Shown one piece after another: positions 1 to 64,000 of a stretch of 64,000 nt of DNA (positions within the stretch are counted from its first letter, which is position 1; every line of letters begins with the position of its first letter). Under the pieces are notes generated by a model. The model was not told the origin of the DNA. It ran no database searches and saw only the letters and a program-made list of their open reading frames with translations. The DNA is from Candidatus Dojkabacteria bacterium. GTDB taxonomy: Bacteria > Patescibacteriota > Dojkabacteria > J137. The translations under genes and the position numbers were made by a program. The DNA lies in assembly GCA_040006935.1 (NCBI GenBank), contig JBDTVZ010000001.1, positions 359,772 to 423,771 on the forward strand, given 5' to 3'.

Positions 1-111
1 GTCTCCTTTTAATATTTTGATTTTATTATCAGTAACTTCTTTTAAGCATAGATACAGCGGAGCATCATATCGTGGATTTTCTATTTTTACCTTAATATCA
101 AGTGTATTCAT
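1..111 (-). CDS. possible N-terminal part of a gene running off the window edge (MNTLDIKVKIEN...)
   Basis: ATG at 111 on the minus strand with an open frame to position 1; partial, so absent from the ORF track. Confidence 0.25.
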   Translation of the reverse strand, partial: MNTLDIKVKIENPRYDAPLYLCLKEVTDNKIKILKGD

Positions 112-235
112 CTTTCTAAGATAATAAATTAATTACTCATTATAATCCAAAAGTATATAAATTTCTAAATTACAATAAATGCCAGTATGCATTACCTTAC
201 TTGAACATGACACTGTTTTATGATAACATACTAAC

Positions 236-2278
236 ATGGAAAAATTTAATATAGAACAACTTCAAACAGAATCTCCTGCACTTTGGCAAGACATTACACG
301 CGTTTATCCTTTAGAGGTATTACCCGAAACTTTCAATGAGTTAGAGGTACGGTTTTTAAAGATTTTGTATAAAGGAGTTAAATTAGAAACTAGTGGATTG
401 TTCGGAAAAATAGGTAACCTAATGGGAAGTAAAAACCCAACAGAAATGGTTTTAACAGATTCTGAACAAAGAGAAATTATAGAAGTCTGTCATTATATAT
501 TTATCACTACTGAAGGTCACGAATCTCTTAACAAGATATTTAAATTTGTTGAATCTGCAGACAGAACAGTTATTCTAGAGAATTTTATTGAATTTATTTC
601 TAAAAATACTGAGTTTCTTAATCTTGCTATTGATAAAGAATTTTTCAATCCAGAATCAAACTTAACTCCAGATGAAGCTGGGAATAGAAATACAGAATAT
701 TTAGCTTCAGTTGTATATAATGGACTTGAAGGTGATGATAATCCTGTAAAGGATTTCCTAAGAAACACAATAATGGTTAGCTTTGTTAATAGGCTACTTA
801 CAGATTCTGTAGAAAAAGGTTTAGGATTTACTTATGTTTTAAGATTAATGTTCTCTGCTTCTTTTAGAGGAAAACTTAAAAATAAGTGGTACATTATCGA
901 AGCCGTAATTCGACCTTTTCTTGAAAAACACTCGGAAGTAATAATTTCAGAAAATAGAGAATTATTTGAAGGTGCTAAAAGAGGAATTGAAAAATTTAGT
1001 AATTTTAGTATAAATACAAATATTTTTGATACTAAAGATTATGACAAATTTCAAGCAGGTATTGAAAATTTTAAATTAAGCGAAGTACCTCCGGCATTAA
1101 TGGGAATGATTCATAATGTAGAAGTATTAGCTACTCTAAGAGAATACTTTGGTAGAAATTTTCATATTTACGAGGAAATTCTACTGAAATCTGGTTTTGA
1201 TACCGAAGGTTACCCTCAAGATCCAAAATTCACTAGAGACTTTGTTAAAGCTATTCATTTAATATCAAAAATAGCAGATGTGCAAGAATCTCACGGAGTT
1301 CCTACAAATTACCTTCAAGCACTTATTCGAAGAAAAGGATTTTTCTCTTACCTTGATCATATATTAAGAAGTGATGTAACTTTATACAATGAATTTCAAA
1401 AAACAATGTATGACAATGCTCAAGGTTCAGATGCTAAAGCAGCTCTTACAGTTGAGAATGTCACTTACTTCATGTCAAAGTTAGCTGATAAATATAAAAA
1501 AACAGATGCTATTGTTGGAAAAGTTCTAATTAACAAGAGATTAGAGCAAGGTTTGATGAGTACATTATCAGAGGTTATTGCAGTAGGAACAACGCAATTA
1601 GATAAGTTGGAAGATGAGAACAAATTACTATTTAGAAATTTAGACTTACAACAAAGACTTGTATTAACTGCATCTGGTGAGAGATTTACTCTGGATGAAA
1701 ATAATGGGAAAAACATTCAGTTAAAAAAATATGGAATAAAGGACTTAGTTATAAAGAAGACTTTTGATGGATTTAGAATTTTAATAACTCCAATTTCTGA
1801 AGTTAATCTATTCCAAGGTATTAACTTACTTTACAATGTGAAAACAAGAACATTCTCTTTACAAGAAAAAAGTGAAAGATTTAATGCACAATTAACAGAA
1901 TGGCAAAAACTAGGTTTAGAAAACCTTGTTCTTAAACATATTGAATTTGTGGCAAGTGGTAGAGCATTAGGAGATATTTCTATTGACCCAGAAATATTAG
2001 CTTCAGATGATAGAAAGAGTCAAATTATCAAAAGACACGGTTACTGGAGAAGATTAGACAGAACTAAATATCCTTTGAAATCAGCTGGAGCAATTCAACA
2101 TCAAAAAAGCTCTCTAGATGAATATGATGTTGATATTATTGCTTATAACCAAAGAAGATGGGAAGCTCGTTTACAAAACCCAGATGAAATTCTAACTTTT
2201 GTAAAACCTATTGATAAAGAACATTCTCTAGCAACAGAGTGGGACTACTTCGAAGCAAGACAAATGAACGAAATGTAA
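236..2278 (+). CDS. hypothetical protein, 680 aa, no recognisable motifs
   Basis: Long ORF with no internal stops; no NTPase or catalytic signature found. Confidence 0.5.
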   Translation: MEKFNIEQLQTESPALWQDITRVYPLEVLPETFNELEVRFLKILYKGVKLETSGLFGKIGNLMGSKNPTEMVLTDSEQREIIEVCHYIFITTEGHESLNKIFKFVESADRTVILENFIEFISKNTEFLNLAIDKEFFNPESNLTPDEAGNRNTEYLASVVYNGLEGDDNPVKDFLRNTIMVSFVNRLLTDSVEKGLGFTYVLRLMFSASFRGKLKNKWYIIEAVIRPFLEKHSEVIISENRELFEGAKRGIEKFSNFSINTNIFDTKDYDKFQAGIENFKLSEVPPALMGMIHNVEVLATLREYFGRNFHIYEEILLKSGFDTEGYPQDPKFTRDFVKAIHLISKIADVQESHGVPTNYLQALIRRKGFFSYLDHILRSDVTLYNEFQKTMYDNAQGSDAKAALTVENVTYFMSKLADKYKKTDAIVGKVLINKRLEQGLMSTLSEVIAVGTTQLDKLEDENKLLFRNLDLQQRLVLTASGERFTLDENNGKNIQLKKYGIKDLVIKKTFDGFRILITPISEVNLFQGINLLYNVKTRTFSLQEKSERFNAQLTEWQKLGLENLVLKHIEFVASGRALGDISIDPEILASDDRKSQIIKRHGYWRRLDRTKYPLKSAGAIQHQKSSLDEYDVDIIAYNQRRWEARLQNPDEILTFVKPIDKEHSLATEWDYFEARQMNEM

Positions 2279-2282
2279 TCTG

Positions 2283-2828
2283 TTAATTCTTAACCAATTT
2301 CAAAACAGTATTCCAATTTCTTGTAGTTATCTTTTTTCCATATTCTTTCTCTAAAATCTTCATTGCATCTGTGGTTCCTCTTTCTGGAGAAAGCGTTAGT
2401 ACACTACAAACCTCTGTTGATGTGACTCTTATAATTTTAAAATCTTTTTCTGGAGATTCATATGGAATTGAAAGATTGCTTTTTGGCTTATCACTTAAGA
2501 AAGAAACGTAAAGTCGAGTTTCGTTTATAACTTTAATATCTTTAAAGGGGTCTGAATTTATAAGTCTTTGAATATCTTTTTGAGTTCGAAGTAAAACTGG
2601 AACATTAAATCCAAATTGTTTTAAAAGTTTTCGTTCAATTGAATTCGCAATATCTTCCTCGTCCATTGTTACATTATCAAAAACAACATTTCCACTTGCT
2701 AGGATTGTGTTTACATTAATAAAACCTTGAGCTTTAAAAGCTGCAATTAAATCCCTCATCCGGATTGTATGCCCTCCAACGTTAATTCCACGAAGTAGAG
2801 CAATGTAGGTTGTAGAAGGATTAGTCAT
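2283..2828 (-). CDS. DUF1697 family protein
   Basis: N-terminus YIALLRGINVGG is typical of DUF1697. Confidence 0.65.
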   Translation of the reverse strand: MTNPSTTYIALLRGINVGGHTIRMRDLIAAFKAQGFINVNTILASGNVVFDNVTMDEEDIANSIERKLLKQFGFNVPVLLRTQKDIQRLINSDPFKDIKVINETRLYVSFLSDKPKSNLSIPYESPEKDFKIIRVTSTEVCSVLTLSPERGTTDAMKILEKEYGKKITTRNWNTVLKLVKN

Positions 2829-3324
2829 TTAAGTATTTTTCATCAAAGACTTTAGTAGAACTCCTAAAAGAATCATGCAGATTTTCTATCCCTATATTTT
2901 TATCTTCTTCATTTTGTGGAGTATCAGAATATTTACTCTCAATAATCCTTGGATAGTTTATTTCTAGTTTAGATTTATATGTTTGCAACGTTTCAGTAGT
3001 TAAATCAAGGAAATACTGTGACTCAATCGATGGGGATTTTATCTTAGCTAATAGTTCAAGACTACGATTGGATTCCTCCTTACATAAATTCAATCTATCC
3101 TCAATAATTTCTCTTTTAGGAGGGGATGAAATTAATCTGGATAGTTCGTAGATACAGTTATAAGTGCTGTTTTCATAACCTACGACGGTATTTCTGAATA
3201 CACGCATATTTGCTTTAGGTCCAATCAGATCAGCGGAATAGAGTAAAACAAAGACAATTACCCCACAACATAAGATAGAAGTTGCAAATAATGAACATAA
3301 ACCTAAGATTACCTTTTTATTCAT
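2821..3324 (-). CDS. membrane-anchored hypothetical protein (start trimmed to MNKKVIL...)
   Basis: The track ORF 2821..3429 overlaps the tRNA-Ser gene in its first 35 codons; the internal Met at 3324 is followed by a hydrophobic anchor. Confidence 0.5.
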   Translation of the reverse strand: MNKKVILGLCSLFATSILCCGVIVFVLLYSADLIGPKANMRVFRNTVVGYENSTYNCIYELSRLISSPPKREIIEDRLNLCKEESNRSLELLAKIKSPSIESQYFLDLTTETLQTYKSKLEINYPRIIESKYSDTPQNEEDKNIGIENLHDSFRSSTKVFDEKYLND

Positions 3325-3341
3325 TTGTTTATTATAAAATA

Positions 3342-3427
3342 CGGAGAGAGGGGGATTCGAACCCCCGCTGGATTGCTCCACTAACACGCTAGCAGTGTGT
3401 CCCCTTGAGCCACTTGGGTACCTCTCC
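3342..3427 (-). tRNA. tRNA-Ser (anticodon GCU), type II with long variable arm
   Basis: The reverse complement folds with GGAGAGG/CCTCTCC acceptor, anticodon loop CUGCUAG with U33 and A37, long variable arm and GGGGG-TTCGAAT-CCCCC T-arm; no encoded CCA. Confidence 0.85.
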
Positions 3428-3584
3428 AAATCAATTAAAATTTAAAAGAATTTCAATTAAAAGTGAATAGCAACTATTGAGATTCTTCTTTTAATTTTTA
3501 ATTCTTAATTTATAATTGTTAGGATTATACCAGCTATCACATAGCTATTCCAAGACTAAATATAGAAATCATGTGTTAAAATTG

Positions 3585-3662
3585 CTAGGAAAAACGATGA
3601 GAATTAAAAGTCCGAAGAGATTTTTCCTGTACTCCTGTGGAGAGCTAGGAAAAACGATGAGA
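3585..3662. repeat. two copies of an 18-bp direct repeat CTAGGAAAAACGATGAGA, 60 bp start-to-start (42-bp gap)
   Basis: Exact copies at 3585-3602 and 3645-3662 in an AT-rich intergenic region. Confidence 0.6.
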
Positions 3663-3741
3663 ACCGAAGGTTAAATAACTTTTCTCATTATCTTGAAGAT
3701 TAGATAGATTAGACAAGAGTTATTCTTCTCTTAATTATTAA

Positions 3742-4314
3742 TTGATTTATATGGAACAGCACTTAAAATTAAAAATAGATAACCATATTCCTCACCTTTT
3801 CTTTACTCCTAAAGATGGAGAAGAGAAAAAACTAACTCAAAAAAAAGAGGATATTTCAAAAGTTATTTTAAATATTGGAGAGAATTTTAACTTAATAGAG
3901 AAAGATTTGGACGAAGATGTTCAAGTAAATAAGCTAGTGCAATTAGCAAACGAGGCAGATCCTGATTATTTAGAAAGCATGCCTTCAGATATTGATACCG
4001 AAAGTTTAGAATTTGAATTAGAAGATATTATTCAAAAAATGATACTCGAAGCTAAGGGTATTGAAAAAGAATATTCTGATGTAGATGACATGACTCAAGA
4101 ACTTAGAGATGAGATTGATAGAAATCAAAGCATGGATATTATGGCTGGATTATTAGATACGGTCTATAAAGTCATAGTTGCGAAAACACTACTTGCAGCA
4201 TACGAATTGGAAATTGATAAAGTTCATTTTGTATCTTCGAATAATTATCCTAGACTTACAGAAAAATTAGGAGAAGAACTAGATAGATTAGGAATTGAGC
4301 TGTATTTAGATTAA
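3742..4314 (+). CDS. hypothetical acidic protein
   Basis: ORF only. Confidence 0.45.
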   Translation: MIYMEQHLKLKIDNHIPHLFFTPKDGEEKKLTQKKEDISKVILNIGENFNLIEKDLDEDVQVNKLVQLANEADPDYLESMPSDIDTESLEFELEDIIQKMILEAKGIEKEYSDVDDMTQELRDEIDRNQSMDIMAGLLDTVYKVIVAKTLLAAYELEIDKVHFVSSNNYPRLTEKLGEELDRLGIELYLD

Positions 4315-4420
4315 TTAATAGAAATCATTTAAAAATTAAAAGAGAATAGCAATTAGTAAATGAGATTTTTCTTTTAATTGTTATCTTTTAATTTTTAATT
4401 ATCTTATTACTACTTTAATA

Positions 4421-4996
4421 ATGCTTATACTCCTTGCACTTTTTATCATTTATATTCTTTCATCTATCTATTTCTATGGAAAGAATCGGACAAAATACGA
4501 ATACAGATCTTCAAACATATTAGAAAAAGTAGCTGATTTACTACTAATTCCTTTAATGGAACTAATTGCTACTGGAAAAGATAGTCATTGGTGGGATTAC
4601 GAGTTTATAGATATCAAAAATATTGATGTAAAAGCACTTATAATCGATACTGGTAAACCTCAAAAAAGATTGTTCAAAAAGAGTAAATTATTTGGTCAAT
4701 ATAATTTATCCGGAATTCACGATCTTTACCTGACGTTACGCGTGCTGAACGAACTTGCAGTTGTTGAACCTGTTAATTATGGAGGTGAATGGAGCTTAGT
4801 TATAAAAGGCCAGCATAAGTTTGAAGATAATGACGAAACCTTGATTGCCTGTAAATTTACAACTAAAGGAAAAGTGCAGACTTTACTGGACGGAAAAAGA
4901 TCTTATTACGGATTAACAAAGGATAATAAGTTTATTGAAATTAAATTAGTAGAAATTTGCGATAGGAATAAACATAAAGACATTTTATTCGTTTGA
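4421..4996 (+). CDS. hypothetical protein with N-terminal transmembrane helix
   Basis: ORF with hydrophobic N-terminus. Confidence 0.45.
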   Translation: MLILLALFIIYILSSIYFYGKNRTKYEYRSSNILEKVADLLLIPLMELIATGKDSHWWDYEFIDIKNIDVKALIIDTGKPQKRLFKKSKLFGQYNLSGIHDLYLTLRVLNELAVVEPVNYGGEWSLVIKGQHKFEDNDETLIACKFTTKGKVQTLLDGKRSYYGLTKDNKFIEIKLVEICDRNKHKDILFV

Positions 4997-5020
4997 GATT
5001 CATCTTTTAATTGAATCCTT

Positions 5021-5944
5021 TTAATTTTTAATTATTGAACAAATCCCATAACTTCCATCGTTATAAACAAGTTCGGCCTTTAGATCTAGTTTTGTAGCAA
5101 TTGCAGAAAATTCTTCGAAACCAGAAAGCTTTGAAAAATAGGGCAAATCAGTTTCCCCTGTTTTTAAACTTTTCCATTCCTGCTTTACAACTGGTGAAAT
5201 TCTAAAACAACAAAGTATTGTTCCCTTTTTATGGAGAATCTCTGAAAGTTTATTCATGAACTTTATCTCGGAATCTATAGGAACATAATTCCAAAACGCA
5301 TCTATGATGATAGTTTCGAAATAATCTTCTTTATACTTTGTTTTTAATATATCTGTAGTTTTAAAGCTAATTTTTTTATGATTCTCTAAAAATGGCAACT
5401 CGAGTTTGTTATTTACCTCTTTACTTAAATCGTGATAATGAACTTTCTTATACCTTTCGACTAACTGTGCAAGCAATTCAGGCGACGGAGTAGAGAGAAC
5501 TAAAGCTTTTCCACTTTTTGACCCTTTTGCATTCTGTAAAAAGAAATTTATTATTTCCTTCTTACCTTCAGAATAGGTCTTAATTTGAGCTCCAAAGGTC
5601 CTATTTCGAAAGATTTTCATCTTTTTGAGGATAAACTCGTAGTCAAAATTTTGATTGTCTCTGTAACGCTGTAATTCCAAACGCAAATTTTTCAATTTCC
5701 ACATAAACGCTTTACCTTTATTTTCAGTTGTTGAATCTATTGCAAAAGAATATGCTCTCTCAACTAAAGATCTCTCTAAATTCCTTGCAATTCGCATGTA
5801 TAATTTTAAATTAACAAGATCATTTAAATCTGCTGCGAGTTTGTATGCGAAAGCCTGAAATTCATGCCGAGCATGCTTTTTAGCTTCTTCAGGTTTAAGA
5901 AGATTATATTTTGAAAGAATATCTTTTGATGTAGTTATTGCCAT
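5021..5944 (-). CDS. hypothetical protein, possibly a class I methyltransferase-like fold
   Basis: Weak MTase-like segments (ALVLSTP..., ETIIIDAFWNYV...GTIL); low certainty. Confidence 0.45.
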   Translation of the reverse strand: MAITTSKDILSKYNLLKPEEAKKHARHEFQAFAYKLAADLNDLVNLKLYMRIARNLERSLVERAYSFAIDSTTENKGKAFMWKLKNLRLELQRYRDNQNFDYEFILKKMKIFRNRTFGAQIKTYSEGKKEIINFFLQNAKGSKSGKALVLSTPSPELLAQLVERYKKVHYHDLSKEVNNKLELPFLENHKKISFKTTDILKTKYKEDYFETIIIDAFWNYVPIDSEIKFMNKLSEILHKKGTILCCFRISPVVKQEWKSLKTGETDLPYFSKLSGFEEFSAIATKLDLKAELVYNDGSYGICSIIKN

Positions 5945-5996
5945 AGAATTTGGAGTTGAAATTGCAGATAATCATAGCAAAAAGAAATTATTATTT

Positions 5997-6058
5997 GTGT
6001 CATTTCGAGCGAACTAAGTGAGTCGAGACCCTTCGACTCCGCTCAGTGTGACACAATG
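5997..6058. repeat. MITE-like element family B (GTCATTTCGAGCGAAC...GAGTCGAGACCCTTCGACTC hairpin)
   Basis: 6001-6029 is nearly identical to the reverse complement of 39560-39589; internal perfect hairpin. Confidence 0.6.
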
Positions 6059-6099
6059 TTTATATAAGCCCGTGAGATTCAGTAGGCAGTGCCTATTCC

Positions 6100-6275
6100 T
6101 TGAGATTCGCAGTGGACGCATTTACGATTGGGATATGTGAATCGTAGGGGACGCATTTAAGATTGAAATATGAGATTCGTAGGGGACGCATTTATGCGTC
6201 CCTCATTGAATGCCAGGATCAAAGAGCAATCCAACTTCATGCGGTAATGAACTGCCAGGAGAGAGGATGAGGTGG
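6100..6275 (+). repeat. composite repeat family A: tandem GAGATTC-GTAGGGGACGCA units (full REP-like palindrome 6179-6205) plus a conserved ~70-nt tail ending GATGAGGTGG
   Basis: Related copies at 16193-16333, 27961-28062 (inverted), 30141-30219 and a partial copy at 39637-39670. Confidence 0.75.
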
Positions 6276-6303
6276 TATTATAAAATATTATTAAATTAAT
6301 CAC

Positions 6304-6771
6304 ATGCAGGAATCTAAATTCTATAGAACAAATATTTTACCTTCACTACCTATCCATCAAATATATATTTGGTTTGTAACATCCGACAACAAGATGGTTT
6401 TGGTTAAAACCAAAAGTGGAAGTTATCAATTACCTGGAGGAAAGCCTCTCTTAAACGAAACGAAAGAAGACACATTAAGTAGAGAATTATTTGAGGAATC
6501 AGGAATTAAAATAGAAAATATGAAACCTCAATTATTTGGTTATTACTTAGTAAAGAACGACCCATATTGGCCTGAACCTGAGTATCTGCAATTAAGATAT
6601 TTCTTCAAATCTAATAGAAATTCCACTGATTTCACCTTAGAAACTAATGAACCTGATGATAACGATAAAATTGTTAAAGCAGAATTTATAAATGCATCTC
6701 AGATTTTCGATTACATAACTTGGATGAAGGTTGAACCTGATGAATACAATGCTTTCTCATCTATGATATAA
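6304..6771 (+). CDS. NUDIX hydrolase
   Basis: Nudix box GGKPLLNETKEDTLSRELFEESGI (GX5EX7REUXEEXGU). Confidence 0.8.
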   Translation: MQESKFYRTNILPSLPIHQIYIWFVTSDNKMVLVKTKSGSYQLPGGKPLLNETKEDTLSRELFEESGIKIENMKPQLFGYYLVKNDPYWPEPEYLQLRYFFKSNRNSTDFTLETNEPDDNDKIVKAEFINASQIFDYITWMKVEPDEYNAFSSMI

Positions 6772-6812
6772 GCCTGAGTTACTATACGGTTCAGCATTTG
6801 ATCGAGGTTGTG

Positions 6813-8339
6813 TTACAACCTATTCAATAACCTCACCAACTCTTCCTCAACACCAGTAAGCTTATAGGAGCTGAAGAACACAATAATTAACTTTTCCTTT
6901 CTTTTTTTAATTTCTGATTTTAAGAAACTAACTAATTCTGTATTCTCAATATGTACAGTATTTATACTCATTTTCACAAGCCTTTCTACCATGTCATTTG
7001 TTGAAACTAAACCAGGAGTAACTTCAGATAAATCTGGAATAATTACCAAATCTGATAGAGCAAAGCTGTCCGAATAAGCTTTTCTGAAAATTTCTAAATC
7101 ATTCGGACGTGAACCTGCATTTGGTTCGAAGATAGATATGATTTTATGCTCAGGATATTTTTCGTGAATTGTCTCTAATGAATTTTGAGCTCTATCTGGT
7201 GCAATTCCAAAGTCATCAATTACAATTAGATCCTCAAATTTATAAATATGTTCCAGTCTTTTTTTAACTCCATGGAATTCTGAAATATATTTACTTAGGT
7301 CTTTTAATGTTTGCGTTCCTTTTTCAACTAAGCTTTGAGGTAATCTATGGGCAGGTAAACTACATATCAAAATTACAGCTGCAAGTATGTTTTCAAGGTT
7401 ATAAGAACCTAAAAGCTCAGTTTTAAATCTTAAAATCTCAGACCCCTTCTCATTGCAGATCAAGTTTTCATCACCTTCTGAAGCTACGCTCCAACCTTCA
7501 TTCTTTAATTCCTTCATTTCTTCATTAAACTTGTATCTAATTACCTTACATTTCGCTGATTTTAGAACTTTATCAATATTTTTATCTCCTGATTTTGCAA
7601 TAATTACTCCGTCTTCAGGAACTAATTCCACAGCTTTTCTAAATTCTTCTACATAAAGTTCTTCTGTTGGGAAAATATCAAAGTGCTCCCAAGTTATTTT
7701 TGTGATGATTAGGTATTTTGGTTTATATTCTAGAAATTTTGCTTTTCCTTCAATTTCCTTATCGGGATTGTGATATTCATCACCTTCAATTACAGACCAT
7801 TTAGAATCTGTGATTTTTAATGAATCCTCAATATCTACAACGTCAGCACCAATCATGTAACTTGGATTTAACCCTAGTTTTTGGGAAAGGAAGGTAATTA
7901 GAGCTGTTGTTGTTGTTTTTCCAGCAGTACCAATTACGACTATAGACTCATCTTTGATTAAATACTCTTTTAGAATTCTAGAATATGGACGGATATCCAA
8001 ACCTTTTTTCTTTGCATAAAGATATTCTTTATTTTTAGTAGGCAAATGACTGATGAATAAGATCAAGTCAGGATCATTTGGAATTTTGACATTTGATATT
8101 TGATATTTGTCATTATTTAACCAGAAACTCTTAGTCAAATGTTCGAAATCAAAACCCACAACTGTATTAATTTTATTTTCTACTAATAAATCTGAAGCAG
8201 GCGGAAGATATTGATTATCTGAACCTGTAACAAACCAGCCCATGTTTTGGAATTCTTTTGCTATATTCGCAGTTGTTTTACCGCAAACACCGATTATATG
8301 TAGCCATTTTTTTTGCATAAATTTATTATTTAAGTACAT
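6813..8339 (-). CDS. murC: Mur ligase family protein (MurC/Mpl-like)
   Basis: N-terminal HIIGVCGKTT...GSD domain, central P-loop VIGTAGKTTTT, and Mur ligase middle and C-terminal regions. Confidence 0.75.
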   Translation of the reverse strand: MYLNNKFMQKKWLHIIGVCGKTTANIAKEFQNMGWFVTGSDNQYLPPASDLLVENKINTVVGFDFEHLTKSFWLNNDKYQISNVKIPNDPDLILFISHLPTKNKEYLYAKKKGLDIRPYSRILKEYLIKDESIVVIGTAGKTTTTALITFLSQKLGLNPSYMIGADVVDIEDSLKITDSKWSVIEGDEYHNPDKEIEGKAKFLEYKPKYLIITKITWEHFDIFPTEELYVEEFRKAVELVPEDGVIIAKSGDKNIDKVLKSAKCKVIRYKFNEEMKELKNEGWSVASEGDENLICNEKGSEILRFKTELLGSYNLENILAAVILICSLPAHRLPQSLVEKGTQTLKDLSKYISEFHGVKKRLEHIYKFEDLIVIDDFGIAPDRAQNSLETIHEKYPEHKIISIFEPNAGSRPNDLEIFRKAYSDSFALSDLVIIPDLSEVTPGLVSTNDMVERLVKMSINTVHIENTELVSFLKSEIKKRKEKLIIVFFSSYKLTGVEEELVRLLNRL

Positions 8340-8521
8340 AATTTTAGAATATTAAATGAGATAAAGGAAGCTAAGAAATGTTAGCTAAATTAACCAAAAA
8401 ATATCTTTACAGTTAATAGTTTCGAGACCATACCCTATAGTTATTAAGTAAATGCCTTTTAATCCGTGGAAACTCATTCTGAATTCATTAGTGTTGTGGA
8501 ACAAAAAATATGAGTTGACAC

Positions 8522-8568
8522 CACAACAGGTTGTGTTTATTCTAGAGTTACAACACAATAAGTTGTGA
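8522..8568 (+). promoter_or_regulatory. two candidate NrdR boxes (CACAACAGGTTGTG and ACACAATAAGTTGTG), centres ~31.5 bp apart, upstream of nrdR
   Basis: Palindromic ACACAA/TTGTGT half-sites with about 3-turn spacing, as for known tandem NrdR operators. Confidence 0.5.
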
Positions 8569-8620
8569 TGTCGAGTTAAAAGTAAGGAAATGAAATTAAA
8601 AGCATTATTGGGTTTGATTT

Positions 8621-8676
8621 GAGATTCATCTTTTAACCTGCCTGCCGGTAGGCAGGTTCTTAATTCTTAATTGATT
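8621..8676. repeat. AT-rich intergenic motif GAGATTCATCTTTTAA...TTAATTCTTAATT with embedded palindrome AACCTGCCTGCCGGTAGGCAGGTT
   Basis: The same motif recurs at 3479-3510, 4362-4400 and 4995-5033; the palindrome is related to family C repeats. Confidence 0.55.
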
Positions 8677-8680
8677 TGTA

Positions 8681-9133
8681 GTGGTTTGTCCTTATTGTAA
8701 GAATGAAGATTTGAGAGTTGTAGATAAACGTGAGTGCGGAGAGTCTTCTATACGAAGAAGAAGAGAATGTGAGAAATGTGGCAAAAGATTTACAAGTTAC
8801 GAACGAATAGAAAAAGTGACTTTAAATGTTTTGAAGAGAGATGGAAGAATAGAAGAATTTGATAGAGAGAAATTAAAGCGAGGAGTTGTAAAAGCAGTAA
8901 AGAAAAGATATATCGCTGATGATGTTTTAGAAAGTATGATTACAGAGATTGAGCATAATTTGATGAATAGAGAAGAGCAAACAATCAAATCTGTAGAAGT
9001 AGGAGAGTTAGTTTTAAAGCATTTAACAAAAATTGATAAACTGGGAGCGTTATTATTTGCATCTGTTTATAAGGAATTTCAGAGTTTGGAGGACGTGCAA
9101 AAAGAAATGGAACGTATTTCAAAGAAAAAATAA
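8681..9133 (+). CDS. nrdR: transcriptional repressor NrdR
   Basis: N-terminal zinc ribbon CPYC...CEKC followed by an ATP-cone; sits immediately upstream of the RNR gene. Confidence 0.9.
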   Translation: MVCPYCKNEDLRVVDKRECGESSIRRRRECEKCGKRFTSYERIEKVTLNVLKRDGRIEEFDREKLKRGVVKAVKKRYIADDVLESMITEIEHNLMNREEQTIKSVEVGELVLKHLTKIDKLGALLFASVYKEFQSLEDVQKEMERISKKK

Positions 9134-9143
9134 GTTAAAAATC

Positions 9144-9159
9144 ACAACATTTATGTGTA
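9144..9159 (+). promoter_or_regulatory. candidate NrdR box CACAACATTTATGTGT upstream of nrdJ
   Basis: Imperfect palindrome with ACA-CA/TGTGT half-sites about 45 bp before the nrdJ start. Confidence 0.4.
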
Positions 9160-9200
9160 TGTACTTTTAGCCCCTTTTTACTATTTATTATCTTTATAAA

Positions 9201-11165
9201 ATGTCAGATAGTCCAGTTATTGATTCAAAAGCAGAGTTTCAAAAATTAGCAGAAGAAAGTAAAAAATCTTTCCAAAATCCATTAGCTGAATTTATTTACT
9301 ATCTTTCATATTCTAAATGGATTCCAGAAAAATCTAGAAGAGAAACATGGATCGAAACCATTGATCGATATATGGATTTCATGAATGAGAATATGGGTAC
9401 AAAGCTTACTGACATTGAATATTCGAAGGTAAGAGATTCACTTGTGAAAATGGAAACTGTTCCATCAATGAGATTGATGTGGAGTGCTGGACCTGCAGCT
9501 AGAAAATCTAATGTTACAGCTTACAATTGTTCCTATATTGCTATTGAAGAGTTAAAAGACTTTGGAGAAATAATGTATATCTCTATGTGTGGAACTGGAG
9601 TTGGATTTTCAGTTGAGAAGGCATCAATTGATAAACTTCCAACAGTTCAAATGCAAAATGGCGATATTTTACCTAAATATGTTGTTGAGGATAGTAAAGA
9701 AGGGTGGGCAAAAGCATTTGTACATGGATTAGACACTTGGTTTGCAGGAAAGAACGTAATTTTTGATTTTTCTGAATTAAGACCAAAGGGAGCACGATTA
9801 ATAACAATGGGAGGAAGGAGTTCTGGACCAGAACCATTAGCAGAGTTAATTAGTTTTACAAGAAAATTGGTTCTTAAAAACCAAGGTAAAAAATTAAGAC
9901 CTGTAGATGTTCACGATATTGCTTGTAAAATTGGAGAAATTGTAATTTCTGGAGGAGTTAGAAGAAGTGCAATGATTTCCCTATCTGACTTAGCAGATGA
10001 AGAGATGAGACATGCTAAAGATGGACAATTCTGGAAGGAAAACCCTCAAAGAATTATGTCTAATAATTCAGCTGTTTATAATGTAAAACCATCGGATGCA
10101 GAATTTTTGGATGAATGGACTAATTTGGTAAAAAGTGGATCTGGAGAGAGAGGAATTTTCAATAGAGCAGGATTAAGAGCTCAGCTTCCAGAAAGAAGAT
10201 GGAGAGTTTTTGAACCGTACTTTAAAAATTCTGGAACTAATCCTTGTGGAGAGATTGTTTTAAGATCAAAACAATTTTGTAATTTAACAAGTATTGTTGC
10301 AAGGGAAAACGACACTTTTGAAACATTAAAAGAAAAAGTAGAAATAGCTACTATATTAGGAACTTATCAGTCTACTTTAACTAACTTTGCTTTCTTATCC
10401 CCTGAGTGGAAGAAAAATTGTGATGAAGAAAGATTATTAGGAGTAAGTTTCACGGGTTTGTGGGACTGTCCAATACTTAGAGATGCAGAAGTATTAAGAA
10501 AACTAAGAGATTACTCAATTGAAGTTAATAAAAAGTATGCAGAACAGTTTGGTATAAATGCATCAACATGTATAACTTGTGTAAAACCATCTGGTAACAG
10601 TTCTCAATTAACTGACACTTCATCTGGATTACATACAAGACATGCTCCTTACTATATTAGAAGAGTAAGAATTGCTAATACAGATCCATTGTTCAAAATG
10701 ATGAAGACACAAGGGTTTCCATATAATCCTGAAGTAGGTCAGAAGGAAGAAACTGCAACAACATTTGTTCTCGAGTTCCCAATTAAGTCACCTGAAACAG
10801 CTGTATTTAAAAATAATATCAGTGCGATCGAACAATTAGAGATTTGGAAAATGTGTAAAGAGAACTTTACTGAGCATAACCCATCAGTTACAATTTCTGT
10901 AGGTTCTGGTGAATGGATTGGAGTAGCTGATTGGATTTATAAGAATTGGGAAATCACTGGAGGTCTTTCATTCCTTCCAAAGGAAGAAAATGACTTTGTT
11001 TATGAGCTCGCACCTTATGAAACAATAACAAAAGATAGATACGAGGAGTTAAAAGCTAAAATTCCAAATATTGATTTCTCTAAAATGATTAGTTATGAAT
11101 TAGAGGATTCAACTCAAGGAGCAAAAGAACTTGCTTGTATTGGGGATAAGTGTGAATTAGTTTAA
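9201..11165 (+). CDS. nrdJ: class II (adenosylcobalamin-dependent) ribonucleotide reductase
   Basis: Active-site motifs GTNPCGEI and FCNLTS; ~650 aa single chain adjacent to nrdR. Confidence 0.85.
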   Translation: MSDSPVIDSKAEFQKLAEESKKSFQNPLAEFIYYLSYSKWIPEKSRRETWIETIDRYMDFMNENMGTKLTDIEYSKVRDSLVKMETVPSMRLMWSAGPAARKSNVTAYNCSYIAIEELKDFGEIMYISMCGTGVGFSVEKASIDKLPTVQMQNGDILPKYVVEDSKEGWAKAFVHGLDTWFAGKNVIFDFSELRPKGARLITMGGRSSGPEPLAELISFTRKLVLKNQGKKLRPVDVHDIACKIGEIVISGGVRRSAMISLSDLADEEMRHAKDGQFWKENPQRIMSNNSAVYNVKPSDAEFLDEWTNLVKSGSGERGIFNRAGLRAQLPERRWRVFEPYFKNSGTNPCGEIVLRSKQFCNLTSIVARENDTFETLKEKVEIATILGTYQSTLTNFAFLSPEWKKNCDEERLLGVSFTGLWDCPILRDAEVLRKLRDYSIEVNKKYAEQFGINASTCITCVKPSGNSSQLTDTSSGLHTRHAPYYIRRVRIANTDPLFKMMKTQGFPYNPEVGQKEETATTFVLEFPIKSPETAVFKNNISAIEQLEIWKMCKENFTEHNPSVTISVGSGEWIGVADWIYKNWEITGGLSFLPKEENDFVYELAPYETITKDRYEELKAKIPNIDFSKMISYELEDSTQGAKELACIGDKCELV

Positions 11166-11177
11166 TAAGAGTTTAAG

Positions 11178-11203
11178 GACCCTTGAAATACAGGGTCTTT
11201 TTA
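11178..11203 (+). terminator. rho-independent terminator after nrdJ
   Basis: GACCCT-TGAAATAC-AGGGTC hairpin followed by a T-run. Confidence 0.7.
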
Positions 11204-11230
11204 CATATATTAGAATAGATAATTATTTTC

Positions 11231-11443
11231 ATGATTAGTATGAACAATTTAGTCGAGGATATAGACAATTCTGATTTTGTAGATCCAGTAGTAGTAAGTA
11301 GATTAACAGAAGAAATGAAGAATTTGGCAAGTAATGGAACTAAATTTCAGGAAATTCAAGAAATCGCTGATAATAATCAGTTATCTGTAGATAAAGTTAA
11401 TGACATTTATTCTAAAATCGTTAATTTACCTTTAATAGATTGA
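11231..11443 (+). CDS. hypothetical small protein
   Basis: ORF only; overlaps the next ORF by 4 nt (ATGA). Confidence 0.35.
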   Translation: MISMNNLVEDIDNSDFVDPVVVSRLTEEMKNLASNGTKFQEIQEIADNNQLSVDKVNDIYSKIVNLPLID

Positions 11444-11721
11444 GAATGGCACACTTAGGACCAGATGAAATAGGTAATAGATTAAAAGATGCAGAAAAAT
11501 TAGTTGATAAAACTTCAAAGTATTTCCATTATAAAACTCCAGATAAATATTACTCTATTGAAGGATTTTGTATTATAGAAGCAACAGAAGAAGTAGGAGT
11601 TTTGTATCGTGGTTTGTATAAAGATTTCGAAAATATTGTTTGGCTCAGACCATTGTCAGTATTTTTAGAGGAGGTAGATGTAGATAGTAAGAAGGTAAAA
11701 CGATTCCAGAAAGTAGTATGA
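11440..11721 (+). CDS. hypothetical small protein; its last 11 codons lie inside a 34-bp direct repeat
   Basis: ORF only. Confidence 0.4.
   Translation: MRMAHLGPDEIGNRLKDAEKLVDKTSKYFHYKTPDKYYSIEGFCIIEATEEVGVLYRGLYKDFENIVWLRPLSVFLEEVDVDSKKVKRFQKVV
11683..11716 (+). repeat. 34-bp direct repeat copy 1 (GATAGTAAGAAGGTAAAACGATTCCAGAAAGTAG)
   Basis: Second copy at 13042-13075 with one mismatch; the two copies bracket the 11748-13037 gene. Confidence 0.85.
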
Positions 11722-11747
11722 TTTAAAAACATTATTACAATAATTCT

Positions 11748-13037
11748 ATGGATAAACAAATGAGTAGAAGAGATTTTCTAATAAGAGCAATGCAGAATCT
11801 AGCTGGTGCTGCTGTAGCAGCGAGTGGGATTCCTACTCCAACACTTCCACAAATTCCCAATCCAAATTTAATTCCAGTAGTTAATCAAACTAGTGATGAT
11901 GAACCTACAGAAATGACAATTGAGAATATCTCTCCAGGCATCGGAGGAATGATTACATTCGAAATATCTGGCTATCTACCAGATACAATCCCAATAGAGC
12001 AGACCACCTTAAGCAATCCCATACATTCACTTTTGGGTGACTGGCAAAATAAGATGCCTGCAATTATGTCAGGACTAGTTAATTATCTGACAGAAAATCA
12101 AAGACTTGACATTAATACTCCTACAGTAATCGCAGCTGCAGAGATATTTCCATTAAATATAGATGAGAATCCTGGGGTCACATATGGGAACCCTACTGCT
12201 TTCAACGGAAGACGCCAAGGTCTTAATATGATAGGAGGAATTCAAAACTACCAACCTGCACAGCATTGGATACGACCTGAAACTACAGATCCTTTAATGA
12301 CTCGACAAGATTGGATTAATTATCTAGTTACGCATGAGATAGGTCATTTTAACCATGTATATTTTCCTAGTAGAATTTATCTGACTGACGACAGCATCAT
12401 CAGATGCTCTGGAGATAATATGCATCCAGCAGGGAATCCATACCCTATGAGAGATGGAAGTACTACTGATATATATCCTGAGCATGGTTTATTAGGAGGG
12501 CATTGGGAAGATGGCGATAATTTCGGTAATGTAAGATTAGATGATTTATATCTTTTCATAATGGGAATTACTACGGCAGAAGAATTTAATGCTACGAATC
12601 CATATTTTATTAGCTCAGAAACCGGAGAAGAACTGCCTTTTACAGCTGAGGATATTATAAATACTTTAGATAGAAGAGGTGCTTTCGATATTTTTGGGGA
12701 GGATCGATCTTATAATGAAAATTTAGCTATGATGGGATTTGGTGTAGATCATTTTACTCCAGGATGGTTTCTAGATACTTATGGTATAAATGACCCTGAG
12801 ACCGGATCAAGATATTTACCTATCAATGTAATTCCTATAATTTTTAAAGGAGAACAGTCTGCAAACTTATATTTTGACGGAGATAAATTAAGAGATTATG
12901 CCTCACCATGCATGCAAGCTGTTCATCATATGCAGGCTTTATGGGCACATGGAACAAGAAATAAGGTTAGGATGAATATAATAACTATGGAAAATTCACA
13001 AGATTCAGCTAATTTAGTCAATGCCCTCAGACCTTAG
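11748..13037 (+). CDS. secreted protein with twin-arginine (Tat) signal and HExxH zinc-peptidase-like motif
   Basis: N-terminal SRRDFLIRAMQNLAGAAVAASG; HEIGHFNH motif at about aa 197. Confidence 0.55.
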   Translation: MDKQMSRRDFLIRAMQNLAGAAVAASGIPTPTLPQIPNPNLIPVVNQTSDDEPTEMTIENISPGIGGMITFEISGYLPDTIPIEQTTLSNPIHSLLGDWQNKMPAIMSGLVNYLTENQRLDINTPTVIAAAEIFPLNIDENPGVTYGNPTAFNGRRQGLNMIGGIQNYQPAQHWIRPETTDPLMTRQDWINYLVTHEIGHFNHVYFPSRIYLTDDSIIRCSGDNMHPAGNPYPMRDGSTTDIYPEHGLLGGHWEDGDNFGNVRLDDLYLFIMGITTAEEFNATNPYFISSETGEELPFTAEDIINTLDRRGAFDIFGEDRSYNENLAMMGFGVDHFTPGWFLDTYGINDPETGSRYLPINVIPIIFKGEQSANLYFDGDKLRDYASPCMQAVHHMQALWAHGTRNKVRMNIITMENSQDSANLVNALRP

Positions 13038-13041
13038 AACC

Positions 13042-13075
13042 GATAGTAAGAAGGTAAAACGATTTCAGAAAGTAG
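13042..13075 (+). repeat. 34-bp direct repeat copy 2
   Basis: Matches 11683-11716. Confidence 0.85.
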
Positions 13076-13090
13076 AGCTATAATTTCCCC

Positions 13091-14911
13091 ATGAATAAAT
13101 TTCCCGACCAAATACAATTTGGAATTGCTACTTCGTCTTCACAACATGGAACTCCAACCGAAGCCGATTTTGTCTTTGTAGAAAAATTAAGACAAATCAT
13201 TGATAATTATTCTGCCGAAGAAGCTTTGCAGATGATACTCAATGATTCTCTTTCTGGGGAGCAATCGCAAACTTCTCTGAAAGAAATCGGTTTAAATATA
13301 AATGCTATCAGAAACATTATTGCCAAATACGTCGAAGAAGGTCATTTAGAAGAAGCAATAGATATTGTCAGGAGTATTGCTGATTTGTTAGTTTTTGGAA
13401 TTGATAAGGAAATTGTATTTTATAAATATGTAGAACTTCTCAAATTATTTAATTTTAGTATTTTAAGATTTAGCTTAGACTGGAACAAAATTGTTGATGA
13501 AGATAATGAACCTAATTCCAAAGAAATATATAAATATGCAAAAAAAGTTAGTCTTCTTATAGAAAATGGTATTGAACCCATAATTACATTTTCTCATTTC
13601 GAAACTAATGGTTTAGATATTCATTCTCCGGAGTTTGAGAAATTATTTAAAAAAGTATCATTGGAAGTATTACAAAACCTTATTCCTCTTGGAGTTGAGT
13701 ATTGGATCGCATTTAATGAACCTGCTGTTCATTCTGGCGGAATTAATCTGGGTTTTTGGGGAAAAGGTACGCCAAATATTGCTGGATTAAAAAAACATTT
13801 CAAAACTGTAAAACGTTTAGGTGAATTATCAAAATTTTTCTATAAAACAGCGCATGATGTGGGAAGGGAAAGTGGAGTAAATGTAAAAGTTATTGCTAAT
13901 TTTAATGTTTCTTTTTTTGATACAGGAAAACATCCTACACCTTTAGATAAATTATCTGCTTGGATTGGAGATAAAGTAGATAAAGATACTCAATTAAATG
14001 CTTACAGATTTGAAGATGGTAAATATGCTTTCGATATAATCGCATTAAATCCTTATCAAATTTATAATTTTGCACTTACAAATAGATTTTTTAGAAAGCT
14101 AATTCCAAGATTATTAAAAGATTTAACTAATGGGGCTTATTTATACGGAGAGGGAGAATATTTAAATGAAGAATTGGATTTTAATAACCTTATACCAAAC
14201 ACATCTAATCCAGATTTTGAAGATTTTAATGAAACTAGAGTGGGTAGCCATGGAGAAATCTTACATCCTAAGTCAATAAGCATAGCTATTAAATTAATGA
14301 TAGAAAGATACCACCTCACACATGTGGCCTTAACCGAAGTAGGTGCAGATATTTATAATAAAGATGAATTTTCAACAGAAGACAAAGTTTGGTATTTAAG
14401 AAAAGTTAAAGAAGAGTTGGAGAAATTAGTAGAAGATGGAATTTCTATTCCTTTTGTTTTGATTTGGACATTAATAAGGATGTGGGAGATATTAGGCCCA
14501 AATGGTGGAGGTATCGGAGTATGGGACTTTGGGATCCTAGGAGAGCCTTTGAGTAGAAAAGATATTCAAATTAACTTAATAAAACATTTGGAGATGGACG
14601 AAGTAAGTGCCGCAAAGCTTGCTGAGAATATCGAGAGAGAAGGCAATACCCCTATCAGAATTTACAGAGAAATGATTGAGAATCTAGGTGAAATATTTAT
14701 TTCATCAAAAATTAATTTAGAGAATGTAGTTGAAGCACTTATAACAAACAAAGGTGAAGAGAATGAACTCGTAATAAATATTCTACAATTAATTGAATTA
14801 AAAGAATACTATTTAAAACAGGAGGATTCATTCTCTGTAAGATGTATAGATGGGATTCTGACTTCTCAACTTGAAAAGTTCCAGAATAAATCAGTAGCAA
14901 TTGAACAGTAA
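13091..14911 (+). CDS. divergent glycoside hydrolase family 1-like protein
   Basis: GH1-like N-terminal FGIATSSSQHG, acid/base region YWIAFNEP and nucleophile-like LTEVG; long inserts, low certainty. Confidence 0.5.
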   Translation: MNKFPDQIQFGIATSSSQHGTPTEADFVFVEKLRQIIDNYSAEEALQMILNDSLSGEQSQTSLKEIGLNINAIRNIIAKYVEEGHLEEAIDIVRSIADLLVFGIDKEIVFYKYVELLKLFNFSILRFSLDWNKIVDEDNEPNSKEIYKYAKKVSLLIENGIEPIITFSHFETNGLDIHSPEFEKLFKKVSLEVLQNLIPLGVEYWIAFNEPAVHSGGINLGFWGKGTPNIAGLKKHFKTVKRLGELSKFFYKTAHDVGRESGVNVKVIANFNVSFFDTGKHPTPLDKLSAWIGDKVDKDTQLNAYRFEDGKYAFDIIALNPYQIYNFALTNRFFRKLIPRLLKDLTNGAYLYGEGEYLNEELDFNNLIPNTSNPDFEDFNETRVGSHGEILHPKSISIAIKLMIERYHLTHVALTEVGADIYNKDEFSTEDKVWYLRKVKEELEKLVEDGISIPFVLIWTLIRMWEILGPNGGGIGVWDFGILGEPLSRKDIQINLIKHLEMDEVSAAKLAENIEREGNTPIRIYREMIENLGEIFISSKINLENVVEALITNKGEENELVINILQLIELKEYYLKQEDSFSVRCIDGILTSQLEKFQNKSVAIEQ

Positions 14912-16051
14912 TTAAATCAAATACGCCCAAACTCCAACAATAGCACAAACCAAACTAAATAATGCAAATCGCATTACAACTTTCTCTTCACTCCAACCAT
15001 ATTTAATTTGAAAATGGTAATGAATCGGAGCCATTGCAAAAATTCGTTTACCAAATATTCTTCGTCCAATTCCCTGAACAACGCCAGATAGTAGAGTGAT
15101 TACAAATGGTAATGAAATAATTAATAAAAGTAATGGTTCCCGAAGTATAAATGCTGTTGTGGCTAGCAAAGTTCCCATCGCTAAAGATCCAACATCCCCC
15201 ATTTGGAATCTTGCAGGTGGGGTGTTGAAGTACAGATAAGTAATTAATGAGCCGATGACTGTTGCAATTAGAAATACCATTCTTAAATCTTGTCTAAAAA
15301 TTGCTACAATTATAAATCCAACAAAGGAAGCTAATAATTCTGAAGCAGCTAAGCCGTCCATTCCATCAGATAAGTTAACAGCATTCGTCATAAGAACTAC
15401 AGCAACCCAAGCAAAAGGAATAATTAAAATTCCTAGATTTATAAATGTGTTAAATAAAGGAATATGTAATTGGCCTAACATTCCTCCACTAGTATAAAAA
15501 TAAAGTCCAAATCCTAAAGCAAGCCCTGCGATGGATTGAATAATAATTTTTTCGTGTGCTTGAATTCCTTTCCCGGGATTAGATCCCAACATATAGAAAA
15601 AACTTTTGTATGCTTCCCACGGAAGTGTAACAATCATCACTAACCTTCTTCCAAAGCTTTTGTGAACTTTAATTAATGTAAGGATTCTTCCTATTGTTTT
15701 TGGTTTAGCTCTATCACGTCCGAAAATATTTAAAATATCATCAAAACCACCAAGAAAAGCTGATAGTAAGAATATTGCGAGAGTTAGATATAGCCCATTG
15801 TTTCTAGCAGGATTGAAGAATAAATTTATAACAGTTATAGAAATTACAAGAATTAAACCACCCATAATTGGAACACCTATTTTTAAATTTCGTTTTTCTA
15901 TAAGAGTGGTGAAATCCACAGTCATTCTGCGAGTAATTTTAAATTTGTATAGAATTGAAATAATCGGGAAAGCTATTAGGAAGCTAAATCCCATAGATAA
16001 AATTATTACAGTAAGAATATCTGCTAAGTTAATTCCTGCGATTGAAAACAT
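14912..16051 (-). CDS. mraY: phospho-N-acetylmuramoyl-pentapeptide transferase (GT4 MraY/WecA family)
   Basis: Motifs VPIMGG, NAVNLSDGMDGLA and MGDVGSLAMG in a 10-TM protein. Confidence 0.8.
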   Translation of the reverse strand: MFSIAGINLADILTVIILSMGFSFLIAFPIISILYKFKITRRMTVDFTTLIEKRNLKIGVPIMGGLILVISITVINLFFNPARNNGLYLTLAIFLLSAFLGGFDDILNIFGRDRAKPKTIGRILTLIKVHKSFGRRLVMIVTLPWEAYKSFFYMLGSNPGKGIQAHEKIIIQSIAGLALGFGLYFYTSGGMLGQLHIPLFNTFINLGILIIPFAWVAVVLMTNAVNLSDGMDGLAASELLASFVGFIIVAIFRQDLRMVFLIATVIGSLITYLYFNTPPARFQMGDVGSLAMGTLLATTAFILREPLLLLIISLPFVITLLSGVVQGIGRRIFGKRIFAMAPIHYHFQIKYGWSEEKVVMRFALFSLVCAIVGVWAYLI

Positions 16052-16075
16052 TTAAAAAAATTAAGAATTATAAAT

Positions 16076-16128
16076 TATAAACCTGCCTACCATGCATTCG
16101 ACAGATAAACCGGCAGGCAGGTTAGAGA
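16076..16128. repeat. family C palindromic element (CCTGCC...GGCAGGCAGG), inverted relative to the 18100-18150 copy
   Basis: Reverse complement matches 18105-18148; a mini-copy occurs at 8636-8662. Confidence 0.6.
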
Positions 16129-16192
16129 AAATCTCAGAATTTAACCAATTATACTAATTTTTTAGAGAGATCTGTATATTTGGTGTCATGGA

Positions 16193-16333
16193 ATGAGATT
16201 CTGTAGGGGACGCATTTATGCGTCCCTCATAAAGTGCCAGGTCAAAGAGTAATCCCCGCCTGCTCCCGACTAGCAGGAGGGAGGGCGGGCACTTCATGCA
16301 GTATTAAACTGCCAGGAGAGTAGATGAGGTGGG
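16193..16333 (+). repeat. composite repeat family A copy with GTAGGGGACGCATTTATGCGTCCCTC palindrome and a 35-nt GC-rich insert
   Basis: Aligns to 6172-6275. Confidence 0.75.
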
Positions 16334-16391
16334 CTAAAGTCAACATAAATCGAAATAAGGCCGCACAAAGTCAATAGTGTATTTTTGGTGC

Positions 16392-16430
16392 GGTATGACC
16401 TCACCCTAACCCTCTCCTTAAAAGGAGAGG
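16392..16430. repeat. 39-bp element containing perfect hairpin CCTCTCC-TTAAAA-GGAGAGG
   Basis: An exact inverted copy lies at 35892-35929. Confidence 0.7.
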
Positions 16431-16481
16431 AAAAATATAAGCACTAAATGACAACTATCAATTTCTTGATATAATCAATTC

Positions 16482-18017
16482 ATGAGTTTTTTAACTACAA
16501 AAGCACCACAATTTCAAGAAAAAGTAAAAAATGCGCCTAAAATCCCCGGTTGCTACATCTATAAAGATAAAGATGGAGGAGTTCTTTATGTTGGAAAAGC
16601 TAAAAATTTAAAAAATAGAGTAAATAGTTATTTTAATAATTATTCAAAGCTTGAAATCCGAATCCAACAAATGTTAGATCAAGCTGAAGATATAGAACTA
16701 TACACTGTAGATAGTGAAGTAGAATCTATAATTCTTGAAACTAATCTTATTAAAAAGTATAAGACGAAGTACAACATTTTAATGCGTGATGATAAAACTT
16801 ATAGTTGGGTAATGTTTGAAAAACAAATCAAAGGTGTGAATGATTATCCTAGAATTAGGATTTTAAGAAATAAGGATAAAACAGATGAAGTAGCAGAATA
16901 TTTTGGCCCATATCCCGCACAAATGCCTTTGAAAAATATTTTAAAAAAAGTCCGAAAAGTATTTCCATATGCGAGTTGCAACAGAAGGTTAATTCAAATT
17001 ACAGAAGATCCAGTTCAAGTTGATACAAACAATCGAATTCCATGTTTGTATTATCATATTGGACTTTGTAAAGCTCCTTGCGCAAGTTTACAAAATAAAA
17101 AAGATTACATGCGTGACTTTAATAATATAAAAAAATTCTTTCAAGGCGAAAAAATTGATATCTTAAAAGAATTGGAAAAGAATATGAGTTTATACTCACA
17201 TGATAAAGATTATGAAAATGCTGCAAAAGTTCGAGATAAAATAAATGACATTAAATATGTCACTGCAAACATGGGAATTAGTAATGAAATTGATGATATT
17301 ACAGTAGACAATTTAAAAAATATTCAAAGAGAAAATGGACAAAAAGATTTGATTGAGAAATTAAAATTCCCGGAAGATAAATTGAAAAATCATAAAGATT
17401 TTAGAATAGAGTGTTATGACATCAGTAATATTCAAGGGACAAATCCAGTGGGCGCAATGACTGTAATGATAAATGGAGAAGTACGACCAGATATGTATAG
17501 AAAGTTTAGAATTAATTCAAAAGAAACTCCCGATGATTTTGGAATGCTCCAGGAAATGATGGAGAGAAGATTGAAATACCTGCAGACGGATAATGGAAAA
17601 TGGATAACGGATAACAGAAAATCGAATTCTGAAAACTCAAAACTCAAAACTCAAAACTCAGAAAATGACGAGTCATTTTCTACTAAGCCTGATTTAATAA
17701 TCATCGACGGCGGTAAAGGACAATTAAATTCAGTTTATTTAATTTTAAAACAATATAATTTACACACAGAAATTCCGATTGTAGGTTTAGCAAAGCGAGA
17801 GGAAGAAATTTTTAAAATGACCTACCAGTTTAAAGACGAGGATCATGTAGGAGATGAAAAAAATTTAAGATTGCAAGGGATTTCAAAATTTACAAGAATA
17901 ATGTTGCCAAGAAAATCTGAAGCTTTGTATATTGTACAAAGAATTAGAGACGAAGCACATAGATTTGGAATTACCTATCATAGAAAGCTTAGAAGCAAGA
18001 AGATGACGCTAACATAG
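16482..18017 (+). CDS. uvrC: excinuclease ABC subunit C, lacking the C-terminal (HhH)2 domain
   Basis: GIY-YIG N-terminus (GCYIYKDKDGGVLYVGKAKNLKNR), UvrB-interaction region, C-terminal RDEAHRFGITYHR. Confidence 0.85.
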   Translation: MSFLTTKAPQFQEKVKNAPKIPGCYIYKDKDGGVLYVGKAKNLKNRVNSYFNNYSKLEIRIQQMLDQAEDIELYTVDSEVESIILETNLIKKYKTKYNILMRDDKTYSWVMFEKQIKGVNDYPRIRILRNKDKTDEVAEYFGPYPAQMPLKNILKKVRKVFPYASCNRRLIQITEDPVQVDTNNRIPCLYYHIGLCKAPCASLQNKKDYMRDFNNIKKFFQGEKIDILKELEKNMSLYSHDKDYENAAKVRDKINDIKYVTANMGISNEIDDITVDNLKNIQRENGQKDLIEKLKFPEDKLKNHKDFRIECYDISNIQGTNPVGAMTVMINGEVRPDMYRKFRINSKETPDDFGMLQEMMERRLKYLQTDNGKWITDNRKSNSENSKLKTQNSENDESFSTKPDLIIIDGGKGQLNSVYLILKQYNLHTEIPIVGLAKREEEIFKMTYQFKDEDHVGDEKNLRLQGISKFTRIMLPRKSEALYIVQRIRDEAHRFGITYHRKLRSKKMTLT

Positions 18018-18099
18018 GTGTCATTGCGAGGAGTCCGGAAGGACGACGTGGCAATCCCGTTGGGAAACCAGGTCATAGCTCGACTGAGTTTATCCTACC

Positions 18100-18150
18100 T
18101 GCCTGCGATCCTCTCCTGCCGGTTTATCTGCCGAAGGCATGGCAGGCAAG
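18100..18150. repeat. family C element preceded by a GTGTCATTGCGAGGA-type head (18011-18050)
   Basis: Matches the inverted copy at 16076-16128; the head is similar to 45894-45935. Confidence 0.55.
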
Positions 18151-18153
18151 TTT

Positions 18154-18774
18154 TTAATTTCTTCTAGTAGTAGTAACTGTTTTCGTAACTTTCCCCGCAC
18201 CATCTAAGATACTTGCTAAAAATCTTTCACTGAAAATATCCAGAAGTACAACTATTATTAAGGCAATAATTGCTGAGATATTTAACATTCCATTTAACAC
18301 TGGTATCCCTTGAATAATTCCTTGTGTCCAATCTGTTAAAGCAAAAATACTTAATATGAAAGAAGGCGCGTTTATTCGGTTATATAAATTAAATAAATCT
18401 AAAATTATTCTTATGAATAGTAAAAGTTCAATTACTTTAAAAATCCCATCAACAAAATTTTGAATTATATCTGTAATATTGTCATACAAAAATGCAGTTA
18501 TAATTTCGGAAATTGCAATTGCTAAAAGTACATATATTGCAATCGCAATCAACGCATCTACATTTATATTCGGCAAAGCAACGCCCGAAGGTACACTTAC
18601 AGCATTTGCAAAAGGATAGATGAAAAAATTACTTACACTATAAATTGCATCAATGAGAATATTTCCAGTCGATGCACCAACCATTTGAACTAATATTCTA
18701 ATTACTAGTATTGCTGCAATTAAACCTGCAACACCTAATATTAAAGCACGTACTCGATATCTAAGATCAGCCAT
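18154..18774 (-). CDS. YggT-family-like membrane protein (internal duplication)
   Basis: Two hydrophobic repeats resembling YggT/Ycf19 modules; low certainty. Confidence 0.45.
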   Translation of the reverse strand: MADLRYRVRALILGVAGLIAAILVIRILVQMVGASTGNILIDAIYSVSNFFIYPFANAVSVPSGVALPNINVDALIAIAIYVLLAIAISEIITAFLYDNITDIIQNFVDGIFKVIELLLFIRIILDLFNLYNRINAPSFILSIFALTDWTQGIIQGIPVLNGMLNISAIIALIIVVLLDIFSERFLASILDGAGKVTKTVTTTRRN

Positions 18775-18962
18775 GGTAGTTAATAGTTAAAAGTTAATAG
18801 TGAATGAATCTTCTCAATAAATATATCATAAATCAAAGCCTGGTAGTCACATTCTGTTATATTTTAGTAGAATAGTAAAAGATTTTAAATAGAAAAGTAT
18901 TATTCACTTTTTAACTATTCACTATTAACTATAAATTATATATACTGAATAGAATAAGATAA

Positions 18963-21497
18963 ATGTATATGGTTAAATTTAAAAGCAAATTACTACTATT
19001 AGTAACTGGTCTATTATTAGGTTCTCTTTTGTTACCTGTACAAAAAGTTTCCGCTGCATACTCTACAAGTGTAGGTTCACAAAGTATTTTTTCAATCACT
19101 TCCCCTGAAGTAAATTCTGTATTACCAGGAAGAGAGTGTAACGTTAGTACTATTGGTGGTTCACTTGGAGAAGGTATTGGCGGAGCAGCACAAACTATTG
19201 TAAGTAATAATTGGGATGCTGCATCTTGCGCAAATGCAAAAGGGGATACCGCAGGCCTTTCTCAAATATTGGATGGTCCTAGTGTACTTAACAGTGTTGG
19301 CAATGTTACTGCTGCAGTACTAAATCAAAGACCTGGAAGTGGTGTCGATTTTATACAAGAGAAAGTTTATGCAATCACCAATCCAGGATTAGTTTATGCT
19401 TCTACTAATCCAGAGCCTTCAACCTATTACCCTGGTGCTGGATCTGAACTATTAAGACCGATTCAAGGTTTCTGGGGGTGGTCTGTTAATTTAGTTTTTG
19501 GATTTTTGATTTTATTAATTATTGTAATTGCTTTTGCAATAATGTTTAGGCAAAGGCTTGGAGGTGCCGCAGAAGTGACTCTTCAGAATGCAATCCCCAG
19601 CATAGCACTTGCAATGATCTTAATTCCGTTAAGTTATGCAATTTCCGGCTTGTTTATTGATGCAATTACTTTAGGTACAAATGCTGTGCATGGATTTCTA
19701 CTAGGGCCACAATCTCCTGGAGCAGCAGTTTATGCAAATAGACCAAATAAAGATAAAGAAAATTGTGATTTACAAAATACTGACTTAGGAAACGGAGTAG
19801 ATTGCGATAGAGGTTTCTACGCAGATGATCCTTTAATTGATGTTTGGAGAGCTAAAGATAGAATTGATCTATCTGGCGCATCCACAACTATTGCACAAGG
19901 AATTTCGGATACACTTTCTCCAGGAAGTGGGGGAGTAAGTGCTAGGGCAATATTTAATTTTATAAGTTCAATTCTTAATTTTATTGGTGGAGGTGCAGCA
20001 GGATCCACAAATCAATACGCCTGGTTTGGGAATATTGTAAATATTGTAATAGGTTTACTTACAATTTGGATTGCTATTCAAATATTCTTTAAATTAATAG
20101 GTAAATATTTAACTTTAATTCTTTTCCCTGCATTTTCACCATTCATTTTTGCAACTGCTGCATTGCCAGGAAATGGAACAAAATCTATTGTTAGTTATTT
20201 AAAAACAATGGGTTCGGCAGCACTATTCTATATAGTTACTTACGCAATGTTTTTGCTAACTTTAATATTTACAGACCCTACTTTCCAAAATTCATTACCC
20301 GATTTTAGAACAAGCGGATATATTCCGCCTTTACTTGGTATTCAGGGAATAATAAAAACCTTAACAACAGGAGCAAACACATTCCCATTAACTCAATTAA
20401 TACTAACTTTAGTAGGTTTGGGAATATATTTCTCAATACCAAAAACATTAGATGGAATTGACGAAGCACTAGGAACAAAATTGGTAATACCACAATTATT
20501 AAAAACACCATTTGAAAGTATGCAAGAGAGCTTTAAAATCACAACACGAGCATTCCCATCTGCAGCTGCTACAGTTGCAAAAACTACTGCTGGTGGGGTA
20601 AGAGGTACTCTTTCCACAGCCACAAATGCTAGGTTTAATGTTCTTAGGGCCGTTCAAAGAGCACAAGGAATAGATGATAGTGACCCTAGGTCGGTTGCGT
20701 CTCAAAGAAGAAATGCCAATACTTTAAGAAGACAAAAGCTACTTGCAGATTTAGATAAAGCCGGAACAAATATCCCACAAAGGGCAGCAATACAAGCTCA
20801 ATTATCTCAATTAGATCTTGCTGAAGGTTTGCAGGGGAAAGAATTTAGTACCAAAGGAGAGGCAGATAAGGAAAGAGAGATTAAAGCGACATTCTCATGG
20901 TCAGGAACTGAGAAATTCCTTATTATTAAGACATCCGTTGCAGAGACTTGGAAAAAAGCTTCAAGGGGAGGTGCTTTTTTAACTCCTGAGTTAGGTGAAC
21001 TCTCTATTGAAGCAGTAAATTTTACTTTTCCTAATAGATTAAATCCACTTGAACTTATTGTAGGTACCGTAAATGAAGCAAGGAATATAGGATTACCCCT
21101 TCTTGGTACCAAAGAAATTTTTGAGAGTCCAATTAATGTTGGTGGTAGGGCACTTACTTTACGTAAAGCGAGAGCTCCTATCCCAGGTGATAAAATTCCA
21201 GGAAGTACTTTCCCTACTGAAGAAGGAGGTATTTTTGCTCCATTTAAAGTACCTGGTTCAGATGCATATATCGATTTATTTATTTCAGAAGATAATTCAT
21301 TTAACACTGATAATGGAAAAAAGATTAAATTTAAAATGAAGTTGTATTTCTCCAATACTAATGCAGTATTTGGTGCAGGAACTACTTTGGGTATCTTAGC
21401 TCCCGGTCAAGATGTTCCAACATCCAAAAGAGCTTTCAAATATGGGCCTTATGAATCTAACCCTGTAAATGCTGTTATACAATTAGTAAAAGATTAG
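18963..21497 (+). CDS. large secreted/polytopic membrane protein (844 aa), signal peptide plus about 6 TM helices and a C-terminal soluble region
   Basis: N-terminal signal peptide with AxA-like site, Cys-containing N-domain, TM cluster at aa ~170-480. Confidence 0.6.
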   Translation: MYMVKFKSKLLLLVTGLLLGSLLLPVQKVSAAYSTSVGSQSIFSITSPEVNSVLPGRECNVSTIGGSLGEGIGGAAQTIVSNNWDAASCANAKGDTAGLSQILDGPSVLNSVGNVTAAVLNQRPGSGVDFIQEKVYAITNPGLVYASTNPEPSTYYPGAGSELLRPIQGFWGWSVNLVFGFLILLIIVIAFAIMFRQRLGGAAEVTLQNAIPSIALAMILIPLSYAISGLFIDAITLGTNAVHGFLLGPQSPGAAVYANRPNKDKENCDLQNTDLGNGVDCDRGFYADDPLIDVWRAKDRIDLSGASTTIAQGISDTLSPGSGGVSARAIFNFISSILNFIGGGAAGSTNQYAWFGNIVNIVIGLLTIWIAIQIFFKLIGKYLTLILFPAFSPFIFATAALPGNGTKSIVSYLKTMGSAALFYIVTYAMFLLTLIFTDPTFQNSLPDFRTSGYIPPLLGIQGIIKTLTTGANTFPLTQLILTLVGLGIYFSIPKTLDGIDEALGTKLVIPQLLKTPFESMQESFKITTRAFPSAAATVAKTTAGGVRGTLSTATNARFNVLRAVQRAQGIDDSDPRSVASQRRNANTLRRQKLLADLDKAGTNIPQRAAIQAQLSQLDLAEGLQGKEFSTKGEADKEREIKATFSWSGTEKFLIIKTSVAETWKKASRGGAFLTPELGELSIEAVNFTFPNRLNPLELIVGTVNEARNIGLPLLGTKEIFESPINVGGRALTLRKARAPIPGDKIPGSTFPTEEGGIFAPFKVPGSDAYIDLFISEDNSFNTDNGKKIKFKMKLYFSNTNAVFGAGTTLGILAPGQDVPTSKRAFKYGPYESNPVNAVIQLVKD

Positions 21498-21556
21498 TAA
21501 TGTATAAAAATAATTCTTCTAGTGTATAATTTCTCTAAATATAATTTACAATACCC

Positions 21557-24181
21557 ATGATAGACTTAGAAGGAAATCCTAAAGTACAAGAAATGTTGGG
21601 GACTGCTCCTGCTAGTCAAACAGAAAAGGATAAGGCAGAAGCAATTCAAAAGACACTTGAGAAACTCAGAGAATTAGTTGGGAAAGCACTAGGCGTACCA
21701 GCTACAGTAATTCCTATTTTTGCAGTAGCTTCATTGCTCACTGGGAATCCAATACCTATAGCTGCCTTAGGAATTGTTGGTGCAATGGGCACAGGTTACT
21801 TAGTATATGATGGATATAAATTAATACAAAAACAAGAAAAAGACTTAACTCCCGTTGAGCAGGAAAGAGTAAAGAATCCTATAGAAACTGCCATTGATAT
21901 TGTGAAAAAACCCTTCTCTCTAGGTGGAAGTGCACTTATGAATCTTTCTAGTATTGCCGACCCTGACGGAAAGGGTTTAATAACTAGGTTTGTTAATTTT
22001 ATAGAGAAGAGAGGTGAAGGTGATGTTCCAAAAGAGATAAAGACACTTCTATCCATTTATAAAACCGGTATAGATGCTGTAACATTCCCAATAAAAGCCA
22101 CAGTCACTTTATGGGGAGTTGCTGCTGCAGGTATTCAATTAATTACTACATACAGAGGTTCCTTGCAGGCAGAAGCAAGAGATGCAGCCAAAAGTAAGGA
22201 GGCTGAGGAATTAAAAGCAATTGAAGATGCACTTAGAAAAAGTAAAGACGATGGTCTAGAATTCGAGAGAAACTTAGATCTTGCTTTCTACGAAGAAAGC
22301 TCTTTAGAACTCACAGAAAGCCAGCAATTCATCTTTAAACAAAAAGCCACAGATTTCATTCCAGTTTCAAATGATAAAACTATCGAAGAAAAAAATAAAA
22401 ATTACAGGGACATATTAATTAACGATAATTTGTTGGGGCAATTTGAAATTCCACTTAATGAGGCCGAAAATATTAATTATTGGTCTAAGAATATTGATAT
22501 ACGTAAAGGTATAACAGAAACAATTAGAGGTTTGTCAGGTAAAAATATAAAGGATAACGACCCAAATAAAACCGCAGAGTATGTAATAGACACAATGGAT
22601 GTGAATACATCTTCTAAAGGCTTGTTGGATTTCTATTACTTCTTAAGTGGTAATATCGACATGCTAACACCTAAACAAAAAGATAGGTTGAACCAGTTTT
22701 TTCAACAATGGTATGGTGTTCCTTTCGACCAACACTCACAGAATCCTCATCTTGTAAAATTTGTAGATCGACTAGCCAGAGAAGTTCTTCTCATGTATAG
22801 AAAAATAAGTATTGATGATAAGAACTCTCTTGAGGTACAACTAACACAGCAAGATGAATTAGTTGAGATGGTGGAAATGCAAATTGCTAATCCTGATTTT
22901 CTACCGAAATATAAAGATCTTTGGCTTGCAGGCGCAGGTGTTTCAGTAGGAGGAAGAGATGCATTACAACCTCAGAATACAAATGACCCTGTAAATTATT
23001 TTAGATGGATTACGATTCCCACGGTTGCGGAGGTTGATTCAGAAATCCAGAGGAATACAGGCCTAAGAACACAGCTTCAATCCCAATTTGCTCAAACAGA
23101 TTTCCCAATAAAAATGGCACACATTGTAACCTTAGATGAAGCAGAAACGGAAAATGCGTTGGAATCGATTTGTAGAATGAATCCAAAAGAAAATGAATTA
23201 TTCTTTAGATTAACAAAAGAAATAATTACTGATCCATCCTTAGCACAACAGATTAAATTGTATTTTAATACTTTCTTTAAGACAAATCCTTCATCAATCG
23301 ACGATACTAAGTTAGATCAGGTAATTAATAATAATGCACTAAAACAAGAAGTCCGTAATTTATTTAAAGAAATGAAAAGTTTAAAAGATAATACTAAATA
23401 TTTTCAAACAATTTCTAATGCAGTTACGGAATTTCTACTTCAACCTACTGTGGTTTCTCCTATTATGTTAGTGGTTGAAACTAGTCCATATTTTGAAGCT
23501 ATTTACGAATACTATGGTGGAAATGTTACAGATTTCTATGTTGAATTACAAAAGTACACATTAGGAACACCTAACTATAAGGCTTTGCAAGATCGAATAA
23601 TTGATAAACTTACAAATAATATCTACACACTTGATCAATTAAAAATTATTGTGGGTGATCCAGTCCAAAAAGCGGCATTACGTATAGCGCGAAATGATCA
23701 TTTTGAAAATGTTATAAGAGGTAATGTTTTGATTGAAGAAAATCTTTTTGGCCCGGAGGGTAGAGACCATATGAAATATTTAGATACACTTTCTGATGAG
23801 TTAGTTACATTAGGAATAATAGCAAGTAAAGATGAAATCTTACTACTTATTCCAGATATCGATGTTCAAGGTAAAGCTCCCTTAACCATTGCTGAGGTTG
23901 AACAAAATACACCAATAGGTACACAGTTAATCCGGGTAACGCAAGAAATTTTAAATAAATTTATGAATGCTACTGACGTAGTTGAGAAAGCAAAACTTTT
24001 AGAAATAAGCCAATTGTTAAATTCTATAGGTGCATTTGGTCGATTAGTTGGAGTAAATCCAAATCAAATTCAAGTAGACTATGAGCCGAAAGTATTATTG
24101 AAATATTTAAATGGGGTAAAAGTAGGAGGTACAGATAACGAAGCTATCTTCGCTAAACACCCTTACGGTTACGAGATCTAA
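21557..24181 (+). CDS. large hypothetical protein (874 aa) with N-terminal TM hairpin
   Basis: ORF starting 60 nt after the previous gene; no enzymatic motifs. Confidence 0.6.
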   Translation: MIDLEGNPKVQEMLGTAPASQTEKDKAEAIQKTLEKLRELVGKALGVPATVIPIFAVASLLTGNPIPIAALGIVGAMGTGYLVYDGYKLIQKQEKDLTPVEQERVKNPIETAIDIVKKPFSLGGSALMNLSSIADPDGKGLITRFVNFIEKRGEGDVPKEIKTLLSIYKTGIDAVTFPIKATVTLWGVAAAGIQLITTYRGSLQAEARDAAKSKEAEELKAIEDALRKSKDDGLEFERNLDLAFYEESSLELTESQQFIFKQKATDFIPVSNDKTIEEKNKNYRDILINDNLLGQFEIPLNEAENINYWSKNIDIRKGITETIRGLSGKNIKDNDPNKTAEYVIDTMDVNTSSKGLLDFYYFLSGNIDMLTPKQKDRLNQFFQQWYGVPFDQHSQNPHLVKFVDRLAREVLLMYRKISIDDKNSLEVQLTQQDELVEMVEMQIANPDFLPKYKDLWLAGAGVSVGGRDALQPQNTNDPVNYFRWITIPTVAEVDSEIQRNTGLRTQLQSQFAQTDFPIKMAHIVTLDEAETENALESICRMNPKENELFFRLTKEIITDPSLAQQIKLYFNTFFKTNPSSIDDTKLDQVINNNALKQEVRNLFKEMKSLKDNTKYFQTISNAVTEFLLQPTVVSPIMLVVETSPYFEAIYEYYGGNVTDFYVELQKYTLGTPNYKALQDRIIDKLTNNIYTLDQLKIIVGDPVQKAALRIARNDHFENVIRGNVLIEENLFGPEGRDHMKYLDTLSDELVTLGIIASKDEILLLIPDIDVQGKAPLTIAEVEQNTPIGTQLIRVTQEILNKFMNATDVVEKAKLLEISQLLNSIGAFGRLVGVNPNQIQVDYEPKVLLKYLNGVKVGGTDNEAIFAKHPYGYEI

Positions 24182-24793
24182 TTACAGTTTCTTCTTTCTG
24201 CTTAAGTACAGTCTATAGAATAGATACAACACAATCGCCATCACTACCAAAACCCCTATCCCAATCTCAAACTGACGCATTAGTGTTAACAACTTATCCC
24301 AAGCCTCGCCGAGTAGAGAAGATACAAATGCTAACAGAAAACACCACAGGAAAGCTCCTGTAAAAGTATAAAATGCAAATTTAGAATAATTTATTTTTAA
24401 TATTCCAGCAGGTAAAGAAACAAAGGTTCTAACTACTGGTAAAAGTTGTGAAAAGAAAACAATCTTATCTCCATATTTTATAAACCATTTATCAACCCTT
24501 TTAAATTTCTCTTCATCAAAGTGCACTCTATGGCCGTGTTTTTGTAATACTGGCCTCCCACCTTTTGCTCCTATTGTATACATTATCGTTGAGCCGATAA
24601 TATTTCCAATTGCTCCAGCAAAGGCTACTAGAAAAAGATTCAATTCTCCTTTATAAACTAAATAACCACCAATACCCATAATTACTTCTGATGGTAGCGG
24701 AATGCTCGCAGATTCTATTGTCATTGCAAGAATAACTCCCAAGTAGCCTAATGATGAAACCAAACTAATTATCCATTGTGTTATTGAGAACAT
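24182..24793 (-). CDS. DedA-family membrane protein
   Basis: DedA signature region GIGGYLV...FFSQLLPVVRTFVSLPAG. Confidence 0.8.
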   Translation of the reverse strand: MFSITQWIISLVSSLGYLGVILAMTIESASIPLPSEVIMGIGGYLVYKGELNLFLVAFAGAIGNIIGSTIMYTIGAKGGRPVLQKHGHRVHFDEEKFKRVDKWFIKYGDKIVFFSQLLPVVRTFVSLPAGILKINYSKFAFYTFTGAFLWCFLLAFVSSLLGEAWDKLLTLMRQFEIGIGVLVVMAIVLYLFYRLYLSRKKKL

Positions 24794-24794
24794 A

Positions 24795-27350
24795 TTATCT
24801 TAAAAATTTTTTTGTAATTTTACCTAAACCAAAAACTGCAATGAATGCTGCTACAGAAATTACTAGTATTTGTATGTGCATTTCGGCGGGAATTCGAACC
24901 ACTTTATAATACTCTCTAAATGGAAAAATAAAAGCAATAGTAACAACAATAATTATACCCAGCGAAACTCCGACAATACTTTTCAATTTTAGATTTGAGT
25001 AGGTTTTGAGGAAAATTGCAACTAAAAGCACTCCAAGCCCAGCAATCAATATTAATGCAACATTAGCAATAGAGTTATCATCCAAATTGATTGGTAAAAT
25101 AGTTTGATATATTCCTACACCTAGCAAAACTAGATAAATTATTATCGGAGAGATTATATCTCTTAATTTCCCCGCTTCCCATATAAGATATAGTGAATAT
25201 ATAAGACTGATTGAAAGTACAAATACTACAAGTCCAGTATTGATCTTATCCTGTGTGAGTCCCACAAAATCAAACATATAGAATACTAAAGTTATAAAGA
25301 GGAAGAATAAGAAACTCATTGGAATAGATGATGCCAAAACATCTTTAAAGAATGCAATTTTTTCTCGGACTTGTTGCCTTGTAAATATCACAACATAACT
25401 AGGTGCGCTTGTTCCTAGAAAGCTGAAGATTAGAGTAGAGGATGGATTAATCGGGATATTTCTTCTTATTAATGCAAAAAACAACGCTAAGAATATTACA
25501 AAGAATGACTTAACTAAAAACATTTTTGTAGAAATTTTTAGATTGAAAAGAATATTGTCTCCTTCGAAAAATATTTCTGGAATTTTTTGATAATCATTAT
25601 TTAGAAGTACAATGTCTGCAACATCACGCGCAATTTTTGCTCCACTTTCCATAGCAATGGAAACATTCGCAGCTTTTAAGGCAAGTACATCGTTAATTCC
25701 ATCTCCCACCATTGCAACTGTTTCTCCTTGGCTTTTTAGAATATTAATTATCTTCAACTTATCCTCTGGCTTAGCACGTGTGAATATGGACTTACTCATT
25801 ACTAAGTTTATTAAATCTTGATTATTTTCATCATTCTTAATGCCTTCGATTTCAGATAAATCTACAACTTGATTAACGTCTAGTCCTAATTTTTGAACAA
25901 TTCTTGTAACAGAAATTTTACTATCTCCAGAAATTATTTTTACTTTAATTCCTTGATCAGCAAAAGATTTTAATAGATTGCCAATGCCTGGATTTAATGT
26001 TTCTTCGATTATAAACATTACAATTTTATCAGTTTTGAAATTTAGAGGTTTATCGACACTGACTTTATTTTCACTATCCTCAAAATACAATCCAAGCAAA
26101 ACTCTAAAACCTTCTTGTTCTTTGGAAAGAATTAAATTTTGTAACTCTTTTTTAAAACTAGTTTCCACACAAGATAATAAGACGGAAGGAGCTCCTAAAG
26201 TTAGAACAATTTTCTTCCTGGCTGATTTTCCCAAGATTTGGCTAAACTTTTGTTTTGAAGTAAATGGAACTTGATCAAAATCAGAGATTTCTTTTTTGTC
26301 AAAACTCTTGTAGTATTTATTAATTACTTCTTGTGTTTTATTAACTCCAACCAATTTTGCACGAACCGAATTATAAAAAGTTCCAAAAATATTTTCTTTT
26401 AAATTGAAATATTGAACATCCTTAATCTTCATTTCGTTTGTAGTTATTGTTCCAGTTTTATCCAAACAAATTGCAGTAACATTAGATAAATCTTCAATGC
26501 TTCCACCTTTTTGGACTAGAACTCCTTTTCGATAAAGTTTAGTAATTGAAATAGTGAATGATAGTGTAAAAAGGAAAATTAAAGTCTGCGGAATAATTAA
26601 TGTAATTACAGTTGTTAAAGAGAGCAGACTAGTTTGCTGTGATGAGCCAATTGCTTGGCTAGTTAAATAACTTATAACACCACAAAATAGAGATGCTATA
26701 ACTAAAAAAGTGATTAGCTTATCTGAATTTGACTGTAATGGACTTTTACTTTCCTTATAAGTTGAAGCTTCGGTTCCTAACTTATTTAAATAATTACTCT
26801 TTCCAACACTTTCAACTTTATAATAACAATTGCCAGTAATAATGAAACTTCCAGAAAAGACTTTTTCTGTCACATGCTTTCTAATATAGTTAGATTCTCC
26901 AGTTAACATCGAATCATCTAGCTGTAGATAATTCTCTTCAATAATCTCACCATCCGCAATAATGCTTTCCCCTTCGTTTGCCTTAATAATATCTCCTTGT
27001 ACAACTTCACTTACAGGAAGAGTAATCTCTTCTGAATTTCGAATGGCAACAACAGTAAGCTGGAATTGGGATTTAAGTTTATCCAAAGTACGTTTTATCC
27101 TAATTTCATCAAGAGCCGAAATAACAGTATTAACTATTAGGAAAGTCGCAAAAGCCAATATTTCCGTATATAATCTAAAACTTCCAAGTGCTACAAGCAA
27201 AGGGATAACTATAATATTAATAAGACTAAATAAATTCTTAATAATTATCTTAAAATATGTTGGAGAATAAGAATCAATAACTTGATTCGAAAGTCCTAAA
27301 GACTTCTTCTTTTCCACTTCTTTTGAAGTCAATCCTTTTATTGTTTGCAT
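24795..27350 (-). CDS. cation-transporting P-type ATPase
   Basis: TGES, DKTGTIT, and MVGDGINDVLALK (GDGxND) motifs; about 10 TM helices. Confidence 0.9.
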   Translation of the reverse strand: MQTIKGLTSKEVEKKKSLGLSNQVIDSYSPTYFKIIIKNLFSLINIIVIPLLVALGSFRLYTEILAFATFLIVNTVISALDEIRIKRTLDKLKSQFQLTVVAIRNSEEITLPVSEVVQGDIIKANEGESIIADGEIIEENYLQLDDSMLTGESNYIRKHVTEKVFSGSFIITGNCYYKVESVGKSNYLNKLGTEASTYKESKSPLQSNSDKLITFLVIASLFCGVISYLTSQAIGSSQQTSLLSLTTVITLIIPQTLIFLFTLSFTISITKLYRKGVLVQKGGSIEDLSNVTAICLDKTGTITTNEMKIKDVQYFNLKENIFGTFYNSVRAKLVGVNKTQEVINKYYKSFDKKEISDFDQVPFTSKQKFSQILGKSARKKIVLTLGAPSVLLSCVETSFKKELQNLILSKEQEGFRVLLGLYFEDSENKVSVDKPLNFKTDKIVMFIIEETLNPGIGNLLKSFADQGIKVKIISGDSKISVTRIVQKLGLDVNQVVDLSEIEGIKNDENNQDLINLVMSKSIFTRAKPEDKLKIINILKSQGETVAMVGDGINDVLALKAANVSIAMESGAKIARDVADIVLLNNDYQKIPEIFFEGDNILFNLKISTKMFLVKSFFVIFLALFFALIRRNIPINPSSTLIFSFLGTSAPSYVVIFTRQQVREKIAFFKDVLASSIPMSFLFFLFITLVFYMFDFVGLTQDKINTGLVVFVLSISLIYSLYLIWEAGKLRDIISPIIIYLVLLGVGIYQTILPINLDDNSIANVALILIAGLGVLLVAIFLKTYSNLKLKSIVGVSLGIIIVVTIAFIFPFREYYKVVRIPAEMHIQILVISVAAFIAVFGLGKITKKFLR

Positions 27351-27430
27351 TTTAAATCAGTTAAAGCCAATATCTGTTAATATTATCATAAGCTGATTGC
27401 TTAATGAACCTTATTAATTATCAATAAAAT

Positions 27431-27934
27431 ATGAATCATACAGACGAGAAATTACTTTTAGAAATAATATTAGAACATACTAGGAATAAGAGAGTCTTAG
27501 ACTTAACTGGTGGGATGTACACATTAGACTTAATCGAAAACGGTGCATCCGAAGTAATGGTAAACGAGAATAGAAAATCAGAAGTGACTAAATTAAAGAA
27601 AATGTCTGAAAGTGAAGTCAAGATAAGTCTTATGGATTTAGAATTTACAGAGTTTATTGAACTTTGTGAAGAAATTCATGAGAAGTTTGATTTGATAGTT
27701 TTCCACGATGATAGATTCCTCAACACAGATTTTGATTTACAGAAAGAACATAAGGAAATTATTCGTCAACTGCAAAATGAACTATTAAATGATGCCGGAA
27801 TTTTATTCTTTATAGTTAGGCAAAGTACCTTCATTTTGGATGACTATTTAAAACCCGGAGCAGACAAGTTAACTAAAAAGTTAAACGTTGATCCAGAAAA
27901 AAGAGCATTCCAATGCTGGGCATTTTATAATTGA
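27431..27934 (+). CDS. hypothetical protein, weakly methyltransferase-like (VLDLTGG)
   Basis: ORF only. Confidence 0.4.
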   Translation: MNHTDEKLLLEIILEHTRNKRVLDLTGGMYTLDLIENGASEVMVNENRKSEVTKLKKMSESEVKISLMDLEFTEFIELCEEIHEKFDLIVFHDDRFLNTDFDLQKEHKEIIRQLQNELLNDAGILFFIVRQSTFILDDYLKPGADKLTKKLNVDPEKRAFQCWAFYN

Positions 27935-27960
27935 CACCTTGGTGTCATTGCTTGACATTA

Positions 27961-28062
27961 CCACCTCATTTACTCTTGTAGCAGTTTGATACTGCATGAG
28001 TTAGATTACTCTTTGATCCTGGCATTTTACGAGGGACGCATAAATGCGTCCCCTACGAATCC
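27961..28062 (-). repeat. composite repeat family A copy in inverted orientation (ends ...GAGGGACGCATAAATGCGTCCCCTACGAATC)
   Basis: Reverse complement of 6172-6275. Confidence 0.75.
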
Positions 28063-28082
28063 CAGAATCTCGGAAAATGTCA

Positions 28083-28106
28083 CCTGCATGACTACGCACG
28101 CAGGCA
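28083..28106. repeat. hairpin CCTGCATGACTACGCACGCAGGCA
   Basis: Near-identical copy at 59036-59059. Confidence 0.6.
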
Positions 28107-28192
28107 CGGTGCCTGGACCCCACATGTCTCTTGTGAGGTAATGCTCCCCGTCAAGGGGGAGGTAGGAGGGGTTCTGCTGACTTGGACCCAGA

Positions 28193-28250
28193 GGTGCAAA
28201 TCTACACCTCCTCTCCCTTTGGGGTCGTCGTGTACCTTTGAACGGCCATA
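28193..28250. repeat. family D element (GCAAATCTACACCTCC...GTCGTCGTGTACCTTTG..GGCCAT)
   Basis: Similar copy at 41863-41930. Confidence 0.6.
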
Positions 28251-28300
28251 TTCATCTTCTATAATAAAATGTTAAAATAATTTCAATTACTATTAGATTT

Positions 28301-30103
28301 ATGAACTTTCAAGAATTCGCAGAATTTCTAAATAATGTAGAACAAGTCCAAGGCAGGAATGCAATGACCGAAAACCTTGCTGCTTTTTTAAAAACAACAA
28401 CTCCTGAAGAAGCAAAGCATTTAATGTATTTTCTGTTAGGGAGACTAGCTCCTAAATTCGTTCCCCTAGAATTCAATTTTTCAGAAAAAATGGTTTTGAA
28501 AGCTTTATCTCAAGATTATCTTGATAATCCAAAAAGATTACTGGGTGAACTGGGTGATATTGGACTTGTAGTTTATAAATTAAAAGGAGAATTTAAAAGC
28601 ACAGATGCAAAGCCAAATTCCGATATTCATAAATTGGAATCAATCATGGAAGTTTATGACTTCTTAGTCAAACTTGCAAAAATTGAAGGGAAAGGATCTC
28701 AAGAAGAAAAAATCAAACTATATAAATACATTGTAGATAATTTAGATCCATTGAGTTCTAAGTATATTTCTAGAATTATTGTTGGAGATTTGAGAATTGG
28801 TTTTAGTGAAAAGACTATTTTAGATGCATTTTCATGGTTTATAACAGGAGATAAAAGTTTAAGAAAAGATATTGACATTGCATTCGGTGCAAGAGCAGAT
28901 GTAGGTGAGCTAGCAAAAGTTATTTTAGAAACTCCTAAAGATAAAATTGTTGAAGTTTTAGAAAATATAAAAATTATGCCTTTAACTCCTGTTGCATCTA
29001 AACTTGTGGAAAGAGAGGCATCCGCTCAAGCCGTGTGGGAACGTATGCCAAATTGTATTGTGCAACCAAAACTAGATGGTTTAAGAGGACAAATTCATTT
29101 GAGCGAAAAAAGAGAAGCAGCAATTTATAGTAGAAACATGGAAAGTTTAACAGACCAATTCCCAGAAATTATTGAAGGAGTGAAAGCACTAAAAGTTGAC
29201 TCTATTATATTAGACTCAGAAATTATTGGATTCGATTCTGCATCAGATTCGTATAGAACTTATCAGGACACAATGAAAAGACGGAGAAAATTTGATATCG
29301 AAAGTTTCTCCAAAGATATTCCTGTTAGAGCAATGTGTTTCGATGTGCTTTATTTAAATGGTGAAGATTTAACTACAAAACCTGTTGAGGAAAGAGTAGA
29401 AATTTTAAGAAAATTAATAGAAAAAAGTACTTCTGCGCTTACAATGTTAGAAACAGAACAAATGCAAACCGAAGCAGAGCTCGAAGCCTTTTTTGAAGAA
29501 AAAGTAGGCGCAGGACTCGAAGGAATTATTGCTAAGCAAATTGGAACAAATTACGATCCCGGAACTAGAAATTTTAAATGGATAAAGTTAAAAGCAAATA
29601 CAAAATCTGAACTTGTAGATACAATTGACGTAGTAGTAATGGGATATTTTTATGGACAAGGAGTGCGATCCAAAAATGGATTTGGTGCTTTACTTGCTGG
29701 AGTTTACAATGCCGAAGATGATAAATATTATAGTATTGGAAAAGTTGGCAGTGGATTTAAAGATGAAGAGGCTCCAAAAATGTTTGAAGATTTAACTAAA
29801 TTGAAATATTCTGAAGACGAGTTAAAAGATAAACTATTTCCCGATAATTATGTTGTAGAAAAGATTTTGTATCCCGATGTTTGGGTTAAACCAAAAATTG
29901 TTATGGAGATTGTTGCGGACGAGATTACAAGAAGTCCAAGCCATACAGCCGCAAGAGGTTTGAAAGCAAATGTAAAAGGTGATGATTCCGAGAAAGGATT
30001 ATCTATTCGTTTCCCAAGGTTGAAAAAATGGATGAGAGATAAAGATTTACCAAATTCTGTACAAGAGATTGTGAGAATGTACGAGTTGAGAAAAGGAAAA
30101 TAA
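28301..30103 (+). CDS. lig: ATP-dependent DNA ligase
   Basis: Adenylation motif I QPKLDGLRGQ (KxDG), motif EGIIAK, OB-fold C-terminus. Confidence 0.85.
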   Translation: MNFQEFAEFLNNVEQVQGRNAMTENLAAFLKTTTPEEAKHLMYFLLGRLAPKFVPLEFNFSEKMVLKALSQDYLDNPKRLLGELGDIGLVVYKLKGEFKSTDAKPNSDIHKLESIMEVYDFLVKLAKIEGKGSQEEKIKLYKYIVDNLDPLSSKYISRIIVGDLRIGFSEKTILDAFSWFITGDKSLRKDIDIAFGARADVGELAKVILETPKDKIVEVLENIKIMPLTPVASKLVEREASAQAVWERMPNCIVQPKLDGLRGQIHLSEKREAAIYSRNMESLTDQFPEIIEGVKALKVDSIILDSEIIGFDSASDSYRTYQDTMKRRRKFDIESFSKDIPVRAMCFDVLYLNGEDLTTKPVEERVEILRKLIEKSTSALTMLETEQMQTEAELEAFFEEKVGAGLEGIIAKQIGTNYDPGTRNFKWIKLKANTKSELVDTIDVVVMGYFYGQGVRSKNGFGALLAGVYNAEDDKYYSIGKVGSGFKDEEAPKMFEDLTKLKYSEDELKDKLFPDNYVVEKILYPDVWVKPKIVMEIVADEITRSPSHTAARGLKANVKGDDSEKGLSIRFPRLKKWMRDKDLPNSVQEIVRMYELRKGK

Positions 30104-30118
30104 TTGATTATGTAGTAG

Positions 30119-30138
30119 GGTCCAGCCATGGCTGGACC
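30119..30138. repeat. REP-like palindrome type 1 (GGTCCAGCCATGGCTGGACC) with GTAG head, directly 3' of the ligase stop
   Basis: Perfect 20-bp GC-rich palindrome; related copies at 39047-39067, 50601-50620, 59149-59168. Confidence 0.8.
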
Positions 30139-30140
30139 TG

Positions 30141-30219
30141 AGATTTGTAGGGGATGCCACGATCAAAGAGTAATCCAACTCATGCAGTATTAAACTGCCA
30201 AGAGAGTAGATGCGGTGGT
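30141..30219 (+). repeat. composite repeat family A copy (degenerate palindrome half plus conserved tail)
   Basis: Aligns to 6172-6275. Confidence 0.7.
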
Positions 30220-30281
30220 AATGTTTAAATAATTCATGGTTCGATAAACTCACCATGGCATAAAGTGTCCTCGCATTGTCA

Positions 30282-31466
30282 TTAATTCTCCAACCTCTTA
30301 ACCGCATCCACATAGAAAGTGAATTTTGCTAATCTTCCATCTTCTAACTCAGCCCTACCAGTTAGAATGTATATTGGATAAACAAAACCTGTCCAAGTTT
30401 CTGGCTCATAGAAACCTAATTCTGTTTTCCTTGCATCAACAATAAAACGATTAACTTTAAGTTTAACATAAGGTTCGAAGTAATCAGTGCCTTCTGCACT
30501 TAAAGCGACTAAGGATCCTTGTCCTTTTTGAATTCGAGAGAATGCTTCTTCAGGAGTTACAATAAAATAACTTCCTTTAGAGCCATATTCAAAATTTACG
30601 AAATCCATTTGAAACATATCTCTGCTTAAGTTAGAAGCGTCATTCGAAACAATAGAACTGAATTCTCCCGTCCTTGGATCTGTTTTATACACAACACCAA
30701 CAGTTGCTTGTGGTTTTATTTCTCCAGTCAAAAGTTTCGGTTGATCTGCAGATGGTTTTAAATCAGATTGTGCAATTTTTCTAAAAACATTCAATTCGAC
30801 ATAATTTGCTTGTTTATAATCTTGAGTTTCTGTAATGTCTCCTTGACCACTTCTTACTAAATATCTCGCATCAATTTTTGGACTTTGGAATCCTACTGCA
30901 GTAGAGAATAATAAAGAATTGAGAACACTTGGAACTCTTCCGATGTATCCATTAATATCTTGTAACATAGACTTTTGTTTTTTTGCATTTGTGTTATTTT
31001 CATAAACTGTATCAAGTGACCACACCTGATTTACTTTATTAAATTCTACATTTCTTGTTAAATCTGTAGTAGACCAAATAAAATCATTATTCCCTTGATC
31101 CTTAAATCCTTGGGCTGAGAATCCAAGTGCAGTTGCTGTTTTTGTAGCATTTTCGAAAGTGTTTAGTTTTTCTCGAGGCTGTTCTATCTTATAAACATAA
31201 GATACATCTGGGAATTTAGGATGAACGCTTTCTTGCACAATTGGTACATTTGTATTATCTAATTGTATTCCAGTTATTTTAGGAGCTTCTATTGTTCCCA
31301 AGGCTCTATCAGGATCTACATAGAAACGTCTATCCGTAGTTGTTTGCTGTCTAACTGCATCTGATACTCTTAAAATAGTATCACCTAAGAGGATAATAAC
31401 TATGACAGCTATTATTACTACAACTACTTTCCTAGCATTATTTGATGTTACGTAAAGACTGGCCAT
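30282..31466 (-). CDS. membrane-anchored extracytoplasmic hypothetical protein
   Basis: N-terminal TM anchor VVVVIIAVIVIILLG. Confidence 0.5.
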   Translation of the reverse strand: MASLYVTSNNARKVVVVIIAVIVIILLGDTILRVSDAVRQQTTTDRRFYVDPDRALGTIEAPKITGIQLDNTNVPIVQESVHPKFPDVSYVYKIEQPREKLNTFENATKTATALGFSAQGFKDQGNNDFIWSTTDLTRNVEFNKVNQVWSLDTVYENNTNAKKQKSMLQDINGYIGRVPSVLNSLLFSTAVGFQSPKIDARYLVRSGQGDITETQDYKQANYVELNVFRKIAQSDLKPSADQPKLLTGEIKPQATVGVVYKTDPRTGEFSSIVSNDASNLSRDMFQMDFVNFEYGSKGSYFIVTPEEAFSRIQKGQGSLVALSAEGTDYFEPYVKLKVNRFIVDARKTELGFYEPETWTGFVYPIYILTGRAELEDGRLAKFTFYVDAVKRLEN

Positions 31467-31629
31467 GTTAGTTTTTAGTTTTTAGTGTGAATGAACTTTA
31501 AATATAATATCAGCAAGGGAGTTCAAAAACAATTTTTGAAAAGAATCTCACTTAAAAAATTTTACTAATGCATGAAATAATCTATAATAGAACTAATAAC
31601 TAAAAACTCATAACTAGGAACTAGATTTT

Positions 31630-33099
31630 ATGCCCGACTATTACGAACAGCCCGCTTATTTAAAAGAAATAGAGACTACTACAACCACAGAAACACCCGA
31701 GGCTTATGTTCCACCTGTTGTAGAGGAGACAACGACTACAACTAGTAGGAGAAGAATTCCTATTTATCTATTAATAGGAGTAGGGATAATTCTATTTTTA
31801 GTTTTAATCTATTTACTTTTCGGGAATGCGCTAAAGGGAACTCCTAACAATAATACTAATAATACAAGCCAAAAAATTACATTACAGTGGTGGGGAGTAT
31901 TTATGGATCCATCTGTAGTAAAACCCTTGATTGATGAATATCAAACTCAGAATCCAAATGTGACAATTCAATATGCGAATCGATGGCCGGAGGGTAAATA
32001 CGATACCGCTGCTGGTATTTACAAAAACGAATTAAATAGAGTGTTAAAACAAAATGATGCTGTGGATATTCCAGATATCTTTATGGCGGAAAATACGTGG
32101 GCAGGAGATTACGAACAGTATGTAAAATCTAGCACTTCTTATGACTTTGATAGCTTTAAAAGTATTTTTTACCCTGCCGTTGTAACTGATTTTGCGAGTG
32201 AATCTTCCAAATCTGTTTATGGTGTTCCAATATGGATAGACGATTTAGCAATTATTTATAATAAGGACATGCTTAAAGAGGTGGCCGTATCAACTCCTCC
32301 AACTGACTGGATTCAATTTGAATCTTTAGCTAAGAATTTAACTAAAAGACAGGGTGGAACTATAGTACAGGCTGGGTTTGCTGGGGGTGCTGGTAGTAAT
32401 GTATCTTATGCTCCTGAAATTTTAAACTTACTTATGGCACAAAATGGTGTGGATCTTGTTAATCCACAAGGACAGCCTATTTTTGGAAGTGACACAGATT
32501 CTGTTACAGCTTTACAAAGCTATAAAGATTTTACAAATACTACAAGTGGAACGTGGAGTTCAGATTTGAAGGTTGATGCCGCTTCCTTCTTAGAAAGAAA
32601 AGTAGCAATGATGGCAACCACTAGTTATAAATATAGAGATATAAAAAAATATAATGAAACTTATCAGTTAGGAATTGATATCGGGATTTCTCAATTTCCA
32701 CAATTACAAGGACAGTCTCAGCCTGTTTTGGACTGGGCAAATTACTGGGGAGCTATGGTATCATCAGCTAGACCTAATTCACAGGCATCCTGGACTTTTT
32801 TAAAATGGCTTACACAACCAGATCAATTAAGAAAATTAAATAAAAATGAATCTGATTTTAATAAACAATTTGGATTTCTTTATCCTAGAACAGATATGGC
32901 TCAGGATTTACAGAATGATGCAAATTTAGGAATATTTAACGCAGCACTCCCATTTGCCCTTTCCTGGAAGATGGTAAAAGGATATGATGTAAAGAAGGAA
33001 TTTGTTAAGTTAATAGATCAGTCGGGAGTATCTCAAAGTAGCATTGTGTCTACTCAAACAGCTATTCAATCATTAATTAATAATAAAGGCAAACTATGA
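31630..33099 (+). CDS. membrane-anchored extracellular solute-binding protein-like (ABC type, family 1), with cytoplasmic Thr-rich N-tail
   Basis: SBP-like domain after a single TM; N-tail ETTTTTETPEAYVPPVVEETTTTTSRRR. Confidence 0.55.
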   Translation: MPDYYEQPAYLKEIETTTTTETPEAYVPPVVEETTTTTSRRRIPIYLLIGVGIILFLVLIYLLFGNALKGTPNNNTNNTSQKITLQWWGVFMDPSVVKPLIDEYQTQNPNVTIQYANRWPEGKYDTAAGIYKNELNRVLKQNDAVDIPDIFMAENTWAGDYEQYVKSSTSYDFDSFKSIFYPAVVTDFASESSKSVYGVPIWIDDLAIIYNKDMLKEVAVSTPPTDWIQFESLAKNLTKRQGGTIVQAGFAGGAGSNVSYAPEILNLLMAQNGVDLVNPQGQPIFGSDTDSVTALQSYKDFTNTTSGTWSSDLKVDAASFLERKVAMMATTSYKYRDIKKYNETYQLGIDIGISQFPQLQGQSQPVLDWANYWGAMVSSARPNSQASWTFLKWLTQPDQLRKLNKNESDFNKQFGFLYPRTDMAQDLQNDANLGIFNAALPFALSWKMVKGYDVKKEFVKLIDQSGVSQSSIVSTQTAIQSLINNKGKL

Positions 33100-35048
33100 A
33101 AAAGTTTCTCATAATTTTAATAACAGTAATTTTATCTATTCCTTTACTTTCGTTAAGTTTGAAGGCAGAGGTTTTAGGAGATCCAAATGATATTTTGACT
33201 GTTGTTACTCCATCTGCTAACCAAAGAGTTAGTGGTTCAGTAAATATTACTTGGTACATGTTTGATAATAATCAAAATGTTATTCCTTATAAAATTAATC
33301 TTTTTGATTCTTCAACTTGCCGAACAACGGATTTTGGTCAGATTAATTCTACTAATACTGGAATTTCCAGTACAACTCAATTGAATTCATATTCTTGGAA
33401 TACAAGATCAACATTATCAACAGCTAACTTAGCAGACGGAAACTACTGTCTGAAAATTTGCTTAGCAATGAAGAATGGTTCTGGGGATTATGCTGCCTGT
33501 AATGCTAGATACGTAAGAATTATAAATAATAATAGAGCACCTACAATTACATCTCTACCCACAAATTTAATAATTAGAGAGAGTGATTCTTGGACTTATC
33601 AAATCCAAGCAACAGATCCGGATAATGATCCCATAACTTATAGAATTGTTTTAGGTGTTCCGTTCTTAACTATAAATCCACAAACTGGATTAGTTTCAAC
33701 AAATTCTGTTAGTAAAGCATTACCTGCAGGAGTAAATAGAGCAGATTATAATATTATTGTTGCGGCCGATGATAATTTTGCTGGTGCAGTTACTCAACAA
33801 TTTGTTTTAACGATTATAAAAGATTCTACTGTAGGAGTTCCAAGCCCTACGCCAGTTTCCTCTCCTAATGGAACTGTTACAAATCAACCTTCAGTTATAA
33901 ATATTTTAAATCCAAAAGAAGGAGAGATATTTTCAGGTGAGACTAATAAAGTTGCTTGGCAGGCCAGTGATATAGATGGAATTCAAAGTTTAGTAATTAA
34001 CTTTGGGCAGGATAATATAACTTGGACTCAAGTAACCAAATTTGAAGGTGATGCAATTCCTTCTGAATACAACTGGGATGTTAGTAAAATTAAAGATGGT
34101 AACTACTATTTACAAATTGTTGTTAAGGATAATTTAGGTAACGAAGTAATTAGATCTTCTAAATTATTTCAAATAAATAATGGTGCAAATGGACCGGGTC
34201 AAGAAAATAACCCTTTGATTATAAATTTAAAACCGCAAGATAATTCTGAAGTTTCAGATAGACGAACAGAAATTGCGGGTGATTTTATTCCAGCAGATGG
34301 AGCAGAAATTGATGCATCTTCATTTACTATAAAATTAAACGGACAAGAAAGTGTTCTTGATTGCCAACATGATGATCAGAAGTTTAGCTGTATCCCAATC
34401 CATGATTTGAACGATGGACTAAATAAAGTAGTTGCTTCTATTAAAGACAAATTAGGCAGAGAAACTAGTGTAGAGTGGTCGTTTACTGTGACTACAAGTG
34501 CACCCGTAAGTTCTCCAGCTGAAAGCGGGAACCCTGATGTAGTTATTATATTAGGAAGAGAAATCCCTAGAAATATTTTCAATATTTTATTAATCATTTG
34601 CTGTATTGCAAGTTTATTAATTTTAATACCTTGGATATTATATTTACTTTGGGCAGGAAGAAGCAAAGGCGAAGAGGAGGAAACGACAGAAACTACTACT
34701 ACTTTTGATTACACACCACCGGTAGACACGACCACAACATCCTCTGTTTCTTTAACACCACAATCCACAGATTATTACACGCCAGAGAATTATTCTTATT
34801 CAAACACAACTACTACAGAACCTGTAAAAACCACAACGGAAACTACAGAGACAAAAGTTGAGGATACAACTCCAATAGTTACAAACAACACAACAGTAGA
34901 TGATTATTACAGTTATGTAAATCCAACTGGAACAGTAGCTCCAGTAACTGAGAATATTACCACTGAGAAGAAGACTGATACTGTTGAAGATCAATCGGCA
35001 GCGACTACAACTACTGATACTTATATAGAACCAACGGAAACAAGTTAA
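33096..35048 (+). CDS. cell-surface protein with Ig-like/cadherin-like repeats, C-terminal TM and long Thr-rich cytoplasmic tail
   Basis: Signal peptide, DPDNDPITYRI-type Ig-like repeat, TM at about aa 490-512, Thr-rich 135-aa tail. Confidence 0.55.
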   Translation: MKKFLIILITVILSIPLLSLSLKAEVLGDPNDILTVVTPSANQRVSGSVNITWYMFDNNQNVIPYKINLFDSSTCRTTDFGQINSTNTGISSTTQLNSYSWNTRSTLSTANLADGNYCLKICLAMKNGSGDYAACNARYVRIINNNRAPTITSLPTNLIIRESDSWTYQIQATDPDNDPITYRIVLGVPFLTINPQTGLVSTNSVSKALPAGVNRADYNIIVAADDNFAGAVTQQFVLTIIKDSTVGVPSPTPVSSPNGTVTNQPSVINILNPKEGEIFSGETNKVAWQASDIDGIQSLVINFGQDNITWTQVTKFEGDAIPSEYNWDVSKIKDGNYYLQIVVKDNLGNEVIRSSKLFQINNGANGPGQENNPLIINLKPQDNSEVSDRRTEIAGDFIPADGAEIDASSFTIKLNGQESVLDCQHDDQKFSCIPIHDLNDGLNKVVASIKDKLGRETSVEWSFTVTTSAPVSSPAESGNPDVVIILGREIPRNIFNILLIICCIASLLILIPWILYLLWAGRSKGEEEETTETTTTFDYTPPVDTTTTSSVSLTPQSTDYYTPENYSYSNTTTTEPVKTTTETTETKVEDTTPIVTNNTTVDDYYSYVNPTGTVAPVTENITTEKKTDTVEDQSAATTTTDTYIEPTETS

Positions 35049-35533
35049 TTTGAAGAATTTTTTAAAGCTTGTCCACTTTGCTGAACTATTTGATCAACAC
35101 AAGTATTACCTAATCTTTGGCATAAGTCAGATACATTAACTCCAGTGCTATCTTGCAGTTTATTCATTCCAATTACTACAAAGAATACAATTACAATTGT
35201 AGCTACTATCACACCAACAACAGGCCAAAATAAAGGATTCCCTACGACTAATGCAACCTTTTTCCCAATATCTACAGCTTTTTTGACATTTTTTGCAGTG
35301 TTCCCAAGCTTGCCCACCATACCTTGAGCTTTTGGGTCCTTTGACTGCGCTGCTGCATCTGCAAGTAATTTTGCCTGTGCAAGTTGTGCAGCCTGCGCTT
35401 GAGCAGTGGCTTGAGCCTCCTCAGCAGCTTGAGCTTCTATGCCTGCATAAGCATCGTCAGTAGAATTGCTTACTGATTGTCGACGTGATTGAGGCCGTGA
35501 GTTGTTTATATTTCCTAATGCAATATCTGCCAT
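35045..35533 (-). CDS. hypothetical membrane protein with Ala/Gln-rich low-complexity region
   Basis: ORF with one TM helix. Confidence 0.45.
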   Translation of the reverse strand: MADIALGNINNSRPQSRRQSVSNSTDDAYAGIEAQAAEEAQATAQAQAAQLAQAKLLADAAAQSKDPKAQGMVGKLGNTAKNVKKAVDIGKKVALVVGNPLFWPVVGVIVATIVIVFFVVIGMNKLQDSTGVNVSDLCQRLGNTCVDQIVQQSGQALKNSSN

Positions 35534-35891
35534 ATTTAAGAATTTCCAATTAATTAATTATTTGAAAATTTGTTTATTGTTCTTCTTCATTCTATAGCTT
35601 TATAACAATAATTGACAAATTAAATTAGAAAAAATATAATACAATCAATAAAAGCAATGATTGGGAAGAAAGATAAAGGTTTGCGAAGAGAGGTGATGGT
35701 TGGTGCAAATCACTCAAATTATTATCCCTGCAGCCCATGAGCTGACTACGAAGAGTAGATCCGGAAGCGAAACCGTAAAACACAAAAAGAGAAGTAATTA
35801 AGGTGGTACCACGGTTCGACAAGCTCACCGCAAGCTAAGAAGATCGTCCTTTACACAATAGTATGTGTAGTGGACGATTTTTTTTATTCCC

Positions 35892-35929
35892 TTTCCTTTT
35901 AAGGAGAGGGTTAGGGTGAGGTCATACCG
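35892..35929. repeat. inverted copy of the 16392-16430 hairpin element
   Basis: Exact reverse complement. Confidence 0.7.
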
Positions 35930-35978
35930 CCGCGAAACCAAGTTAAAGTTAGGCAGTTCTATTTATTAAACTAAATTT

Positions 35979-36578
35979 ATGACTGAATATCATGTTCTTG
36001 TAGAAGGATATGCCCATGAAGGAGAAAATGGAAATTTTCTTGCAAGCCCAACGAGTGTGCTCTTACTTTCCAATGGGAAGAAAATTTTAATGGATCCCGG
36101 GGCGGATAGACAGAAACTTTTAGAATCATTAAATAAATTAAACTTGAAAACAGAAGATATTGATTTAATATTTTTAACTCATTATCATCCAGATCACTTT
36201 TTAAATATTCGATTATTTCCAAATATAGAAATTGTTGATGCAGAGACTATTTGGAGAGATAACGCAGAAGAAATTGCTTCGAATTGCAAAATAGAAGGTA
36301 CAAATATTGAAGTAATTAAAACTCCTGGGCATTCTCCTGAACATTCATCATTAATTATTAATGCCAACGAAGGGAAATTATGTTTTTCCCAAGATGTATT
36401 TTGGTGGCAAGATGGAGAACAGAAAACTGATGACTACGAAGCAATGGTAAATTATGCTGATCCATTTGCATCAGATATGAATGCTTTGAAAGAATCTAGA
36501 AAGAAACTCTTGGAAATAGCCGATTGGATTATTCCAGGCCACGGTAAAAAATTTAAAAATAATTTTAAAAATTCTTAA
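35979..36578 (+). CDS. MBL-fold metallo-hydrolase
   Basis: HxHxDH motif LTHYHPDHF. Confidence 0.8.
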   Translation: MTEYHVLVEGYAHEGENGNFLASPTSVLLLSNGKKILMDPGADRQKLLESLNKLNLKTEDIDLIFLTHYHPDHFLNIRLFPNIEIVDAETIWRDNAEEIASNCKIEGTNIEVIKTPGHSPEHSSLIINANEGKLCFSQDVFWWQDGEQKTDDYEAMVNYADPFASDMNALKESRKKLLEIADWIIPGHGKKFKNNFKNS

Positions 36579-36580
36579 CT

Positions 36581-37066
36581 ATGAATACTCGAAAAGCTGG
36601 AGAAAAAGATCTCTTTAAATTAGCTGAGTTCTTAAGAGGACTAGATGAATATAATTATAAGGTTCTTGGCCTAAGTTTAATGTTTAGTATGTACAAATTG
36701 GATTTTAATGATAAACAATCATACGAATCTATAATGGGAAACTATATGAAGGATGAAGATAATCTATTTTATCTTATTGAAAATGAAGGAAACCCTATTG
36801 GTTTTGCTATAGTGATTATGGAGCCTAATAAATTTGGAAATAATAAACTCTATGCAACATTGGATACTATATTTATAGATGAAGATTTTAGAAGAAGAGG
36901 TGCGGGGAAAATGATCCTGGATTTTATTATTACAGAGTTAAAAAATATGAACGCCGTTGGGCTAACAAGTTATATAGCTACAAATAATGCCATTTCTGTA
37001 GGATTCCATGAAAAAAATGGTTTTAAAGAAGTAACGCAATGGAGAGAATTATATAAAGATTTATAA
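36581..37066 (+). CDS. GNAT family N-acetyltransferase
   Basis: Acetyl-CoA binding motif FIDEDFRRRGAGKMIL. Confidence 0.8.
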   Translation: MNTRKAGEKDLFKLAEFLRGLDEYNYKVLGLSLMFSMYKLDFNDKQSYESIMGNYMKDEDNLFYLIENEGNPIGFAIVIMEPNKFGNNKLYATLDTIFIDEDFRRRGAGKMILDFIITELKNMNAVGLTSYIATNNAISVGFHEKNGFKEVTQWRELYKDL

Positions 37067-37082
37067 ATATTAGAAATTTATT

Positions 37083-39038
37083 ATGAAATCATCAGAAGAA
37101 ATCCGACAATCCTATTTAGACTTTTGGAGCGAAAGCCCAAGAAATTCTAAAGTTATTCCTAATTCCTCACTTGTTCCTTCAAATGTACAAGGTGGAAATA
37201 CATTATTATTTGTAAATTCAGGAATGTTCCCAATAATTCCTTATTTAACAGGACAGCCTCACCCTTTAGGTACACGTGTTCACAATGTTCAAAGGTGTAT
37301 TCGAACTAAAGATATTGAAGATGTAGGAGATAACAGGCATTTAGTTCTATTTGAAATGATAGGTAATTGGTCCTTTGGAGATTTTACTAAAGAGCAACAG
37401 ATCGAATGGTGCTTAGAATTGTACGTAAAAAGATTTGGACTTGATCCTAAAAGATTATATATAACTGTATGGGCAGGAGATGAAGTAGTTCCAAGAGATG
37501 ATGAGGCTATTAGATTATGGCAGAGAGAATTTAAGAAATACGGAATTAATGCAGAATTTAGTGAAGATATTGGAAACATACCAAGTAATCTTAAAGAAGG
37601 AGAAGAATGGAAATATAGAATATTCCCTTATGGCCGAGAAGCAAATTGGTGGGAAGTATCACATAGTGCAGGAGAACCAGGTGGACCAAGTTCCGAAATA
37701 TTTTACGACCTTGGGGTAAAAGAAAGGGAACAAGATCAATATCATATAAATGACGACTCCGGAAGATTTATAGAAGTTGGGAATAATGTATTCATGGAAT
37801 ATAAACTTGATGAGAACTTAAAGTATCAACCACTAGAAAAAAAGAATATAGATTTTGGAGGAGGGTTCGACAGAATTATGTTTGCTGTACAAAACCAAGT
37901 TGATGTTTTTGCTACAGATTTATTTCAGCCTATGATTGAGAAAATCGAGAATTTGTCTAATAAACAATATAAAGGCGGTGTTGAGTTAAACGAAGACACA
38001 AAAGCATTTAGAATCGTTGCAGAACATATTAGATCTTCAGTATTTATTCTTGGTGACGGAGTTATACCTTCAGGAAAAGATCAAGGATATATTTTGAGAA
38101 GATTAATTAGAAGAATGGTTAGATATGCAAAAAAACTAGGTATTGAGAATAACTTTTCAAAAGACATTGCACTGATTGTAATAAATAAGATGCAAGAAGC
38201 TTACCCACACTTAGCAGAGAATAAAGATCTAATACTTTCAGAAATAGAGAAGGAAGAGAAAACGTTTAGAATTACTCTAGATAGAGGGCTACGTATTCTA
38301 AAGACGCATAATTATGCGTCTCAAGATGCGTCTCAAAATGAATCTCAAGAAACAAAAATCAATGGAGCAGAAGCTTTCAATTTATACGAAACCTACGGGT
38401 TTCCATTAGAATTAACCCTTGATGAATTAAAAATTGACGAAAAAACTGCAGAAAAAATTACAGAAGAATTTAAATCTGAAGAGAAAAAACATAGAGAAAG
38501 TTCTAGAGCTGGGGCTGAGCAAAAATTCAAAGGTGGATTAGCAGATCAATCTATAGAGACTACAAAACTACACACTGCCCATCATTTACTTCTTGCTGCC
38601 TTACAGAGAATTGTTGATCCTAAAATAAGACAAAAAGGTAGTAACATTACAGCCGAAAGATTAAGAATAGATTTTAATTTAGATAGAAAATTAACAGAAG
38701 ATGAAATTAAACAAGCAGAAGATTTAGTAAACGAACAAATTACAAAAGAATTAGAAGTGAGAAGAGTAGAAATGCCAAAAACTCAAGCAGAACAAATAGG
38801 AGCTCAAATGGAATTTGGTCAAAATTATCCAGATACTGTTTCTGTATATTTTATGGCACCTAAAAGCGTGATCGAAGGGGAAGAATGGCAATCTCCAGAA
38901 ATATTTTCTAAAGAATTTTGTGGAGGACCACACGTTTCAAATACAAAAGAACTAGGAGAAAATGGAAAGAAATTTAAAATTCTAAAAGAAGAAAGTAGTG
39001 GTTCAGGAGTTAGAAGAATAAAAGCTGCGTTAATTTAA
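37083..39038 (+). CDS. alaS: alanyl-tRNA synthetase lacking the C-terminal C-Ala domain
   Basis: Class II core (FVNSGM, RCIRTKDIEDVG, FFEMIGNWSFGDF), editing-domain HxxxH (HTAHHLL) and CGGPHV motifs; 651 aa. Confidence 0.85.
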   Translation: MKSSEEIRQSYLDFWSESPRNSKVIPNSSLVPSNVQGGNTLLFVNSGMFPIIPYLTGQPHPLGTRVHNVQRCIRTKDIEDVGDNRHLVLFEMIGNWSFGDFTKEQQIEWCLELYVKRFGLDPKRLYITVWAGDEVVPRDDEAIRLWQREFKKYGINAEFSEDIGNIPSNLKEGEEWKYRIFPYGREANWWEVSHSAGEPGGPSSEIFYDLGVKEREQDQYHINDDSGRFIEVGNNVFMEYKLDENLKYQPLEKKNIDFGGGFDRIMFAVQNQVDVFATDLFQPMIEKIENLSNKQYKGGVELNEDTKAFRIVAEHIRSSVFILGDGVIPSGKDQGYILRRLIRRMVRYAKKLGIENNFSKDIALIVINKMQEAYPHLAENKDLILSEIEKEEKTFRITLDRGLRILKTHNYASQDASQNESQETKINGAEAFNLYETYGFPLELTLDELKIDEKTAEKITEEFKSEEKKHRESSRAGAEQKFKGGLADQSIETTKLHTAHHLLLAALQRIVDPKIRQKGSNITAERLRIDFNLDRKLTEDEIKQAEDLVNEQITKELEVRRVEMPKTQAEQIGAQMEFGQNYPDTVSVYFMAPKSVIEGEEWQSPEIFSKEFCGGPHVSNTKELGENGKKFKILKEESSGSGVRRIKAALI

Positions 39039-39046
39039 ATTATGTA

Positions 39047-39067
39047 GGGTCCGCCCATGGGCGGACC
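39047..39067. repeat. REP-like palindrome type 1 (GGGTCCGCCCATGGGCGGACC) with TATGTAG head, directly 3' of alaS
   Basis: Perfect GC-rich palindrome 8 nt after the stop codon. Confidence 0.8.
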
Positions 39068-39076
39068 TCTTAAATT

Positions 39077-39370
39077 ATGGAAATTAAAATTCTCTCAGCA
39101 ATTTACGGATTCATGATTGGTTCAATTCTTGGAAGTTTTTTTGGTGTAATAACAGACCGACTTCCAAGAGGAGAATCTATAATCTCTCCACCTTCACATT
39201 GTGACAATTGTAAAACACCTTTGAAGCTGTATGACAATATTCCAATCTTTGGATATTTAAATCTAAAAGGAAAATGTAGAAATTGTGGAAATAAAATTCC
39301 TTTAAGATTTTTTCTACTCGAGTTAACATTAGGAATAGTTTTTGCTGTAATGGCTTTTATTATTTTTTAA
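39077..39370 (+). CDS. prepilin peptidase N-terminal zinc-binding domain only (no A24 peptidase domain), possibly a truncated remnant
   Basis: TM helix plus CDNC...CRNC tetra-Cys motif typical of the PilD N-domain; ORF ends at 97 aa, followed by repeat elements. Confidence 0.5.
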   Translation: MEIKILSAIYGFMIGSILGSFFGVITDRLPRGESIISPPSHCDNCKTPLKLYDNIPIFGYLNLKGKCRNCGNKIPLRFFLLELTLGIVFAVMAFIIF

Positions 39371-39467
39371 AAGAAGTTGGTATTCAAAAGAGACAAATGG
39401 ATTCACTGAGAAAATGATTGAGTCTGGAAAAGTGAATGAAGAATTCAGTAACATGTGATTGAATTGT

Positions 39468-39592
39468 GTCATTTCGACTGAGGAGTTCCGAGAATCGGAA
39501 TGACGAATGGAGAAATCTGTAACCACCTATTTATATGATCAGATGGAAGTTAAAGATTTCTCGACTCACTACGTTCGCTCGAAATGACATAA
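39468..39592. repeat. MITE-like element family B with terminal inverted repeats TGTCATTTCGA.../...TCGAAATGACA
   Basis: TIRs at both ends; 39560-39589 is the reverse complement of 6001-6029. Confidence 0.65.
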
Positions 39593-39765
39593 ATATGGAT
39601 CATCTTGTGCCAAGTATAAATAAGGTCCAACCCCACTTAATTTAAACTGCCAGAACACAGTATGAGGTGGTAAGGTCAATGAAAATGTAAAGACCTTAAC
39701 TTACTAAGATTTATAGCTGTAAAGTCAAGGGTTAATTCTTGCTATTCTCTATTAATTTATAATTC

Positions 39766-40581
39766 TTAATTATTAATTAATATAATCATTGTCCTCTCAT
39801 GACCATAATTATCATAATTACTTTCTCCTAATTTCTTATTCCATTCAATAAATTTGGTTTTATCTCCTGTGTTTATTAGTTTTTGAATTTTCTGTTGGAA
39901 GTCTGAATGATTAAATGTCCGTTCGAAACCATCTGAATAGAGAACTACAATATCTCCTTGTTCTAAATTCACTTCACCTGTTAATGCTCCATAACTACCT
40001 TCTTTGTTAGTATTATTCCTAAATTCTTTTCGAACTAAAGTTCTTCCTTTGGAAGTTTTCCAATCAAAATCTTTCAAATCTTTATTTGCGTCGCTGAAGA
40101 AATATTTTTCAAAAATTTTTACAGAATTAGGAGTTTCAAATTTCAAATCCCAATCTTGAGAAAATACTTTAATTGCACAATCTCCAATAACTCCCCAATT
40201 TAATTTATGATCTTTTATCTTCGCACTTACTGCGACACATGCCCAAAAATCGTTCTCTAGGTAGTCTGGATTAGGATTTTTTTCCTGATTCAACTCTTTA
40301 ACCTTTCTATTTCCAAACTTGAAAGATTCCTCAATTGAATGAGTTTTCGAATAGTTTAAAAATTCATTTACAAAAAGATTAGATGCGAATTTTGCAGGGC
40401 TTGGATTTGGGTAATGCTCTTTATTTTCTTGACTATTTATATGTTCTACCTTAGAAACTCCAATTGGATCTCGTGTGATTCCATCTGCTACACAGAAAGT
40501 ATCTTGATTTAAAGAAAAAGCATCTTCCTGAGGTTTTTCAGAATATTTAGAACCATCGAATTGAAATGAGAAAATTTTCAT
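39766..40581 (-). CDS. PP2C-family-like Ser/Thr phosphatase (tentative)
   Basis: EDAFSLNQDTFCVADGIT, VVLYSDGFER and C-terminal ERTMIILINN resemble PPM motifs. Confidence 0.45.
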   Translation of the reverse strand: MKIFSFQFDGSKYSEKPQEDAFSLNQDTFCVADGITRDPIGVSKVEHINSQENKEHYPNPSPAKFASNLFVNEFLNYSKTHSIEESFKFGNRKVKELNQEKNPNPDYLENDFWACVAVSAKIKDHKLNWGVIGDCAIKVFSQDWDLKFETPNSVKIFEKYFFSDANKDLKDFDWKTSKGRTLVRKEFRNNTNKEGSYGALTGEVNLEQGDIVVLYSDGFERTFNHSDFQQKIQKLINTGDKTKFIEWNKKLGESNYDNYGHERTMIILINN

Positions 40582-40589
40582 ATGTTAAT

Positions 40590-41825
40590 TTAAAGTTTTA
40601 ACAAAGTCTCTGCTTCTTTCTTAGAATGTACTAATTCAAATTCTCTTGGAGTTGCTGTTGTATAGATTGTTTGTTTTGTTCTAGCTTCAAATTCTTCAAA
40701 TTTTAAAGGTCTATTGTCTAGAGCAGATCTCATTCTAAATCCATAATCAACTAGATTTGTTTTCCTAGATAAATCTCCATTAAACATTCCTCCAACTTGT
40801 GGCACAGTAATGTGGGATTCATCTATAAAAGTTATGTGGTCATCTGGAAAATAATCTAATAGAGTAGATGGTGGAGTTCCTATTGCTCTTTTATCAATGT
40901 ATCTTGCATAATTCTCAATTCCTTTGCAGAAACCTGTTTCTTCGAGCATTTCCATATCGTAATTTACTCTTTGATTTAACCTGGAAGCTTCAATCATTTT
41001 TCCTGCATCGTTAAAAGCTTTGACTTCTTTTTCCAAATCTTCTCGTATTATTCCAATAGCGTTTTTCAATTTTTCTTCAGGACTGACGTAATGTTTTGCA
41101 GGATAAATTGTAATTTTTTCTACCTTATCAACTAATTCCCCACTAATTGGATTAATAATTCGGATAGTATCTAATTGGTCTCCAAAAAATTCCAATCTAA
41201 CAGCAACATCATCAGAAGTGGTTAAATTGATATCAATGGATTCTCCTCGAACTCTGTAAGATCCAGTAGCAAAATCATTTGTCCTTTCGTACTGCATGTC
41301 TCGCAATCTTGCTAAGATTTTTTCTCTATTAAAATCTTTCCCTACTTCTACTTCCATGCTCATTGCTTGGTAATCTTCTGGATTTCCTAAACCATAAATG
41401 CAACTCACTGTTGCAACAATAATTACATCTTTTCTAGATAAAAGCATTTGTGTTGCAGAGTTTCGGTATCTTTCAATTACTTCATTTATATCTGAATCTT
41501 TTTCAATGTACAAATCTCTCGAAGGAACGTAAGCTTCGGGTTGATAGTAATCGTAATAACTTACAAAGTATTCAACTGCATTTTCTGGGAAAAATTCTTT
41601 AAACTCCGAATAGAGTTGTGCTGACAATGTTTTATTGTGGGATAAAATTAGAGTTGGCCTTTGAATATTTTGAATAACATTCGCCATTGTAAAAGTTTTA
41701 CCTGTACCAGTTGCTCCAATTAAAGTTTGGTGTTTCATTCCTACTTCTAGACCTGCAGATAAAGTCTCTATTGCTAAAGGCTGGTCACCATCGGGTTTAT
41801 AGTTGGAATGTAGTTTAAATTTCAT
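40590..41825 (-). CDS. uvrB: excinuclease ABC subunit B, N-terminal 411 aa only (domains 1a/2/1b with DESH); RecA-like domain 3 and C-terminus absent
   Basis: GDQP...GATGTGKTFT, FVSYYDYYQPEAY, DESH present; ORF stops where helicase motifs IV-VI should follow. Confidence 0.8.
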   Translation of the reverse strand: MKFKLHSNYKPDGDQPLAIETLSAGLEVGMKHQTLIGATGTGKTFTMANVIQNIQRPTLILSHNKTLSAQLYSEFKEFFPENAVEYFVSYYDYYQPEAYVPSRDLYIEKDSDINEVIERYRNSATQMLLSRKDVIIVATVSCIYGLGNPEDYQAMSMEVEVGKDFNREKILARLRDMQYERTNDFATGSYRVRGESIDINLTTSDDVAVRLEFFGDQLDTIRIINPISGELVDKVEKITIYPAKHYVSPEEKLKNAIGIIREDLEKEVKAFNDAGKMIEASRLNQRVNYDMEMLEETGFCKGIENYARYIDKRAIGTPPSTLLDYFPDDHITFIDESHITVPQVGGMFNGDLSRKTNLVDYGFRMRSALDNRPLKFEEFEARTKQTIYTTATPREFELVHSKKEAETLLKL

Positions 41826-41862
41826 GAGGTAATTATATCATTTATACGGACTTTACACTGAG

Positions 41863-41930
41863 TGCGCAAATCTACATCTCCTTACACCTAAAGGTGTTCG
41901 TCGTGTATCTTTGGGCCATCCGTTTACTCT
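41863..41930. repeat. family D element copy
   Basis: Matches 28193-28250. Confidence 0.6.
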
Positions 41931-42095
41931 CCTGGCATCCAGCAATCTGAGATGTGGCCCTATTGTCCGCCTGCCCTCCCGTTAATCGGGAGCGAGCAGG
42001 TTGGAAGAGCAGGAGAGAGAAGGATGATTTAATAATATTGTGCATAAACCATAGTTAGCAGTATAATTAAAGAATACATTTTAAATACGGTAAAA

Positions 42096-42521
42096 ATGAT
42101 TGCAATGAGTACTTTTGATGAAGGAGCAGAGTTGACAGAATTTACACCTGAAGAAGGAGTTATCAGACAATTTGAACAATTCGCACAGTATGCAGATGAG
42201 TTGGTAAAAATATTACAGAATCAACAATCTCAGAGCACAGACTCAGAAATACTTGTAAAAAGCTTAACCCCTAACAAACGAACCTTCGATTTAACTGACT
42301 ATCCCAATATTATAACAATGGATAAGTTAAATGCTTTTGCCGATGACACTGGAACGGGTTCTTATTTAAAAGGAAGAGAGTTTAGGAATGCATTAAGAAT
42401 TCTAGGTGGGAAATACAGTCTTGATTTCAAAGAACTTTATAAATCTTTTGCACCATTCTTTGCAATAAATAGCAACGCAAGTCATAATAACGAATACATC
42501 TTTTTTGATCCAAGATCTTAA
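42096..42521 (+). CDS. hypothetical protein, translationally coupled to the downstream kinase-like gene
   Basis: Stop/start overlap ATGA. Confidence 0.45.
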   Translation: MIAMSTFDEGAELTEFTPEEGVIRQFEQFAQYADELVKILQNQQSQSTDSEILVKSLTPNKRTFDLTDYPNIITMDKLNAFADDTGTGSYLKGREFRNALRILGGKYSLDFKELYKSFAPFFAINSNASHNNEYIFFDPRS

Positions 42522-43624
42522 TGAATCCTCAAGATTTCGAAAGTTTACAAGGACCTGAAAAATCTATAATTAATAGCGAACAAGCTAAATTACACGCAGT
42601 CAGCTTCTTACAAGAAATTTTCACAGAACCTAATCAAGTTTTTATTGCAGATCCAGATGTGTTCTTTTATAAAAAGGAATATAAAGATAGGGATAAAGTA
42701 GAGGTTGGCGTCTTCTCAGTAGGTATTAATCTAGAAATTGATGGCTCTGATAACGAAATAGTTCATTTAATAGAAAAAACCACAAATCCAGAAATTGCAA
42801 ATTACCTCAATAATAAAATAATTATAGCTAGAAGATTAAGAGATATTTTTAATCGAAAAGGTATTGAGTTAGAAGATGAAACAATCACAATTCAGGAGTT
42901 AAGAAATATTTGTGGCTCGGAAATTCCTGTAAGAATGCTAATGTACTTATTTGATACAACAGCAAGAGGTGAAGTTAAGAAAGAAACAATAGATTCTTTA
43001 TTAAACGGCGAAATTACTGCAAAAATAGAGCTTGCTTATAAAAGAATTCATAATGCGAAACGAGCTATCGCAAACGAAATAGAAAATTATGAAATTTTCT
43101 ATCATAAGGGATTCAATACTTTCTGTGCGTTAAAAACTATTGCAAGAGATCAAGCTGAAGAGAGTGCGAATGACAATGCTTATTTTATATTCACCTTGAA
43201 TGAAAGAAACTTAATAGTATTAGAAGAGGAAGGTAATTTTTTCTCAGAAGAAAATGGTGTTTTTGAATTATTACTAAAAGAGTTATCACGTATGTATTTA
43301 TCAGAACTTACACACGGAGATTTACATTTTAGAAATGTTGGTTATTTAAGGGAAAAAATTAAAAACATAATGCTCTTTGATTTAGTTAGATCTACTTCCG
43401 ATGGTGTTAATCATCCTACAAGAATTCAAAATGATTTAATTCTTTTTAGAAATACCGTAATCGTCATGTTAAGAAACTCATTTGATATTGATAAGAATTA
43501 CGTAAAGTCGCTTATCGATCAATTCTTAGAGGAAATAAAACCAATTTTTGAAAATAATCAAAGTAATTACGATAGTATATTGGATAGTTTTATAAGTATT
43601 TACGAAGAGATTGATTCAAAATAA
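42521..43624 (+). CDS. protein kinase-like fold protein (APH/choline-kinase-like catalytic loop HGDLHxxN)
   Basis: LTHGDLHFRNVGY catalytic-loop-like motif followed by FDL. Confidence 0.5.
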   Translation: MNPQDFESLQGPEKSIINSEQAKLHAVSFLQEIFTEPNQVFIADPDVFFYKKEYKDRDKVEVGVFSVGINLEIDGSDNEIVHLIEKTTNPEIANYLNNKIIIARRLRDIFNRKGIELEDETITIQELRNICGSEIPVRMLMYLFDTTARGEVKKETIDSLLNGEITAKIELAYKRIHNAKRAIANEIENYEIFYHKGFNTFCALKTIARDQAEESANDNAYFIFTLNERNLIVLEEEGNFFSEENGVFELLLKELSRMYLSELTHGDLHFRNVGYLREKIKNIMLFDLVRSTSDGVNHPTRIQNDLILFRNTVIVMLRNSFDIDKNYVKSLIDQFLEEIKPIFENNQSNYDSILDSFISIYEEIDSK

Positions 43625-43634
43625 TTTCATTTCT

Positions 43635-44312
43635 TCATTTTTCATTCTTTAATTCAGTGACGCATCCGCAGACTTTACTCCATTCTGGATCATTAATGCA
43701 TTTAGGATTTCGTGCAGTGCACAGGTATCTTCCATGAAAAACTAATCTTAAAGCCCATTCATTCCATTCTTTTTGTGGAAATAATTTCATTAAATCCTGT
43801 TCTACTTTTACCGGATCGTCTCCTCCATCACTTAAACCTAATCTTCTTGAAGTTCTTAAAACATGTATGTCTACAACAAAACCTACTGGCAAAATTCCTT
43901 TTTTATGTGTAAACCACTCATTTAGAACAACATTCGCAGTCTTTCTCCCTATACCAGGAAGTTCTGTTAATTCTTCCATTGTAGCCGGAACGTTACTGTT
44001 AAATTTATCTCTCAACATTTGAGCTAACTTTACTAAATTCCTTGCTTTAGTTTTATAGTAATTAATTCCAGTAACATATTTTTCAATTTCAGATGGTTTT
44101 GCATTTGCTAAATCTTCAATATTTTTATACTTAGCAAATAGAGCAGGTGTTTTTTTATTTACTGTAGTATCAAGCGTTTGTGCAGAAAGCATTACTGAAA
44201 CAAGAAGCTGAAATGCAGATTTATGATGGAGCGGTGTTTCGACAGTTGGATAGTCCCGAATTAATAATTCTTTAATCTTTTTTAATTTAGCTTCAGAAAT
44301 CATAACAATCAA
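43635..44312 (-). CDS. nth: endonuclease III
   Basis: HhH-GPD LPGIGRKTANVVL and [4Fe-4S] loop CTARNPKCINDPEWSKVCGC. Confidence 0.85.
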   Translation of the reverse strand: MIVMISEAKLKKIKELLIRDYPTVETPLHHKSAFQLLVSVMLSAQTLDTTVNKKTPALFAKYKNIEDLANAKPSEIEKYVTGINYYKTKARNLVKLAQMLRDKFNSNVPATMEELTELPGIGRKTANVVLNEWFTHKKGILPVGFVVDIHVLRTSRRLGLSDGGDDPVKVEQDLMKLFPQKEWNEWALRLVFHGRYLCTARNPKCINDPEWSKVCGCVTELKNEK

Positions 44313-44429
44313 CTAGTAACCAGTAACTCGCAACTACTTATTATCGCTAAAAATATCTGAAAAGAGAAGATAGTTTAAAAAATACGAAGTTTCAGGATAT
44401 AATAAAGTATTAAATTTTAAAAGATAATT

Positions 44430-45083
44430 ATGCCTGATGATGCTGATAATATTGAAAACCTTAGTAATAGACCACAGCCAGGAGTAGATCCAATAGTTAT
44501 TGGAAGAGCAATTGGATTACTAAATCAAGATGGATCACACATGCATAAAAAAATAACTGTTGATGAAAAAATGAGTGAAAAAATTGAAGACAGGATGAAA
44601 GCAATCAGAAGAAAAATTAGAGTTGGAGGATGGGATTTACTTGATGAAATTAATCCTCAAGAGGGAGCAAGAAGAAAAGAGTTGAAAGAAAAAAGTAATA
44701 ATGAAGGCTTAACAAAAGCCGAGCAAGGAGAGTTGAGCACTCTCACAGAAAAATCTAATTCACTTGGTATCAAAGCATTAAGTCATGCTGAGTTATATTT
44801 TTGGGTAACATTGAATAGTTTTTTAGGTTTTAAATTCAACACACATTCAAGAGAAGCTATTGCCAAAGAGTTGAAAAACCCCAGTGTTTCGAGAGTCGAA
44901 GATTTAGTTGAAGATTTTATTCGTCACTTAGACTTAATCAGCTTGGTAAGAGGTTTGAGAGATGCAGAAGAACAAGGTGGTGTAGCTGGAGTAATAGATA
45001 CTTTAAGACCAGAACCACCAGTCCCTGGTGAATATCCTGATGATGAAGATGATAGTGGAGATATGTCTGAACCTATTATTTAA
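44430..45083 (+). CDS. hypothetical acidic protein
   Basis: ORF only. Confidence 0.45.
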   Translation: MPDDADNIENLSNRPQPGVDPIVIGRAIGLLNQDGSHMHKKITVDEKMSEKIEDRMKAIRRKIRVGGWDLLDEINPQEGARRKELKEKSNNEGLTKAEQGELSTLTEKSNSLGIKALSHAELYFWVTLNSFLGFKFNTHSREAIAKELKNPSVSRVEDLVEDFIRHLDLISLVRGLRDAEEQGGVAGVIDTLRPEPPVPGEYPDDEDDSGDMSEPII

Positions 45084-45092
45084 ATAATTATT

Positions 45093-45842
45093 ATGAACTT
45101 AAAAAATAAAACAGTTTTAGTCACAGGATCCTCAACCGGAATTGGTAGAGCAATTGCAGAAGCATTTGCTAAAGAAGGTGCAAATGTAATTTTAAATTAT
45201 AGAAATAATAAAACAGAAGGTGAAAAAGTGCTTTCAGAATTAAAAAATTACGAAGGGAAATCTACTCTAATTCAAGCAGATATGGCTAAAGAAGAAGATG
45301 TAAAAAGACTATTTAAAGAAATTGAAAAGGGATACGGAGTTCTTGATATTTTAGTTAATAATGCAGGAGATGCACAAGGAATTGATGTTCTAAGTTCCGA
45401 TATTAAAGACTGGGAATATCAAATGGATAATAATTATTTAAGTGCAGTAATGGCATCTAGAGAGTTTTTAAAAATGAAAGGTTCGGCAGAATTAAGAAAG
45501 ATTATTAATATTTCTTCAGTTTATGGATTTGATGATAAATGTCATGCAGATTATATGGCTTATGGTGCATCCAAAGCTGCGATTAATAGTTTAACTAAGA
45601 ATATGGCAAAAAAATTTGCTCCAAATGTTTTAATAAATGCAATTGCACCAGGATATGTAATGACACCGCATTGGGGAGAAATGAGTGGAAAAGAAGTAAA
45701 AGAAAACGCAGATCAACAATTAATACAAAGATTCATTGAACCCTCAGAAATAGCAGAGGGAGCTATCTTCCTTGGGAAAAATGATTCCATGACTGGAACA
45801 ATAATATTAATGGACGGAGGGATAAGTTTGAAGACAGTTTAG
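45093..45842 (+). CDS. SDR-family oxidoreductase (FabG-like)
   Basis: TGSSTGIGRAIA, NNAG, YGASKAAINSLTK (YxxxK). Confidence 0.85.
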   Translation: MNLKNKTVLVTGSSTGIGRAIAEAFAKEGANVILNYRNNKTEGEKVLSELKNYEGKSTLIQADMAKEEDVKRLFKEIEKGYGVLDILVNNAGDAQGIDVLSSDIKDWEYQMDNNYLSAVMASREFLKMKGSAELRKIINISSVYGFDDKCHADYMAYGASKAAINSLTKNMAKKFAPNVLINAIAPGYVMTPHWGEMSGKEVKENADQQLIQRFIEPSEIAEGAIFLGKNDSMTGTIILMDGGISLKTV

Positions 45843-45989
45843 AATTTAAGTCCTGTACATATTTAGAGAATTTATTATAATTATGGGACTTCGATGTCAT
45901 TGCGAGGAACGAAGTGAGGAAGCAATCTCACACAAATTAGTAGAGACGATTGAGCTACTCATCTGAAAACTGATGACTCCAAATTATGT

Positions 45990-46061
45990 GCTAGGGTAGC
46001 TCAGCTTGTAGAGTACTCGCCTGAAGAGCGAGGTGTCGACAGTCCCAGCCGCCCTCTGGCA
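45990..46061 (+). pseudogene. degenerate tRNA-Phe(GAA) copy with disrupted T-arm
   Basis: Same acceptor, D and anticodon arms as the tRNA-Phe at 47364-47439, but the T-stem has 2 mismatches and a 6-nt loop. Confidence 0.6.
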
Positions 46062-46139
46062 CGATAAATTTACTTCAATTAATTCCTCTCCAGAATTATT
46101 ATTTATGATAGACTTTCGTATATTTATTAAATAAATAAT

Positions 46140-46355
46140 ATGCATCAGAATAATTTATTAGGTTCACTACCAAATCAAGTCAGAGTAGACTTAGGAGCGA
46201 CTGTTCAAGAATTAATTTTTGAAAAGTTAAAATTATTAACAGATAATGGCCTATCAATAAAGGATGCCGCTAAGATTATCGAAGACTCTCTACGAAATAT
46301 AGTTGGCGAAGAAGGGGATTTAAGCAAATATCTAATCGAAAATAGCGATAAATAG
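46140..46355 (+). CDS. hypothetical small protein
   Basis: ORF only. Confidence 0.35.
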   Translation: MHQNNLLGSLPNQVRVDLGATVQELIFEKLKLLTDNGLSIKDAAKIIEDSLRNIVGEEGDLSKYLIENSDK

Positions 46356-46411
46356 AAATAAGAATTAGAGAATATAAACTAAGAATCTCATTTAAAATAA
46401 AAAAGACACAA

Positions 46412-46485
46412 TGAGCGATGAGGGATTCGAACCCCCGACCCCCTCGGTGTAAACGAGATGCTCTAGCCAGCTGAGCTAATCGCTC
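46412..46485 (-). tRNA. tRNA-Val (anticodon UAC)
   Basis: Cloverleaf with GAGCGAT/ATCGCTC acceptor, anticodon loop UUUACAC, T-arm GGGGG-TTCGAAT-CCCTC. Confidence 0.85.
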
Positions 46486-46605
46486 ATTGTATTCCTTCTA
46501 TTTAATTTTTAATTCTTTCTTACTCGGTGTAACCTGTTCACCCACCTTAGACCGATACAATACTATAATCTGTATCAGTGGAGTGATACAGATTATAGCA
46601 GAACT

Positions 46606-47286
46606 TTACAGAGTTTCAAAAGAATTAAGAATGGCATTAAATTCATCTTTATTAGTACTACCATTCTCTAAAGAAATAGTTACATAAATTGTATTACCTG
46701 TAAATTTACTTGTAAAAGAATACTGAGCTTGGTGGAATGAAAGCCCACTTAAAGTACCATCCCATTCTATTTTACACACTTCTTGACCATTAACTGTTAC
46801 TACAGCACTTGTAGCAGATTGTGGGTCAACATTTAAACTATCCTTAATACTACCAATTAGTTCTGTTTTATAACTTGAACAACCTAGTGAAGTTGCTTCT
46901 ACTGTTTCATTGGAAGAATAGACATTCATATTATCGTTAAAATCACCAGCAACATTTAAACTAGGATCTTTACTGTAAACATAAATAATATCTGCAGAAT
47001 CATCTAATACAAATTTTTTAGGGTAAGAGAAAGTAAATTCAAATGAATCTTTTCCATCATATTGAAGAGTATTTGAAGTTGTAGGTTGAGGTTGTGGAAC
47101 TGGTACTGGTGCTGGAGTAACAATAGGTGGTGTCGCACAAGGACCAGTAGTTGAACTAAAGAATGGACCTTTGTAACTACAGGTTCCATTAACTTCAAAA
47201 TGACCAATGAATGCAAATCCTGCTAGCACACTACAACAACAGCACAGGGGGATTAATATTAACAAAGCTATAACTACTTTCTTCAT
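46606..47286 (-). CDS. secreted hypothetical protein (signal peptide, Cys-rich N-terminus)
   Basis: N-terminal MKKVVIALLILIPLCCCCSVLAG. Confidence 0.5.
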   Translation of the reverse strand: MKKVVIALLILIPLCCCCSVLAGFAFIGHFEVNGTCSYKGPFFSSTTGPCATPPIVTPAPVPVPQPQPTTSNTLQYDGKDSFEFTFSYPKKFVLDDSADIIYVYSKDPSLNVAGDFNDNMNVYSSNETVEATSLGCSSYKTELIGSIKDSLNVDPQSATSAVVTVNGQEVCKIEWDGTLSGLSFHQAQYSFTSKFTGNTIYVTISLENGSTNKDEFNAILNSFETL

Positions 47287-47363
47287 AAAAAGAGGTAAAA
47301 ATTAGATTTAGAGAATTATATCAGAATTAGAAATGAAGGGGATAAAACAGAAGTTTGATAATT

Positions 47364-47439
47364 TGGTGCCAGAGGGCGGACTCGGACCGCCGACACCTCG
47401 CTCTTCAGGCGAGTGCTCTACCAGCTGAGCTACCCTAGC
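47364..47439 (-). tRNA. tRNA-Phe (anticodon GAA), CCA encoded
   Basis: GCTAGGG acceptor, D-arm GCTC-AGCTGGTA-GAGC, anticodon loop CUGAAGA, T-arm GGCGG-TCCGAGT-CCGCC, 3' CCA present. Confidence 0.85.
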
Positions 47440-47507
47440 AACCAAATGCTGATAATTATAATAAAATTATCCAGTATACACAATACTAAAATCATTTTCA
47501 GACTCTT

Positions 47508-47969
47508 TTATTGCTCCCCCAGAAGACTTTTCAATTGCACACAAAAGGCTTCGAGTTCTTTTACAATATCCCTATCCTTTTGACCCATAAATGTAAAAGT
47601 TCCATTTGTGTCTATATTTTTATTGATGTGAACTGTAAGAGCACAGATAAAATCAAATAGGTCTTTAGCAGCGGCACTGCCATTTTTTAAAGCTAAAACA
47701 CTGAAAGTAGGATCTGAAGATTTAAAATCATCTAGGAGTTTCTTTACAGTATTAAGCCACTTTTTACTCTCAAACCCTCCTAGCGAGGATACATTTACAG
47801 CTTGAATTAACATTTCTAAACTTCCTAGCGAGGCTATTAGCTTTAATTGGTTATTATCGAAATTACCTAATGTCTCATCAGTATTTAAAATTACAGTAGT
47901 CTCTTCGGGTAGAACGTCCACTAATTCTGTACTGGAAGAGTCTGCATCTAATGTGTCAGCCATAAACAT
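47508..47969 (-). CDS. hypothetical protein
   Basis: ORF only. Confidence 0.45.
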   Translation of the reverse strand: MFMADTLDADSSSTELVDVLPEETTVILNTDETLGNFDNNQLKLIASLGSLEMLIQAVNVSSLGGFESKKWLNTVKKLLDDFKSSDPTFSVLALKNGSAAAKDLFDFICALTVHINKNIDTNGTFTFMGQKDRDIVKELEAFCVQLKSLLGEQ

Positions 47970-48256
47970 ACTTTAATTTATATAAGATTACGATGTTACC
48001 AAATTATGGTAATTGTGTACACTTTTATCTACTAATATATGAATACAGAGAGAGGGTAACATCTCTTAGCTGAAATAACAAAAGAGTATAATAGATGGGC
48101 TAAAGCCAATAGAAATCTTGAAATTCGCAAGCTCACCTAGATTTCTAATTGTAAAGTCTTACAAGAAATCAAAAAGATGTAGATTAATATAAAAGCTAGT
48201 ATAATAAGTTGAGATTCAACTATTAACTAAGAACTCTTAACTATTAACTAATTTCA

Positions 48257-49537
48257 ATGTCTTCATTAGTAATACAAGGTGGTCATGCTTTAAACGGAAC
48301 CGTTGTTCCAATGCCTAACAAAAATTCGATACTTAAGCTTATTCCTGCAGCTGTTTTAACAGATGCTCCAGTTACATTTCACAATGTTCCAAAAAGCTCT
48401 GCTGTACGTATTCTATTACAGATTTTTAGACAACTTGGTGGGAAAGTAGCGTATCTAAAAGGTGATTCAATAAGATTGGATGGTGCAGGAATTAATACTT
48501 CAGCAATTAACGAAGAACTAGCTGGGAAAGAAAGAGCTTCTTTTTTATTTTTAGGACCTTTGGTTTCTAGATTCGGAAGTGCTTCCATTAGAGATGGTGG
48601 AGGATGCAAATTAGGGAATAGACCATTAGATACGATGTTTCAAGGTTTGGAAGGACTTGGAGTTCAAGTTGATAAAGGTGATGGATACAAGATTAAAGCT
48701 AAAGAATTAAAAGGTGCTCATATTTGGTTAATTGAAGCTTCAGTTACAGGAACAGAAAATTTAGTATTAGCCGCAGTTAAAGCAAAAGGAATCACAACAA
48801 TTTACAATGCAGCTTGTGAGCCGCACACTCAAGATTTATGTAATTTCCTAGTTTCTGTTGGAGCAAAAATTGAAGGAATTGGAACAAATAAATTAGTTAT
48901 TGAAGGAGTTGAGAACTTAAGTGGAGGAGAGTGGACAGTAATTTCTGACCATGTAGATATCGGTGGATTGATTGTTGCTGCATTAGTTACGGACGGTGAA
49001 TTAACAATTAAGAATGCAATCCCAGAGCACATGACTCAAATTATTAATTACTTTAGAAAGCTAAATGCCAAGATTACTATAAAAGGGAAGGATATTCATA
49101 TTCCAAAAGATCAGGATTTAAAAGCATTGCCAAATATTAAAGGTGATATGGATAAGATTAACGACCTGCCATGGCCAGGATTTCCTGTAGACTTGATTCC
49201 ACAGGCATTAATTCTTGCTTTAAAAGCTAAAGGAAATATTAGAGTTTATTCTAATTTATACGAAGTTCAATTAATTGAATTGTTTGCAGAATTGTTTAAG
49301 ATGCAAGCAAAAATGACAATGGCGAATCCTAATATGATTTTGACCCATGGAGCAACTGAATTTGTTGGAACAAAAGTAAATGCTTCTACAATTTTACAAT
49401 GTACACATGCATTAGTACTTGCAGGACTGGCAGCAAGAGGAAAAACAACAGTAGAAAATGCAGATATTATTTATAGAAGATTCCCTGAAATTGTTCAAAC
49501 TTTAAATGCACTTGGTGCGAAAATTGAGAAGGCTTAA
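48257..49537 (+). CDS. murA: UDP-N-acetylglucosamine 1-carboxyvinyltransferase
   Basis: EPT-family N-terminus LVIQGGHALNGTVVPMPNKNSILK and catalytic-loop region GGCKLGNRPLD. Confidence 0.9.
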   Translation: MSSLVIQGGHALNGTVVPMPNKNSILKLIPAAVLTDAPVTFHNVPKSSAVRILLQIFRQLGGKVAYLKGDSIRLDGAGINTSAINEELAGKERASFLFLGPLVSRFGSASIRDGGGCKLGNRPLDTMFQGLEGLGVQVDKGDGYKIKAKELKGAHIWLIEASVTGTENLVLAAVKAKGITTIYNAACEPHTQDLCNFLVSVGAKIEGIGTNKLVIEGVENLSGGEWTVISDHVDIGGLIVAALVTDGELTIKNAIPEHMTQIINYFRKLNAKITIKGKDIHIPKDQDLKALPNIKGDMDKINDLPWPGFPVDLIPQALILALKAKGNIRVYSNLYEVQLIELFAELFKMQAKMTMANPNMILTHGATEFVGTKVNASTILQCTHALVLAGLAARGKTTVENADIIYRRFPEIVQTLNALGAKIEKA

Positions 49538-49538
49538 T

Positions 49539-50297
49539 ATGAGCACACTTACTGTTAAGATTGATGATAAGGATTTGAAATTTACCACATACTCTTTTGG
49601 GGATATACTTGCAGGTTTTAGTCTAGGAAAGAATGTGAACTACCACCCTTTATCTGATATAAATTTACAACTAACTTCAAAAGTTCTAAATAAACTAGAT
49701 TTATCAGGATCTTTCTTAAAAATAAAAACAGAGCATAAAGATAAAATATTAATTAACTCTGACTCTGAGGAAGCAGATGCAATTATCTCAACATCAGGAA
49801 AACCAATAATTCTTTCTCCAGCCGATTGTATAGGACTAATCCTTATTGATACAAAATCAAATTCTTATGGTCTTTGCCATGTTGGAAGAGCAGGTGTTGG
49901 ATACAATATTGTTGAAAAATTTATTAATAAATTCCTTGAAATAATAGATTCAACTACATACGAAAATAATCAATTTCAATTTATAATTTCTCCTAATATC
50001 GACCACGAGAATTACCCTCATAACGATGATGCTTTTATCTATACTGATAGTAAGCCTAATTGGTGGTTTAACAACCAAGAGTTGCTAAATAAAAAGGATG
50101 GTACATTTTTTCCTAATCTTGAAGGTGCTGTTATTAAACAAATCAAAGAGAGTAAATTAAAAGACGACTCTTATGAAATTATCTCATCAGGTTTAAGTAC
50201 GTTTAAGGAAGATATGCATTCTAATGCCAGAGATACGCATGAAAGTATTAAGGAGAAAAGAAGAAATTTAGTATTTGTTGGTCACTTAGATAGATAA
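49539..50297 (+). CDS. PgeF/YfiH (DUF152) family protein
   Basis: SPADCIGLILID....GLCHVGRAGVG matches the ADCxP...HAGWRG core; start set at MSTLTV, 1 nt after the murA stop. Confidence 0.6.
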   Translation: MSTLTVKIDDKDLKFTTYSFGDILAGFSLGKNVNYHPLSDINLQLTSKVLNKLDLSGSFLKIKTEHKDKILINSDSEEADAIISTSGKPIILSPADCIGLILIDTKSNSYGLCHVGRAGVGYNIVEKFINKFLEIIDSTTYENNQFQFIISPNIDHENYPHNDDAFIYTDSKPNWWFNNQELLNKKDGTFFPNLEGAVIKQIKESKLKDDSYEIISSGLSTFKEDMHSNARDTHESIKEKRRNLVFVGHLDR

Positions 50298-50600
50298 TAT
50301 CCTAATCTGGTATAATTCGAAATAATTAAATTTATTTCATGATTCGCACCAGAAAAATTCTCCGACATAAATATTTGGATTATTCAAACAATCGAAAATA
50401 TTTCATTACAATTTGTACAAAATACAGAATTAATCATTTTGGTGAAATTAAAAATAACAAAATGTTTTATTCTGATATTGGATTGATTGCCAGAGAATAT
50501 TTGGAAACAATTCCCAGGCATTTTATATTTTGTGAAATTGATTCGTTTGTTGTTATGCCGAATCATGTACATATGGTTGTGGTGTTGAATGAATATGTAG

Positions 50601-50620
50601 GGGTCGCCCATGGGCGACCC
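50601..50620. repeat. REP-like palindrome type 1 (GGGTCGCCCATGGGCGACCC) inside the tnpA coding sequence, preceded by TATGTAGG
   Basis: Perfect 20-bp palindrome, ~75% GC in a ~33% GC gene. Confidence 0.8.
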
Positions 50621-50645
50621 AATGATTTTGGTATGACGAATAATC

Positions 50646-50670
50646 GGGACGCCGATCGGCGTCCCCTACA
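50646..50670. repeat. REP-like palindrome type 2 (GGGACGCCGATCGGCGTCCC-CTACA) inside tnpA, inverted relative to the type 1 copy
   Basis: Same stem as the GTAGGGGACGCA...TGCGTCCC elements at 6179, 16206, 28034. Confidence 0.8.
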
Positions 50671-50902
50671 ATTACAAAATCCGATGAATGTATCAATACC
50701 AAAAATAATCAATCATTACAAAGGGTCTGTAACGCGTATTGTCCAAAATGAATTCAATAATTTTGATTTCCAATGGCAACGTTCATACCACGACCATATA
50801 ATCCGCAACGACCACGAATTAAACCGAATTCAAATTTACATAAACCACAACATATTAAATTGGAACAAAGATATTAATAATAAATAATGATAAAATCTTT
50901 CT

Positions 50903-51928
50903 ATGCAAAAATTCCAAAACCACAACATTAAAGAATTCAATACATTCCACATTGCAGTAAATGCAAGGGAATTTATCATTATCGAAAATTCCTCTGAGCT
51001 CATAGAACTTTATAAAAAAAACCTCTTCAAAAATAAATTCTTTATTTTAGGGTCAGGAAGCAATTTGCTTTTCACAAAGGATTTTGATGGTGCAATTATC
51101 CAAATAGATAATCGCGGAATCAAAGTAGTTAACGAAACACCTGAGCATATATTTGTAGAATCAGAAGCTGGGGAAGATTGGGATGAGTTTGTAGGTAAAA
51201 CAATGGAAATGAATGCATATGGATTAGAAAACCTATCTTTAATTCCCGGATCTGTAGGAGCATCCGCGGTTCAAAATATTGGAGCTTACGGAGTTGAGGC
51301 TAAAGATTTTATAGAGTCTGTTGAGTTTTTTCATTTAGAAGATGGGAAGTTCCATAAAGCTGTTAACTCCGAGCTAGGATTCAAATATAGAGATAGTATT
51401 TTTAAACACGATCTTAAAGATAAAGCCATTGTTACAAAAATTACTTTTAAATTAAATAAGAAACCGGCATTAAAACTTGAGTATGCCGATGTATTGAAAG
51501 AGATAGAGAGTAGAGGACTAGATAAAAACAAACTTCATCCGAAAGAATTAAGAAATCTGATTATCGATATTAGAAATAATAAATTAGAAAACCCAAAACT
51601 GATCGGCAACTCCGGTAGTTTTTTCAAAAATCCAATAATATCTAACGATAAAATTGATGAATTAACAAAAGATTACCCAAGTTTAAAATCAAATTATGTT
51701 ACCGATTCTGAATCTAAAATTTCTGCAGGGTGGCTGATAGAGCAAGCTGGGTGGAAAGGATGGATATCAATCGATAAACAGTATGGAGTATCACCTAAGC
51801 ACGCCTTAGTTATAGTAAACTATTCCAATGCAAAAGGAGTGGACATACTAACTCTTGCTAAACACATTAAAAGCTCTGTTAAAGAAAATTTCGGAGTAGA
51901 GTTAGAGGAAGAAGTAATTATAATATAA
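50903..51928 (+). CDS. murB: UDP-N-acetylenolpyruvoylglucosamine reductase
   Basis: FAD-binding FILGSGSNLLF and C-terminal MurB domain (AGWLIEQAGWKG, KHALVIVN). Confidence 0.85.
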   Translation: MQKFQNHNIKEFNTFHIAVNAREFIIIENSSELIELYKKNLFKNKFFILGSGSNLLFTKDFDGAIIQIDNRGIKVVNETPEHIFVESEAGEDWDEFVGKTMEMNAYGLENLSLIPGSVGASAVQNIGAYGVEAKDFIESVEFFHLEDGKFHKAVNSELGFKYRDSIFKHDLKDKAIVTKITFKLNKKPALKLEYADVLKEIESRGLDKNKLHPKELRNLIIDIRNNKLENPKLIGNSGSFFKNPIISNDKIDELTKDYPSLKSNYVTDSESKISAGWLIEQAGWKGWISIDKQYGVSPKHALVIVNYSNAKGVDILTLAKHIKSSVKENFGVELEEEVIII

Positions 51929-52591
51929 AATCGATTTTAAACGACTTCCTAGACATTCTAAGTATAAATTAACAATATACCCTAACTTTTAGAATAAAAA
52001 CCAACCTTCATACTTACACTTATCAAAGCCCTAAGTGCCGAGATATTGTTTCCGGATTCAAATGAATAAAAGTTCAATTTAGAAATTCTATATATCTATT
52101 CTGGAGAGACTTTACATATAGCTTTTAAGTAGAGGTTTTATCTACTTAAACTTCTGTTCCACGTAACTCGTAGATTTTGATACTATTTTTTAAATAGAAT
52201 AACCATGATACTTTTCTCTCCAATTAATAGAATGTAAGTTTAAATAGATAGTGCTATTAGAGGGTTTTAGGCTTTTCAAGTATCAGCATGTTAATAAAAT
52301 TAGAAACTGACCTCTTTTTAGAGGTATACTTACGTTGGTTAAATTTGAATAATTCGAGGGTAAATTTATACTTTACGCTTTAATAATCTATAAAAATCTA
52401 ATATATTAAGGTGATGACACATTAATTTTTCGTATAAATATTTACAACATAGCGTTTAGAATAATAAATCTAAATGAGACATTTTCATCAATTTACCAAA
52501 AGGGGCGTTTTTTACTATTTGTGACGTATTGGAACGCAAAATATGTAAATGTAAAATTTCTAAATTAATCGCGTAACACAAAATTTATAAA

Positions 52592-54430
52592 ATGAGCAAA
52601 ATACGAACACTTCCAGAAAATTTAATTAACATGATTGCAGCCGGAGAGGTAGTAGAAAGACCAGCTTCTGCAGCAAAAGAGCTTATCGAAAACTCTATAG
52701 ATGCAGGAGCAACAGAGATTATCTTAAAAATCGAAGACTTTGGTAAAAAGTTAATAGAAATTTCTGATAATGGTGTAGGTATGGATAAAGACGACGCACT
52801 GAAAGCATTCGAGCAACATACAACCTCTAAAATCTCTCAAGAAAACGATCTCTATAATATAGTTACTCTTGGTTTTAGAGGAGAGGCTCTTGCAAGTATT
52901 TCATCTGTTGCGGACTCTATAATAATAGAGACAAAATCTAAAGATATCGAAGCTGTTAAATTGAATATTAAGAATACTCATAGAGAGTTTGAGAATTCTG
53001 CAAGAACAGATAACGGCACAATCATTAGTATTTCAAGTTTATTTAAGAACGTTCCTGCGAGATTAAAATTCTTAAAATCAGATGCAACAGAGCTTAAGTA
53101 TATAACTACAACTTTCACAGATATCGCATTAAGCCATCTAAATATACGGTTCGAGATGTATCACAATGGGAAACTTTTATATCGTCTTCCTAATACGACA
53201 AGCGCTAAAGACAGAATTTTCGATATATATGGTAAGAATGTTGCCGAGAGTTTGTTCAATGAATCCCATTTTGACGGGAAATCGTATCAAATAACTGCAT
53301 TGTTTTGTAAGCCAGAACTAGCAAAGAAAATATCAACTATTCAGTACATATCCTTAAACGGTAGAGCCATTAACAGCAAGATAATATCAGTTGCAGTTCA
53401 GCAAGCTTACCAAGGGTTTATCCACAAAGATTTGAAGCCACATTACTTCCTTTTTATACACATGGATCCATCAATAGTTGATGTAAATGTACACCCTAGA
53501 AAGTTAGAAGTTAGGTTCGAAAATCAAGATCAAATCTTTAAAGATATATTCCGATTGACTAGAAACTCACTCGAAAATAGTACAAAACTAGATACTGGTA
53601 TTAATAGAGAAGAGGAGATCAAGTCTTCAGAAGTTCGTGAAAACATTACAAATCAAGGTAGTTCAAACTTTAAGTCAAATTATATTTATCCAAAAAATAA
53701 TTATAGTTTTAAAGAAAAAGGTCAAAAAGTTAATGATTTAGTTAATTTTCAAAATATATTGAACGAAGCTCCAAGTTTCAATACAGCATATCGTTCCACG
53801 GAAAGACTCAATAATCTAGCAACTAGTAACCTGGAACTAGAAACCAATTTTAAACCTTTTCAAGTTCTAAATACATATATTGTATTTGAATCGAAAGATA
53901 AGGTTACTTTTATAGATCAACATGCTGCTGCAGAAAAGATATTGTTCGAGAAGATACTTTTTGGTTTAGGCGATATTAAAACTAAACCAATGTTAGTACC
54001 AGAAGTTGTTGGACTTAAAAACGAAGATAAGGCTCTTATTCTAGAAAAAGCAGATGATTTAAAAAGAATTGGAATAGGAGTAGAGGACTTTGGAGGGAAA
54101 GATATACAAATTACAGAAGTACCTGAAGAGTTAGAGGATCTTGATGTAAGAAAATATATAGACGCCATCTTAAATAATAACGAAGATTTTTCGCATTTAT
54201 CACATGTTTACGCGGGGGTTCCACTCTCAAGCGAACTTTATTACCTTGTAGCTATTACAGCGTGCCATGGTAGTATTAGAGCAGGACAGAAATTAAGTGA
54301 AACTGAAATGAAAAAGATAATTGAAGATTTGCCAGGCTTAAAGAATTCTCAAAGTTGCCCTCACGGAAGGCCAATTCGTTGGGTTCTTAACAAAAGCGAT
54401 ATCGAAAAGAATTTTAAAAGAATAATATGA
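52592..54430 (+). CDS. mutL: DNA mismatch repair protein MutL
   Basis: GHKL ATPase N-terminus IAAGEVVERPASAAKELIENSIDAGAT...DNGVGM and C-terminal dimerisation domain. Confidence 0.9.
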   Translation: MSKIRTLPENLINMIAAGEVVERPASAAKELIENSIDAGATEIILKIEDFGKKLIEISDNGVGMDKDDALKAFEQHTTSKISQENDLYNIVTLGFRGEALASISSVADSIIIETKSKDIEAVKLNIKNTHREFENSARTDNGTIISISSLFKNVPARLKFLKSDATELKYITTTFTDIALSHLNIRFEMYHNGKLLYRLPNTTSAKDRIFDIYGKNVAESLFNESHFDGKSYQITALFCKPELAKKISTIQYISLNGRAINSKIISVAVQQAYQGFIHKDLKPHYFLFIHMDPSIVDVNVHPRKLEVRFENQDQIFKDIFRLTRNSLENSTKLDTGINREEEIKSSEVRENITNQGSSNFKSNYIYPKNNYSFKEKGQKVNDLVNFQNILNEAPSFNTAYRSTERLNNLATSNLELETNFKPFQVLNTYIVFESKDKVTFIDQHAAAEKILFEKILFGLGDIKTKPMLVPEVVGLKNEDKALILEKADDLKRIGIGVEDFGGKDIQITEVPEELEDLDVRKYIDAILNNNEDFSHLSHVYAGVPLSSELYYLVAITACHGSIRAGQKLSETEMKKIIEDLPGLKNSQSCPHGRPIRWVLNKSDIEKNFKRII

Positions 54431-54957
54431 AAAATGCATCTAAATTTACAATTGGAACAATTATTATTGGAATAGGTGTAGCGCTAATATCTTGTTTCTC
54501 TTTCATAAAGTTGATAGTGCTTCAACCTGAAACAACTTTAATGGTGAATCCACCTACAAACATTCAAAACGTTGATAGTCGGCTTATAAGAACAAACGAT
54601 GATGACATTATCAACCTTTCTTTTAATAATCAAATAGTTAAAGCTACCATTGCAAGATCACCAGAAAAAACTGAAAAAGGACTAATGAATGTTACTGAAC
54701 TTAATGCAGACGAAGGAATGCTTTTTGTATTCGATGGCTTAAAACCACGAACATTTTGGATGAAAGATACCTTAATTTCCTTAGATATAATTTATCTTGA
54801 TCAGAACCTTAGAGTAGTGAATATGTATGACAACACAGCTCCAAATCAAACTACAGTAGTTTATTCTTCTCAATTACCTTCCAGTTATGTACTAGAAGTT
54901 AACGGTGGCACTGCGAAAAGACTCGGTTTAACCATCGGTGATTACTTTAGTATATAA
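54427..54957 (+). CDS. DUF192 family protein with N-terminal TM anchor
   Basis: GMLFVFD, FWMKDTLISLDIIYLD, VLEVNGG resemble DUF192 (COG1430). Confidence 0.6.
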   Translation: MKNASKFTIGTIIIGIGVALISCFSFIKLIVLQPETTLMVNPPTNIQNVDSRLIRTNDDDIINLSFNNQIVKATIARSPEKTEKGLMNVTELNADEGMLFVFDGLKPRTFWMKDTLISLDIIYLDQNLRVVNMYDNTAPNQTTVVYSSQLPSSYVLEVNGGTAKRLGLTIGDYFSI

Positions 54958-55101
54958 TCCAATAGGAAGATAAGTGTAAAATTTATGATCATATCTAAAA
55001 AAATAGAATAAATATTGTTGACATTTTTTCTAATTGTTTTATAATTTATATGTAAAGTTATGAAAGTAGCTTTACAGGTAAAAATAGTTAAAAGTGCAGT
55101 G

Positions 55102-55134
55102 AAAAATCCCGGTCAAACGGGATTTTTCATTTTT
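55102..55134. terminator. bidirectional rho-independent terminator-like hairpin (AAAAATCCCGGTCAAACGGGATTTTTCATTTTT)
   Basis: GC stem flanked by an A-run and a T-run. Confidence 0.6.
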
Positions 55135-55268
55135 GTAGCTAACTTAGCAACTCGAGTGATATAATCAATCGTAAATCTTTGTGAGCATAGCGAACATTAG
55201 ATTTATATTGTCCCGAGCGAAGCCGAGGGACCTAAACTTAAATACATAAAACAAATTGGAGGAAATCT

Positions 55269-55847
55269 ATGAGTTATATAGTACCAACAGTAATCGAACA
55301 AACAAGTAGAGGTGAAAGAGCGTATGATATTTATTCTAGAATGCTTAAAGAAAGAATAGTATTTGTATCTGGAGAAATAAATGATCAAATGGCAAATAGT
55401 ATTATTGCTCAATTGCTATTCTTGCAGAAAGAAGACGCTACTAAAGACATTGTTATGTACATTAATAGCCCTGGAGGACATGTCCAATCTGGAATGGCTA
55501 TTGTTGATACAATGAATCATATAAAACCCGATGTCTCTACTATTGTAGTAGGATGGGCTGCTTCTATGGGAGCTGTACTATTAGCAAGTGGGAAAAAAGG
55601 AAAGAGATTTGCATTAAAACATGCTGACGTTATGCTTCACCAACCGATGGGAGGAGCAGAGGGTCAAGCTACAGATATTGAAATTAGTGCTAAACATATT
55701 CTAAAGACAAGAGATAATCTTTATAAACACCTTGCAGAATGTACTAATCAGGCTAAAGAGAAGATAGAAAAAGACTTTGATAGAGATTACTGGATGGATG
55801 CAGAGCAATCAAAAGAGTACGGAATTATTGATAAGATTATTGATTAA
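55269..55847 (+). CDS. clpP: ATP-dependent Clp protease proteolytic subunit
   Basis: ClpP catalytic-triad context [17 protein letters not shown]. Confidence 0.9.
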
Positions 55848-56069
55848 GTTTAAAAGTTAAAATGTTTAAACGTTAAAAAGTTGAATAACGTTAGAACATT
55901 GTAACCATTTAACATTGAAACGATTTAGAGCAGTTAGCTCAGCTGCTCCAGAGATTCTTAAATGAGAACGATCCGCCTTGGGCGGAGAAGTTCGAATTTT
56001 AGAAGATCTTAGCACAAGGATATGAGCTACTAGAGGTGAAGTTTTAACAAATGGAAGGTGATAGTAATA

Positions 56070-56142
56070 GAGCAGTTAGCTCAGCTGGTAGAGCGCACCC
56101 TTGACGTGGGTAAGGTCACAGGTTCGATTCCTGTACTGCTCA
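56070..56142 (+). tRNA. tRNA-Val (anticodon GAC)
   Basis: GAGCAGT/ACTGCTC acceptor, D-arm GCTC-AGCTGGTA-GAGC, anticodon loop UUGACGU, T-arm ACAGG-TTCGATT-CCTGT. Confidence 0.8.
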
Positions 56143-56254
56143 ATAAGGCAATCGTTTTGTGAACGTAGTGAAATAAAACGATAATGCCGCATTAGTCCCG
56201 CAAAGCGGGGCTCAATAAGTCATTATTAATTAAAATATTAAAACTGGAAATAAA

Positions 56255-57790
56255 ATGAATTATTATTCAACAATAGGTGATGAAGTTAAGCATTCAGCAG
56301 CTCATATTTTAGCTATGGCTGTATCGGAAATTTTCCCCGGAGTAAGAATAGGAGTAGGTCCAGTAACTAAGAGTGGTTTCTATTACGACTTCGAAATTCC
56401 TCAAGAACTCACACCAGAAGTTGTTTCACAGATTTTAGAAAAGACAAAAGAAATAGAAGATAGAAATTTGCCTTTCCAACAGCAACTACTTAATAGAGAG
56501 GCCGCACTGAATATGCTTATTCAAAAAGGACAAGGTTACAAGGCAGAGCTTCTAGGTATGATTCAAGACCCAGAGGTAAGTATTTATAAGACTGGTGACT
56601 CTTTTATAGATTTATGTAGAGGACCACACGTTGGCACAACTTCCGAAGTAGGACCAATTATAATTACAAAAATAGAGGACGTGCATTGGAACGAGGACCC
56701 ATCAAGACCAGTATTAAAGAGAATTCATGGAATGACCTTTAGAAATGATACCGAAGTGGCAGAGTATACCAATTTACAGAAATTAAAAGATGAGAGAGAT
56801 TTTATTAAGACTTCAATCCAGGATGGGTTTTTTGCTAAGAATAATGATAAAGTTCTAACAATTACAGATAAGGGAGCATTAATTATTGAGCGATTCAGAA
56901 AAGCTATATACAAGCACATTCTTTCCGATGAATCTATCGAATTACCCCTTTTCTTTATTCCTAAAAATCCTGACGAAATTAGTATCGCCTCAGATATTGC
57001 AGCACTTAGCAATCCAAGAAGCAGACAAGAGTATCCTATAGAGATGTTCGCATTTACACAGTGTGTTAACTTAAAAGTTAAAGATATTAGACAGCCATGT
57101 AGTAATGTATTTTTCTTTAAAAGCTATCATGCAGATACTGGAATGGTGCTAGGATTAGAGAGAATTGAAGATATTGTTAAGAGTTTGCTTATAGAATTTT
57201 CTAAATTATACATTGATGTTGAGTATTACAATGCAGAAGATCCTACATTCACTTCGGTTTCAAAGATTTTACAAAAGAACTTAATCTCACATACCAAGCT
57301 TATTTCTTCAGAAAGAGAAGAGATTATGCTAAGAATAAAAGCTAAGGATTCAATTGATAGAGAATGGGAAATAGCTACAATGAAAATTTATAATAAACCA
57401 TACAGTGCTTCCAATAAGATTGAGGTTAATATGATGGAATACTTTGTAAATTTGCTAAATTTAGTAGCATTCCACATTGAGGATACTAATGGAGAATTAT
57501 CTAAACAGACTTCACCCTACGAAGTAGTAATCATTCCTATTAAGAAGAAGCATATCGGTAGTGGTGCTGATCTAGAAAAGAAGATCCATGCCGCAGGACA
57601 TAGTGCGAGAATGCTTCAAACAACAAAGAGTTTAAACAATAGAATTAAAATAGCTGAAAATGCTAATCCAAGAGTAATCGGAGTCATTGGGGATAACGAA
57701 ATGGGTAAAGATACTGTAAACGTGAGAATAAATAAAATGAATCATGGTTTAATGAAGTTTGAAGATTTACTTAAAATTTTATCTAATTGA
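56255..57790 (+). CDS. thrS: threonyl-tRNA synthetase-like protein (no N1/TGS domain; divergent catalytic core; anticodon-binding domain present)
   Basis: N2/editing-like HSAAHILAMAV...GPVTKSGFYYDFEI, DLCRGPHV, LKRIHGMTF and C-terminal anticodon-binding domain; conserved thrS-infC-rpmI-rplT order. Confidence 0.7.
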   Translation: MNYYSTIGDEVKHSAAHILAMAVSEIFPGVRIGVGPVTKSGFYYDFEIPQELTPEVVSQILEKTKEIEDRNLPFQQQLLNREAALNMLIQKGQGYKAELLGMIQDPEVSIYKTGDSFIDLCRGPHVGTTSEVGPIIITKIEDVHWNEDPSRPVLKRIHGMTFRNDTEVAEYTNLQKLKDERDFIKTSIQDGFFAKNNDKVLTITDKGALIIERFRKAIYKHILSDESIELPLFFIPKNPDEISIASDIAALSNPRSRQEYPIEMFAFTQCVNLKVKDIRQPCSNVFFFKSYHADTGMVLGLERIEDIVKSLLIEFSKLYIDVEYYNAEDPTFTSVSKILQKNLISHTKLISSEREEIMLRIKAKDSIDREWEIATMKIYNKPYSASNKIEVNMMEYFVNLLNLVAFHIEDTNGELSKQTSPYEVVIIPIKKKHIGSGADLEKKIHAAGHSARMLQTTKSLNNRIKIAENANPRVIGVIGDNEMGKDTVNVRINKMNHGLMKFEDLLKILSN

Positions 57791-57927
57791 CAAAACATAG
57801 CAGAATTACGTTTTGCTATTGAGATACTGTCGATATTTTGATAAAATCACAGATGTTTAGTTAGATACTTCACCTTATAAAGATAGTAAGAAAGAATAAA
57901 AAATATAGTAGCGCACCTGTTGTAAAG

Positions 57928-58413
57928 ATTATAGCTAACGAAGCTATTACAACTCCTAGGCTTATGGTTATTGACGAATTAGGAAATAACCTTGGGGAAA
58001 TGGATAGATTAGATGCTTTGAATCTTGCTAAAAGTAAAGAGTTGGACTTGATTATAGTCTCAGCAAAAGAGGGTAGTGCAAGCGTTGCAAAGATTGGGGA
58101 TATTGCTAAATCTAAGTACGAAAAGACTAAAAAGTTAAGAAAAAGTAAAGGGAAGTCTTCTGAAATGAAGGAATGGTGGTTTAAACCATCAATTCAGGAA
58201 AGAGATTTAGTAATTAGATTAGAGAAAATTAAGAAATTTTTGAGTAAAGGTGGAACAGCAAAATTAACTGTTAAATTTGTTAAGAAAACAATGCCAGCCC
58301 AAATGGGTGAAACAATGGCAAAGATAACACAGAATATTAATATGTACGCAAAACCTATCTCAGATGTAGCAAGAGAAGGTAAAAATTTAAGCATAATAGT
58401 TAAAGCCTTATAA
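57928..58413 (+). CDS. infC: translation initiation factor IF-3, probably with a non-AUG (AUU/AUA) start upstream of the track ATG
   Basis: The in-frame upstream extension KIIANEAITTPRLMVIDE resembles the conserved IF3 N-terminus; IF3 genes classically start with AUU; exact start uncertain (57928-57964). Confidence 0.75.
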   Translation: MIANEAITTPRLMVIDELGNNLGEMDRLDALNLAKSKELDLIIVSAKEGSASVAKIGDIAKSKYEKTKKLRKSKGKSSEMKEWWFKPSIQERDLVIRLEKIKKFLSKGGTAKLTVKFVKKTMPAQMGETMAKITQNINMYAKPISDVAREGKNLSIIVKAL

Positions 58414-58414
58414 A

Positions 58415-58630
58415 ATGAAAGTAAAGAAATTTAAATTAAAAACACATAAATCTACAAGCAAAAGATTTAAACTTACAGGTACTGGTAAGGTAATTAGAAA
58501 AAAGCAACAAATGAGAAATAACGCACACAGAAAGAATAAATCTGCTGCACAAAGAAAGCTAAACCCAGAAGCATTTGTAATATCTGCTAAAGGTACAATT
58601 AAAAAGATTAAAAGACTTTTAAATCACTAA
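58415..58630 (+). CDS. rpmI: 50S ribosomal protein L35
   Basis: MKVKKFKLKTHKSTSKRFKLTGTGKV signature. Confidence 0.9.
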   Translation: MKVKKFKLKTHKSTSKRFKLTGTGKVIRKKQQMRNNAHRKNKSAAQRKLNPEAFVISAKGTIKKIKRLLNH

Positions 58631-58633
58631 AAT

Positions 58634-58975
58634 ATGAGAGTAAAACGAGGTTTAACAAAACAAAAAAGACATAAGAAAGTATTAAAACTTGCTAAAGGAT
58701 ATCGAATGACATATTCAAATTCTTTTAGAAGAGCTAAACAATTACTTCTACATTCTGGACAATACGAATATGCACATAGAAAGCATAGATCTGCACAAAT
58801 GAGACAGGAATGGATTAAAACGATCTCAGCTGGATTATCTGAGCATGGACTAAGCTATAGTAAATTTATTAATCTCTTAAATAAGAATAATATTAAGATT
58901 GACAGAAAGAACTTAGCAGAATTAGCAGTAACAAGACCAGAAAATTTTAATGCAATAGTAAAGTCTGTAGCATAA
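58634..58975 (+). CDS. rplT: 50S ribosomal protein L20
   Basis: MRVKRGLTKQKRHKKVLKLAKGY signature. Confidence 0.9.
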   Translation: MRVKRGLTKQKRHKKVLKLAKGYRMTYSNSFRRAKQLLLHSGQYEYAHRKHRSAQMRQEWIKTISAGLSEHGLSYSKFINLLNKNNIKIDRKNLAELAVTRPENFNAIVKSVA

Positions 58976-59001
58976 TTATCCATAACGCAAGAATTTAAAA
59001 A

Positions 59002-59025
59002 AGACCCGAGAGGGTCTTTTTTTTT
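59002..59025 (+). terminator. rho-independent terminator after rplT
   Basis: AGACCCGAGAGGGTCT hairpin followed by T9. Confidence 0.85.
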
Positions 59026-59035
59026 GTCATAGCGA

Positions 59036-59059
59036 CCTGCCTGACTGCGCACGCAGGCA
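59036..59059. repeat. hairpin CCTGCCTGACTGCGCACGCAGGCA
   Basis: Copy of 28083-28106. Confidence 0.6.
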
Positions 59060-59148
59060 TGGGGAGTCCCAGAGGGATGGCATACGGCCCCGAAACCACA
59101 CTTTTGTTTGGGCCGTTCTTATTAGCTTTGCTTATAAAAATGAAACAA

Positions 59149-59168
59149 GGGTCGCCAATTGACGACCC
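59149..59168. repeat. REP-like palindrome type 1 variant (GGGTCGCCAATTGACGACCC) just 3' of the PBP gene
   Basis: GC-rich hairpin with one mismatch, located after the end of a minus-strand gene. Confidence 0.65.
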
Positions 59169-59194
59169 TTCTTAACTGAATATCTTTTAATTTT

Positions 59195-62100
59195 TTACGG
59201 CGCTATCGTTATAGTTGTCGTATATACTCCAGGATCCGACGTAATTGTTCCACCTCCGCTAATACTTGCAGTAGCAAAGAACTGGTAATTACCTGGTACT
59301 AATCCTCCCCACGAGACAGATGCACCATTCCCCACCGCAGTAGTAACGCCATCTTTTATTTGCCATATTGTGAATCCAGATATTCCACCTGGATTTACTC
59401 CAGTGTAGCTGACAGTTAAGCTTCTAGTAGCGGGACAAGGAGGAGCTCCACTAATACTGCAAGAACCTGGTGCGGCAGGGGTAACAAAAACACTGAGTTT
59501 ATCTGTTGTACTGGATCCATTTATTACTGTAATACTTGCTGAGTATAGGCCTCCGTTTGTTACCGCAGTTAATGTATAACTTCCGGCATCTAAAGCAGGG
59601 ATAGGGCAGGTGACATCGAAATTAGGGTTGCCTGGAGCTATAGCTGCAGTACATCCTGCTAGAGATCTATTTCCCATTGTAAACGAAACGCTTGAAATAC
59701 CACCTCCCGAATCAAATGCTGTTCCTTTTATATTTATACTTCCAGAAACAGCTGCTCCATCACCTGGCGCATTTATAAATAATCCATTTCTGTTAACATT
59801 ACAGCTTGCTGTTGGTGCACCATTAAACGAACCTCTTCCTGTGAAGTCTTGATCTAATTGCGGTTGCCATGCTGCAACTGGATCAATATAGTATATAAAT
59901 TCTTTCTGTATTGACTTACCAGCATCTATGTCTATTTGTCTAGCTAGTCTATCTTGTTGATCTACACAAACTGTAGCTCTTATTTTTTTAGTATCTATTG
60001 GTGGGTTTTTTCCTTCAATCATCCAGCCAGAAGTTAAACCTTGGCATTCTCCCGCTGCATTACATCCACCTCCACCTTGAATAATATTTCCTGGTCGTGG
60101 GAATGAAGTTCGAGCAGAGAAGTAAGGGAAATCCCCAATTGCTCTTAAATAGTCGGAATACCATGGGCCTATTAAATAATAAGCATATCCGTAGTTTTCG
60201 TCCATTGGTACTTTTATATTATTCCCAACCCAGGCCAAGCTAACCATGTCTGGGGTAAATCCAACAAACCATGAGTCTTCGTTGTTATTTGTTGTTCCAG
60301 TTTTACCTGCGAATTCTCTTCCATCCCAAGATATATTATTTCCTGGAGGAACGTTCTTTAATATTTGATCAAGAATAAATATTGCTTGTGGATCTCCAAC
60401 TGGTGTTCTTTCCGGTGTTGCTTCGTAAACTGTCTTTCCATCTTTATCTACAATCTTTAATATTGGATTTACTTTTACTAAATCTCCATCGTTTGCAAAA
60501 ACTCCATAAGCTTGAGCGTGTTCAATTGGTTTAACAGAAACTCCTCCTAAAATGACGGCTTCTCCATAAGATCCTGTGTAAGTTGTATAACCAAATGATT
60601 TTGCAGTATCTATATAATTTTGAACTCCAATTGCTCCAACAACTTGAATAGCTGGAATATTTCGTGAATCAGCAAGTGCTTGTCCTGCTGTATAGGAAAT
60701 TCCTTTGTAAGCTCCATCCCAGTTTTTAGGGTCGTAGATATTACCATTTGCATCTACAATTTTTAATGGGAAGTCTGGGAGTAAACTTCCAGGAAAAAGC
60801 TTTCCTTCTTTAAAAGCAATGTAATATCCTAATGGTTTATTGGAAGATCCTGGTTCTCTAATAGATGTGAGTACATCTACTTCTGGGTCGAATTTGCACC
60901 CATTATCATCGCATCCGGAACTTTCTCCGTAAAAGTCTTTCGATCCAGCATAGGCAATAATTTGACCATTGTTTGGTGTAATTGAAACTAGAGCTGCATT
61001 ATTTGCATTCCAGTATGAGTAATCGTTTCCAGCATGAGCGACTGCGCCTTCTGCAATTTTTTGCACATTATAGTCCATTGTTGTATAGATTCTATATCCA
61101 CCAACTTGCAGATCTTGTCTTGTAAATGGTTCTGTTCCATTTTTATAGTTTCTTGTTTGTAGCTCTTGTATCACATAGTTTACAAAATGTCCGGCTAAAA
61201 TATCTGTTGCAACTGGTGGTTTTAAAACTGCTCTCCAATCCTCAGCTTTAGCTTGATCTACTAAATCGTCTGTTATTGTATTTAATTTACCATCGTCGTT
61301 GTAGTATTTTGCAAGGTCTGCATTGAATTTATCTTTGTTTGTTGCAAGCTGACCAAATACATAATCCATTCTTTCCTGAAGTCTTTCCTGAGATGCCTTT
61401 GTATCTTGATCGTAGGGAACAGTAGGGGATAGGTAACTTGGATTTTGTATTATAGATGCGAGCATTACAGCCTCCGCTATTGTTAAGTCTTTTGGTTCTT
61501 TTCTAAAATAGAAGTTTGCGGCAGCTTTTAGTCCTACTATTGAGGATCCATAAGGTGTTGCTCTTAAATACATTAATAGAATTTGTTCTTTCGGATAGCT
61601 TTGTTCAACTTTAGAAGCTAATAATAATTCTTCAATTTTTTGTTGAAGCTTAGATGAATCTTGATTTTGCCTAATTTGTGTTGTTAATTTAACTAACTGT
61701 TGTGTAATTGTACTGGCACCGCAGGGATTGCTTGAATCTTTTACATAATTAAGTCCGCACCTTAAAATAGCTGAGGGATCAAAACCTCCATGTTCAAAAA
61801 AGTTTGCGTCTTCCGCAGCTAAAAATGCGAGTTTTACGGTATCTGGTATTTCTGAAATTACAAAATTATCTGCGTTGTATTGACTGAAAATTCTGTAAAG
61901 CTTTGTTCCTCCTGTTCCGCCATCCATTGCGAGTCTATCGTAAATTTCGGAAGCGACTGGTAAGTCTTGAAAAACTGTATCTGGATTTGGTAATTTATCA
62001 TTTAAACTTTGAACGTAAGCAAAAAATCTTAAGCCTACTAAGAACAAGATAATAAAAAAAACTCCCATAGAAATGAGAAGGATTTTCTTCATTTTCTTTG

Positions 62101-62230
62101 AGAGTTTTATGCTTCTGGGTTTAAAGCTGATTAATTTTCTGTGGATTTTACCTTTGTTTTCTCTAACGATATCCATTCTTGATTTTACAAGTTTTGAATT
62201 TTTAGCTCGCGACAGATATACCTTTTTCAT
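59195..62230 (-). CDS. mrcA: class A penicillin-binding protein (GT51 transglycosylase plus transpeptidase) with an Ig/Fn3-like C-terminal extension
   Basis: GT51 motifs EDANFFEHGG and GASTITQQL; TPase SSNK (SxxK), SRN and KTGTT. Confidence 0.9.
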   Translation of the reverse strand: MKKVYLSRAKNSKLVKSRMDIVRENKGKIHRKLISFKPRSIKLSKKMKKILLISMGVFFIILFLVGLRFFAYVQSLNDKLPNPDTVFQDLPVASEIYDRLAMDGGTGGTKLYRIFSQYNADNFVISEIPDTVKLAFLAAEDANFFEHGGFDPSAILRCGLNYVKDSSNPCGASTITQQLVKLTTQIRQNQDSSKLQQKIEELLLASKVEQSYPKEQILLMYLRATPYGSSIVGLKAAANFYFRKEPKDLTIAEAVMLASIIQNPSYLSPTVPYDQDTKASQERLQERMDYVFGQLATNKDKFNADLAKYYNDDGKLNTITDDLVDQAKAEDWRAVLKPPVATDILAGHFVNYVIQELQTRNYKNGTEPFTRQDLQVGGYRIYTTMDYNVQKIAEGAVAHAGNDYSYWNANNAALVSITPNNGQIIAYAGSKDFYGESSGCDDNGCKFDPEVDVLTSIREPGSSNKPLGYYIAFKEGKLFPGSLLPDFPLKIVDANGNIYDPKNWDGAYKGISYTAGQALADSRNIPAIQVVGAIGVQNYIDTAKSFGYTTYTGSYGEAVILGGVSVKPIEHAQAYGVFANDGDLVKVNPILKIVDKDGKTVYEATPERTPVGDPQAIFILDQILKNVPPGNNISWDGREFAGKTGTTNNNEDSWFVGFTPDMVSLAWVGNNIKVPMDENYGYAYYLIGPWYSDYLRAIGDFPYFSARTSFPRPGNIIQGGGGCNAAGECQGLTSGWMIEGKNPPIDTKKIRATVCVDQQDRLARQIDIDAGKSIQKEFIYYIDPVAAWQPQLDQDFTGRGSFNGAPTASCNVNRNGLFINAPGDGAAVSGSINIKGTAFDSGGGISSVSFTMGNRSLAGCTAAIAPGNPNFDVTCPIPALDAGSYTLTAVTNGGLYSASITVINGSSTTDKLSVFVTPAAPGSCSISGAPPCPATRSLTVSYTGVNPGGISGFTIWQIKDGVTTAVGNGASVSWGGLVPGNYQFFATASISGGGTITSDPGVYTTTITIAP

Positions 62231-62591
62231 TGAGATTATTTAACTGTTAAGTTTAATGCATTACTGTTCATCCAATATACTAGTGTCTTCAAGTGTACAA
62301 AAAGTACGACATGAACACTGTTATTCATTATAGGAGTAAATGTGAAAAATTGAAATAGAGTATCGAAAAAAATAGGATAATCGGGTATAATCGGGATGTG
62401 AGTTTGAGTGGATGAGAGGTCTGGTTACGAGACTCGTAACTACTAAACTCATCATCCCGATAACTTTTAGGAGAGTTGATGCTTCGGCAAGCTCCATGCC
62501 AGAGGCAGGCAAGCAGCACAGGCTCCGTGGTCTAACGCGTCTAGGTGTAGGAAGGAAGGAGTTAGGTGTAATATTAGATAAGTAAATTATT

Positions 62592-62676
62592 GGAGAGTTG
62601 GCAGAGTGGTCTAACGCGTCCGTCTTGAAAACGGATGTCTCGCAAGGGACCGGGGGTTCGAATCCCTCACTCTCCG
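62592..62676 (+). tRNA. tRNA-Ser (anticodon UGA), type II
   Basis: GGAGAGT/ACTCTCC acceptor, anticodon loop CUUGAAA, long variable arm, GGGGG-TTCGAAT-CCCTC T-arm. Confidence 0.85.
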
Positions 62677-62783
62677 TTTTAATACGCACTATGTGCTTTG
62701 ACAAATAAATTCTTCTATAAAACGTCCATTGATATCCAAATAACTTTAAATTAAGATAGAATCAATATTTCTAATCTTCTTTT

Positions 62784-63860
62784 ATGGCTTTAGAAAATTC
62801 ACTTTACGATATAACTCAACCATTAAGATATAATCAACAGAATCCTCCTGCATCCGAAAGAATTCTAAAACTTCCAGACAGTCCCATTAAAACTAATATT
62901 TTTGGAAGAACATTAAATTCACCTTTAGGCATTCCTGCAAGTCCTTTAACTATGAGTCCTGAACGTATCAAAGATTTAGCTCTAAGAGGATATGATTTAA
63001 TAACGGTAAAAAGTTCAAGGAGTCATTTTCATACTGGAAACGATTTTCCGCATTGGATGTACGTGGATTCACCAAATCAGCTGACTGTTGCAAACTTCGA
63101 TGACGAGTTAATGGGAGATTTTAATCCTTTTGCGAACCAAGGAGTTTCTACTGCAAATAGTTTTGGCATTGCATCAGAAGATCCGAAAAAATGGATTGCG
63201 GATTTTGAGGAATCTCAGCAGTACATTGCACCAGGTCAGATTTTAATTTTATCTGTCATGCCAAGTACTTTACAAAGTGAAACTTTAATTGAAGATATTC
63301 AAAAATTAGCTTTGCAAATAGAGCAGACTACTGCAGAAATTATTGAACTCAATCTTGCTTGCCCTAACACTGGTGGGCATGGCTTAATTTATCAGGATTT
63401 AGAGCTTTCTACTAGGTTATTAAAAGAACTACAAAGACTTTTACCAGGTAGAAAAATCGTTGCAAAAATTGGGTATTATCCAAATCAAAGTGAGCTTGAG
63501 CAATTTATTTTTTTAAATCAGGAATTAGCTGGAATAGCTAGTACAAATACTTTTGCAATGAAGATTGTAGATAATCATGGAGCTCCAGCATTTGGAGAAA
63601 AAAGACTAAAAGCTGGAGTATCAGGAGCTACTATTAAAAACTTATCTTTACAACAAGCCGGGAATTTAGTTGATATTCGAAATAAATATGGATTAAAAGG
63701 GAGTATGTGGATTATTGGAATTGGGGGAATAGTTAAGCCTACGGATATTGAGCAGTACATGTATATTGCGAAAGTGGATGCTGTACAGTCCGCAGTTGGA
63801 GTTTGGAATAATCCTAACCTAGCAATTGATTATAGAAATTTACATATGCAAGAAGCGTGA
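62784..63860 (+). CDS. dihydroorotate dehydrogenase-family flavoenzyme (tentative)
   Basis: TIM-barrel DHOD-like motifs ELNLACPNTGGHG and IGIGGI. Confidence 0.55.
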   Translation: MALENSLYDITQPLRYNQQNPPASERILKLPDSPIKTNIFGRTLNSPLGIPASPLTMSPERIKDLALRGYDLITVKSSRSHFHTGNDFPHWMYVDSPNQLTVANFDDELMGDFNPFANQGVSTANSFGIASEDPKKWIADFEESQQYIAPGQILILSVMPSTLQSETLIEDIQKLALQIEQTTAEIIELNLACPNTGGHGLIYQDLELSTRLLKELQRLLPGRKIVAKIGYYPNQSELEQFIFLNQELAGIASTNTFAMKIVDNHGAPAFGEKRLKAGVSGATIKNLSLQQAGNLVDIRNKYGLKGSMWIIGIGGIVKPTDIEQYMYIAKVDAVQSAVGVWNNPNLAIDYRNLHMQEA

Positions 63861-64000
63861 TTTTAGACGACTGCATTACACCAAAGTTCCGCAGGCCAGA
63901 GGTGGCAAAACGGTCAGTATTTTGAAAAAACCTATCTGATATTTCTTATGACTTTACCACCTGTAGCACTCTTGTGGATGCTCCAGCTTGGAAATGTTGC

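Follow-up and report, generated by a model that had tools for sequence, protein, structure and literature searches.

A GTAG-tagged REP heads a composite intergenic repeat, probably RAYT-associated, in a Candidatus Dojkabacteria genome

The repeat designated here as family A is probably a lineage-restricted, non-coding and composite dispersed DNA repeat that is built around a REP sequence and associated with a RAYT. Its REP hairpin head, the matching RAYT gene within the window (the whole 64-kb stretch of DNA that was analysed) and its conserved tail make an ordinary dispersed DNA repeat the most likely interpretation, rather than a new RNA gene. The window contains three full copies, one hairpin-deleted copy, one diverged tail-only copy and three degenerate head-only units. 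An earlier note on this DNA had listed at least five copies in both orientations, and all of them were present when assessed by sequence, shuffles and profile. The window has a GC content of ~33% with a cumulative GC skew that is positive throughout, and its genes include those for Mur ligases, a MraY-like enzyme, UvrC, AlaRS, ClpP, L20, IF3, MutL and an ATP-dependent DNA ligase. The nearest relatives of the AlaRS (≤67% identity) are found in Patescibacteria MAGs, several of which are labelled Dojkabacteria. Several GC-rich intergenic repeat families are present in the window, at roughly one per 10 kb.

The consensus order of family A is an 8-nt leader (TGAGATTC), a 24-nt GTAG-tagged palindrome, an 8-nt spacer and a non-palindromic tail of ~75–85 nt that ends in GGTGGTAATGTCAA. 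The consensus sequence reads TGAGATTC / GTAGGGGACGCATTTATGCGTCCC / TCATNNAA / TGCCAGGATCAAAGAGTAATCC AAC TCATGCAGTATTAAACTGC CAGGAGAGTAGATGAGGTGG TAATGTCAA. Within the tail are a direct repeat, TGCCAGGA(TCAAA)GAGTA … TGCCAGGAGAGTA, whose starts in the 6171 copy, 6211 and 6253, are separated by 42 nt, and a single 5-bp hairpin formed by GCAGT-ATTAA-ACTGC. The tail was ruled out as coding sequence because indels shift the frame between copies. The leader TGAGATTC is also located 5’ of an unrelated AT-rich repeat at 3478, 4361, 4994 and 8620.

All family A copies are intergenic according to the ORF list and occur in both orientations, in divergent, tandem and convergent gene contexts. The full copy at 6171..6285 (+) consists of the leader (6171-6178), REP (6179-6202), spacer (6203-6210) and tail (6211-6275), with a divergent 3’ end in which TATTAT takes the place of TAATGTCAA, and lies in a divergent region 29 nt upstream of a NUDIX ORF (6304). 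In tandem with this copy are two degenerate 35-nt head units at 6101..6170 (+), each comprising the leader, GTAG or GCAG and the 5’ arm without a 3’ arm, and Tandem Repeats Finder described the array at 6101-6194 as 2.7 copies of period 35 with 84% matches. A diverged head-like unit read from the sequence at 6074..6100 (+), with TGAGATTC, an A and GTAGG overlapping the short palindrome TAGGCA-G-TGCCTA, accounts together with the array for the four tandem head units that had been described at this site. The full copy at 16194..16343 (+) has its leader at 16194-16201, followed by one additional T, its REP at 16203-16226 and its tail from 16235, and is located in the divergent region upstream of uvrC (16482). 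The 35-nt GC-rich insert attributed to this copy was found, as a nested hairpin at 16255-16289. The full copy at 27952..28064 (-), with its REP at 28033-28056 and leader at 28057-28064, is the nearest of all copies to the consensus and is accompanied by an additional GAGATTC at 28065-28071. It lies between two + strand genes, ORF 27431-27934 and the DNA ligase gene, and is upstream of the latter.

In the hairpin-deleted copy at 30139..30228 (+), the leader TGAGATTT and GTAGGGGA are fused straight to the tail through a 24-nt deletion of the remaining hairpin and the spacer. This copy begins immediately 3’ of another REP (30115..30138), in the convergent region right after the ligase stop codon. 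The earlier note had placed it at 30141-30219; the copy is present there with the amended limits and the loss given above. The same note had described a partial copy at 39637-39670, where a repeat is indeed present, but as a diverged full-length tail at 39600..39679 (+) rather than a partial one. This copy has neither leader nor REP, breaks at the REP/spacer junction and retains the tail in blocks (TCAT..GTGCCA, TCCAAC, TTAAACTGCCAG and ATGAGGTGGTAAGGTCAA), with the 3’ 40 nt far better preserved than the 5’ half, and lies in a convergent region at the 3’ end of a uvrB-like operon. The exact tail 13-mer TGCCAGGAGAGTA gave five matches in the window against 0.95 expected, including a lone intergenic match at 41925..41937 (-), upstream of the uvrB-like gene, which may represent a fragment or have arisen by chance. 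The ligase gene is flanked by inverted family A copies, 27952 (-) and 30139 (+).

The 33-nt head GAGATTCGTAGGGGACGCATTTATGCGTCCCTC matches exactly at 6172-6204, with one mismatch at 28031-28063 (-) and with a 1-nt insertion at 16195-16228, and the tail motif CTGCCAGGAGAGNNGATGAGGTGG is present at 6252, 16309 and 30195. Neither the head nor the tail motif occurred in dinucleotide-preserving shuffles of the window (0/100 shuffles for the tail motif). A family A profile built from four copies with nhmmer returned 28063-27953 (-) with an E-value of 1.6e-35, 6172-6283 with 3.2e-35, 16198-16339 with 9e-32 and 30142-30227 with 7e-23. The same profile matched the diverged copy at 39642-39677 with an E-value of 0.005, covering only its 3’ 36 nt, and gave weak matches on the two head-only units of the 6101-6170 array.

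The head of family A is a canonical long REP tagged with GTAG, which bears out its earlier description as REP-like, and its cognate RAYT is encoded in the same window. Each REP is composed of GTAG and a 20-nt GC-rich palindrome, with GGG/CCC at the base of the stem forming three G-C pairs. A scan of the window for GTAG followed by a palindrome identified seven 24-nt units of one design, five of them extragenic and two inside the RAYT ORF. Three of the seven are the family A heads. The others, all of this class, are one that differs in its stem at 30115..30138 (+; GTAGGGTCCAGCCATGGCTGGACC), one in the gap that separates the AlaRS stop codon from the gene after it, at 39044..39067 (+; GTAGGGTCCGCCCATGGGCGGACC), one in frame within the RAYT ORF at 50597..50620 (+; GTAGGGGTCGCCCATGGGCGACCC) and a second, inverted REP in the same ORF at 50646..50669 (-; GTAGGGGACGCCGATCGGCGTCCC), which shares its arms exactly with the family A head. 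GTAGGG is invariant in 7/7 REPs. When the REPs were aligned, the stem was 96.8% paired with both-sided changes in five of the nine pairs; none of 500 shuffles equalled the covariation score, and controls in which the partner was shifted by 1–3 columns were 40–54% paired. Folded as single-stranded DNA, the REP hairpins have energies of -8.8 to -10 kcal/mol (z -3.7 to -5.0). Seven GTAG palindromes in the 64-kb window compare with eight in ~1.3 Mb of relatives’ loci, and given their rarity in these sampled loci the lineage looks unusually rich in REPs.

The RAYT (TnpA-REP) gene encodes a protein of 182 aa at 50339..50887 (+), where it stands alone between a yfiH-like gene and murB. It has no flanking REPs and is 12–44 kb from the family A copies. 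By its sequence this ORF is an apparently intact RAYT that fits the description of TnpA-REP subclass 2.4. Group 4 of Bertels et al. 2017 is reportedly equivalent to TnpA-REP subclass 2.4 of Quentin et al. 2018. The NHVH motif (H76 and H78), W146-Q147 and the tyrosine of the catalytic motif (Y167) are all intact, and the Tyr motif YINHNI is a near-match to YIxNNP, with the proline replaced by isoleucine. The ORF matches Pfam Y1_Tnp (5.5e-11), and its best NCBIfam match is REP_Tyr_transpos (6.7e-13), at 48.7 bits under the 80-bit cutoff of that family. The sole match of the RAYT family profile in the PDB was 4ER8, the E. coli TnpA-REP bound to a REP. The homologues are widely named RayT, and the protein is 100% identical to MEP7103444.1, annotated as ‘MAG: transposase [Candidatus Dojkabacteria bacterium]’. 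Both internal REPs fall between the HUH and Tyr motifs and leave the reading frame intact, and an internal GTAG palindrome is also present in all three related RAYT genes examined. Members of subclass 2.4 are characterized by NH[IFV]H, WQ and YIxNNP motifs and a length of ~194 aa (Quentin et al. 2018, PMC6006769). [quoted passage not shown] The match to this description, the REPs within the ORF and the arms shared with the family A head together indicate that the head and the enzyme belong to a known kind of system.

Conservation differs between the parts of the element. The REP is identical at 24/24 positions across the three full copies, while the tails are 81–92% identical, the spacers match at 5–6 of 8 positions and the whole element of 110 nt shows an identity between copies of ~82–92%. 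By rough arithmetic, with ~15% divergence the probability that 48 independent sites are all identical is ~4e-4. The complete identity of the REP, set against that of the tails, suggests that constraint or homogenisation acts on the part that a RAYT would recognise and not on the tail. The proposal that the tail is conserved beyond what a palindrome would need is upheld as far as the tails are homologous, but conservation is lower in the tail than in the REP. The junctions between leader, REP, spacer and tail are identical in every full copy, and the hairpin-deleted copy retains the leader and GTAGGGGA, so that the composite multiplied as one unit. Given that the tail-only copy (39600) is much more diverged, the tail probably predates its joining to the REP.

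On these sequence features, the family A REP would be the substrate type of a subclass 2.4 RAYT, a predicted single-strand HUH/Tyr nuclease-transferase. The E. coli TnpA-REP needs GTAG and a hairpin on single-stranded DNA, is capable of strand transfer and cuts at CT dinucleotides either side of the hairpin, also at a distance (PMC3479197). By analogy with this enzyme, the RAYT would bind the GTAG-plus-hairpin on single-stranded DNA, nick nearby and then transfer strands, and would thereby copy the REP and the adjacent ~85-nt tract into other intergenic sites. The tail would then be passenger or second-end DNA. Subsequent decay and rearrangement may account for the variants: the head units in tandem at 6074-6170, the 30139 copy without its hairpin, the GC-rich hairpin nested at 16255-16289 and the tail-only copy at 39600 as an older relic. 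The composite may also have spread by recombination. The occurrence of copies in both orientations and in varied gene contexts is the behaviour of a DNA repeat, unlike that of a fixed-polarity leader or sRNA. A C^T step is located at or beside the left boundary in several copies (GGACC^TGAGATTT, GATTC^TGGGATTC and GAGATTC^TGTAGG). No CT dinucleotide is present at the right boundary (…GTCAA), and the E. coli cleavage rule therefore fails to explain the 3’ end. Further points weigh against a RAYT-based origin: each element carries a single REP and not the inverted pair of REPINs and BIMEs that is thought to be mobilised elsewhere, no REPs flank the RAYT gene, the known copies number only 5–8 and all lie within one 64-kb window, and the block-wise conservation of the tail in the 39600 copy hints at a constraint on the tail that such an origin leaves unexplained.

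The arrangement resembles the REP/RAYT systems of subclass 2.4 in the 5’ GTAG at the foot of a GC-rich hairpin, the three bottom G-C pairs, the pairing-preserving variants of the stem, the extragenic location of REPs and a single-copy RAYT with NH[IFV]H, WQ and Tyr motifs and in-frame internal REPs. It differs in that the family A REP comes with a leader of 8 nt and a non-palindromic tail of ~85 nt, both of them fixed, that the RAYT here is without flanking REPs and that the host is a member of the Patescibacteria (Dojkabacteria) and not of the Cyanobacteria or Bacteroidetes. Like the REPINs of Pseudomonas fluorescens and the BIMEs of E. coli, family A is a REP-based composite intergenic repeat of a kind thought to be mobilised by RAYTs, with tandem clusters, and the linkers of BIMEs can contain protein-binding sites. 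However, REPINs and BIMEs comprise two inverted REPs that form one long hairpin, whereas family A has one REP. No second GTAG- or CTAC-tagged palindrome was found in the family A tail, and in the window a REPIN/BIME layout is seen only for the pair inside the RAYT ORF.

The BOX elements of Streptococcus pneumoniae (boxA-boxB(n)-boxC) and the Correia elements of Neisseria are also modular intergenic repeats. By way of analogy, family A shares with them tandem internal modules (as at 6074-6205), a length of ~100–150 bp, presence in both orientations and mosaic intergenic clusters. There is no sequence similarity to either; Correia elements are bounded by terminal inverted repeats and TA duplications, and BOX is not known to have a transposase. 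PATEs, miniature elements derived from IS200/IS605, are moved by a Y1 HUH transposase through recognition of a subterminal hairpin on single-stranded DNA, and like family A they are without terminal inverted repeats or target duplication. In PATEs, however, similar hairpins are present at both ends together with conserved cleavage tetra- or pentanucleotides, whereas the tail hairpin of family A (GCAGT/ACTGC) is unrelated to its REP hairpin. The left flanks of the family A copies are not conserved among them. The comparison with a classical DDE-type MITE was negative: the ends, TGAGATTC… and …TAATGTCAA, are non-complementary and the flanks of the copies show no target-site duplication, so that the label MITE, suggested previously, is not supported in its strict sense. 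Precedents in which REPs are consistently attached to other conserved sequence are degenerate GTAG-1 units that adjoin unrelated stem-loops in P. putida and P. fluorescens and, in Anabaena variabilis, GTAG-15 dimers enclosed by long palindromes (Di Nocera et al. 2013, PMC3733652). As in family A, the REP in these cases has a fixed place beside conserved sequence unrelated to it, and the two recur together in the genome. Their partner sequences are palindromic or are terminal inverted repeats around a transposase gene, while the partner in family A is an asymmetric tract of ~80 nt with a 5-bp hairpin.

The pattern ACTGCYANNAGAGNNNATGNGGTGG had zero matches in genome contigs, viral contigs and metagenome contigs. 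With a looser pattern, 11 metagenome matches were obtained, of which nine are copies of one gut-metagenome sequence resembling a gene junction and two are in GC-rich contigs; these were treated as chance matches, as none showed resemblance to the tail outside the pattern. Whole-element and tail profiles (nhmmer) detected nothing in 80 Patescibacteria loci (~1.3 Mb) or in four RAYT-bearing contigs, and BLAST against phage and plasmid records returned no copies. A search of a protein database with the element’s open minus-strand frame likewise revealed no candidate spurious ORFs over other copies.

That the copies reflect chance similarity or an assembly artefact is extremely improbable. The MAG source means that collapsed or chimeric repeats could arise in principle, and no other support for this was found; against it are the zero matches in shuffles, profile E-values down to 1e-35, the differences between copies in substitutions, indels, the nested insert and flanks, which are unlike those of duplicated assembly ends, and the intact flanking genes around copies that are all internal to the contig. 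A transcribed structured RNA, with the tail or the whole element acting as a small RNA or cis-acting UTR element, is an unlikely explanation. The fold in question would be a closed, multi-branched one, in which TGCCA pairs with TGGTA as the closing helix and GCAGT-loop-ACTGC forms a hairpin. The sense-strand tail adopts this same architecture in two copies, with well-defined ensembles (MFE frequency 0.21–0.25) and a stability slightly above that of shuffles (z -1.56 and -1.32), unlike the antisense strand (z +0.95 and -1.00). The closing helix is invariant in 5/5 copies, one-sided changes lead to G-U pairs on the sense strand and 4/5 copies are co-oriented with the adjacent gene. However, two other copies gave z-scores of -0.33 and +0.34 for the tail alone as RNA, and the tail folded as DNA gave +0.39 and -1.78. 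Compensatory changes in the tail, for which the earlier note had proposed a covariance analysis, were absent: RNAalifold produced a plausible closed structure with zero pairs showing such a change, and pair counts over two candidate structures, which have very low power with five tails, contained zero double changes and measures equal to those of shuffled controls. In the diverged copy (39600), the hairpin and inner helices are broken while blocks of primary sequence are kept. No match to the tail or element was found in Rfam 15 at the gathering threshold, with matches up to an E-value of 10 amounting to noise (E 4–7), and no consistent promoter or intrinsic terminator was shared among copies. 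The copies also occupy 5’, 3’ and antisense positions relative to genes, and the REP exceeds the tail in conservation. The structured small RNA that had been suggested for the tail thus finds no support in these five sequences, with folds near random and the power of the comparison very low; the slightly more stable and well-defined sense-strand fold is its one hint.

Equally doubtful, in our assessment, is that the tail is a protein-binding DNA module dispersed via the REP and recognised by a nucleoid-associated or IHF-like protein or by a regulator of repair genes. The IHF-binding linkers of E. coli BIMEs and the Correia elements of Neisseria are analogues of such a module. The starts of the direct repeat are separated by about four helical turns (42 nt), the blocks kept in the diverged copy are primary sequence and not pairs, and the additional exact 13-mer is intergenic and upstream of the uvrB-like gene. 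Moreover, a repair-type gene adjoins 5/5 copies (the NUDIX gene, uvrC, the ligase gene on both of its sides and the 3’ end of the uvrB-like operon), with a rough hypergeometric P of ~0.002–0.02 over intergenic regions. This association is post hoc, draws on one window and a flexible category and is partly forced by the need for long-enough intergenic regions, and its P value deserves little weight. Furthermore, 82–92% identity over 110 nt is the pattern of a recent duplication, unlike an operator, and the position and orientation of copies relative to genes are inconsistent (upstream, downstream and antisense). No known motif was recognised in the tail; by our own reading the match to the IHF consensus WATCAANNNNTTR is partial. 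LexA-type GAAC-N4-GTTC boxes were found twice only, both times within coding sequence. It is similarly improbable that head and tail are independent, with the tail family arising first and REPs inserted secondarily at a preferred site. The oldest copy (39600-39679) is a tail without leader or REP that is broken at the REP/spacer junction, head-only units are present at 6074-6170, nested insertion is clear in this genome from the insert at 16255-16289, and the GTAG-15 dimers within long palindromes in Anabaena provide a precedent (PMC3733652). Since TGAGATTC also precedes the unrelated AT-rich repeat, the leader may be a preferred context for REP insertion. On the other side, three copies share the same REP variant (24/24), leader and junctions, and the hairpin-deleted copy retains the leader and GTAGGGGA. 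It is therefore more parsimonious to assume a single insertion, after which the composite was amplified, than three or four independent insertions of identical type. A secondary insertion of this type and the RAYT-associated composite differ only in the first step. It is very unlikely that a domesticated RAYT, acting on the REP, has spread the tail beside repair genes as a functional cassette, whether as a protein-binding site or as a short structured RNA. Inversion of the ligase gene could be mediated by the inverted copies on its two sides. In two relatives the ligase gene is oriented opposite to its neighbours, but this is weak evidence, as their distance (56% identity) and degree of rearrangement are too great for a conclusion to be drawn.

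If such a cassette did exist, a repair regulon in a CPR bacterium with a minimal genome would owe its wiring to a selfish-repeat system, and the inverted copies would make the ligase gene an invertible or mobilisable cassette. A functional tail would likewise mean that a domesticated transposase distributes a regulatory module. On the preferred reading, that of a RAYT-associated composite DNA repeat, the window offers a clean local example of a REP/RAYT system of the subclass 2.4 type in a Candidatus Dojkabacteria genome. The small genomes of CPR bacteria are usually described as streamlined. For annotation, the structure of family A serves as a warning that composites of this kind should not be called sRNAs. 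It also indicates that a long asymmetric tract beside a REP can be carried along with it, which bears on the nature of the unit that is mobilised by RAYTs.

GTAG-tagged REPs that preserve the reading frame are present in the RAYT (REP-associated tyrosine transposase) genes of the clade, in the stretch from the HUH motif to the Tyr motif. They lie at 50597-50669 in the window gene, and at 10316-10343, 414-431 and about 615-660 in the related genes of contigs L092, L094 and L095 respectively. Judging by 15 aligned homologues, the hypervariable protein loop of RAYT appears to be REP-encoded. In-gene, in-frame REPs are already known for TnpA-REP subclass 2.4 (PMC6006769).

Inverted copies of family A, the composite dispersed repeat, at 27952-28064 (minus strand) and 30139-30228 (plus strand) flank an ATP-dependent DNA ligase gene (28301-30103), forming an inverted pair of 71 nt with 89% complementarity. 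In two loci of Patescibacteria relatives (L018 and L023) the ligase points the other way with respect to the same neighbours, which makes an inversion possible. All five family A copies lie beside a repair-type gene, namely NUDIX, uvrC, the ligase (on both sides) and the uvrB-like operon (at its 3' end), an observation made post hoc in a single window. The UvrB-like ORF (40590-41825, minus strand) is only 411 aa in length, with ResIII and UvrB interaction domains; after it comes a distinct ORF of 271 aa (39766-40581, minus strand), whose sole match is a weak one to PP2C. The match to the UvrB-like ORF in relatives L002 and L030 likewise covers just ~410 residues, a figure that describes match span rather than ORF length.

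The family A copy at 16194 carries a 35-nt GC-rich hairpin insert (16255-16289) that has CCGCCTGC..TCCCG in common with a hairpin at 41967-42000 in the uvrB-upstream region, and the two may represent one CCTGCC…GGCAGG hairpin class. The family A leader TGAGATTC recurs at the start of an unrelated repeat that is AT-rich, TGAGATTCNTCTTTTAATT…TTAATT, found on the plus strand at 3478, 4361, 4994 and 8620, the last with an inserted GC-rich palindrome. TGAGATTC may thus be a favoured context for hairpin insertion. The heptamer GGTGWCA occurs eight times, six of these within repeat-bearing intergenic regions or on their borders (sites include 16182, 27932/27941, 28078, 8516 and 18017). Among the six are sites immediately outside the left ends of two family A copies and a perfect palindrome, TTGACACC-TT-GGTGTCA, that adjoins the copy at 27952.

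A candidate T-box leader at 35648-35854 (plus strand) matched RF00230 with 86 bits (E 2e-19), slightly below the Rfam gathering threshold of 93 bits. It lies upstream of an MBL-fold/GNAT/AlaRS gene group, with a terminator-like hairpin and T-run on its 3' side at about 35843-35887. Further along, a 142-nt inverted duplication of 76% identity (45989-46126, plus strand, and 47303-47440, minus strand) encloses tRNA-Val and one ORF. The duplication takes in tRNA-Phe (47364-47439) together with a tRNA-like copy that is degenerate: the Rfam tRNA model gave this copy 36 bits, and ARAGORN did not call it.

A two-copy module of ~55 nt, GCAAATCTACAYCTCC…TCGTCGTGTAYCTTTG, is found on the plus strand at two places, upstream of the ligase gene (28195-28245) and in the intergenic DNA that separates the uvrB-like gene from its neighbour (41865-41915); about 35 of the ~55 columns do not vary between the copies. 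Both copies are within GC-rich stretches (28065-28240 and 41860-42030) for which Rfam gave no match. At least three additional small GC-rich repeat families exist in the window, each as an inverted pair: 5992-6028 with 39559-39595 (92% identity), 16044-16117 with 18115-18184 (78% identity; also 8635-8658), and 16383-16440 with 35880-35937 (86% identity). These families frequently occur together with family A in one intergenic region, so that this small CPR genome has mosaic intergenic regions.

Follow-up and report, generated by a model that had tools for sequence, protein, structure and literature searches.

GTAG-headed hairpins in a Dojkabacteria genome and a candidate cognate RAYT of the subclass 2.4 kind

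The spacer behind the DNA ligase gene of this Dojkabacteria bacterium contains a GC-rich palindrome headed by GTAG, and similar palindromes recur along the window, that is, the whole 64-kb stretch (33% GC) of a 516,739-bp contig from a metagenome-assembled genome that was analysed here and to which the copy counts given for the host refer. The question raised by this locus is whether these palindromes are REPs accompanied by a cognate transposase (RAYT, also called TnpA_REP) or hairpins of another kind, such as transcription terminators. To our knowledge, work on REP-RAYT systems has been confined almost entirely to Proteobacteria, with surveys extending to Cyanobacteria and Bacteroidetes, and we found no paper in the literature describing such a system in the CPR.

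Two classes of GTAG-headed hairpins

The GC-rich palindromes reported in a first-pass annotation of the window were all present as quoted, and their exceptional character in a sequence of about 33% GC was borne out. Scanning for perfect stems of at least 7 pairs and at least 60% GC yielded 11 hairpins in the window as against 0.5 ± 0.6 in shuffled sequences. Seven hairpins had GT[AG]G directly 5' of the stem, whereas 200 first-order Markov simulations gave a mean of 0.295 and a maximum of 2.

These seven GTAG hairpins, five of them extragenic, belong to two classes. Type 1, with the consensus GG(G)TC..CCATGG..GACC, was found on the plus strand at 30115-30138, at 39044-39067 and, inside the RAYT gene, at 50597-50620. 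The TATGTAG that had been described in front of most of the palindromes was recovered as (T/A)TATGTAG before the three type-1 copies. Type 2, with the consensus GTAG-GGGACGC-N6-GCGTCCC, was found at 6179-6202 and 16203-16226 on the plus strand, at 28033-28056 on the minus strand (GTAG head at 28056) and, inside the RAYT gene, at 50646-50669, also on the minus strand (GTAG head at 50669). The second stem type that the first-pass annotation had recognised at four sites corresponds to these type-2 REPs, all headed by GTAG; the extragenic ones, however, are not bare hairpins but parts of a composite repeat of about 110 nt. The RAYT gene is the only intragenic site of GTAG hairpins in the window.

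The GTAG tetranucleotide lies at offset 0 from the stem, on one side only, and is invariant in the seven copies. When these were aligned, 100% of the stem cells were paired and both sides had changed at 5 of the 8 pairs, and neither the paired fraction nor the covariation score observed was reached by any of 500 shuffles. Sliding the structures by 1-3 columns reduced pairing to 36-48%. The conserved feature of the window hairpins is therefore the pairing and not the sequence. No Rfam family was found for the REPs, nor for the module of about 75 nt that accompanies the extragenic type-2 copies, at gathering or permissive thresholds.

The transposase gene and the REPs inside it

The intact ORF at 50339..50887 (plus strand) encodes a protein of 182 aa, identical to NCBI MEP7103444.1, that sequence comparison and a structural model identify as a Y1/HUH transposase of the REP-associated type. 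Pfam Y1_Tnp matched it with 43 bits (E 5.5e-11; cutoff 23). The HuH motif is NHVH (aa 75-78), WQ is found at 146-147, and Tyr167 lies within YINHNILNW. In a 23-sequence alignment with 22 homologues it keeps every invariant residue, including His76, His78, Trp146, Tyr167 and Asn171. More than 3,700 homologues align with it end to end, and in many cases the source names the homologue 'REP element-mobilizing transposase RayT'; the best non-self match in the protein search was 47% identical. The AlphaFold (AF2) model (pLDDT 83) was matched by Foldseek, with probability 1.00, to the IS608, ISDra2 and IS200 TnpA proteins and to E. coli TnpA_REP (PDB 4ER8). The E value for IS608 TnpA was 5e-7, and the highest query TM-score corresponded to 4ER8 (TMq 0.54). 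The NCBIfam equivalog model NF047646 (REP_Tyr_transpos) gave 48.7 bits (E 6.7e-13), under its curated cutoff of 80, so the protein is related to this E. coli-type model without being its equivalog.

A tblastn search found a single RAYT copy in the window, and no other transposases were detected among the 18 ORFs scanned against Pfam. The gene is separated by spacers of 41 and 15 nt from its neighbours, a Cu-oxidase_4-family gene and murB, and neither spacer contains hairpins or REPs. When the REP segment is left out, the gene has 28.7% GC and is thus compositionally at home in the host genome. An IS200/IS605 insertion sequence was also considered for this locus and rejected, since flanking hairpins are lacking and there is one copy in the window.

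The copy that had been noticed inside tnpA is a complete type-1 REP at 50597..50620 (plus strand; GTAG followed by GGGTCGCCCATGGGCGACCC), read in frame as VGVAHGRP (aa 87-94), and this is an already published trait of TnpA_REP subclass 2.4 (PMC6006769). It is accompanied at 50646..50669 by a type-2 REP on the minus strand (GTAG followed by GGGACGCCGATCGGCGTCCC), whose plus-strand in-frame reading is RDADRRPL (aa 103-110). Two REPs, one per genomic class, are in this way included in the coding of aa 87-110. The pair is an inverted doublet, and 50596-50670 folds as one ssDNA hairpin (-22 kcal/mol, z -4.6). Both REPs fall after the HuH strand and before the next conserved helix, in the hypervariable linker that leads to the Tyr motif. 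About 30 extra residues separate the two aligned blocks here when the protein is compared with Sulfolobus IS200 transposases, and the length of the linker varies widely in the alignment of homologues. In the AF2 model aa 84-118 showed no secondary structure and a pLDDT mostly below 50, so the REP-bearing linker is predicted to be disordered. When cognate copies were sought within 1 kb on either side of the RAYT, as expected for a REPtron, the two in-gene REPs were found and none in the flanking spacers of 41 and 15 nt. A REPIN, that is, an inverted doublet repeated as a unit, was discarded, the in-gene pair being the only inverted one and the extragenic copies being singletons or composites.

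The same arrangement was found in other genomes. The five homologues retrieved by protein sequence (L121, L122, L124, L128 and L129) all have in-gene GTAG hairpins in the same linker; L121 and L122 are annotated as Patescibacteria, and L121 and L124 contain related hairpin copies also outside the RAYT gene. In-gene hairpins were confirmed on DNA in these five and in L090, L091 and L108. In addition, the pattern GTAGGGGWCGC-N6-GCGWCCC was scanned in representative genomes, one per species, and matched at least 120 stretches. Among the matches listed there are Nitrospinota, Poribacteria, Gemmiger/Subdoligranulum, Omnitrophota, Zixibacteria, Peribacteria and Patescibacteria, and several genomes with many copies of the hairpin. 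In the stretches listed, four of four RAYT genes have the hairpin in-gene or at no more than 100 nt. L003 shows the classic REPtron layout, its RAYT being flanked on either side by REP doublets; L090 and L108 carry one REP in the RAYT gene and another just downstream, and in L091 one and the same REP occurs within the gene and just upstream. The in-gene position is typical of subclass 2.4 and not an oddity of this genome.

Taken with the hairpins, these data make it very likely that the window contains GTAG-type REPs of two related classes together with a cognate RAYT/TnpA_REP of the subclass 2.4 kind, which is RAYT group 4. The assignment to this subclass, made on sequence grounds, would follow from the motifs, the length, the in-gene REPs and the homologues named 'RayT' in Bacteroidota and Patescibacteria. 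The suggestion of the first-pass annotation, that GTAG-headed REPs and a cognate RAYT coexist in a small low-GC genome, finds independent support in the Y1/HUH ORF with RAYT motifs, in the presence of one in-gene REP of each class, in co-location in other genomes and in the joint absence of both components from two relatives. A system of this kind is already known, and it is apparently undescribed in the Dojkabacteria lineage.

Catalysis by the RAYT, mobility of the REPs and a role in RNA may be proposed by analogy. In single-stranded DNA, such as the lagging-strand template of a replication fork, a REP would fold into a GC-rich hairpin of 8-10 bp. A RAYT dimer would bind this hairpin and read the unpaired 5' GTAG at its foot, as the solved TnpA_REP-REP complex of E. 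coli and IS608 suggest (PMC3479197, PMC3333891). It could then cut nearby by means of the HuH-bound metal and Tyr167, and might rejoin the strand elsewhere, a cycle by which REPs would be spread or rearranged. The gene itself would tolerate REPs where its product has a disordered linker at the surface, between HuH and Tyr, and this tolerance could explain why it carries one in-frame REP per class. Transcribed at the mRNA 3' ends of the ligase and alaS genes, REPs would form stable RNA hairpins that could shield these ends or attenuate read-through.

In L124 the 3' part of a RAYT gene, with both in-gene REPs, recurs as a fragment some 700 nt upstream of the complete gene (5020-5220 versus 5732-5932), adjoining an IS110-family transposase gene. 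The upstream REP doublet was examined as a possible mobilisation out of the gene. This was rejected because the identity continues into the coding sequence, and it is a partial gene duplication.

Extragenic copies and alternative explanations

The three intact extragenic type-2 REPs are all the 5' part of a composite repeat of about 110 nt, in which a conserved flank (TGAGATTC) is followed by the REP and then by the module of about 75 nt. The composite at 6171..6284 (plus strand) includes the REP 6179-6202 and a module at about 6205-6288. That at 16195..16340 (plus strand) includes the REP 16203-16226 and a module at about 16229-16350, which is broken by a GC-rich hairpin insert of about 35 nt (about 16256-16290). 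The one at 27952..28064 is in inverse orientation (minus strand), with the REP at 28033-28056 and the module at about 27948-28030. At 30140..30232 (plus strand) the hairpin is deleted and the module (30154-30232) is intact, the REP head TGAGATTTGTAGGGGA being directly followed by TGCCACG, and a diverged module with no REP was found at 39603..39684 (plus strand; nhmmer E 3.6e-15). Type-2 copies occupy divergent or unidirectional spacers. The module, with five copies in the window, is lineage-specific and non-coding. It was absent from the loci of the relatives compared; a first metagenome scan gave 0 matches and a second one 12, in which the pattern alone lay inside unrelated gut-bacterial sequence. 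RNAalifold found no covariation in the five module copies.

As all the intact extragenic type-2 REPs lie inside a composite, the multiplied unit may be the composite rather than the REP. This is the starting point of the alternative in which the system is a relic: the REPs would be fossil, the RAYT would no longer move them or would have been domesticated, and the type-2 copies would have multiplied as passengers of the composite, by another transposase or by recombination. The existence of the module without a REP fits this explanation, as do the composite copies, which are about 83-95% identical to each other but not identical, and the modest repeat numbers that characterise RAYT group 4 (PMC5581495). 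It fits as well that in-gene and extragenic REPs are not the same: those of type 2 differ in six central bases and those of type 1 in two stem pairs, and hence no very recent copying between them is visible. However, the RAYT ORF is intact and keeps all the catalytic and invariant residues, and the window offers neither a second Y1 copy nor, in the ORFs scanned, another transposase that could have moved the composites. Moreover, three copies with diverging flanks share one and the same 24-nt type-2 core and, together with the compensatory changes in the stems, this points to continuing constraint or conversion acting on the hairpin. We consider a relic unlikely, and the reading with a RAYT cognate to the REPs is preferred.

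Upstream of the first composite there is a tandem array (6101..6194, plus strand; 35-nt period, 2.7 copies) whose units consist of a 5' flank and the left half of the type-2 REP; the hairpin is complete only in the last unit. Similarly, the Patescibacteria RAYT of L121 contains in-gene, at about 10289-10350, three repeats of the right REP half (GGGCGTCTCTACCAA). Such tandem repeats of half REPs may have been left behind at REP hairpins by cleavage and rejoining or by slippage.

The palindromes had been described as placed immediately 3' of stop codons. This holds for two extragenic type-1 copies and does not for the type-2 or the in-gene ones. The type-1 REP 30115..30138 (plus strand) begins 12 nt past the stop codon of the ATP-dependent DNA ligase gene, in a convergent spacer, and adjoins a truncated type-2 head at 30147. 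The type-1 REP 39044..39067 (plus strand) begins 6 nt past that of alaS, in the 38-nt spacer between alaS and the prepilin-peptidase gene. These two positions would suit a transcription terminator or an mRNA 3'-end stabiliser unrelated to any transposase; GC-rich hairpins are otherwise rare in the host genome, and REPs of E. coli stabilise mRNA 3' ends. Nevertheless, a T run is absent from the 3' flanks of the seven GTAG hairpins, the REP at 30115 being for this reason not terminator-like, and none of the three REPs included in a 27-40 kb scan (28056, 30115 and 39044) was called terminator-like. Besides, two REPs belong to a coding sequence and two others precede genes, in divergent spacers, an invariant one-sided GTAG has no role in termination, and the same hairpin class adjoins RAYT genes in unrelated phyla, while the Dojkabacteria relatives use different hairpins plus T runs at the equivalent sites. 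Terminators or stabilisers of this sort are very improbable as the origin of the family.

Double-stranded palindromic sites for a dimeric DNA-binding protein, of binding or restriction type, are brought to mind by several copies that are perfect palindromes with no unpaired loop and by many centres that are 6-bp restriction-like palindromes (CCATGG, CGATCG or AGATCT), but this explanation has almost no chance of being right, since stem sequence varies freely while pairing is kept, as fits a hairpin and not a sequence-specific duplex, GTAG is conserved on one side only in 7/7 window copies, and the extragenic type-2 centre (ATTTAT) is non-palindromic.

A further palindrome, annotated at 59149 as a member of the family, had to be removed from it. 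This hairpin (59147..59170, minus strand), behind the PBP gene (59195-62230, minus strand), has no GTAG, contains one stem mismatch, ends in a T-rich tail (GTTTCATTTT) and was called terminator-like; it is probably the intrinsic terminator of the PBP gene. At the equivalent place the relative L130 has a different hairpin plus a T run (18335-18354).

The type-1 REP behind alaS is bounded by a perfect 10-nt direct repeat, TTAAATTATG, at 39035-39044 and 39070-39079. The left copy contains the stop codon of alaS and the right one the codon with which the next gene starts; it looks as though an insertion of 35 nt had duplicated a 3-nt gene junction. A general target duplication at REP insertions was nevertheless rejected: flanking repeats of at least 7 nt accompany 3.2% of the 473 GTAG hairpins of all the loci compared, barely above the null of 2.0%, and the repeat at 39044 is for this reason an exception. 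An empty site for this REP was not found in the relatives, where the spacers are different and longer or another gene lies downstream.

These data allow a more speculative scenario, which we regard as rather doubtful. The in-gene REPs would be a heritable 'seed', the RAYT having entered this Dojkabacteria lineage, or persisted in it alone, with one template per class inside its own ORF, from which both extragenic classes were founded. One class would then have fused to the module of about 75 nt to give a new, non-REPIN mobile unit, with at least one insertion (39044) accompanied by a 10-bp target duplication, a route unexpected for Y1 transposition.

In the same region, a T-box leader-like RNA (35648-35854, plus strand) scored 86 bits (E 3e-17), just under the Rfam gathering threshold of 93. 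It lies upstream of a string of MBL-fold, GNAT and alaS genes (35979-39038), and a dispersed repeat (35880-35937) separates it from the first of them.

Comparison with known systems and with relatives

The closest known system is subclass 2.4 of TnpA_REP (Quentin et al., 2018, BMC Genomics 19:475, PMC6006769), which corresponds to group 4 of the RAYTs in Bertels et al. (2017). The subclass is characterised by NH[IFV]H, WQ and YIxNNP motifs, a length of about 194 aa and canonical long or 'double-foot' GTAG REPs, the canonical long ones with three G-C pairs at the stem base; the in-frame insertion of REPs into the gene, at a variable and peripheral region between HuH and Tyr, is described as a 'unique feature' of the subclass (PMC6006769). 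The window system shares with it a Y1 protein in the range of 180-195 aa with NH[IFV]H and WQ, in-frame REPs in the HuH-Tyr insertion, long GTAG REPs with a GGG/CCC stem base, and modest repeat numbers, in a group scattered across phyla. By contrast, the host is here a member of the Dojkabacteria (CPR/Patescibacteria) with a genome of about 0.5 Mb and 33% GC; to judge from its text, that study did not include CPR genomes (PMC6006769). In addition, no REPs flank the window RAYT ORF, and its Tyr motif is YINHNI instead of YIxNNP, with HNI in place of NNP. The closest homologues also deviate at this motif (YILTNS in P0002 and YIKKNI in P0011). The window REPs are single-foot, whereas those of the Patescibacteria homologues L121 and L122 are double-foot.

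The REP/BIME and TnpA_REP system of E. coli (Ton-Hoang, 2012; Messing, 2012, PDB 4ER8) resembles that of the window in its GC-rich hairpins with 5' GTAG at their foot, in having two related REP classes and in its single HUH-Y1 protein. E. coli REPs reportedly have bulged stems, number hundreds, form BIMEs and flank the gene without entering it. The E. coli protein belongs, however, to subclass 2.2 and is 17% identical to the window RAYT, and its REPs flank its gene whereas those of the window sit inside. Pseudomonas REPIN-RAYT systems (Bertels & Rainey, 2011) likewise tie hairpin repeats to a single-copy RAYT (one copy in the window), and their inverted doublet has a counterpart in the in-gene pair. 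They are said to reach hundreds of copies and to belong to group 3. Extragenic copies in the window are singletons or composite parts and not inverted REP doublets.

Rickettsia palindromic elements (RPEs) and intragenic REPs offer another parallel, as in-frame palindromic repeats of a reduced genome that are tolerated in surface loops. RPEs lack a dedicated transposase, are either longer or of the CGTC type and occur in many genes (Ogata, 2000; Di Nocera, 2013, PMC3733652), whereas intragenic REPs are confined in the window to the RAYT gene. The composite repeat recalls the composite TIRs of P. putida and P. fluorescens, formed by degenerate GTAG units and unrelated stem-loops (Di Nocera, 2013, PMC3733652), since in both cases the unit that multiplied joins a GTAG REP to an unrelated structured segment. 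The sequences are different, however, and the window composites, which number about 5 in 64 kb, are not found at the flanks of the RAYT and contain a lineage-specific non-REP module.

The two closest genomes compared, whose ligases are 78% and 71% identical and whose MurB proteins are 64% and 70% identical to those of the host, are syntenic with the window over approximately 24-62 kb. No GTAG-headed hairpin and no RAYT-like sequence were found in 73 kb of these two Dojkabacteria relatives. At the site of the RAYT gene, murA abuts murB in one of them and a different gene, with an HSDR_N_2 domain, lies between both in the other; at the positions of the window REPs they have either nothing or palindromic repeats of other, unrelated kinds. 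The transposase thus goes together with the repeats as a lineage-specific pair, as both are absent from the relatives and the best non-self RAYT is only 47% identical.

The case does not change the current picture of how a REP-RAYT system is built. Its interest lies in an intact system in an ultra-small, AT-rich CPR genome in which every intergenic base is at a premium. Because close relatives have neither the RAYT nor the repeats, they provide a clean natural contrast for the cost or the contribution of REPs in minimal genomes. The very small REP population, with two classes, is also a test bed for RAYT specificity.

The murA-murB junction is variable among Dojkabacteria, extending over 48257-51928 in the window, with the Cu-oxidase_4-family gene and the RAYT, and over 7867-11020 and 8721-11020 in the relatives L130 and L131. 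Another variable locus is the spacer upstream of the ligase gene. In the relative L125 (5575-5965) it contains a 99-aa GIY-YIG ORF between GTCATCCCGC..GCGGGAT palindromes, and the matching window spacer (27935-28300) has a type-2 composite and a GC-rich tract of 160 nt (28078-28237). Small mobile elements of different kinds seem to share this spacer as a hot spot.

The intergenic regions of the window also contain GC-rich palindromic repeats with no GTAG, which form at least three more families. They include a 'TGTCAT'-headed family, CCTGCC/GGCAGG repeats bracketing uvrC and a CCCTCTCC hairpin family. A first set of these further repeats is found at 5992-6056, 18018-18060, 39467-39595, 55208-55239 and 59024-59060, a second at 8636-8657, 16072-16117 and 18115-18160, and a third is the pair 16383-16440 / 35880-35937. 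Most intergenic spacers of the host genome are mosaics of palindromic modules. Finally, 45990-46061 (plus strand) and 47364-47439 (minus strand) form a pair in which a second tRNA-like sequence, with 36 bits in Rfam and no ARAGORN call, was observed. It is 92% complementary over 60 nt to tRNA-Phe(GAA) and may be a diverged or decaying inverted duplicate.

Follow-up and report, generated by a model that had tools for sequence, protein, structure and literature searches.

A degenerate tRNA-Phe copy beside an inverted native gene segment in a Dojkabacteria genome

Results

Genes between EndoIII and MurA

The window, that is, the whole stretch of 64,000 nucleotides of Candidatus Dojkabacteria DNA analyzed here, contains a variable interval whose conserved flanks are a gene for endonuclease III (EndoIII; 43635 to 44312, minus strand; Pfam HhH-GPD, E = 1e-23) on the left and the MurA gene (48257 to 49537, plus strand; Pfam EPSP_synthase, E = 8e-60) on the right. 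MurA was the anchor for fetching the loci of relatives (designated below by L numbers) and is 70 to 84% identical across all of them; the EndoIII gene aligns in the same orientation with L051, L036, L037, and L038. EndoIII is followed by p217 (44430 to 45083, plus strand), a window-specific orphan open reading frame (ORF) without matches in Pfam, PHROG, or PADLOC, for which HMMER, run exhaustively against 1.84 billion representatives, returned only p217 itself and two weak partial matches. L051 lacks p217, and its EndoIII-SDR gap is 122 bp. The gene next to p217 encodes an SDR oxidoreductase (45093 to 45842, plus strand; Pfam adh_short, E = 3e-48) and is the orthologue of the SDR gene that precedes a plus-strand tRNA-Phe in L051 and L052 (69% identity). 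At the DNA level, positions 45090 to 45895 align, co-oriented, with positions 3555 to 4355 of L051 at 75% identity. A metagenome scan with SDR gave only relatives of 45 to 49% identity, in unrelated contexts and without tRNAs; the useful orthologues came from the protein search.

Downstream of SDR lies a promoter region, P_L (45844 to 45892, plus strand), with the motif TGTACA-16-TATAAT at 45854 to 45881. A leader (45893 to 45989, plus strand) connects it with psiPhe, a degenerate tRNA-Phe(GAA) copy at 45990 to 46061 on the plus strand, and makes the distance from promoter to tRNA about 100 nt. Alignment with L051 and L052 revealed in this leader an insertion of about 55 nt that is not in L051. 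It includes half of a palindromic repeat (45895 to 45927), the full palindrome of which is found at 9752 to 9843 of L036; the idea that this fragment is a multicopy repeat was rejected, as it occurs only once in the window. psiPhe is followed by a window-specific spacer (46062 to 46365, plus strand) that has no significant DNA similarity elsewhere and holds the orphan ORF71 (71 aa, 46140 to 46355), for which no homologue beyond itself and no tblastn match in any locus was found.

The remainder of the interval is occupied by a module on the minus strand (46366 to 47440). It comprises an eight-codon stub of a GIY-YIG gene (46391 to 46368, minus strand), tRNA-Val(UAC) (46411 to 46486, minus strand), a gene for a Cys-rich, membrane-anchored protein of 226 aa (46606 to 47286, minus strand), and an intact tRNA-Phe(GAA) (47364 to 47439, minus strand) that adjoins the MurA side. 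The tRNA-Val is identical to its counterpart in L051 and L052 at 76 of 76 positions. The Cys-rich gene is conserved beside these tRNAs in the clade, with homologues in L056 (45% identity), L051 and L052 (43%), L036 (38%), and L044 (29%), as well as in L001 and L002; all Pfam families scored below the cutoff for its product. Upstream of the intact tRNA-Phe lies a second promoter region, P_R (47444 to 47492, minus strand), a paralogue of P_L, and between this tRNA and MurA lies p153 (47508 to 47969, minus strand), an ORF without matches in Pfam, PHROG, or PADLOC and without a tblastn match in any relative. DNA specific to the window is made up of p217, the ORF71 spacer, and p153. Beyond MurA, about 3 kb away, an ORF of the Y1_Tnp family (50339 to 50887) is the only transposase-like gene among the ORFs from 39766 to 51928, and its position is conserved in L038. 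The intact tRNA-Phe, the tRNA-Val, the 71-aa ORF, and the 226-aa Cys-rich ORF are all present as described in the first-pass annotation.

The left tRNA-Phe copy has lost tRNA features

ARAGORN calls the intact tRNA-Phe and tRNA-Val and leaves psiPhe uncalled. With the Rfam tRNA model, psiPhe scored 36.3 bits (E = 4.5e-5; gathering score, 29), compared to 65.2 bits for tRNA-Val and 60.5 bits for the intact tRNA-Phe; every tRNA called by ARAGORN in the window region and in the scanned loci scored 60 to 72 bits. That psiPhe might be a tRNA of another identity, a possibility raised at the outset, was not borne out by this covariance rescoring.

psiPhe differs from the intact copy by seven changes in total (G18T, C25T, G50A, G52A, G57C, loss of T60, and C75G). 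The acceptor and anticodon arms are intact. Initially, the copy had been described as having a broken T arm and an identical D arm; the former is correct, but the D arm carries two of the changes, one in the D loop (G18 to T) and one in the D stem (C25 to T). According to the Rfam model, two of the five T-stem pairs are nonstandard A·C pairs, and the T loop, with one base missing, has 6 nt instead of the 7 nt of a functional tRNA. With U18 and the loss of T60, psiPhe also departs from the invariant G18-G19 and from the elbow contacts expected between D loop and T loop. The unusual C55 of psiPhe is also present in the intact copy. The changes in psiPhe fall on invariant positions and are not accompanied by compensatory changes, and psiPhe fails to form a cloverleaf in its minimum-energy fold, whereas the intact copy and the tRNA-Phe of L051 both do. 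Judged by its sequence, psiPhe is a pseudogene, a putatively nonfunctional and decaying relic.

A second tRNA-Phe or a remnant of one was not found in L001, L036, L037, L038, L044, L051, L052, or L056 in a search that combined Rfam at E ≤ 5 with Smith-Waterman alignment against shuffled sequences and that recovered the positive control in L037.

The inverted repeat and its promoters

The inverted repeat of about 72 bp noticed at first is real. It consists of 60 nt at 92% identity plus 14 nt at 100% or, in an alternative alignment, of 74 nt at 91.9% (E = 7e-21). The tracts of perfect identity between the copies now measure 17, 6, 24, 1, 4, 2, 14, and 1 nt, the longest being 24 nt, and the arms are marginal today for homologous recombination; presumably, they were identical when both copies worked.

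The repeat reaches weakly past the tRNAs, as the two 49-nt upstream promoter regions (45844 to 45892 and 47444 to 47492) match at 32 of 49 positions without gaps. This was the best non-self match, rank 1 of 127,904 window positions, with 28 for the next best. In gapped alignments, P_L has 81% identity with the L051 tRNA-Phe promoter and 71% with P_R, a comparison of orthologue and paralogue over some 45 nt that is too small for dating the duplication. Apart from the promoter, sensitive BLAST searches gave nothing beyond chance when the flanks of the two copies were compared with each other and with the relatives. Neither were remnants of the Cys-rich gene or tRNA-Val detected in 46062 to 46410, as in a larger, mirror-image inverted duplication, and the region downstream of psiPhe gave no convincing alignment with the spacer between tRNA-Phe and the Cys-rich gene of the relatives.

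Gene order in related Dojkabacteria

The Phe-CysRich-Val segment had been taken for a cassette, a term that has to be given up: together with the promoter, the two tRNA genes and the Cys-rich gene make up a native module, and most of the fetched relatives have it between EndoIII and MurA. Its orientation is of two kinds. In the closest relatives, L051, L052, and L036, the order is SDR(+)-Phe(+)-CysRich(+)-Val(+); for L051 and L052, the full arrangement is EndoIII(−), SDR(+), Phe(+), CysRich(+), Val(+), and, further on, MurA(+), and tRNA-Phe starts 88 bp past the SDR stop codon. The more distant relatives L037, L038, L001, L044, and L045 have Val(−)...Phe(−), with Phe(−) adjoining MurA, and in L001 the Cys-rich gene is located between the two. 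The window has tRNA-Phe at both positions at which its relatives keep a single one. On the left, psiPhe lies 148 bp past the stop codon of the orthologous SDR gene, is co-oriented with the tRNA-Phe of L051, and is its positional orthologue; on the right, the intact tRNA-Phe is co-oriented with the tRNA-Phe of L037 and L038. The single tRNA-Phe of L051 matches both copies.

Comparison with related genomes also uncovered the synteny break that the first-pass annotation had proposed to look for. Positions 46366 to 47440 match positions 5526 to 4394 of L051 in inverted orientation (BLAST, 1,160 nt, 65.6% identity, E = 5e-60), while UvrB, EndoIII, SDR with its promoter, psiPhe, and MurA are all co-oriented with L051. 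The segment is inverted relative to L036 as well and, for the tRNA-Val match, relative to L056. In the window, the segment is bounded by inverted repeats at both ends and lies, between the same flanks, in the orientation opposite to that in the closest relatives. With tRNA-Phe at both alternative positions in one genome, the endpoint of this 1.1-kb inversion is pinned to a tRNA gene. Exact look-ups of the Cys-rich, ORF71, and MurA proteins of the window, aimed at structural variants in other assemblies, returned no match. L056 has a breakpoint at the same place as the tRNA-Phe site.

In a MurA tree, the window is sister to L036 plus L051, and the Val(−)...Phe(−) arrangement is found in the outgroups. 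Even the closest relative, with only 83 to 84% MurA identity, leaves intermediate states unsampled. Seven relatives have one and the same tRNA-Phe sequence; the intact copy of the window departs from this clade consensus at positions 52, 55, 57, 62, and 67, including a change of U55 to C. The lineage-specific C55, C62, and T67 are common to psiPhe and the intact copy, which points to shared ancestry or to sequence exchange after the lineage split.

Mobile elements at the tRNA-Phe gene

In a sister species, the tRNA-Phe at this very locus is in active use for integration. A large serine integrase of 626 aa (Pfam Resolvase and Recombinase; phrog_95, E = 3e-102) is encoded in L043 and L046; its ORF runs antisense through tRNA-Phe, and identity to the empty site in L044 begins at the 3′ end of the tRNA. 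Moreover, L037 and L055 have partial 5′ copies of tRNA-Phe ahead of the gene. Together, the integrase element, the partial copies, and the L056 breakpoint identify the tRNA-Phe between EndoIII and MurA as a hot spot of rearrangement in Dojkabacteria.

These findings, along with the orphan ORFs p217, ORF71, and p153 around the two copies, would fit a mobile-element scar in the window, with psiPhe as the remainder of an attachment site and the DNA enclosed by or adjacent to the copies as decayed cargo. The window itself argues against it. Integration at a tRNA gene leaves direct partial repeats; the repeats here are inverted and full length. The DNA between them is not foreign, as tRNA-Val and the Cys-rich gene are conserved in relatives, and the GC content of the segment (0.30 to 0.375) is like that of the surroundings, with no compositional shift. 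psiPhe retains the orthologous host promoter and the SDR flank of L051. Pfam analysis of all ORFs from 39766 to 51928 revealed no integrase or recombinase, and a tblastn search of the window with the L043 integrase hit nothing except the tRNA in antisense, so the earlier remark that no integrase is present holds for about 6 kb around the copies. Scanning the window-specific ORFs against PHROG and PADLOC turned up no phage or defense families, and viral contigs had no match for the L043 integrase or for the variant 3′ portion of the intact tRNA-Phe. Taken together, we regard an integration origin as improbable. The initial suggestion of an integration or inversion scar is right insofar as the locus marks a rearrangement, 46366 to 47440 being inverted relative to L051; as an integration remnant, it is contradicted by the native module, the GC content, and the type of repeat.

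Discussion

Our data point to psiPhe as what remains of one arm of an inverted duplication of tRNA-Phe whose copies bounded the inversion of a native segment, a reading to which we assign a probability of roughly 0.7. The window lineage would have had two inverted copies of a promoter-plus-tRNA-Phe unit that flanked the CysRich-Val segment on both sides. Recombination between inverted copies would flip the enclosed segment and would give exactly the arrangement by which the window differs from its closest relatives. With two copies, one would have been redundant, and the left copy may have lost its function and decayed, as suggested by U18, the two A·C mismatches in the T stem, the shortened T loop, and the insertion between promoter and gene.

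The order of events can be proposed only tentatively. The sequence that we favor, at slightly less than even odds, places the inverted duplication before the split from the L051/L036 clade; that clade then flipped the segment and lost the right copy, and in the lineage of the window, the left copy subsequently underwent gene conversion and decayed. The two-copy state is found in this one genome, and no relative examined has a remnant of a second copy; for this order to hold, the sister clade must have lost its second copy cleanly. Gene conversion in the window lineage is needed, too, because of the substitutions common to both copies. Duplicative re-inversion within the window lineage is another order that we consider, and it is rather unlikely.

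A different origin would be a hybrid: strains of opposite orientation recombined, by homologous recombination in MurA and by illegitimate recombination just after tRNA-Phe, and one of the two tRNA-Phe genes decayed. Both orientations of the module do occur in the clade, the left half of the locus is L051-like, and the right half is oriented as in L037 and L038; a hybrid would also account for the confinement of high similarity to the tRNA and the promoter. However, the donor would need the three window-specific substitutions, too. Furthermore, tRNA-Val equals that of L051 at all 76 positions, and the Cys-rich gene is nearest to L056, L051, and L036 and not to the opposite-orientation relatives; the two halves hence agree in their phylogenetic affinity, which counts against a hybrid. 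We judge it to be about as improbable as a mobile-element scar.

It is imaginable that the locus is a working device, either a switch that flips the segment or a psiPhe that acts as a functional tRNA-like RNA (e.g., as a processing signal in an SDR-ORF71 transcript). A score above the Rfam gathering score, a good promoter-like site upstream, and intact acceptor and anticodon arms would be in line with a functional psiPhe. Against this stand the uncompensated changes at invariant positions, the non-cloverleaf fold, and the fact that psiPhe is conserved in no relative examined. As for a switch, no invertase gene was found among the ORFs neighboring the tRNA-Phe pair, and the longest perfect tract between the arms has 24 nt; moreover, the Cys-rich gene lies behind a promoter-tRNA-Phe unit in either orientation, and a flip would not switch its expression. 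A working device is very unlikely. Least credible of all is an assembly artifact, in which a contig would have been misjoined across the repeated tRNA of two co-occurring strains: the source is indeed a metagenome-assembled genome, and the contigs of several relatives end just upstream of MurA, but the seven differences and the different flanks of the copies speak against a collapsed repeat, a misjoin at a shared tRNA would not give two copies with an inverted interior, inactivating changes as in psiPhe are not expected in a strain's only tRNA-Phe, and the contig has 516,739 bp.

Returning to the inverted tRNA-Phe duplication, a far-reaching extension is that the window has caught a recurrent process at its rarely seen two-copy stage, in which a unit of promoter plus tRNA has been duplicated in inverted orientation and its copies then act as recombination arms for flipping neighboring genes, and that micro-inversions in CPR bacteria are driven mainly by tRNA genes and not by insertion sequences. 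We consider this speculative and unlikely. If it were true, the unusual tRNA-Phe with C55 would be a side effect of a phase in which the gene was redundant and underwent gene conversion, and the shuffling of gene order in tiny, repeat-poor CPR genomes would be driven mainly by tRNA genes. The locus is of practical use for the annotation and assembly of Dojkabacteria genomes.

How does the locus compare with known systems? Integrative elements and islands that target tRNA genes likewise have a tRNA gene at the edge of a variable interval, but the window shows neither an integrase near the copies nor direct partial repeats nor foreign composition, and it is native genes that the copies enclose. 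Hin/Gin-type switches and shufflons are site-specific invertible segments and resemble the window in that inverted repeats flank a short segment; unlike in Hin/Gin switches, there is no neighboring invertase gene, the repeats are whole genes instead of short recombinase sites, and the flip would have no apparent on/off effect. Closer are prokaryotic inversions bounded by inverted duplications, among them those mediated by rRNA operons and insertion sequences. A further case is Pyrobaculum oguniense, in which an inversion is bounded by an inverted gene duplication, the glutamate dehydrogenase inverted repeat (PMC3558965). As in the window, copies of a native gene, inverted to each other, lie on either side of a segment that relatives have in both orientations, and homologous recombination between the arms is presumed. 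In contrast, the arms in the window are very short (~76 nt plus promoter), one of them is decayed, and the two orientations are seen only between species and not within a population.

The counterpart that also involves a tRNA relic is the rice chloroplast genome, in which, according to the summary in PMC12371153, a tRNA pseudogene lies at the endpoint of an inversion (Hiratsuka et al. 1989). The same source describes the pseudogene as a chimera of two different tRNA genes, attributes the rearrangement to recombination involving tRNA genes, and places endpoints in tRNA-rich spacers. As far as that summary goes, rice plastid and window share a degenerate tRNA copy at the edge of an inverted segment; they differ in that the arms in the window derive from the same gene, tRNA-Phe, together with its promoter, that the segment is only 1.1 kb long, and that the host is a CPR bacterium. 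In sum, a tRNA relic that marks an inversion is a well-known kind of genome scar and not a new type of system, and the window provides a clean, sequence-level example of gene-order change in a CPR bacterium in which one tRNA-Phe copy appears to be decaying.

Results

The window has a low GC content (about 32%) and comes from a candidate phyla radiation (CPR) bacterium, Candidatus Dojkabacteria. ARAGORN calls tRNA-Phe(GAA) at 47364-47439 and tRNA-Val(UAC) at 46411-46486 (both on the minus strand; 60.5 and 65.2 bits, respectively, with the Rfam tRNA model); a degenerate tRNA-Phe copy at 45990-46061 on the plus strand (psiPhe) scores 36.3 bits and has no ARAGORN call. The two Phe copies are inverted relative to each other and 92% identical over 74 nt; the longest perfect tract between them is at present 24 nt. 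Relative to the intact copy, psiPhe has the changes G18T, C25T, G50A, G52A, G57C, and C75G and has lost T60, and Rfam flags two nonstandard T-stem pairs and one absent T-loop base. The first-pass annotation had described these tRNAs, the copy, and the enclosed ORFs, which encode 71 aa (ORF71; 46140-46355, plus strand) and a 226-aa Cys-rich membrane protein (CysRich; 46606-47286, minus strand). ARAGORN, Rfam, and the repeat and ORF analyses bear this out, except that the D arms, given as identical, differ by G18T and C25T, and that statement was therefore slightly wrong.

psiPhe is a pseudogene. Its changes affect G18, two T-stem pairs, and the T-loop length, all of them invariant or paired positions, and none is compensated; its minimum-energy fold is a rod, compared to cloverleaves for the intact copy and the orthologue in the related contig L051. 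Every relative examined lacks a psiPhe counterpart. Rfam rescoring did not turn psiPhe into a tRNA of another identity, since its anticodon arm is unaltered.

Intervals between the endonuclease III gene (EndoIII) and MurA were gathered from about a dozen Dojkabacteria, with MurA as the anchor and the oxidoreductase gene preceding psiPhe (SDR) as a second anchor; both relatives from the GTDB genome collection are Dojkabacteria, too. Most of these intervals contain tRNA-Phe(GAA), tRNA-Val(UAC), or both, and several also contain a CysRich homologue. With all loci (L numbers) oriented to have MurA on the plus strand, the "forward" arrangement in L051 and L052 reads EndoIII(-) SDR(+) Phe(+) CysRich(+) Val(+) ... 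MurA(+), with a GIY-YIG gene and an OmdA-like gene after Val in L051; L036 has Phe(+) CysRich(+) Val(+) and hydrolase genes in place of SDR. The "reverse" arrangement in L001, L044, and L045 reads EndoIII(-) Val(-) CysRich(-) Phe(-) ... MurA(+), and L037 and L038 have Val(-) ... Phe(-) adjoining MurA, with no CysRich homologue detected in between. The window reads EndoIII(-) p217(+) SDR(+) psiPhe(+) ORF71(+) Val(-) CysRich(-) Phe(-) p153(-) MurA(+), p217 and p153 being ORFs, and the tRNA-Phe positions of both arrangements are occupied.

BLAST against L051 gave matches in the same orientation for UvrB, EndoIII, SDR with about 50 nt past its stop codon, psiPhe, and MurA, and an inverted match of window 46366-47440 to L051 4394-5526; the only tRNA-Phe of L051 aligns with both the intact window copy and psiPhe, and the latter is its positional orthologue. 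The SDR preceding it is the orthologue of the L051 SDR (69% identity), and the promoter TGTACA-16-TATAAT ahead of it is common to the L051 tRNA-Phe (81% identity); an insertion of roughly 55 nt now separates promoter and psiPhe. The intact tRNA-Phe is the positional counterpart of the MurA-adjoining gene in L037 and L038. The distal end of the inverted segment carries an eight-codon stub, MRFLVYIL* (46368-46391, minus strand), which is the start of the small GIY-YIG nuclease gene found after tRNA-Val in L051; the window lacks the rest of this gene and the neighboring OmdA-like gene.

The window lineage is where the two Phe copies either originated or exchanged sequence. tRNA-Phe is identical across L051, L052, L036, L037, L001, L044, and L055, and the intact window gene departs from this consensus at positions 52, 55, 57, 62, and 67, all within nt 52-67 (C55 in the T loop UCCGAGU, G57, the G52-C62 pair, and U67). 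U55 is nearly universal in tRNAs. psiPhe has C55, C62, and T67 in common with the intact copy; tRNA-Val, by contrast, is identical in window and L051 (76/76). Furthermore, across the whole window each Phe promoter has its best match in the other (32/49, next best 28, among 127,904 positions), and therefore, the duplicated unit is promoter plus tRNA.

Several other features were observed. L056 (MurA 84% identity) has CysRich(+)-Val(+)-OmdA-MurA at 7020-8085, no tRNA-Phe within 9 kb, and a ferric reductase gene replacing EndoIII/SDR as the left flank; its interval breaks about 10 nt past the expected tRNA-Phe end. The insertion ahead of psiPhe contains half of a palindromic repeat (GTCATTGCGAGGAACGAAGTGAGGAAGCAATC, 45895-45927), and a complete palindrome of this kind, 92 nt long, occurs immediately upstream of MurA in L036 (9752-9843); the repeat could represent a REP- or MITE-like element. 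Between MurA/p263 and MurB, a 182-aa ORF (50339-50887, plus strand) matches Y1_Tnp (IS200-like transposase, E 5.5e-11). L038 has a counterpart with 40% identity in the equivalent place, which suggests a tyrosine transposase that is domesticated or REP-associated. The gap from the CysRich stop to tRNA-Val contains a perfect 15-bp hairpin (CTATAATCTGTATCA/TGATACAGATTATAG, 6-nt loop, 46563-46598), overlapped by a strong promoter-like site on the minus strand (46619-46592).

Discussion

The MurA tree joins the window with L036 plus L051 as its sister group, and the reverse arrangement is found in the outgroups. The simplest history has four steps. Before the split of the window from the L051-L036 clade, an inverted copy of promoter and tRNA-Phe would have arisen beside SDR, leaving a segment with inverted repeats at both ends. 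Recombination between these arms would have flipped CysRich-Val in the sister clade, where the right copy would later have been lost; the window would have retained the older orientation. Finally, three substitutions would have spread between the arms by gene conversion, followed by decay of the left copy. The promoter identities, 81% for the orthologous and 71% for the paralogous pair, are consistent with this order, albeit with small numbers. No remnant of a lost right copy was found in the relatives. Two alternatives to this history are duplicative re-inversion inside the window lineage and a recombinant of two strains with opposite module orientations; the recombinant is weakened because tRNA-Val and CysRich share the phylogenetic affinity of the left flank.

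The inverted pair had been read as a scar of integration or inversion; the inverted match to L051 speaks for inversion, and integration is rejected as its origin, as within about 6 kb there is neither an integrase nor a remnant of one, and as the copies span the full tRNA length in inverted orientation. The 1.4-kb segment had also been regarded as a cassette. Instead, the enclosed genes are native: the module is kept in relatives, there is no GC step across the region, and PHROG and PADLOC scans found no phage or defense signatures in the window-specific ORFs. Three stretches occur in the window only: p217, the 300-nt spacer with ORF71, and p153. Even when billions of proteins are searched, p217 and ORF71 remain orphans.

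The tRNA-Phe site is a hot spot. In a sister species, contigs with identical MurA have either an empty (L044, L045) or an occupied site (L043, L046), each in about ten samples. The occupied form has a 626-aa, phage-type large serine integrase, with an ORF antisense through tRNA-Phe, and diverges from the empty form exactly at the tRNA 3' end (L043 4183-6064 and L046 1-94 versus L044/L045 5987-6064); the other end of the element falls outside the flank sequence covered. Further scars in other relatives are the break in the L056 interval and partial tRNA copies. In L037 (9714-9840), an 18-nt 5' fragment of tRNA-Phe lies upstream of the gene. After this fragment comes a stretch that repeats, with 96% identity over 47 nt, the leader of a tRNA-Val(GAC) 7 kb off (16989-17073); the first 17 nt of this stretch exactly match sequence upstream of the window tRNA-Val(GAC) (55945-56069). 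This suggests that different tRNA loci with a common 18-nt D-arm sequence recombined. Direct 5' partial copies just upstream of the respective gene are present for tRNA-Phe in L055 (12 nt, about 80 nt upstream of 10457) and for tRNA-Val(UAC) in L051 (25 nt, 5322-5346), and the window has a remnant, TTACACCGAG, upstream of tRNA-Val (about 46520-46545).

The tRNA-Phe pair is neither a cassette nor a device. Prokaryotic inversions with inverted gene duplications at their bounds are known (PMC3558965), and the pair parallels them as a further example of this type of scar, in an unusual host.

Follow-up and report, generated by a model that had tools for sequence, protein, structure and literature searches.

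TnpA-Y1 transposases of subclass 2.4, which equates to RAYT group 4 of Bertels, have been described as carrying in-frame REPs in the loop between strand β3 and helix αC, a feature given as the hallmark of the subclass (Quentin, Siguier, Chandler, Fichant 2018, BMC Genomics 19:475, PMC6006769). In that description, the subclass has the motifs NH[IFV]H, WQ, and YIxNNP and an 8-residue insertion at the end of αB, and its REPs are of two types, a canonical long type with a G-C foot and a 'double-foot' type, for which an undeleted inverted REP dimer was proposed as the precursor (PMC6006769). It was also reported there that a 'large majority' of the subclass has REPs flanking the gene within ±1000 nt, an arrangement that is typical but not obligatory, and that the β3-αC loop is sited away from the DNA-binding surface (PMC6006769). 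RAYT group 4 is frequent in Cyanobacteria, Chlorobia, and Caldilineae, while Proteobacteria seldom have it (Bertels et al. 2017, GBE 9:2110). In-frame REPs have also been found in many other genes (Di Nocera et al. 2013, PMC3733652).

Among the more distant relatives, E. coli TnpAREP (RAYT group 2/subclass 2.2, PDB 4ER8) is linked to GTAG-headed REPs that flank its gene; none lies inside, and the enzyme has no insertion in the β3-αC loop. The TnpA proteins of IS200/IS605 (subclass 1.1, e.g., IS608) are characterized by a Y-x3-Q motif, subterminal hairpins, multiple copies, and often an accompanying tnpB. With regard to short palindromes in general, Bertels and Rainey reportedly described in 2011 the REPIN, a REP doublet forming a hairpin, and the palindromic elements of Rickettsia are said to have been reported by Ogata et al. 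in 2000.

In the present analysis, a RAYT gene was characterized in a 64-kb stretch of DNA from a Candidatus Dojkabacteria bacterium (hereafter, the window). Its in-frame REPs are a feature that the 2018 article already presents as typical of the subclass, and the window gene is a new example of it, in a CPR host.

The transposase gene, its product, and its neighbours

The gene is located on a contig of 516,739 bp, in the tightly packed row murA-pgeF-RAYT-murB, which lies on one strand. The GC content of the window is ~32%. The row and the motifs of the encoded protein are as follows:

48257-49537, same strand as the RAYT gene: MurA gene, further upstream
49506-50297, same strand as the RAYT gene: Cu-oxidase_4/PgeF-family gene, directly upstream, gap of 41 nt
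50339-50887, + strand: tnpAREP/RAYT gene, 182 aa, TnpA-Y1 subclass 2.4-like (from the ORF and Pfam Y1_Tnp)
50564-50572, + strand: HuH motif H76-V77-H78 in MPNHVHMVV, strand β3; H76 and H78 are invariant and align to the HuH of E. coli TnpAREP
50774-50806, + strand: W146-R156 (WQRSYHDHIIR), counterpart of W94-R104 of E. coli TnpAREP by profile alignment to 4ER8
50837-50851, + strand: catalytic Tyr motif Y167-I-N-H-N171 (Y-x3-N); no homologue in the alignment departs from Y167 or N171, the counterparts of Y115 and N119 in 4ER8
50903-51928, same strand as the RAYT gene: MurB gene, downstream, gap of 15 nt

The 182-aa product is 100% identical to an NCBI protein named 'MAG: transposase [Candidatus Dojkabacteria bacterium]'. 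The initial annotation had placed this reading frame, with its HuH motif, between pgeF and murB, and had proposed a RAYT-like enzyme without end hairpins rather than an intact IS, all of which was borne out. The same neighbours were obtained with Pfam, and flanking hairpin ends were absent within 1 kb. The Pfam model PF01797 (Y1_Tnp) matches the protein with 43.1 bits (cutoff 23; E = 5.5e-11). This match falls into two stretches, between which residues ~86-111 are not covered, and the NCBIfam match is split there as well. The top NCBIfam match, NF047646 (REP_Tyr_transpos), reaches 48.7 bits, which is under the equivalog cutoff of 80, and by this model the protein is not an equivalog. The score for transpos_IS200 is 28.6, below the cutoff of 55. 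Within the 64-kb window, neither tnpB nor subterminal or flanking end hairpins were found at the RAYT gene, and there is no second Y1 gene elsewhere; the earlier label 'single-copy' holds for this window, the scope for which it was shown. The assignment of the protein as a putative RAYT-like HuH/Y1 enzyme, and not part of an intact IS, is supported by the lack of flanking subterminal hairpins and tnpB, by Y-x3-N in place of Y-x3-Q, and by the score below the NCBIfam IS200 cutoff.

A profile built from 32 homologues was aligned to E. coli TnpAREP (PDB 4ER8). In this alignment, the E. coli HuH corresponds to H76/H78, W94 and Q95 to W146 and Q147, E100 and H101 to D152 and H153, R104 to R156, Y115 to Y167, and N119 to N171. 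The W94-R104 region of the E. coli enzyme is described as contacting the GTAG guide in PMC6006769. The segment QRSYHDH, previously taken for the catalytic Tyr motif, belongs to the counterpart of this region, and the catalytic Tyr is instead Y167 in YINHN. All residues that are invariant in the homologue alignment are kept (Y15, Y21, H76, H78, K128, W146, D152, Y167, N171, and W175). The residue that follows N171 is Ile (YINHNI), where the class 2 motif Y-x3-N-P has Pro; the closest homologue (P0002) is also without this Pro.

The AlphaFold2 model has a mean pLDDT of 83.6, with a core above 90, and contains a strand at 76-83 and helices at 120-138 and 158-170. Residues ~84-119 form a loop of low confidence (pLDDT 49-66 at ~91-119, and above 90 on either side), and the HuH strand is separated from the next helix by ~36 residues, compared with 13 in E. 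coli TnpAREP. In a Foldseek search against the PDB, 30 of 30 matches at E ≤ 0.001 were Y1 transposases (IS608, ISDra2, IS200-type TnpA, and TnpAREP 4ER8), the top matches being the TnpA proteins of IS608 and ISDra2. The core fold and the chemistry are those of IS200/IS605 TnpA, but none of the features by which the latter was characterized above is present in the window gene. With E. coli TnpAREP, the protein shares the fold, the HuH, the W-Q...[E/D]-H..R GTAG-contact region, a catalytic Y with N four residues on, and the link to GTAG-headed REPs, although the two are only ~17% identical and the C-terminal extension of the E. coli enzyme is lacking here.

The in-frame module and the other REPs of the window

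The part of the protein left uncovered by Pfam is encoded by a palindromic module, whose components are listed below:

50596-50670, + strand: 75-nt inverted REP dimer (REPIN-like, heads outward), in frame, encoding V87-Q111; recognized from inverted repeat, fold, and GC
50597-50620, + strand: REP-1, GTAG head and perfect palindrome with a 10-bp stem, GGGTCGCCCATGGGCGACCC; resembles extragenic family A (30115, 39044)
50621-50645, + strand: AT-rich spacer of 25 nt between the REPs, 28% GC
50646-50669, - strand: REP-2, GTAG head (read on the - strand) and perfect palindrome with a 10-bp stem, GGGACGCCGATCGGCGTCCC; foot common to family B

The layout of the module is TGTAGGGGTCGCCCATGGGCGACCC - 25 nt - GGGACGCCGATCGGCGTCCCCTACA. 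It contains perfect 20-nt palindromes at 50601-50620 and 50646-50665, for each of which 0 are expected in window shuffles. Two inverted GC-rich palindromes with outward GTAG/CTAC heads had been noted before, and this description stands; the coordinates 50594-50668 given for them represent a codon-aligned 75-nt version, whereas the palindrome proper is shifted by 2 nt. The whole module is an inverted repeat with 32-nt arms (50596-50627 and 50639-50670) that are 81% complementary, and its ssDNA form yields one hairpin (-22 kcal/mol, z = -4.8), a value that 0 of 200 shuffles reached. Codon V87 (50597) is the GTA of the GTAG head, and the peptide encoded by the module is VGVAHGRPNDFGMTNNRDADRRPLQ.

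The GC content is 80% in the hairpins, 57% in the module, and 28% in the rest of the gene, and codons that are rare in the genome are enriched in the module (e.g., CGG, present twice at a genomic frequency of 0.4 per 1000; Mann-Whitney p = 0.0014). Palindromes, fold, GC contrast, and rare codons together mark the module as DNA that has not arisen through evolution as a protein loop. Its placement between strand β3 (HuH) and helix αC agrees among the Pfam split, the homologue alignment, the 4ER8 profile, and the AlphaFold2 loop, as the initial annotation had proposed. The perfect state of both hairpins in a strongly AT-biased genome suggests that they either arrived recently or are actively maintained. 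A T-rich run comes after each of them, and both were flagged by a simple scan as weak terminator-like sites. An Rfam search of the whole window at the gathering threshold returned tRNAs only and nothing at the module.

The window was scanned for GC-rich stems preceded by GT[AG]G. In the 64 kb, GTAG hairpins occur twice inside the RAYT gene and at five extragenic sites, all intergenic:

6179-6202, + strand: extragenic REP, family B (GTAGGGGACGCATTTATGCGTCCC), intergenic
16203-16226, + strand: extragenic REP, family B
28033-28056, - strand: extragenic REP, family B
30115-30138, + strand: extragenic REP, family A (GTAGGGTCCAGCCATGGCTGGACC; family sequence GTAGGGTCCRSCCATGG...), 12 nt past a stop codon
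39044-39067, + strand: extragenic REP, family A (GTAGGGTCCGCCCATGGGCGGACC), 6 nt past a stop codon

REP-1 differs from family A by two compensated differences per arm, while REP-2 has an 8-bp foot, GGGGACGC, in common with family B and a different apex. The internal REPs are related to the intergenic families A and B but not identical to them. They had been assigned to the same two families as the intergenic repeats; the five related GTAG hairpins are indeed there, but they are similar to REP-1 and REP-2 rather than the same. As the internal REPs are not identical to any of the five, recent copying from those particular copies is not apparent. Besides the two internal ones, no GTAG hairpin is found within 1 kb of the RAYT gene, and the 75-nt doublet has no other copy in the window, where the extragenic REPs are all single.

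A repeat of ~85 nt adjoins the family-B REPs. It has no Rfam match, an E-value scan of 5950-6320 having given chance-level matches only; it is absent from 84 related loci, and two exact patterns for it were unmatched in JGI metagenome contigs.

With two inverted REPs, a short spacer, and one long hairpin, the module resembles a REPIN, from which it differs in being intragenic and translated; since the window holds no second copy of the doublet, no replicating population is seen there. Like in-frame intragenic REPs and the Rickettsia elements, it is made of short GC-rich palindromes that sit in a coding gene, keep the frame, and add 20-30 residues. The hosts of those elements are unrelated housekeeping genes with varied insertion sites, whereas the host gene here encodes the very enzyme presumed to mobilise REPs, and the subclass as a whole has the insertion at this one site.

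REPs in the loop of related enzymes

Synteny was traced through MurB to four related loci. The row murA-[slot]-murB-mutL-DUF192-clpP is conserved, and the content of the slot is variable. The window has pgeF and RAYT there and L082 has only RAYT, while the slot is occupied by an HSDR_N_2 gene in L081 and is empty in L083. Neither a RAYT at the slot nor GTAG hairpins were found in L081, L083, and L084 (5-9 kb examined per locus). The corresponding loop of the L082 RAYT holds one double-foot REP (GTAGGGAATTGCGATCGCAATTCCCTAC). Another copy, located between murA and the RAYT start, has 42 nt identical to it, including an 11-nt 3′ tail, and the pair has the appearance of recent copying between flank and loop.

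The L082 RAYT is a doubtful orthologue of the window RAYT, as their identity is 40%, compared with 81% for MurA and 70% for MurB, and homologues from unplaced contigs are at least as close. Judging from these identities, the two RAYTs may at least equally well have come to this slot independently. In another Dojkabacteria homologue with other neighbours (L001, 42% identical), that place in the loop is occupied by a degenerate palindrome, GAAGGGGAAGGCGATCGCCGTCCCCTTC. The copy number, length, and in-loop position of the inserts vary freely, even among Dojkabacteria.

A total of 3722 homologues were found among 5.8 billion proteins, and the nearest are only 47-48% identical, so that none is near enough for the presence or absence of the 75 nt to be compared between close orthologues, and a near-isogenic comparison is not possible. 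Across the homologue alignment, the β3-αC loop varies in length from 0 to ~60 residues. The 25-aa segment of the window protein occurs in no homologue of the alignment, and the loop peptides that recur are VGDADLRPLR, VETQNFAS, VETLQCNVST, VGTGHALSLQ, and DAINRVCT.

From GTDB species genomes, 80 homologous loci were taken (Bacteroidota, Chloroflexota, Cyanobacteria, Ignavibacteriota, Proteobacteria, CPR, and others), and the gene was delimited in 73 of them. A GT[AG]G-headed GC-rich palindrome is present in the loop DNA of 57 of the 73. The in-frame substrate repeats had been considered unusual for a transposase, a view that gives way before this count and before their description as a hallmark of subclass 2.4 in PMC6006769. 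Homologues sharing the 25-aa segment without palindromic DNA, which would have pointed to a native loop, were looked for, and each homologue was found to have its own lineage-specific palindrome, or in some cases none. Throughout the 73 loci, the sequence of the loop palindrome varies by lineage, and the full 'double-foot' form, GTAG-stem-stem-CTAC, is very frequent (e.g., GTAGGGGCACGGCATGCCGTGCCCCTAC and GTAGAGACGTTGCATGCAACGTCTCTAC). In most loci that have outside copies, the internal REP is identical at 14 or more of 16 positions to an outside REP of the same locus.

The internal GTAG is read only as GTA-G or xGT-AGG (frames 0 and 1), which is expected because frame 2 reads a TAG stop and gene finding required an open frame. 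The sequence 5′ of the internal GTAG was compared across loci, and no conserved target was seen in it. The insert is absent from some homologues (the genes L062, L070, and L007 and the proteins P0016, P0021, and P0067), which still have REPs nearby.

REPs are present within ±1000 nt of the gene in 44 of the 73 homologous loci, and in L082 as well. Their density per kb is 4.8 in the β3-αC loop; in the flanks it falls from 1.6 within the nearest 300 nt to 0.21 at 300-1000 nt, 0.10 at 1-3 kb, and 0.07 beyond 3 kb. The loop is thus three times richer in REPs than the presumably neutral nearest flank, an excess that is compatible with a hot spot or with positive retention.

The window gene shares several characters with subclass 2.4: NHVH and WQ are exact and YINHNI is YIxNNP with P replaced by I; the protein falls in the range of ~180-195 aa, has no C-terminal tail domain, and is of low copy number within the window; the β3-αC loop bears a variable insertion of frame-keeping GTAG REPs; and homologues occur in Cyanobacteria, Bacteroidota, Chloroflexota, and further phyla. 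As in class 2 TnpAREP/RAYT systems generally, GT[AG]G-headed REPs are present in several copies (two internal plus five extragenic in 64 kb), beside one Y1 gene in the window and no IS ends. It differs in that the host is a member of the CPR (Dojkabacteria), none of which is named for the subclass in the available part of PMC6006769, in that the 1-kb flanks hold no REP, and in that the insert is an undeleted inverted dimer with a 25-nt spacer, not a single double-foot REP. On all tested points but two, the Pro-to-Ile change and the missing flanking REP, the window gene fits subclass 2.4.

Possible origin and role of the internal REPs

We consider it likely that the gene encodes a RAYT of subclass 2.4 carrying the REP dimer as a tolerated passenger in a permissive loop, the module most likely being a tolerated dimer and the enzyme most likely active. 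If the enzyme works like E. coli TnpAREP and IS608 TnpA, it would bind GTAG-headed hairpins of ssDNA and would cut and rejoin DNA, with chemistry that may proceed via an HuH-bound metal (H76/H78) and Y167. The module would be an inverted dimer of the genome's own REP type that landed in, or was copied into, the RAYT gene, presumably by the action of the enzyme near its own gene. The landing site would be the peripheral β3-αC loop, the only part of the protein where extra residues would be tolerated, and the 25 residues added there are most likely a disordered passenger. The survival of the module would rest on a length divisible by three and on the reading of its GTAG as GTA-G, not xxG-TAG. 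That REPs pile up in and beside RAYT genes, an arrangement known as the REPtron, is probably due to the enzyme acting preferentially near its own gene, and selection would then keep only in-frame copies within the permissive loop.

Counting against this explanation are the Tyr motif, which is YINHNI here compared with the subclass consensus YIxNNP, and the fact that enzyme activity across subclass 2.4 is itself predicted. Also on this side are the absence of any REP within 1 kb outside the ORF, unlike in a typical REPtron, the lack of identity between the internal REPs and the five extragenic ones of the window, and the perfect state of both hairpins despite the strong AT bias of the genome. 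Moreover, a purely passive model of 'land anywhere, survive where tolerated' does not predict the difference between 4.8 and 1.6 REPs per kb in loop and flank.

This excess bears on a competing explanation, rather unlikely in our judgement, in which the internal dimer is a selected cis element and not a passenger. It would sense or regulate its own gene on ssDNA or mRNA, act as a partial attenuator, or serve as a master copy, which would maintain the genetic linkage of enzyme and substrate and would seed the REP population of the genome. Such a role could account for the loop being the REP-densest place, well above both the nearest 300 nt and the sequence beyond 3 kb, and is favoured by the internal REPs of 57 of the 73 homologues, by the way they track the REP family of their own genome, by hairpins that are perfect despite AT mutation pressure, and by the T-rich, terminator-like run after each hairpin. 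However, homologues without the insert exist and still have REPs beside the gene, and they argue that any role of the internal REP would be dispensable; copy number, length, and in-loop position vary freely, even in Dojkabacteria; and the loop lies away from the DNA-binding surface (PMC6006769). The tails resemble terminators only weakly, and murB, which starts 15 nt downstream, would be starved by efficient termination.

Intrinsic termination by the hairpins themselves was rejected on the same two grounds, weak T-runs and murB directly downstream, and was kept only within the cis-element explanation. For subclass 2.4 as a whole, it is similarly unlikely, and somewhat more so, that the REP inside RAYT genes is a maintained part of the system, either an autoregulatory site or a heritable master copy linking enzyme specificity with REP sequence, although this would explain the threefold density of the loop over the flank, the match to the REP family of the genome, and the perfect hairpins in an AT-biased genome.

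Decay of the gene, i.e., a REP insertion that broke the transposase and left the ORF open by chance, is improbable. The scores below NCBIfam equivalog cutoffs (48.7 against 80 for REP_Tyr_transpos) and the Pro-to-Ile change in the Y-x3-NP motif would fit it, but the ORF is full length without stop or frameshift, all invariant residues of the family are kept, the AlphaFold2 core is confident, most homologues have in-frame inserts at the same site with every one of those ORFs open, and the closest homologue shares the absence of Pro. An ordinary IS200/IS605 insertion sequence, whose transposon-end hairpins the palindromes would be, has the common fold, the HuH/Y1 chemistry, and the best Foldseek matches on its side; it is nevertheless very improbable, as the hairpins lie within the ORF and not subterminally, tnpB and a second copy are missing in the window, Y-x3-N replaces Y-x3-Q, the transpos_IS200 score is under its cutoff, and only 41 nt and 15 nt separate the gene from its neighbours. 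Finally, for the 25 residues to be a native protein loop, palindromic by chance or through a codon effect, nothing more can be adduced than the open reading frame. This idea is refuted by palindromes of which 0 are expected in shuffles, by the GC contrast of 80% to 28% and the rare codons, by a peptide present in no homologue, and by a GTAG-palindrome-CTAC architecture that recurs across phyla with different sequences.

With regard to annotation, the GC-rich low-complexity peptides in 'transposases' of this kind (e.g., VGxxHxxPL, VETQNFAS, and RDAINRVST) are translated REPs. The window gene is also a clear case of an inverted REP dimer that sits undeleted within a gene, the form proposed in PMC6006769 as the double-foot precursor. 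The density gradient, in which the loop exceeds the nearest flank and both far exceed the distant flank, sharpens the question of why REPs gather in the loop of the enzyme that presumably mobilises them, and of whether this serves a function. For the host, the finding means that a reduced CPR genome (Dojkabacteria) carries a RAYT/REP system of the subclass 2.4 type.

A repeat adjoining the family-B REPs

In the window, the family-B REPs, which are GTAG-headed, GC-rich palindromic hairpins, are directly followed by a repeat of ~85 nt with the consensus TGCCAGGATCAAAGAGTAATCCAACTCATGCAGTATTAAACTGCCAGGAGAGTAGATGAGGTGGTAATGT. Its copies are intergenic, and their orientation relative to the adjoining genes is not fixed:

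6206-6299, + strand, copy of the ~85-nt repeat
16230-16351, + strand, copy of the ~85-nt repeat
27945-28029, - strand, copy of the ~85-nt repeat
30150-30235, + strand, copy of the ~85-nt repeat
39622-39688, + strand, partial copy of the ~85-nt repeat

At 6101-6205, three 35-nt units are arranged in tandem (repeat family D7), each of which contains the family-B left arm GAGATTCGTAGGGGACGCATTTA, and the hairpin is complete only in the last of them. One copy of the ~85-nt repeat carries a GC-rich, self-complementary insertion of 35 nt (CCCGCCTGCTCCCGACTAGCAGGAGGGAGGGCGGG, 16255-16290). Another, which follows a family-A REP (30115), retains the GTAGGGGA head and lacks the REP hairpin (GTAGGGGA|TGCCACG..., 30139-30165), which looks like a hairpin deletion or an excision footprint.

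Database searches

The ~85-nt repeat had no match in Rfam, no exact match in JGI metagenome contigs, and was not found in the 84 related loci. The repeat may represent either a MITE-like unit with a REP tail or a small RNA. Elsewhere in the window, Rfam gave a weak tRNA match (36.3 bits) at 45990-46061 (+), where ARAGORN called no tRNA.

Y1-like genes and the murA-murB slot

A second, divergent Y1-like gene is present on another Dojkabacteria contig (locus L001, 3-557). Its ORF, too, contains a GTAG-headed palindrome, GTAGGCGAGGATGGCCATCCTCGCCT (306-331, 12-bp stem), which is placed between the HuH and W motifs.

Comparison of window positions 48257-54430 with four related loci (L081, L082, L083, and L084) revealed that the content of the murA-murB slot differs among related Dojkabacteria-like genomes: it holds pgeF and the RAYT (the REP-associated tyrosine transposase gene), only the RAYT, or an HSDR_N_2 gene, or it is empty. 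Around this variable slot, the gene row murA...murB-mutL-DUF192-clpP is conserved.
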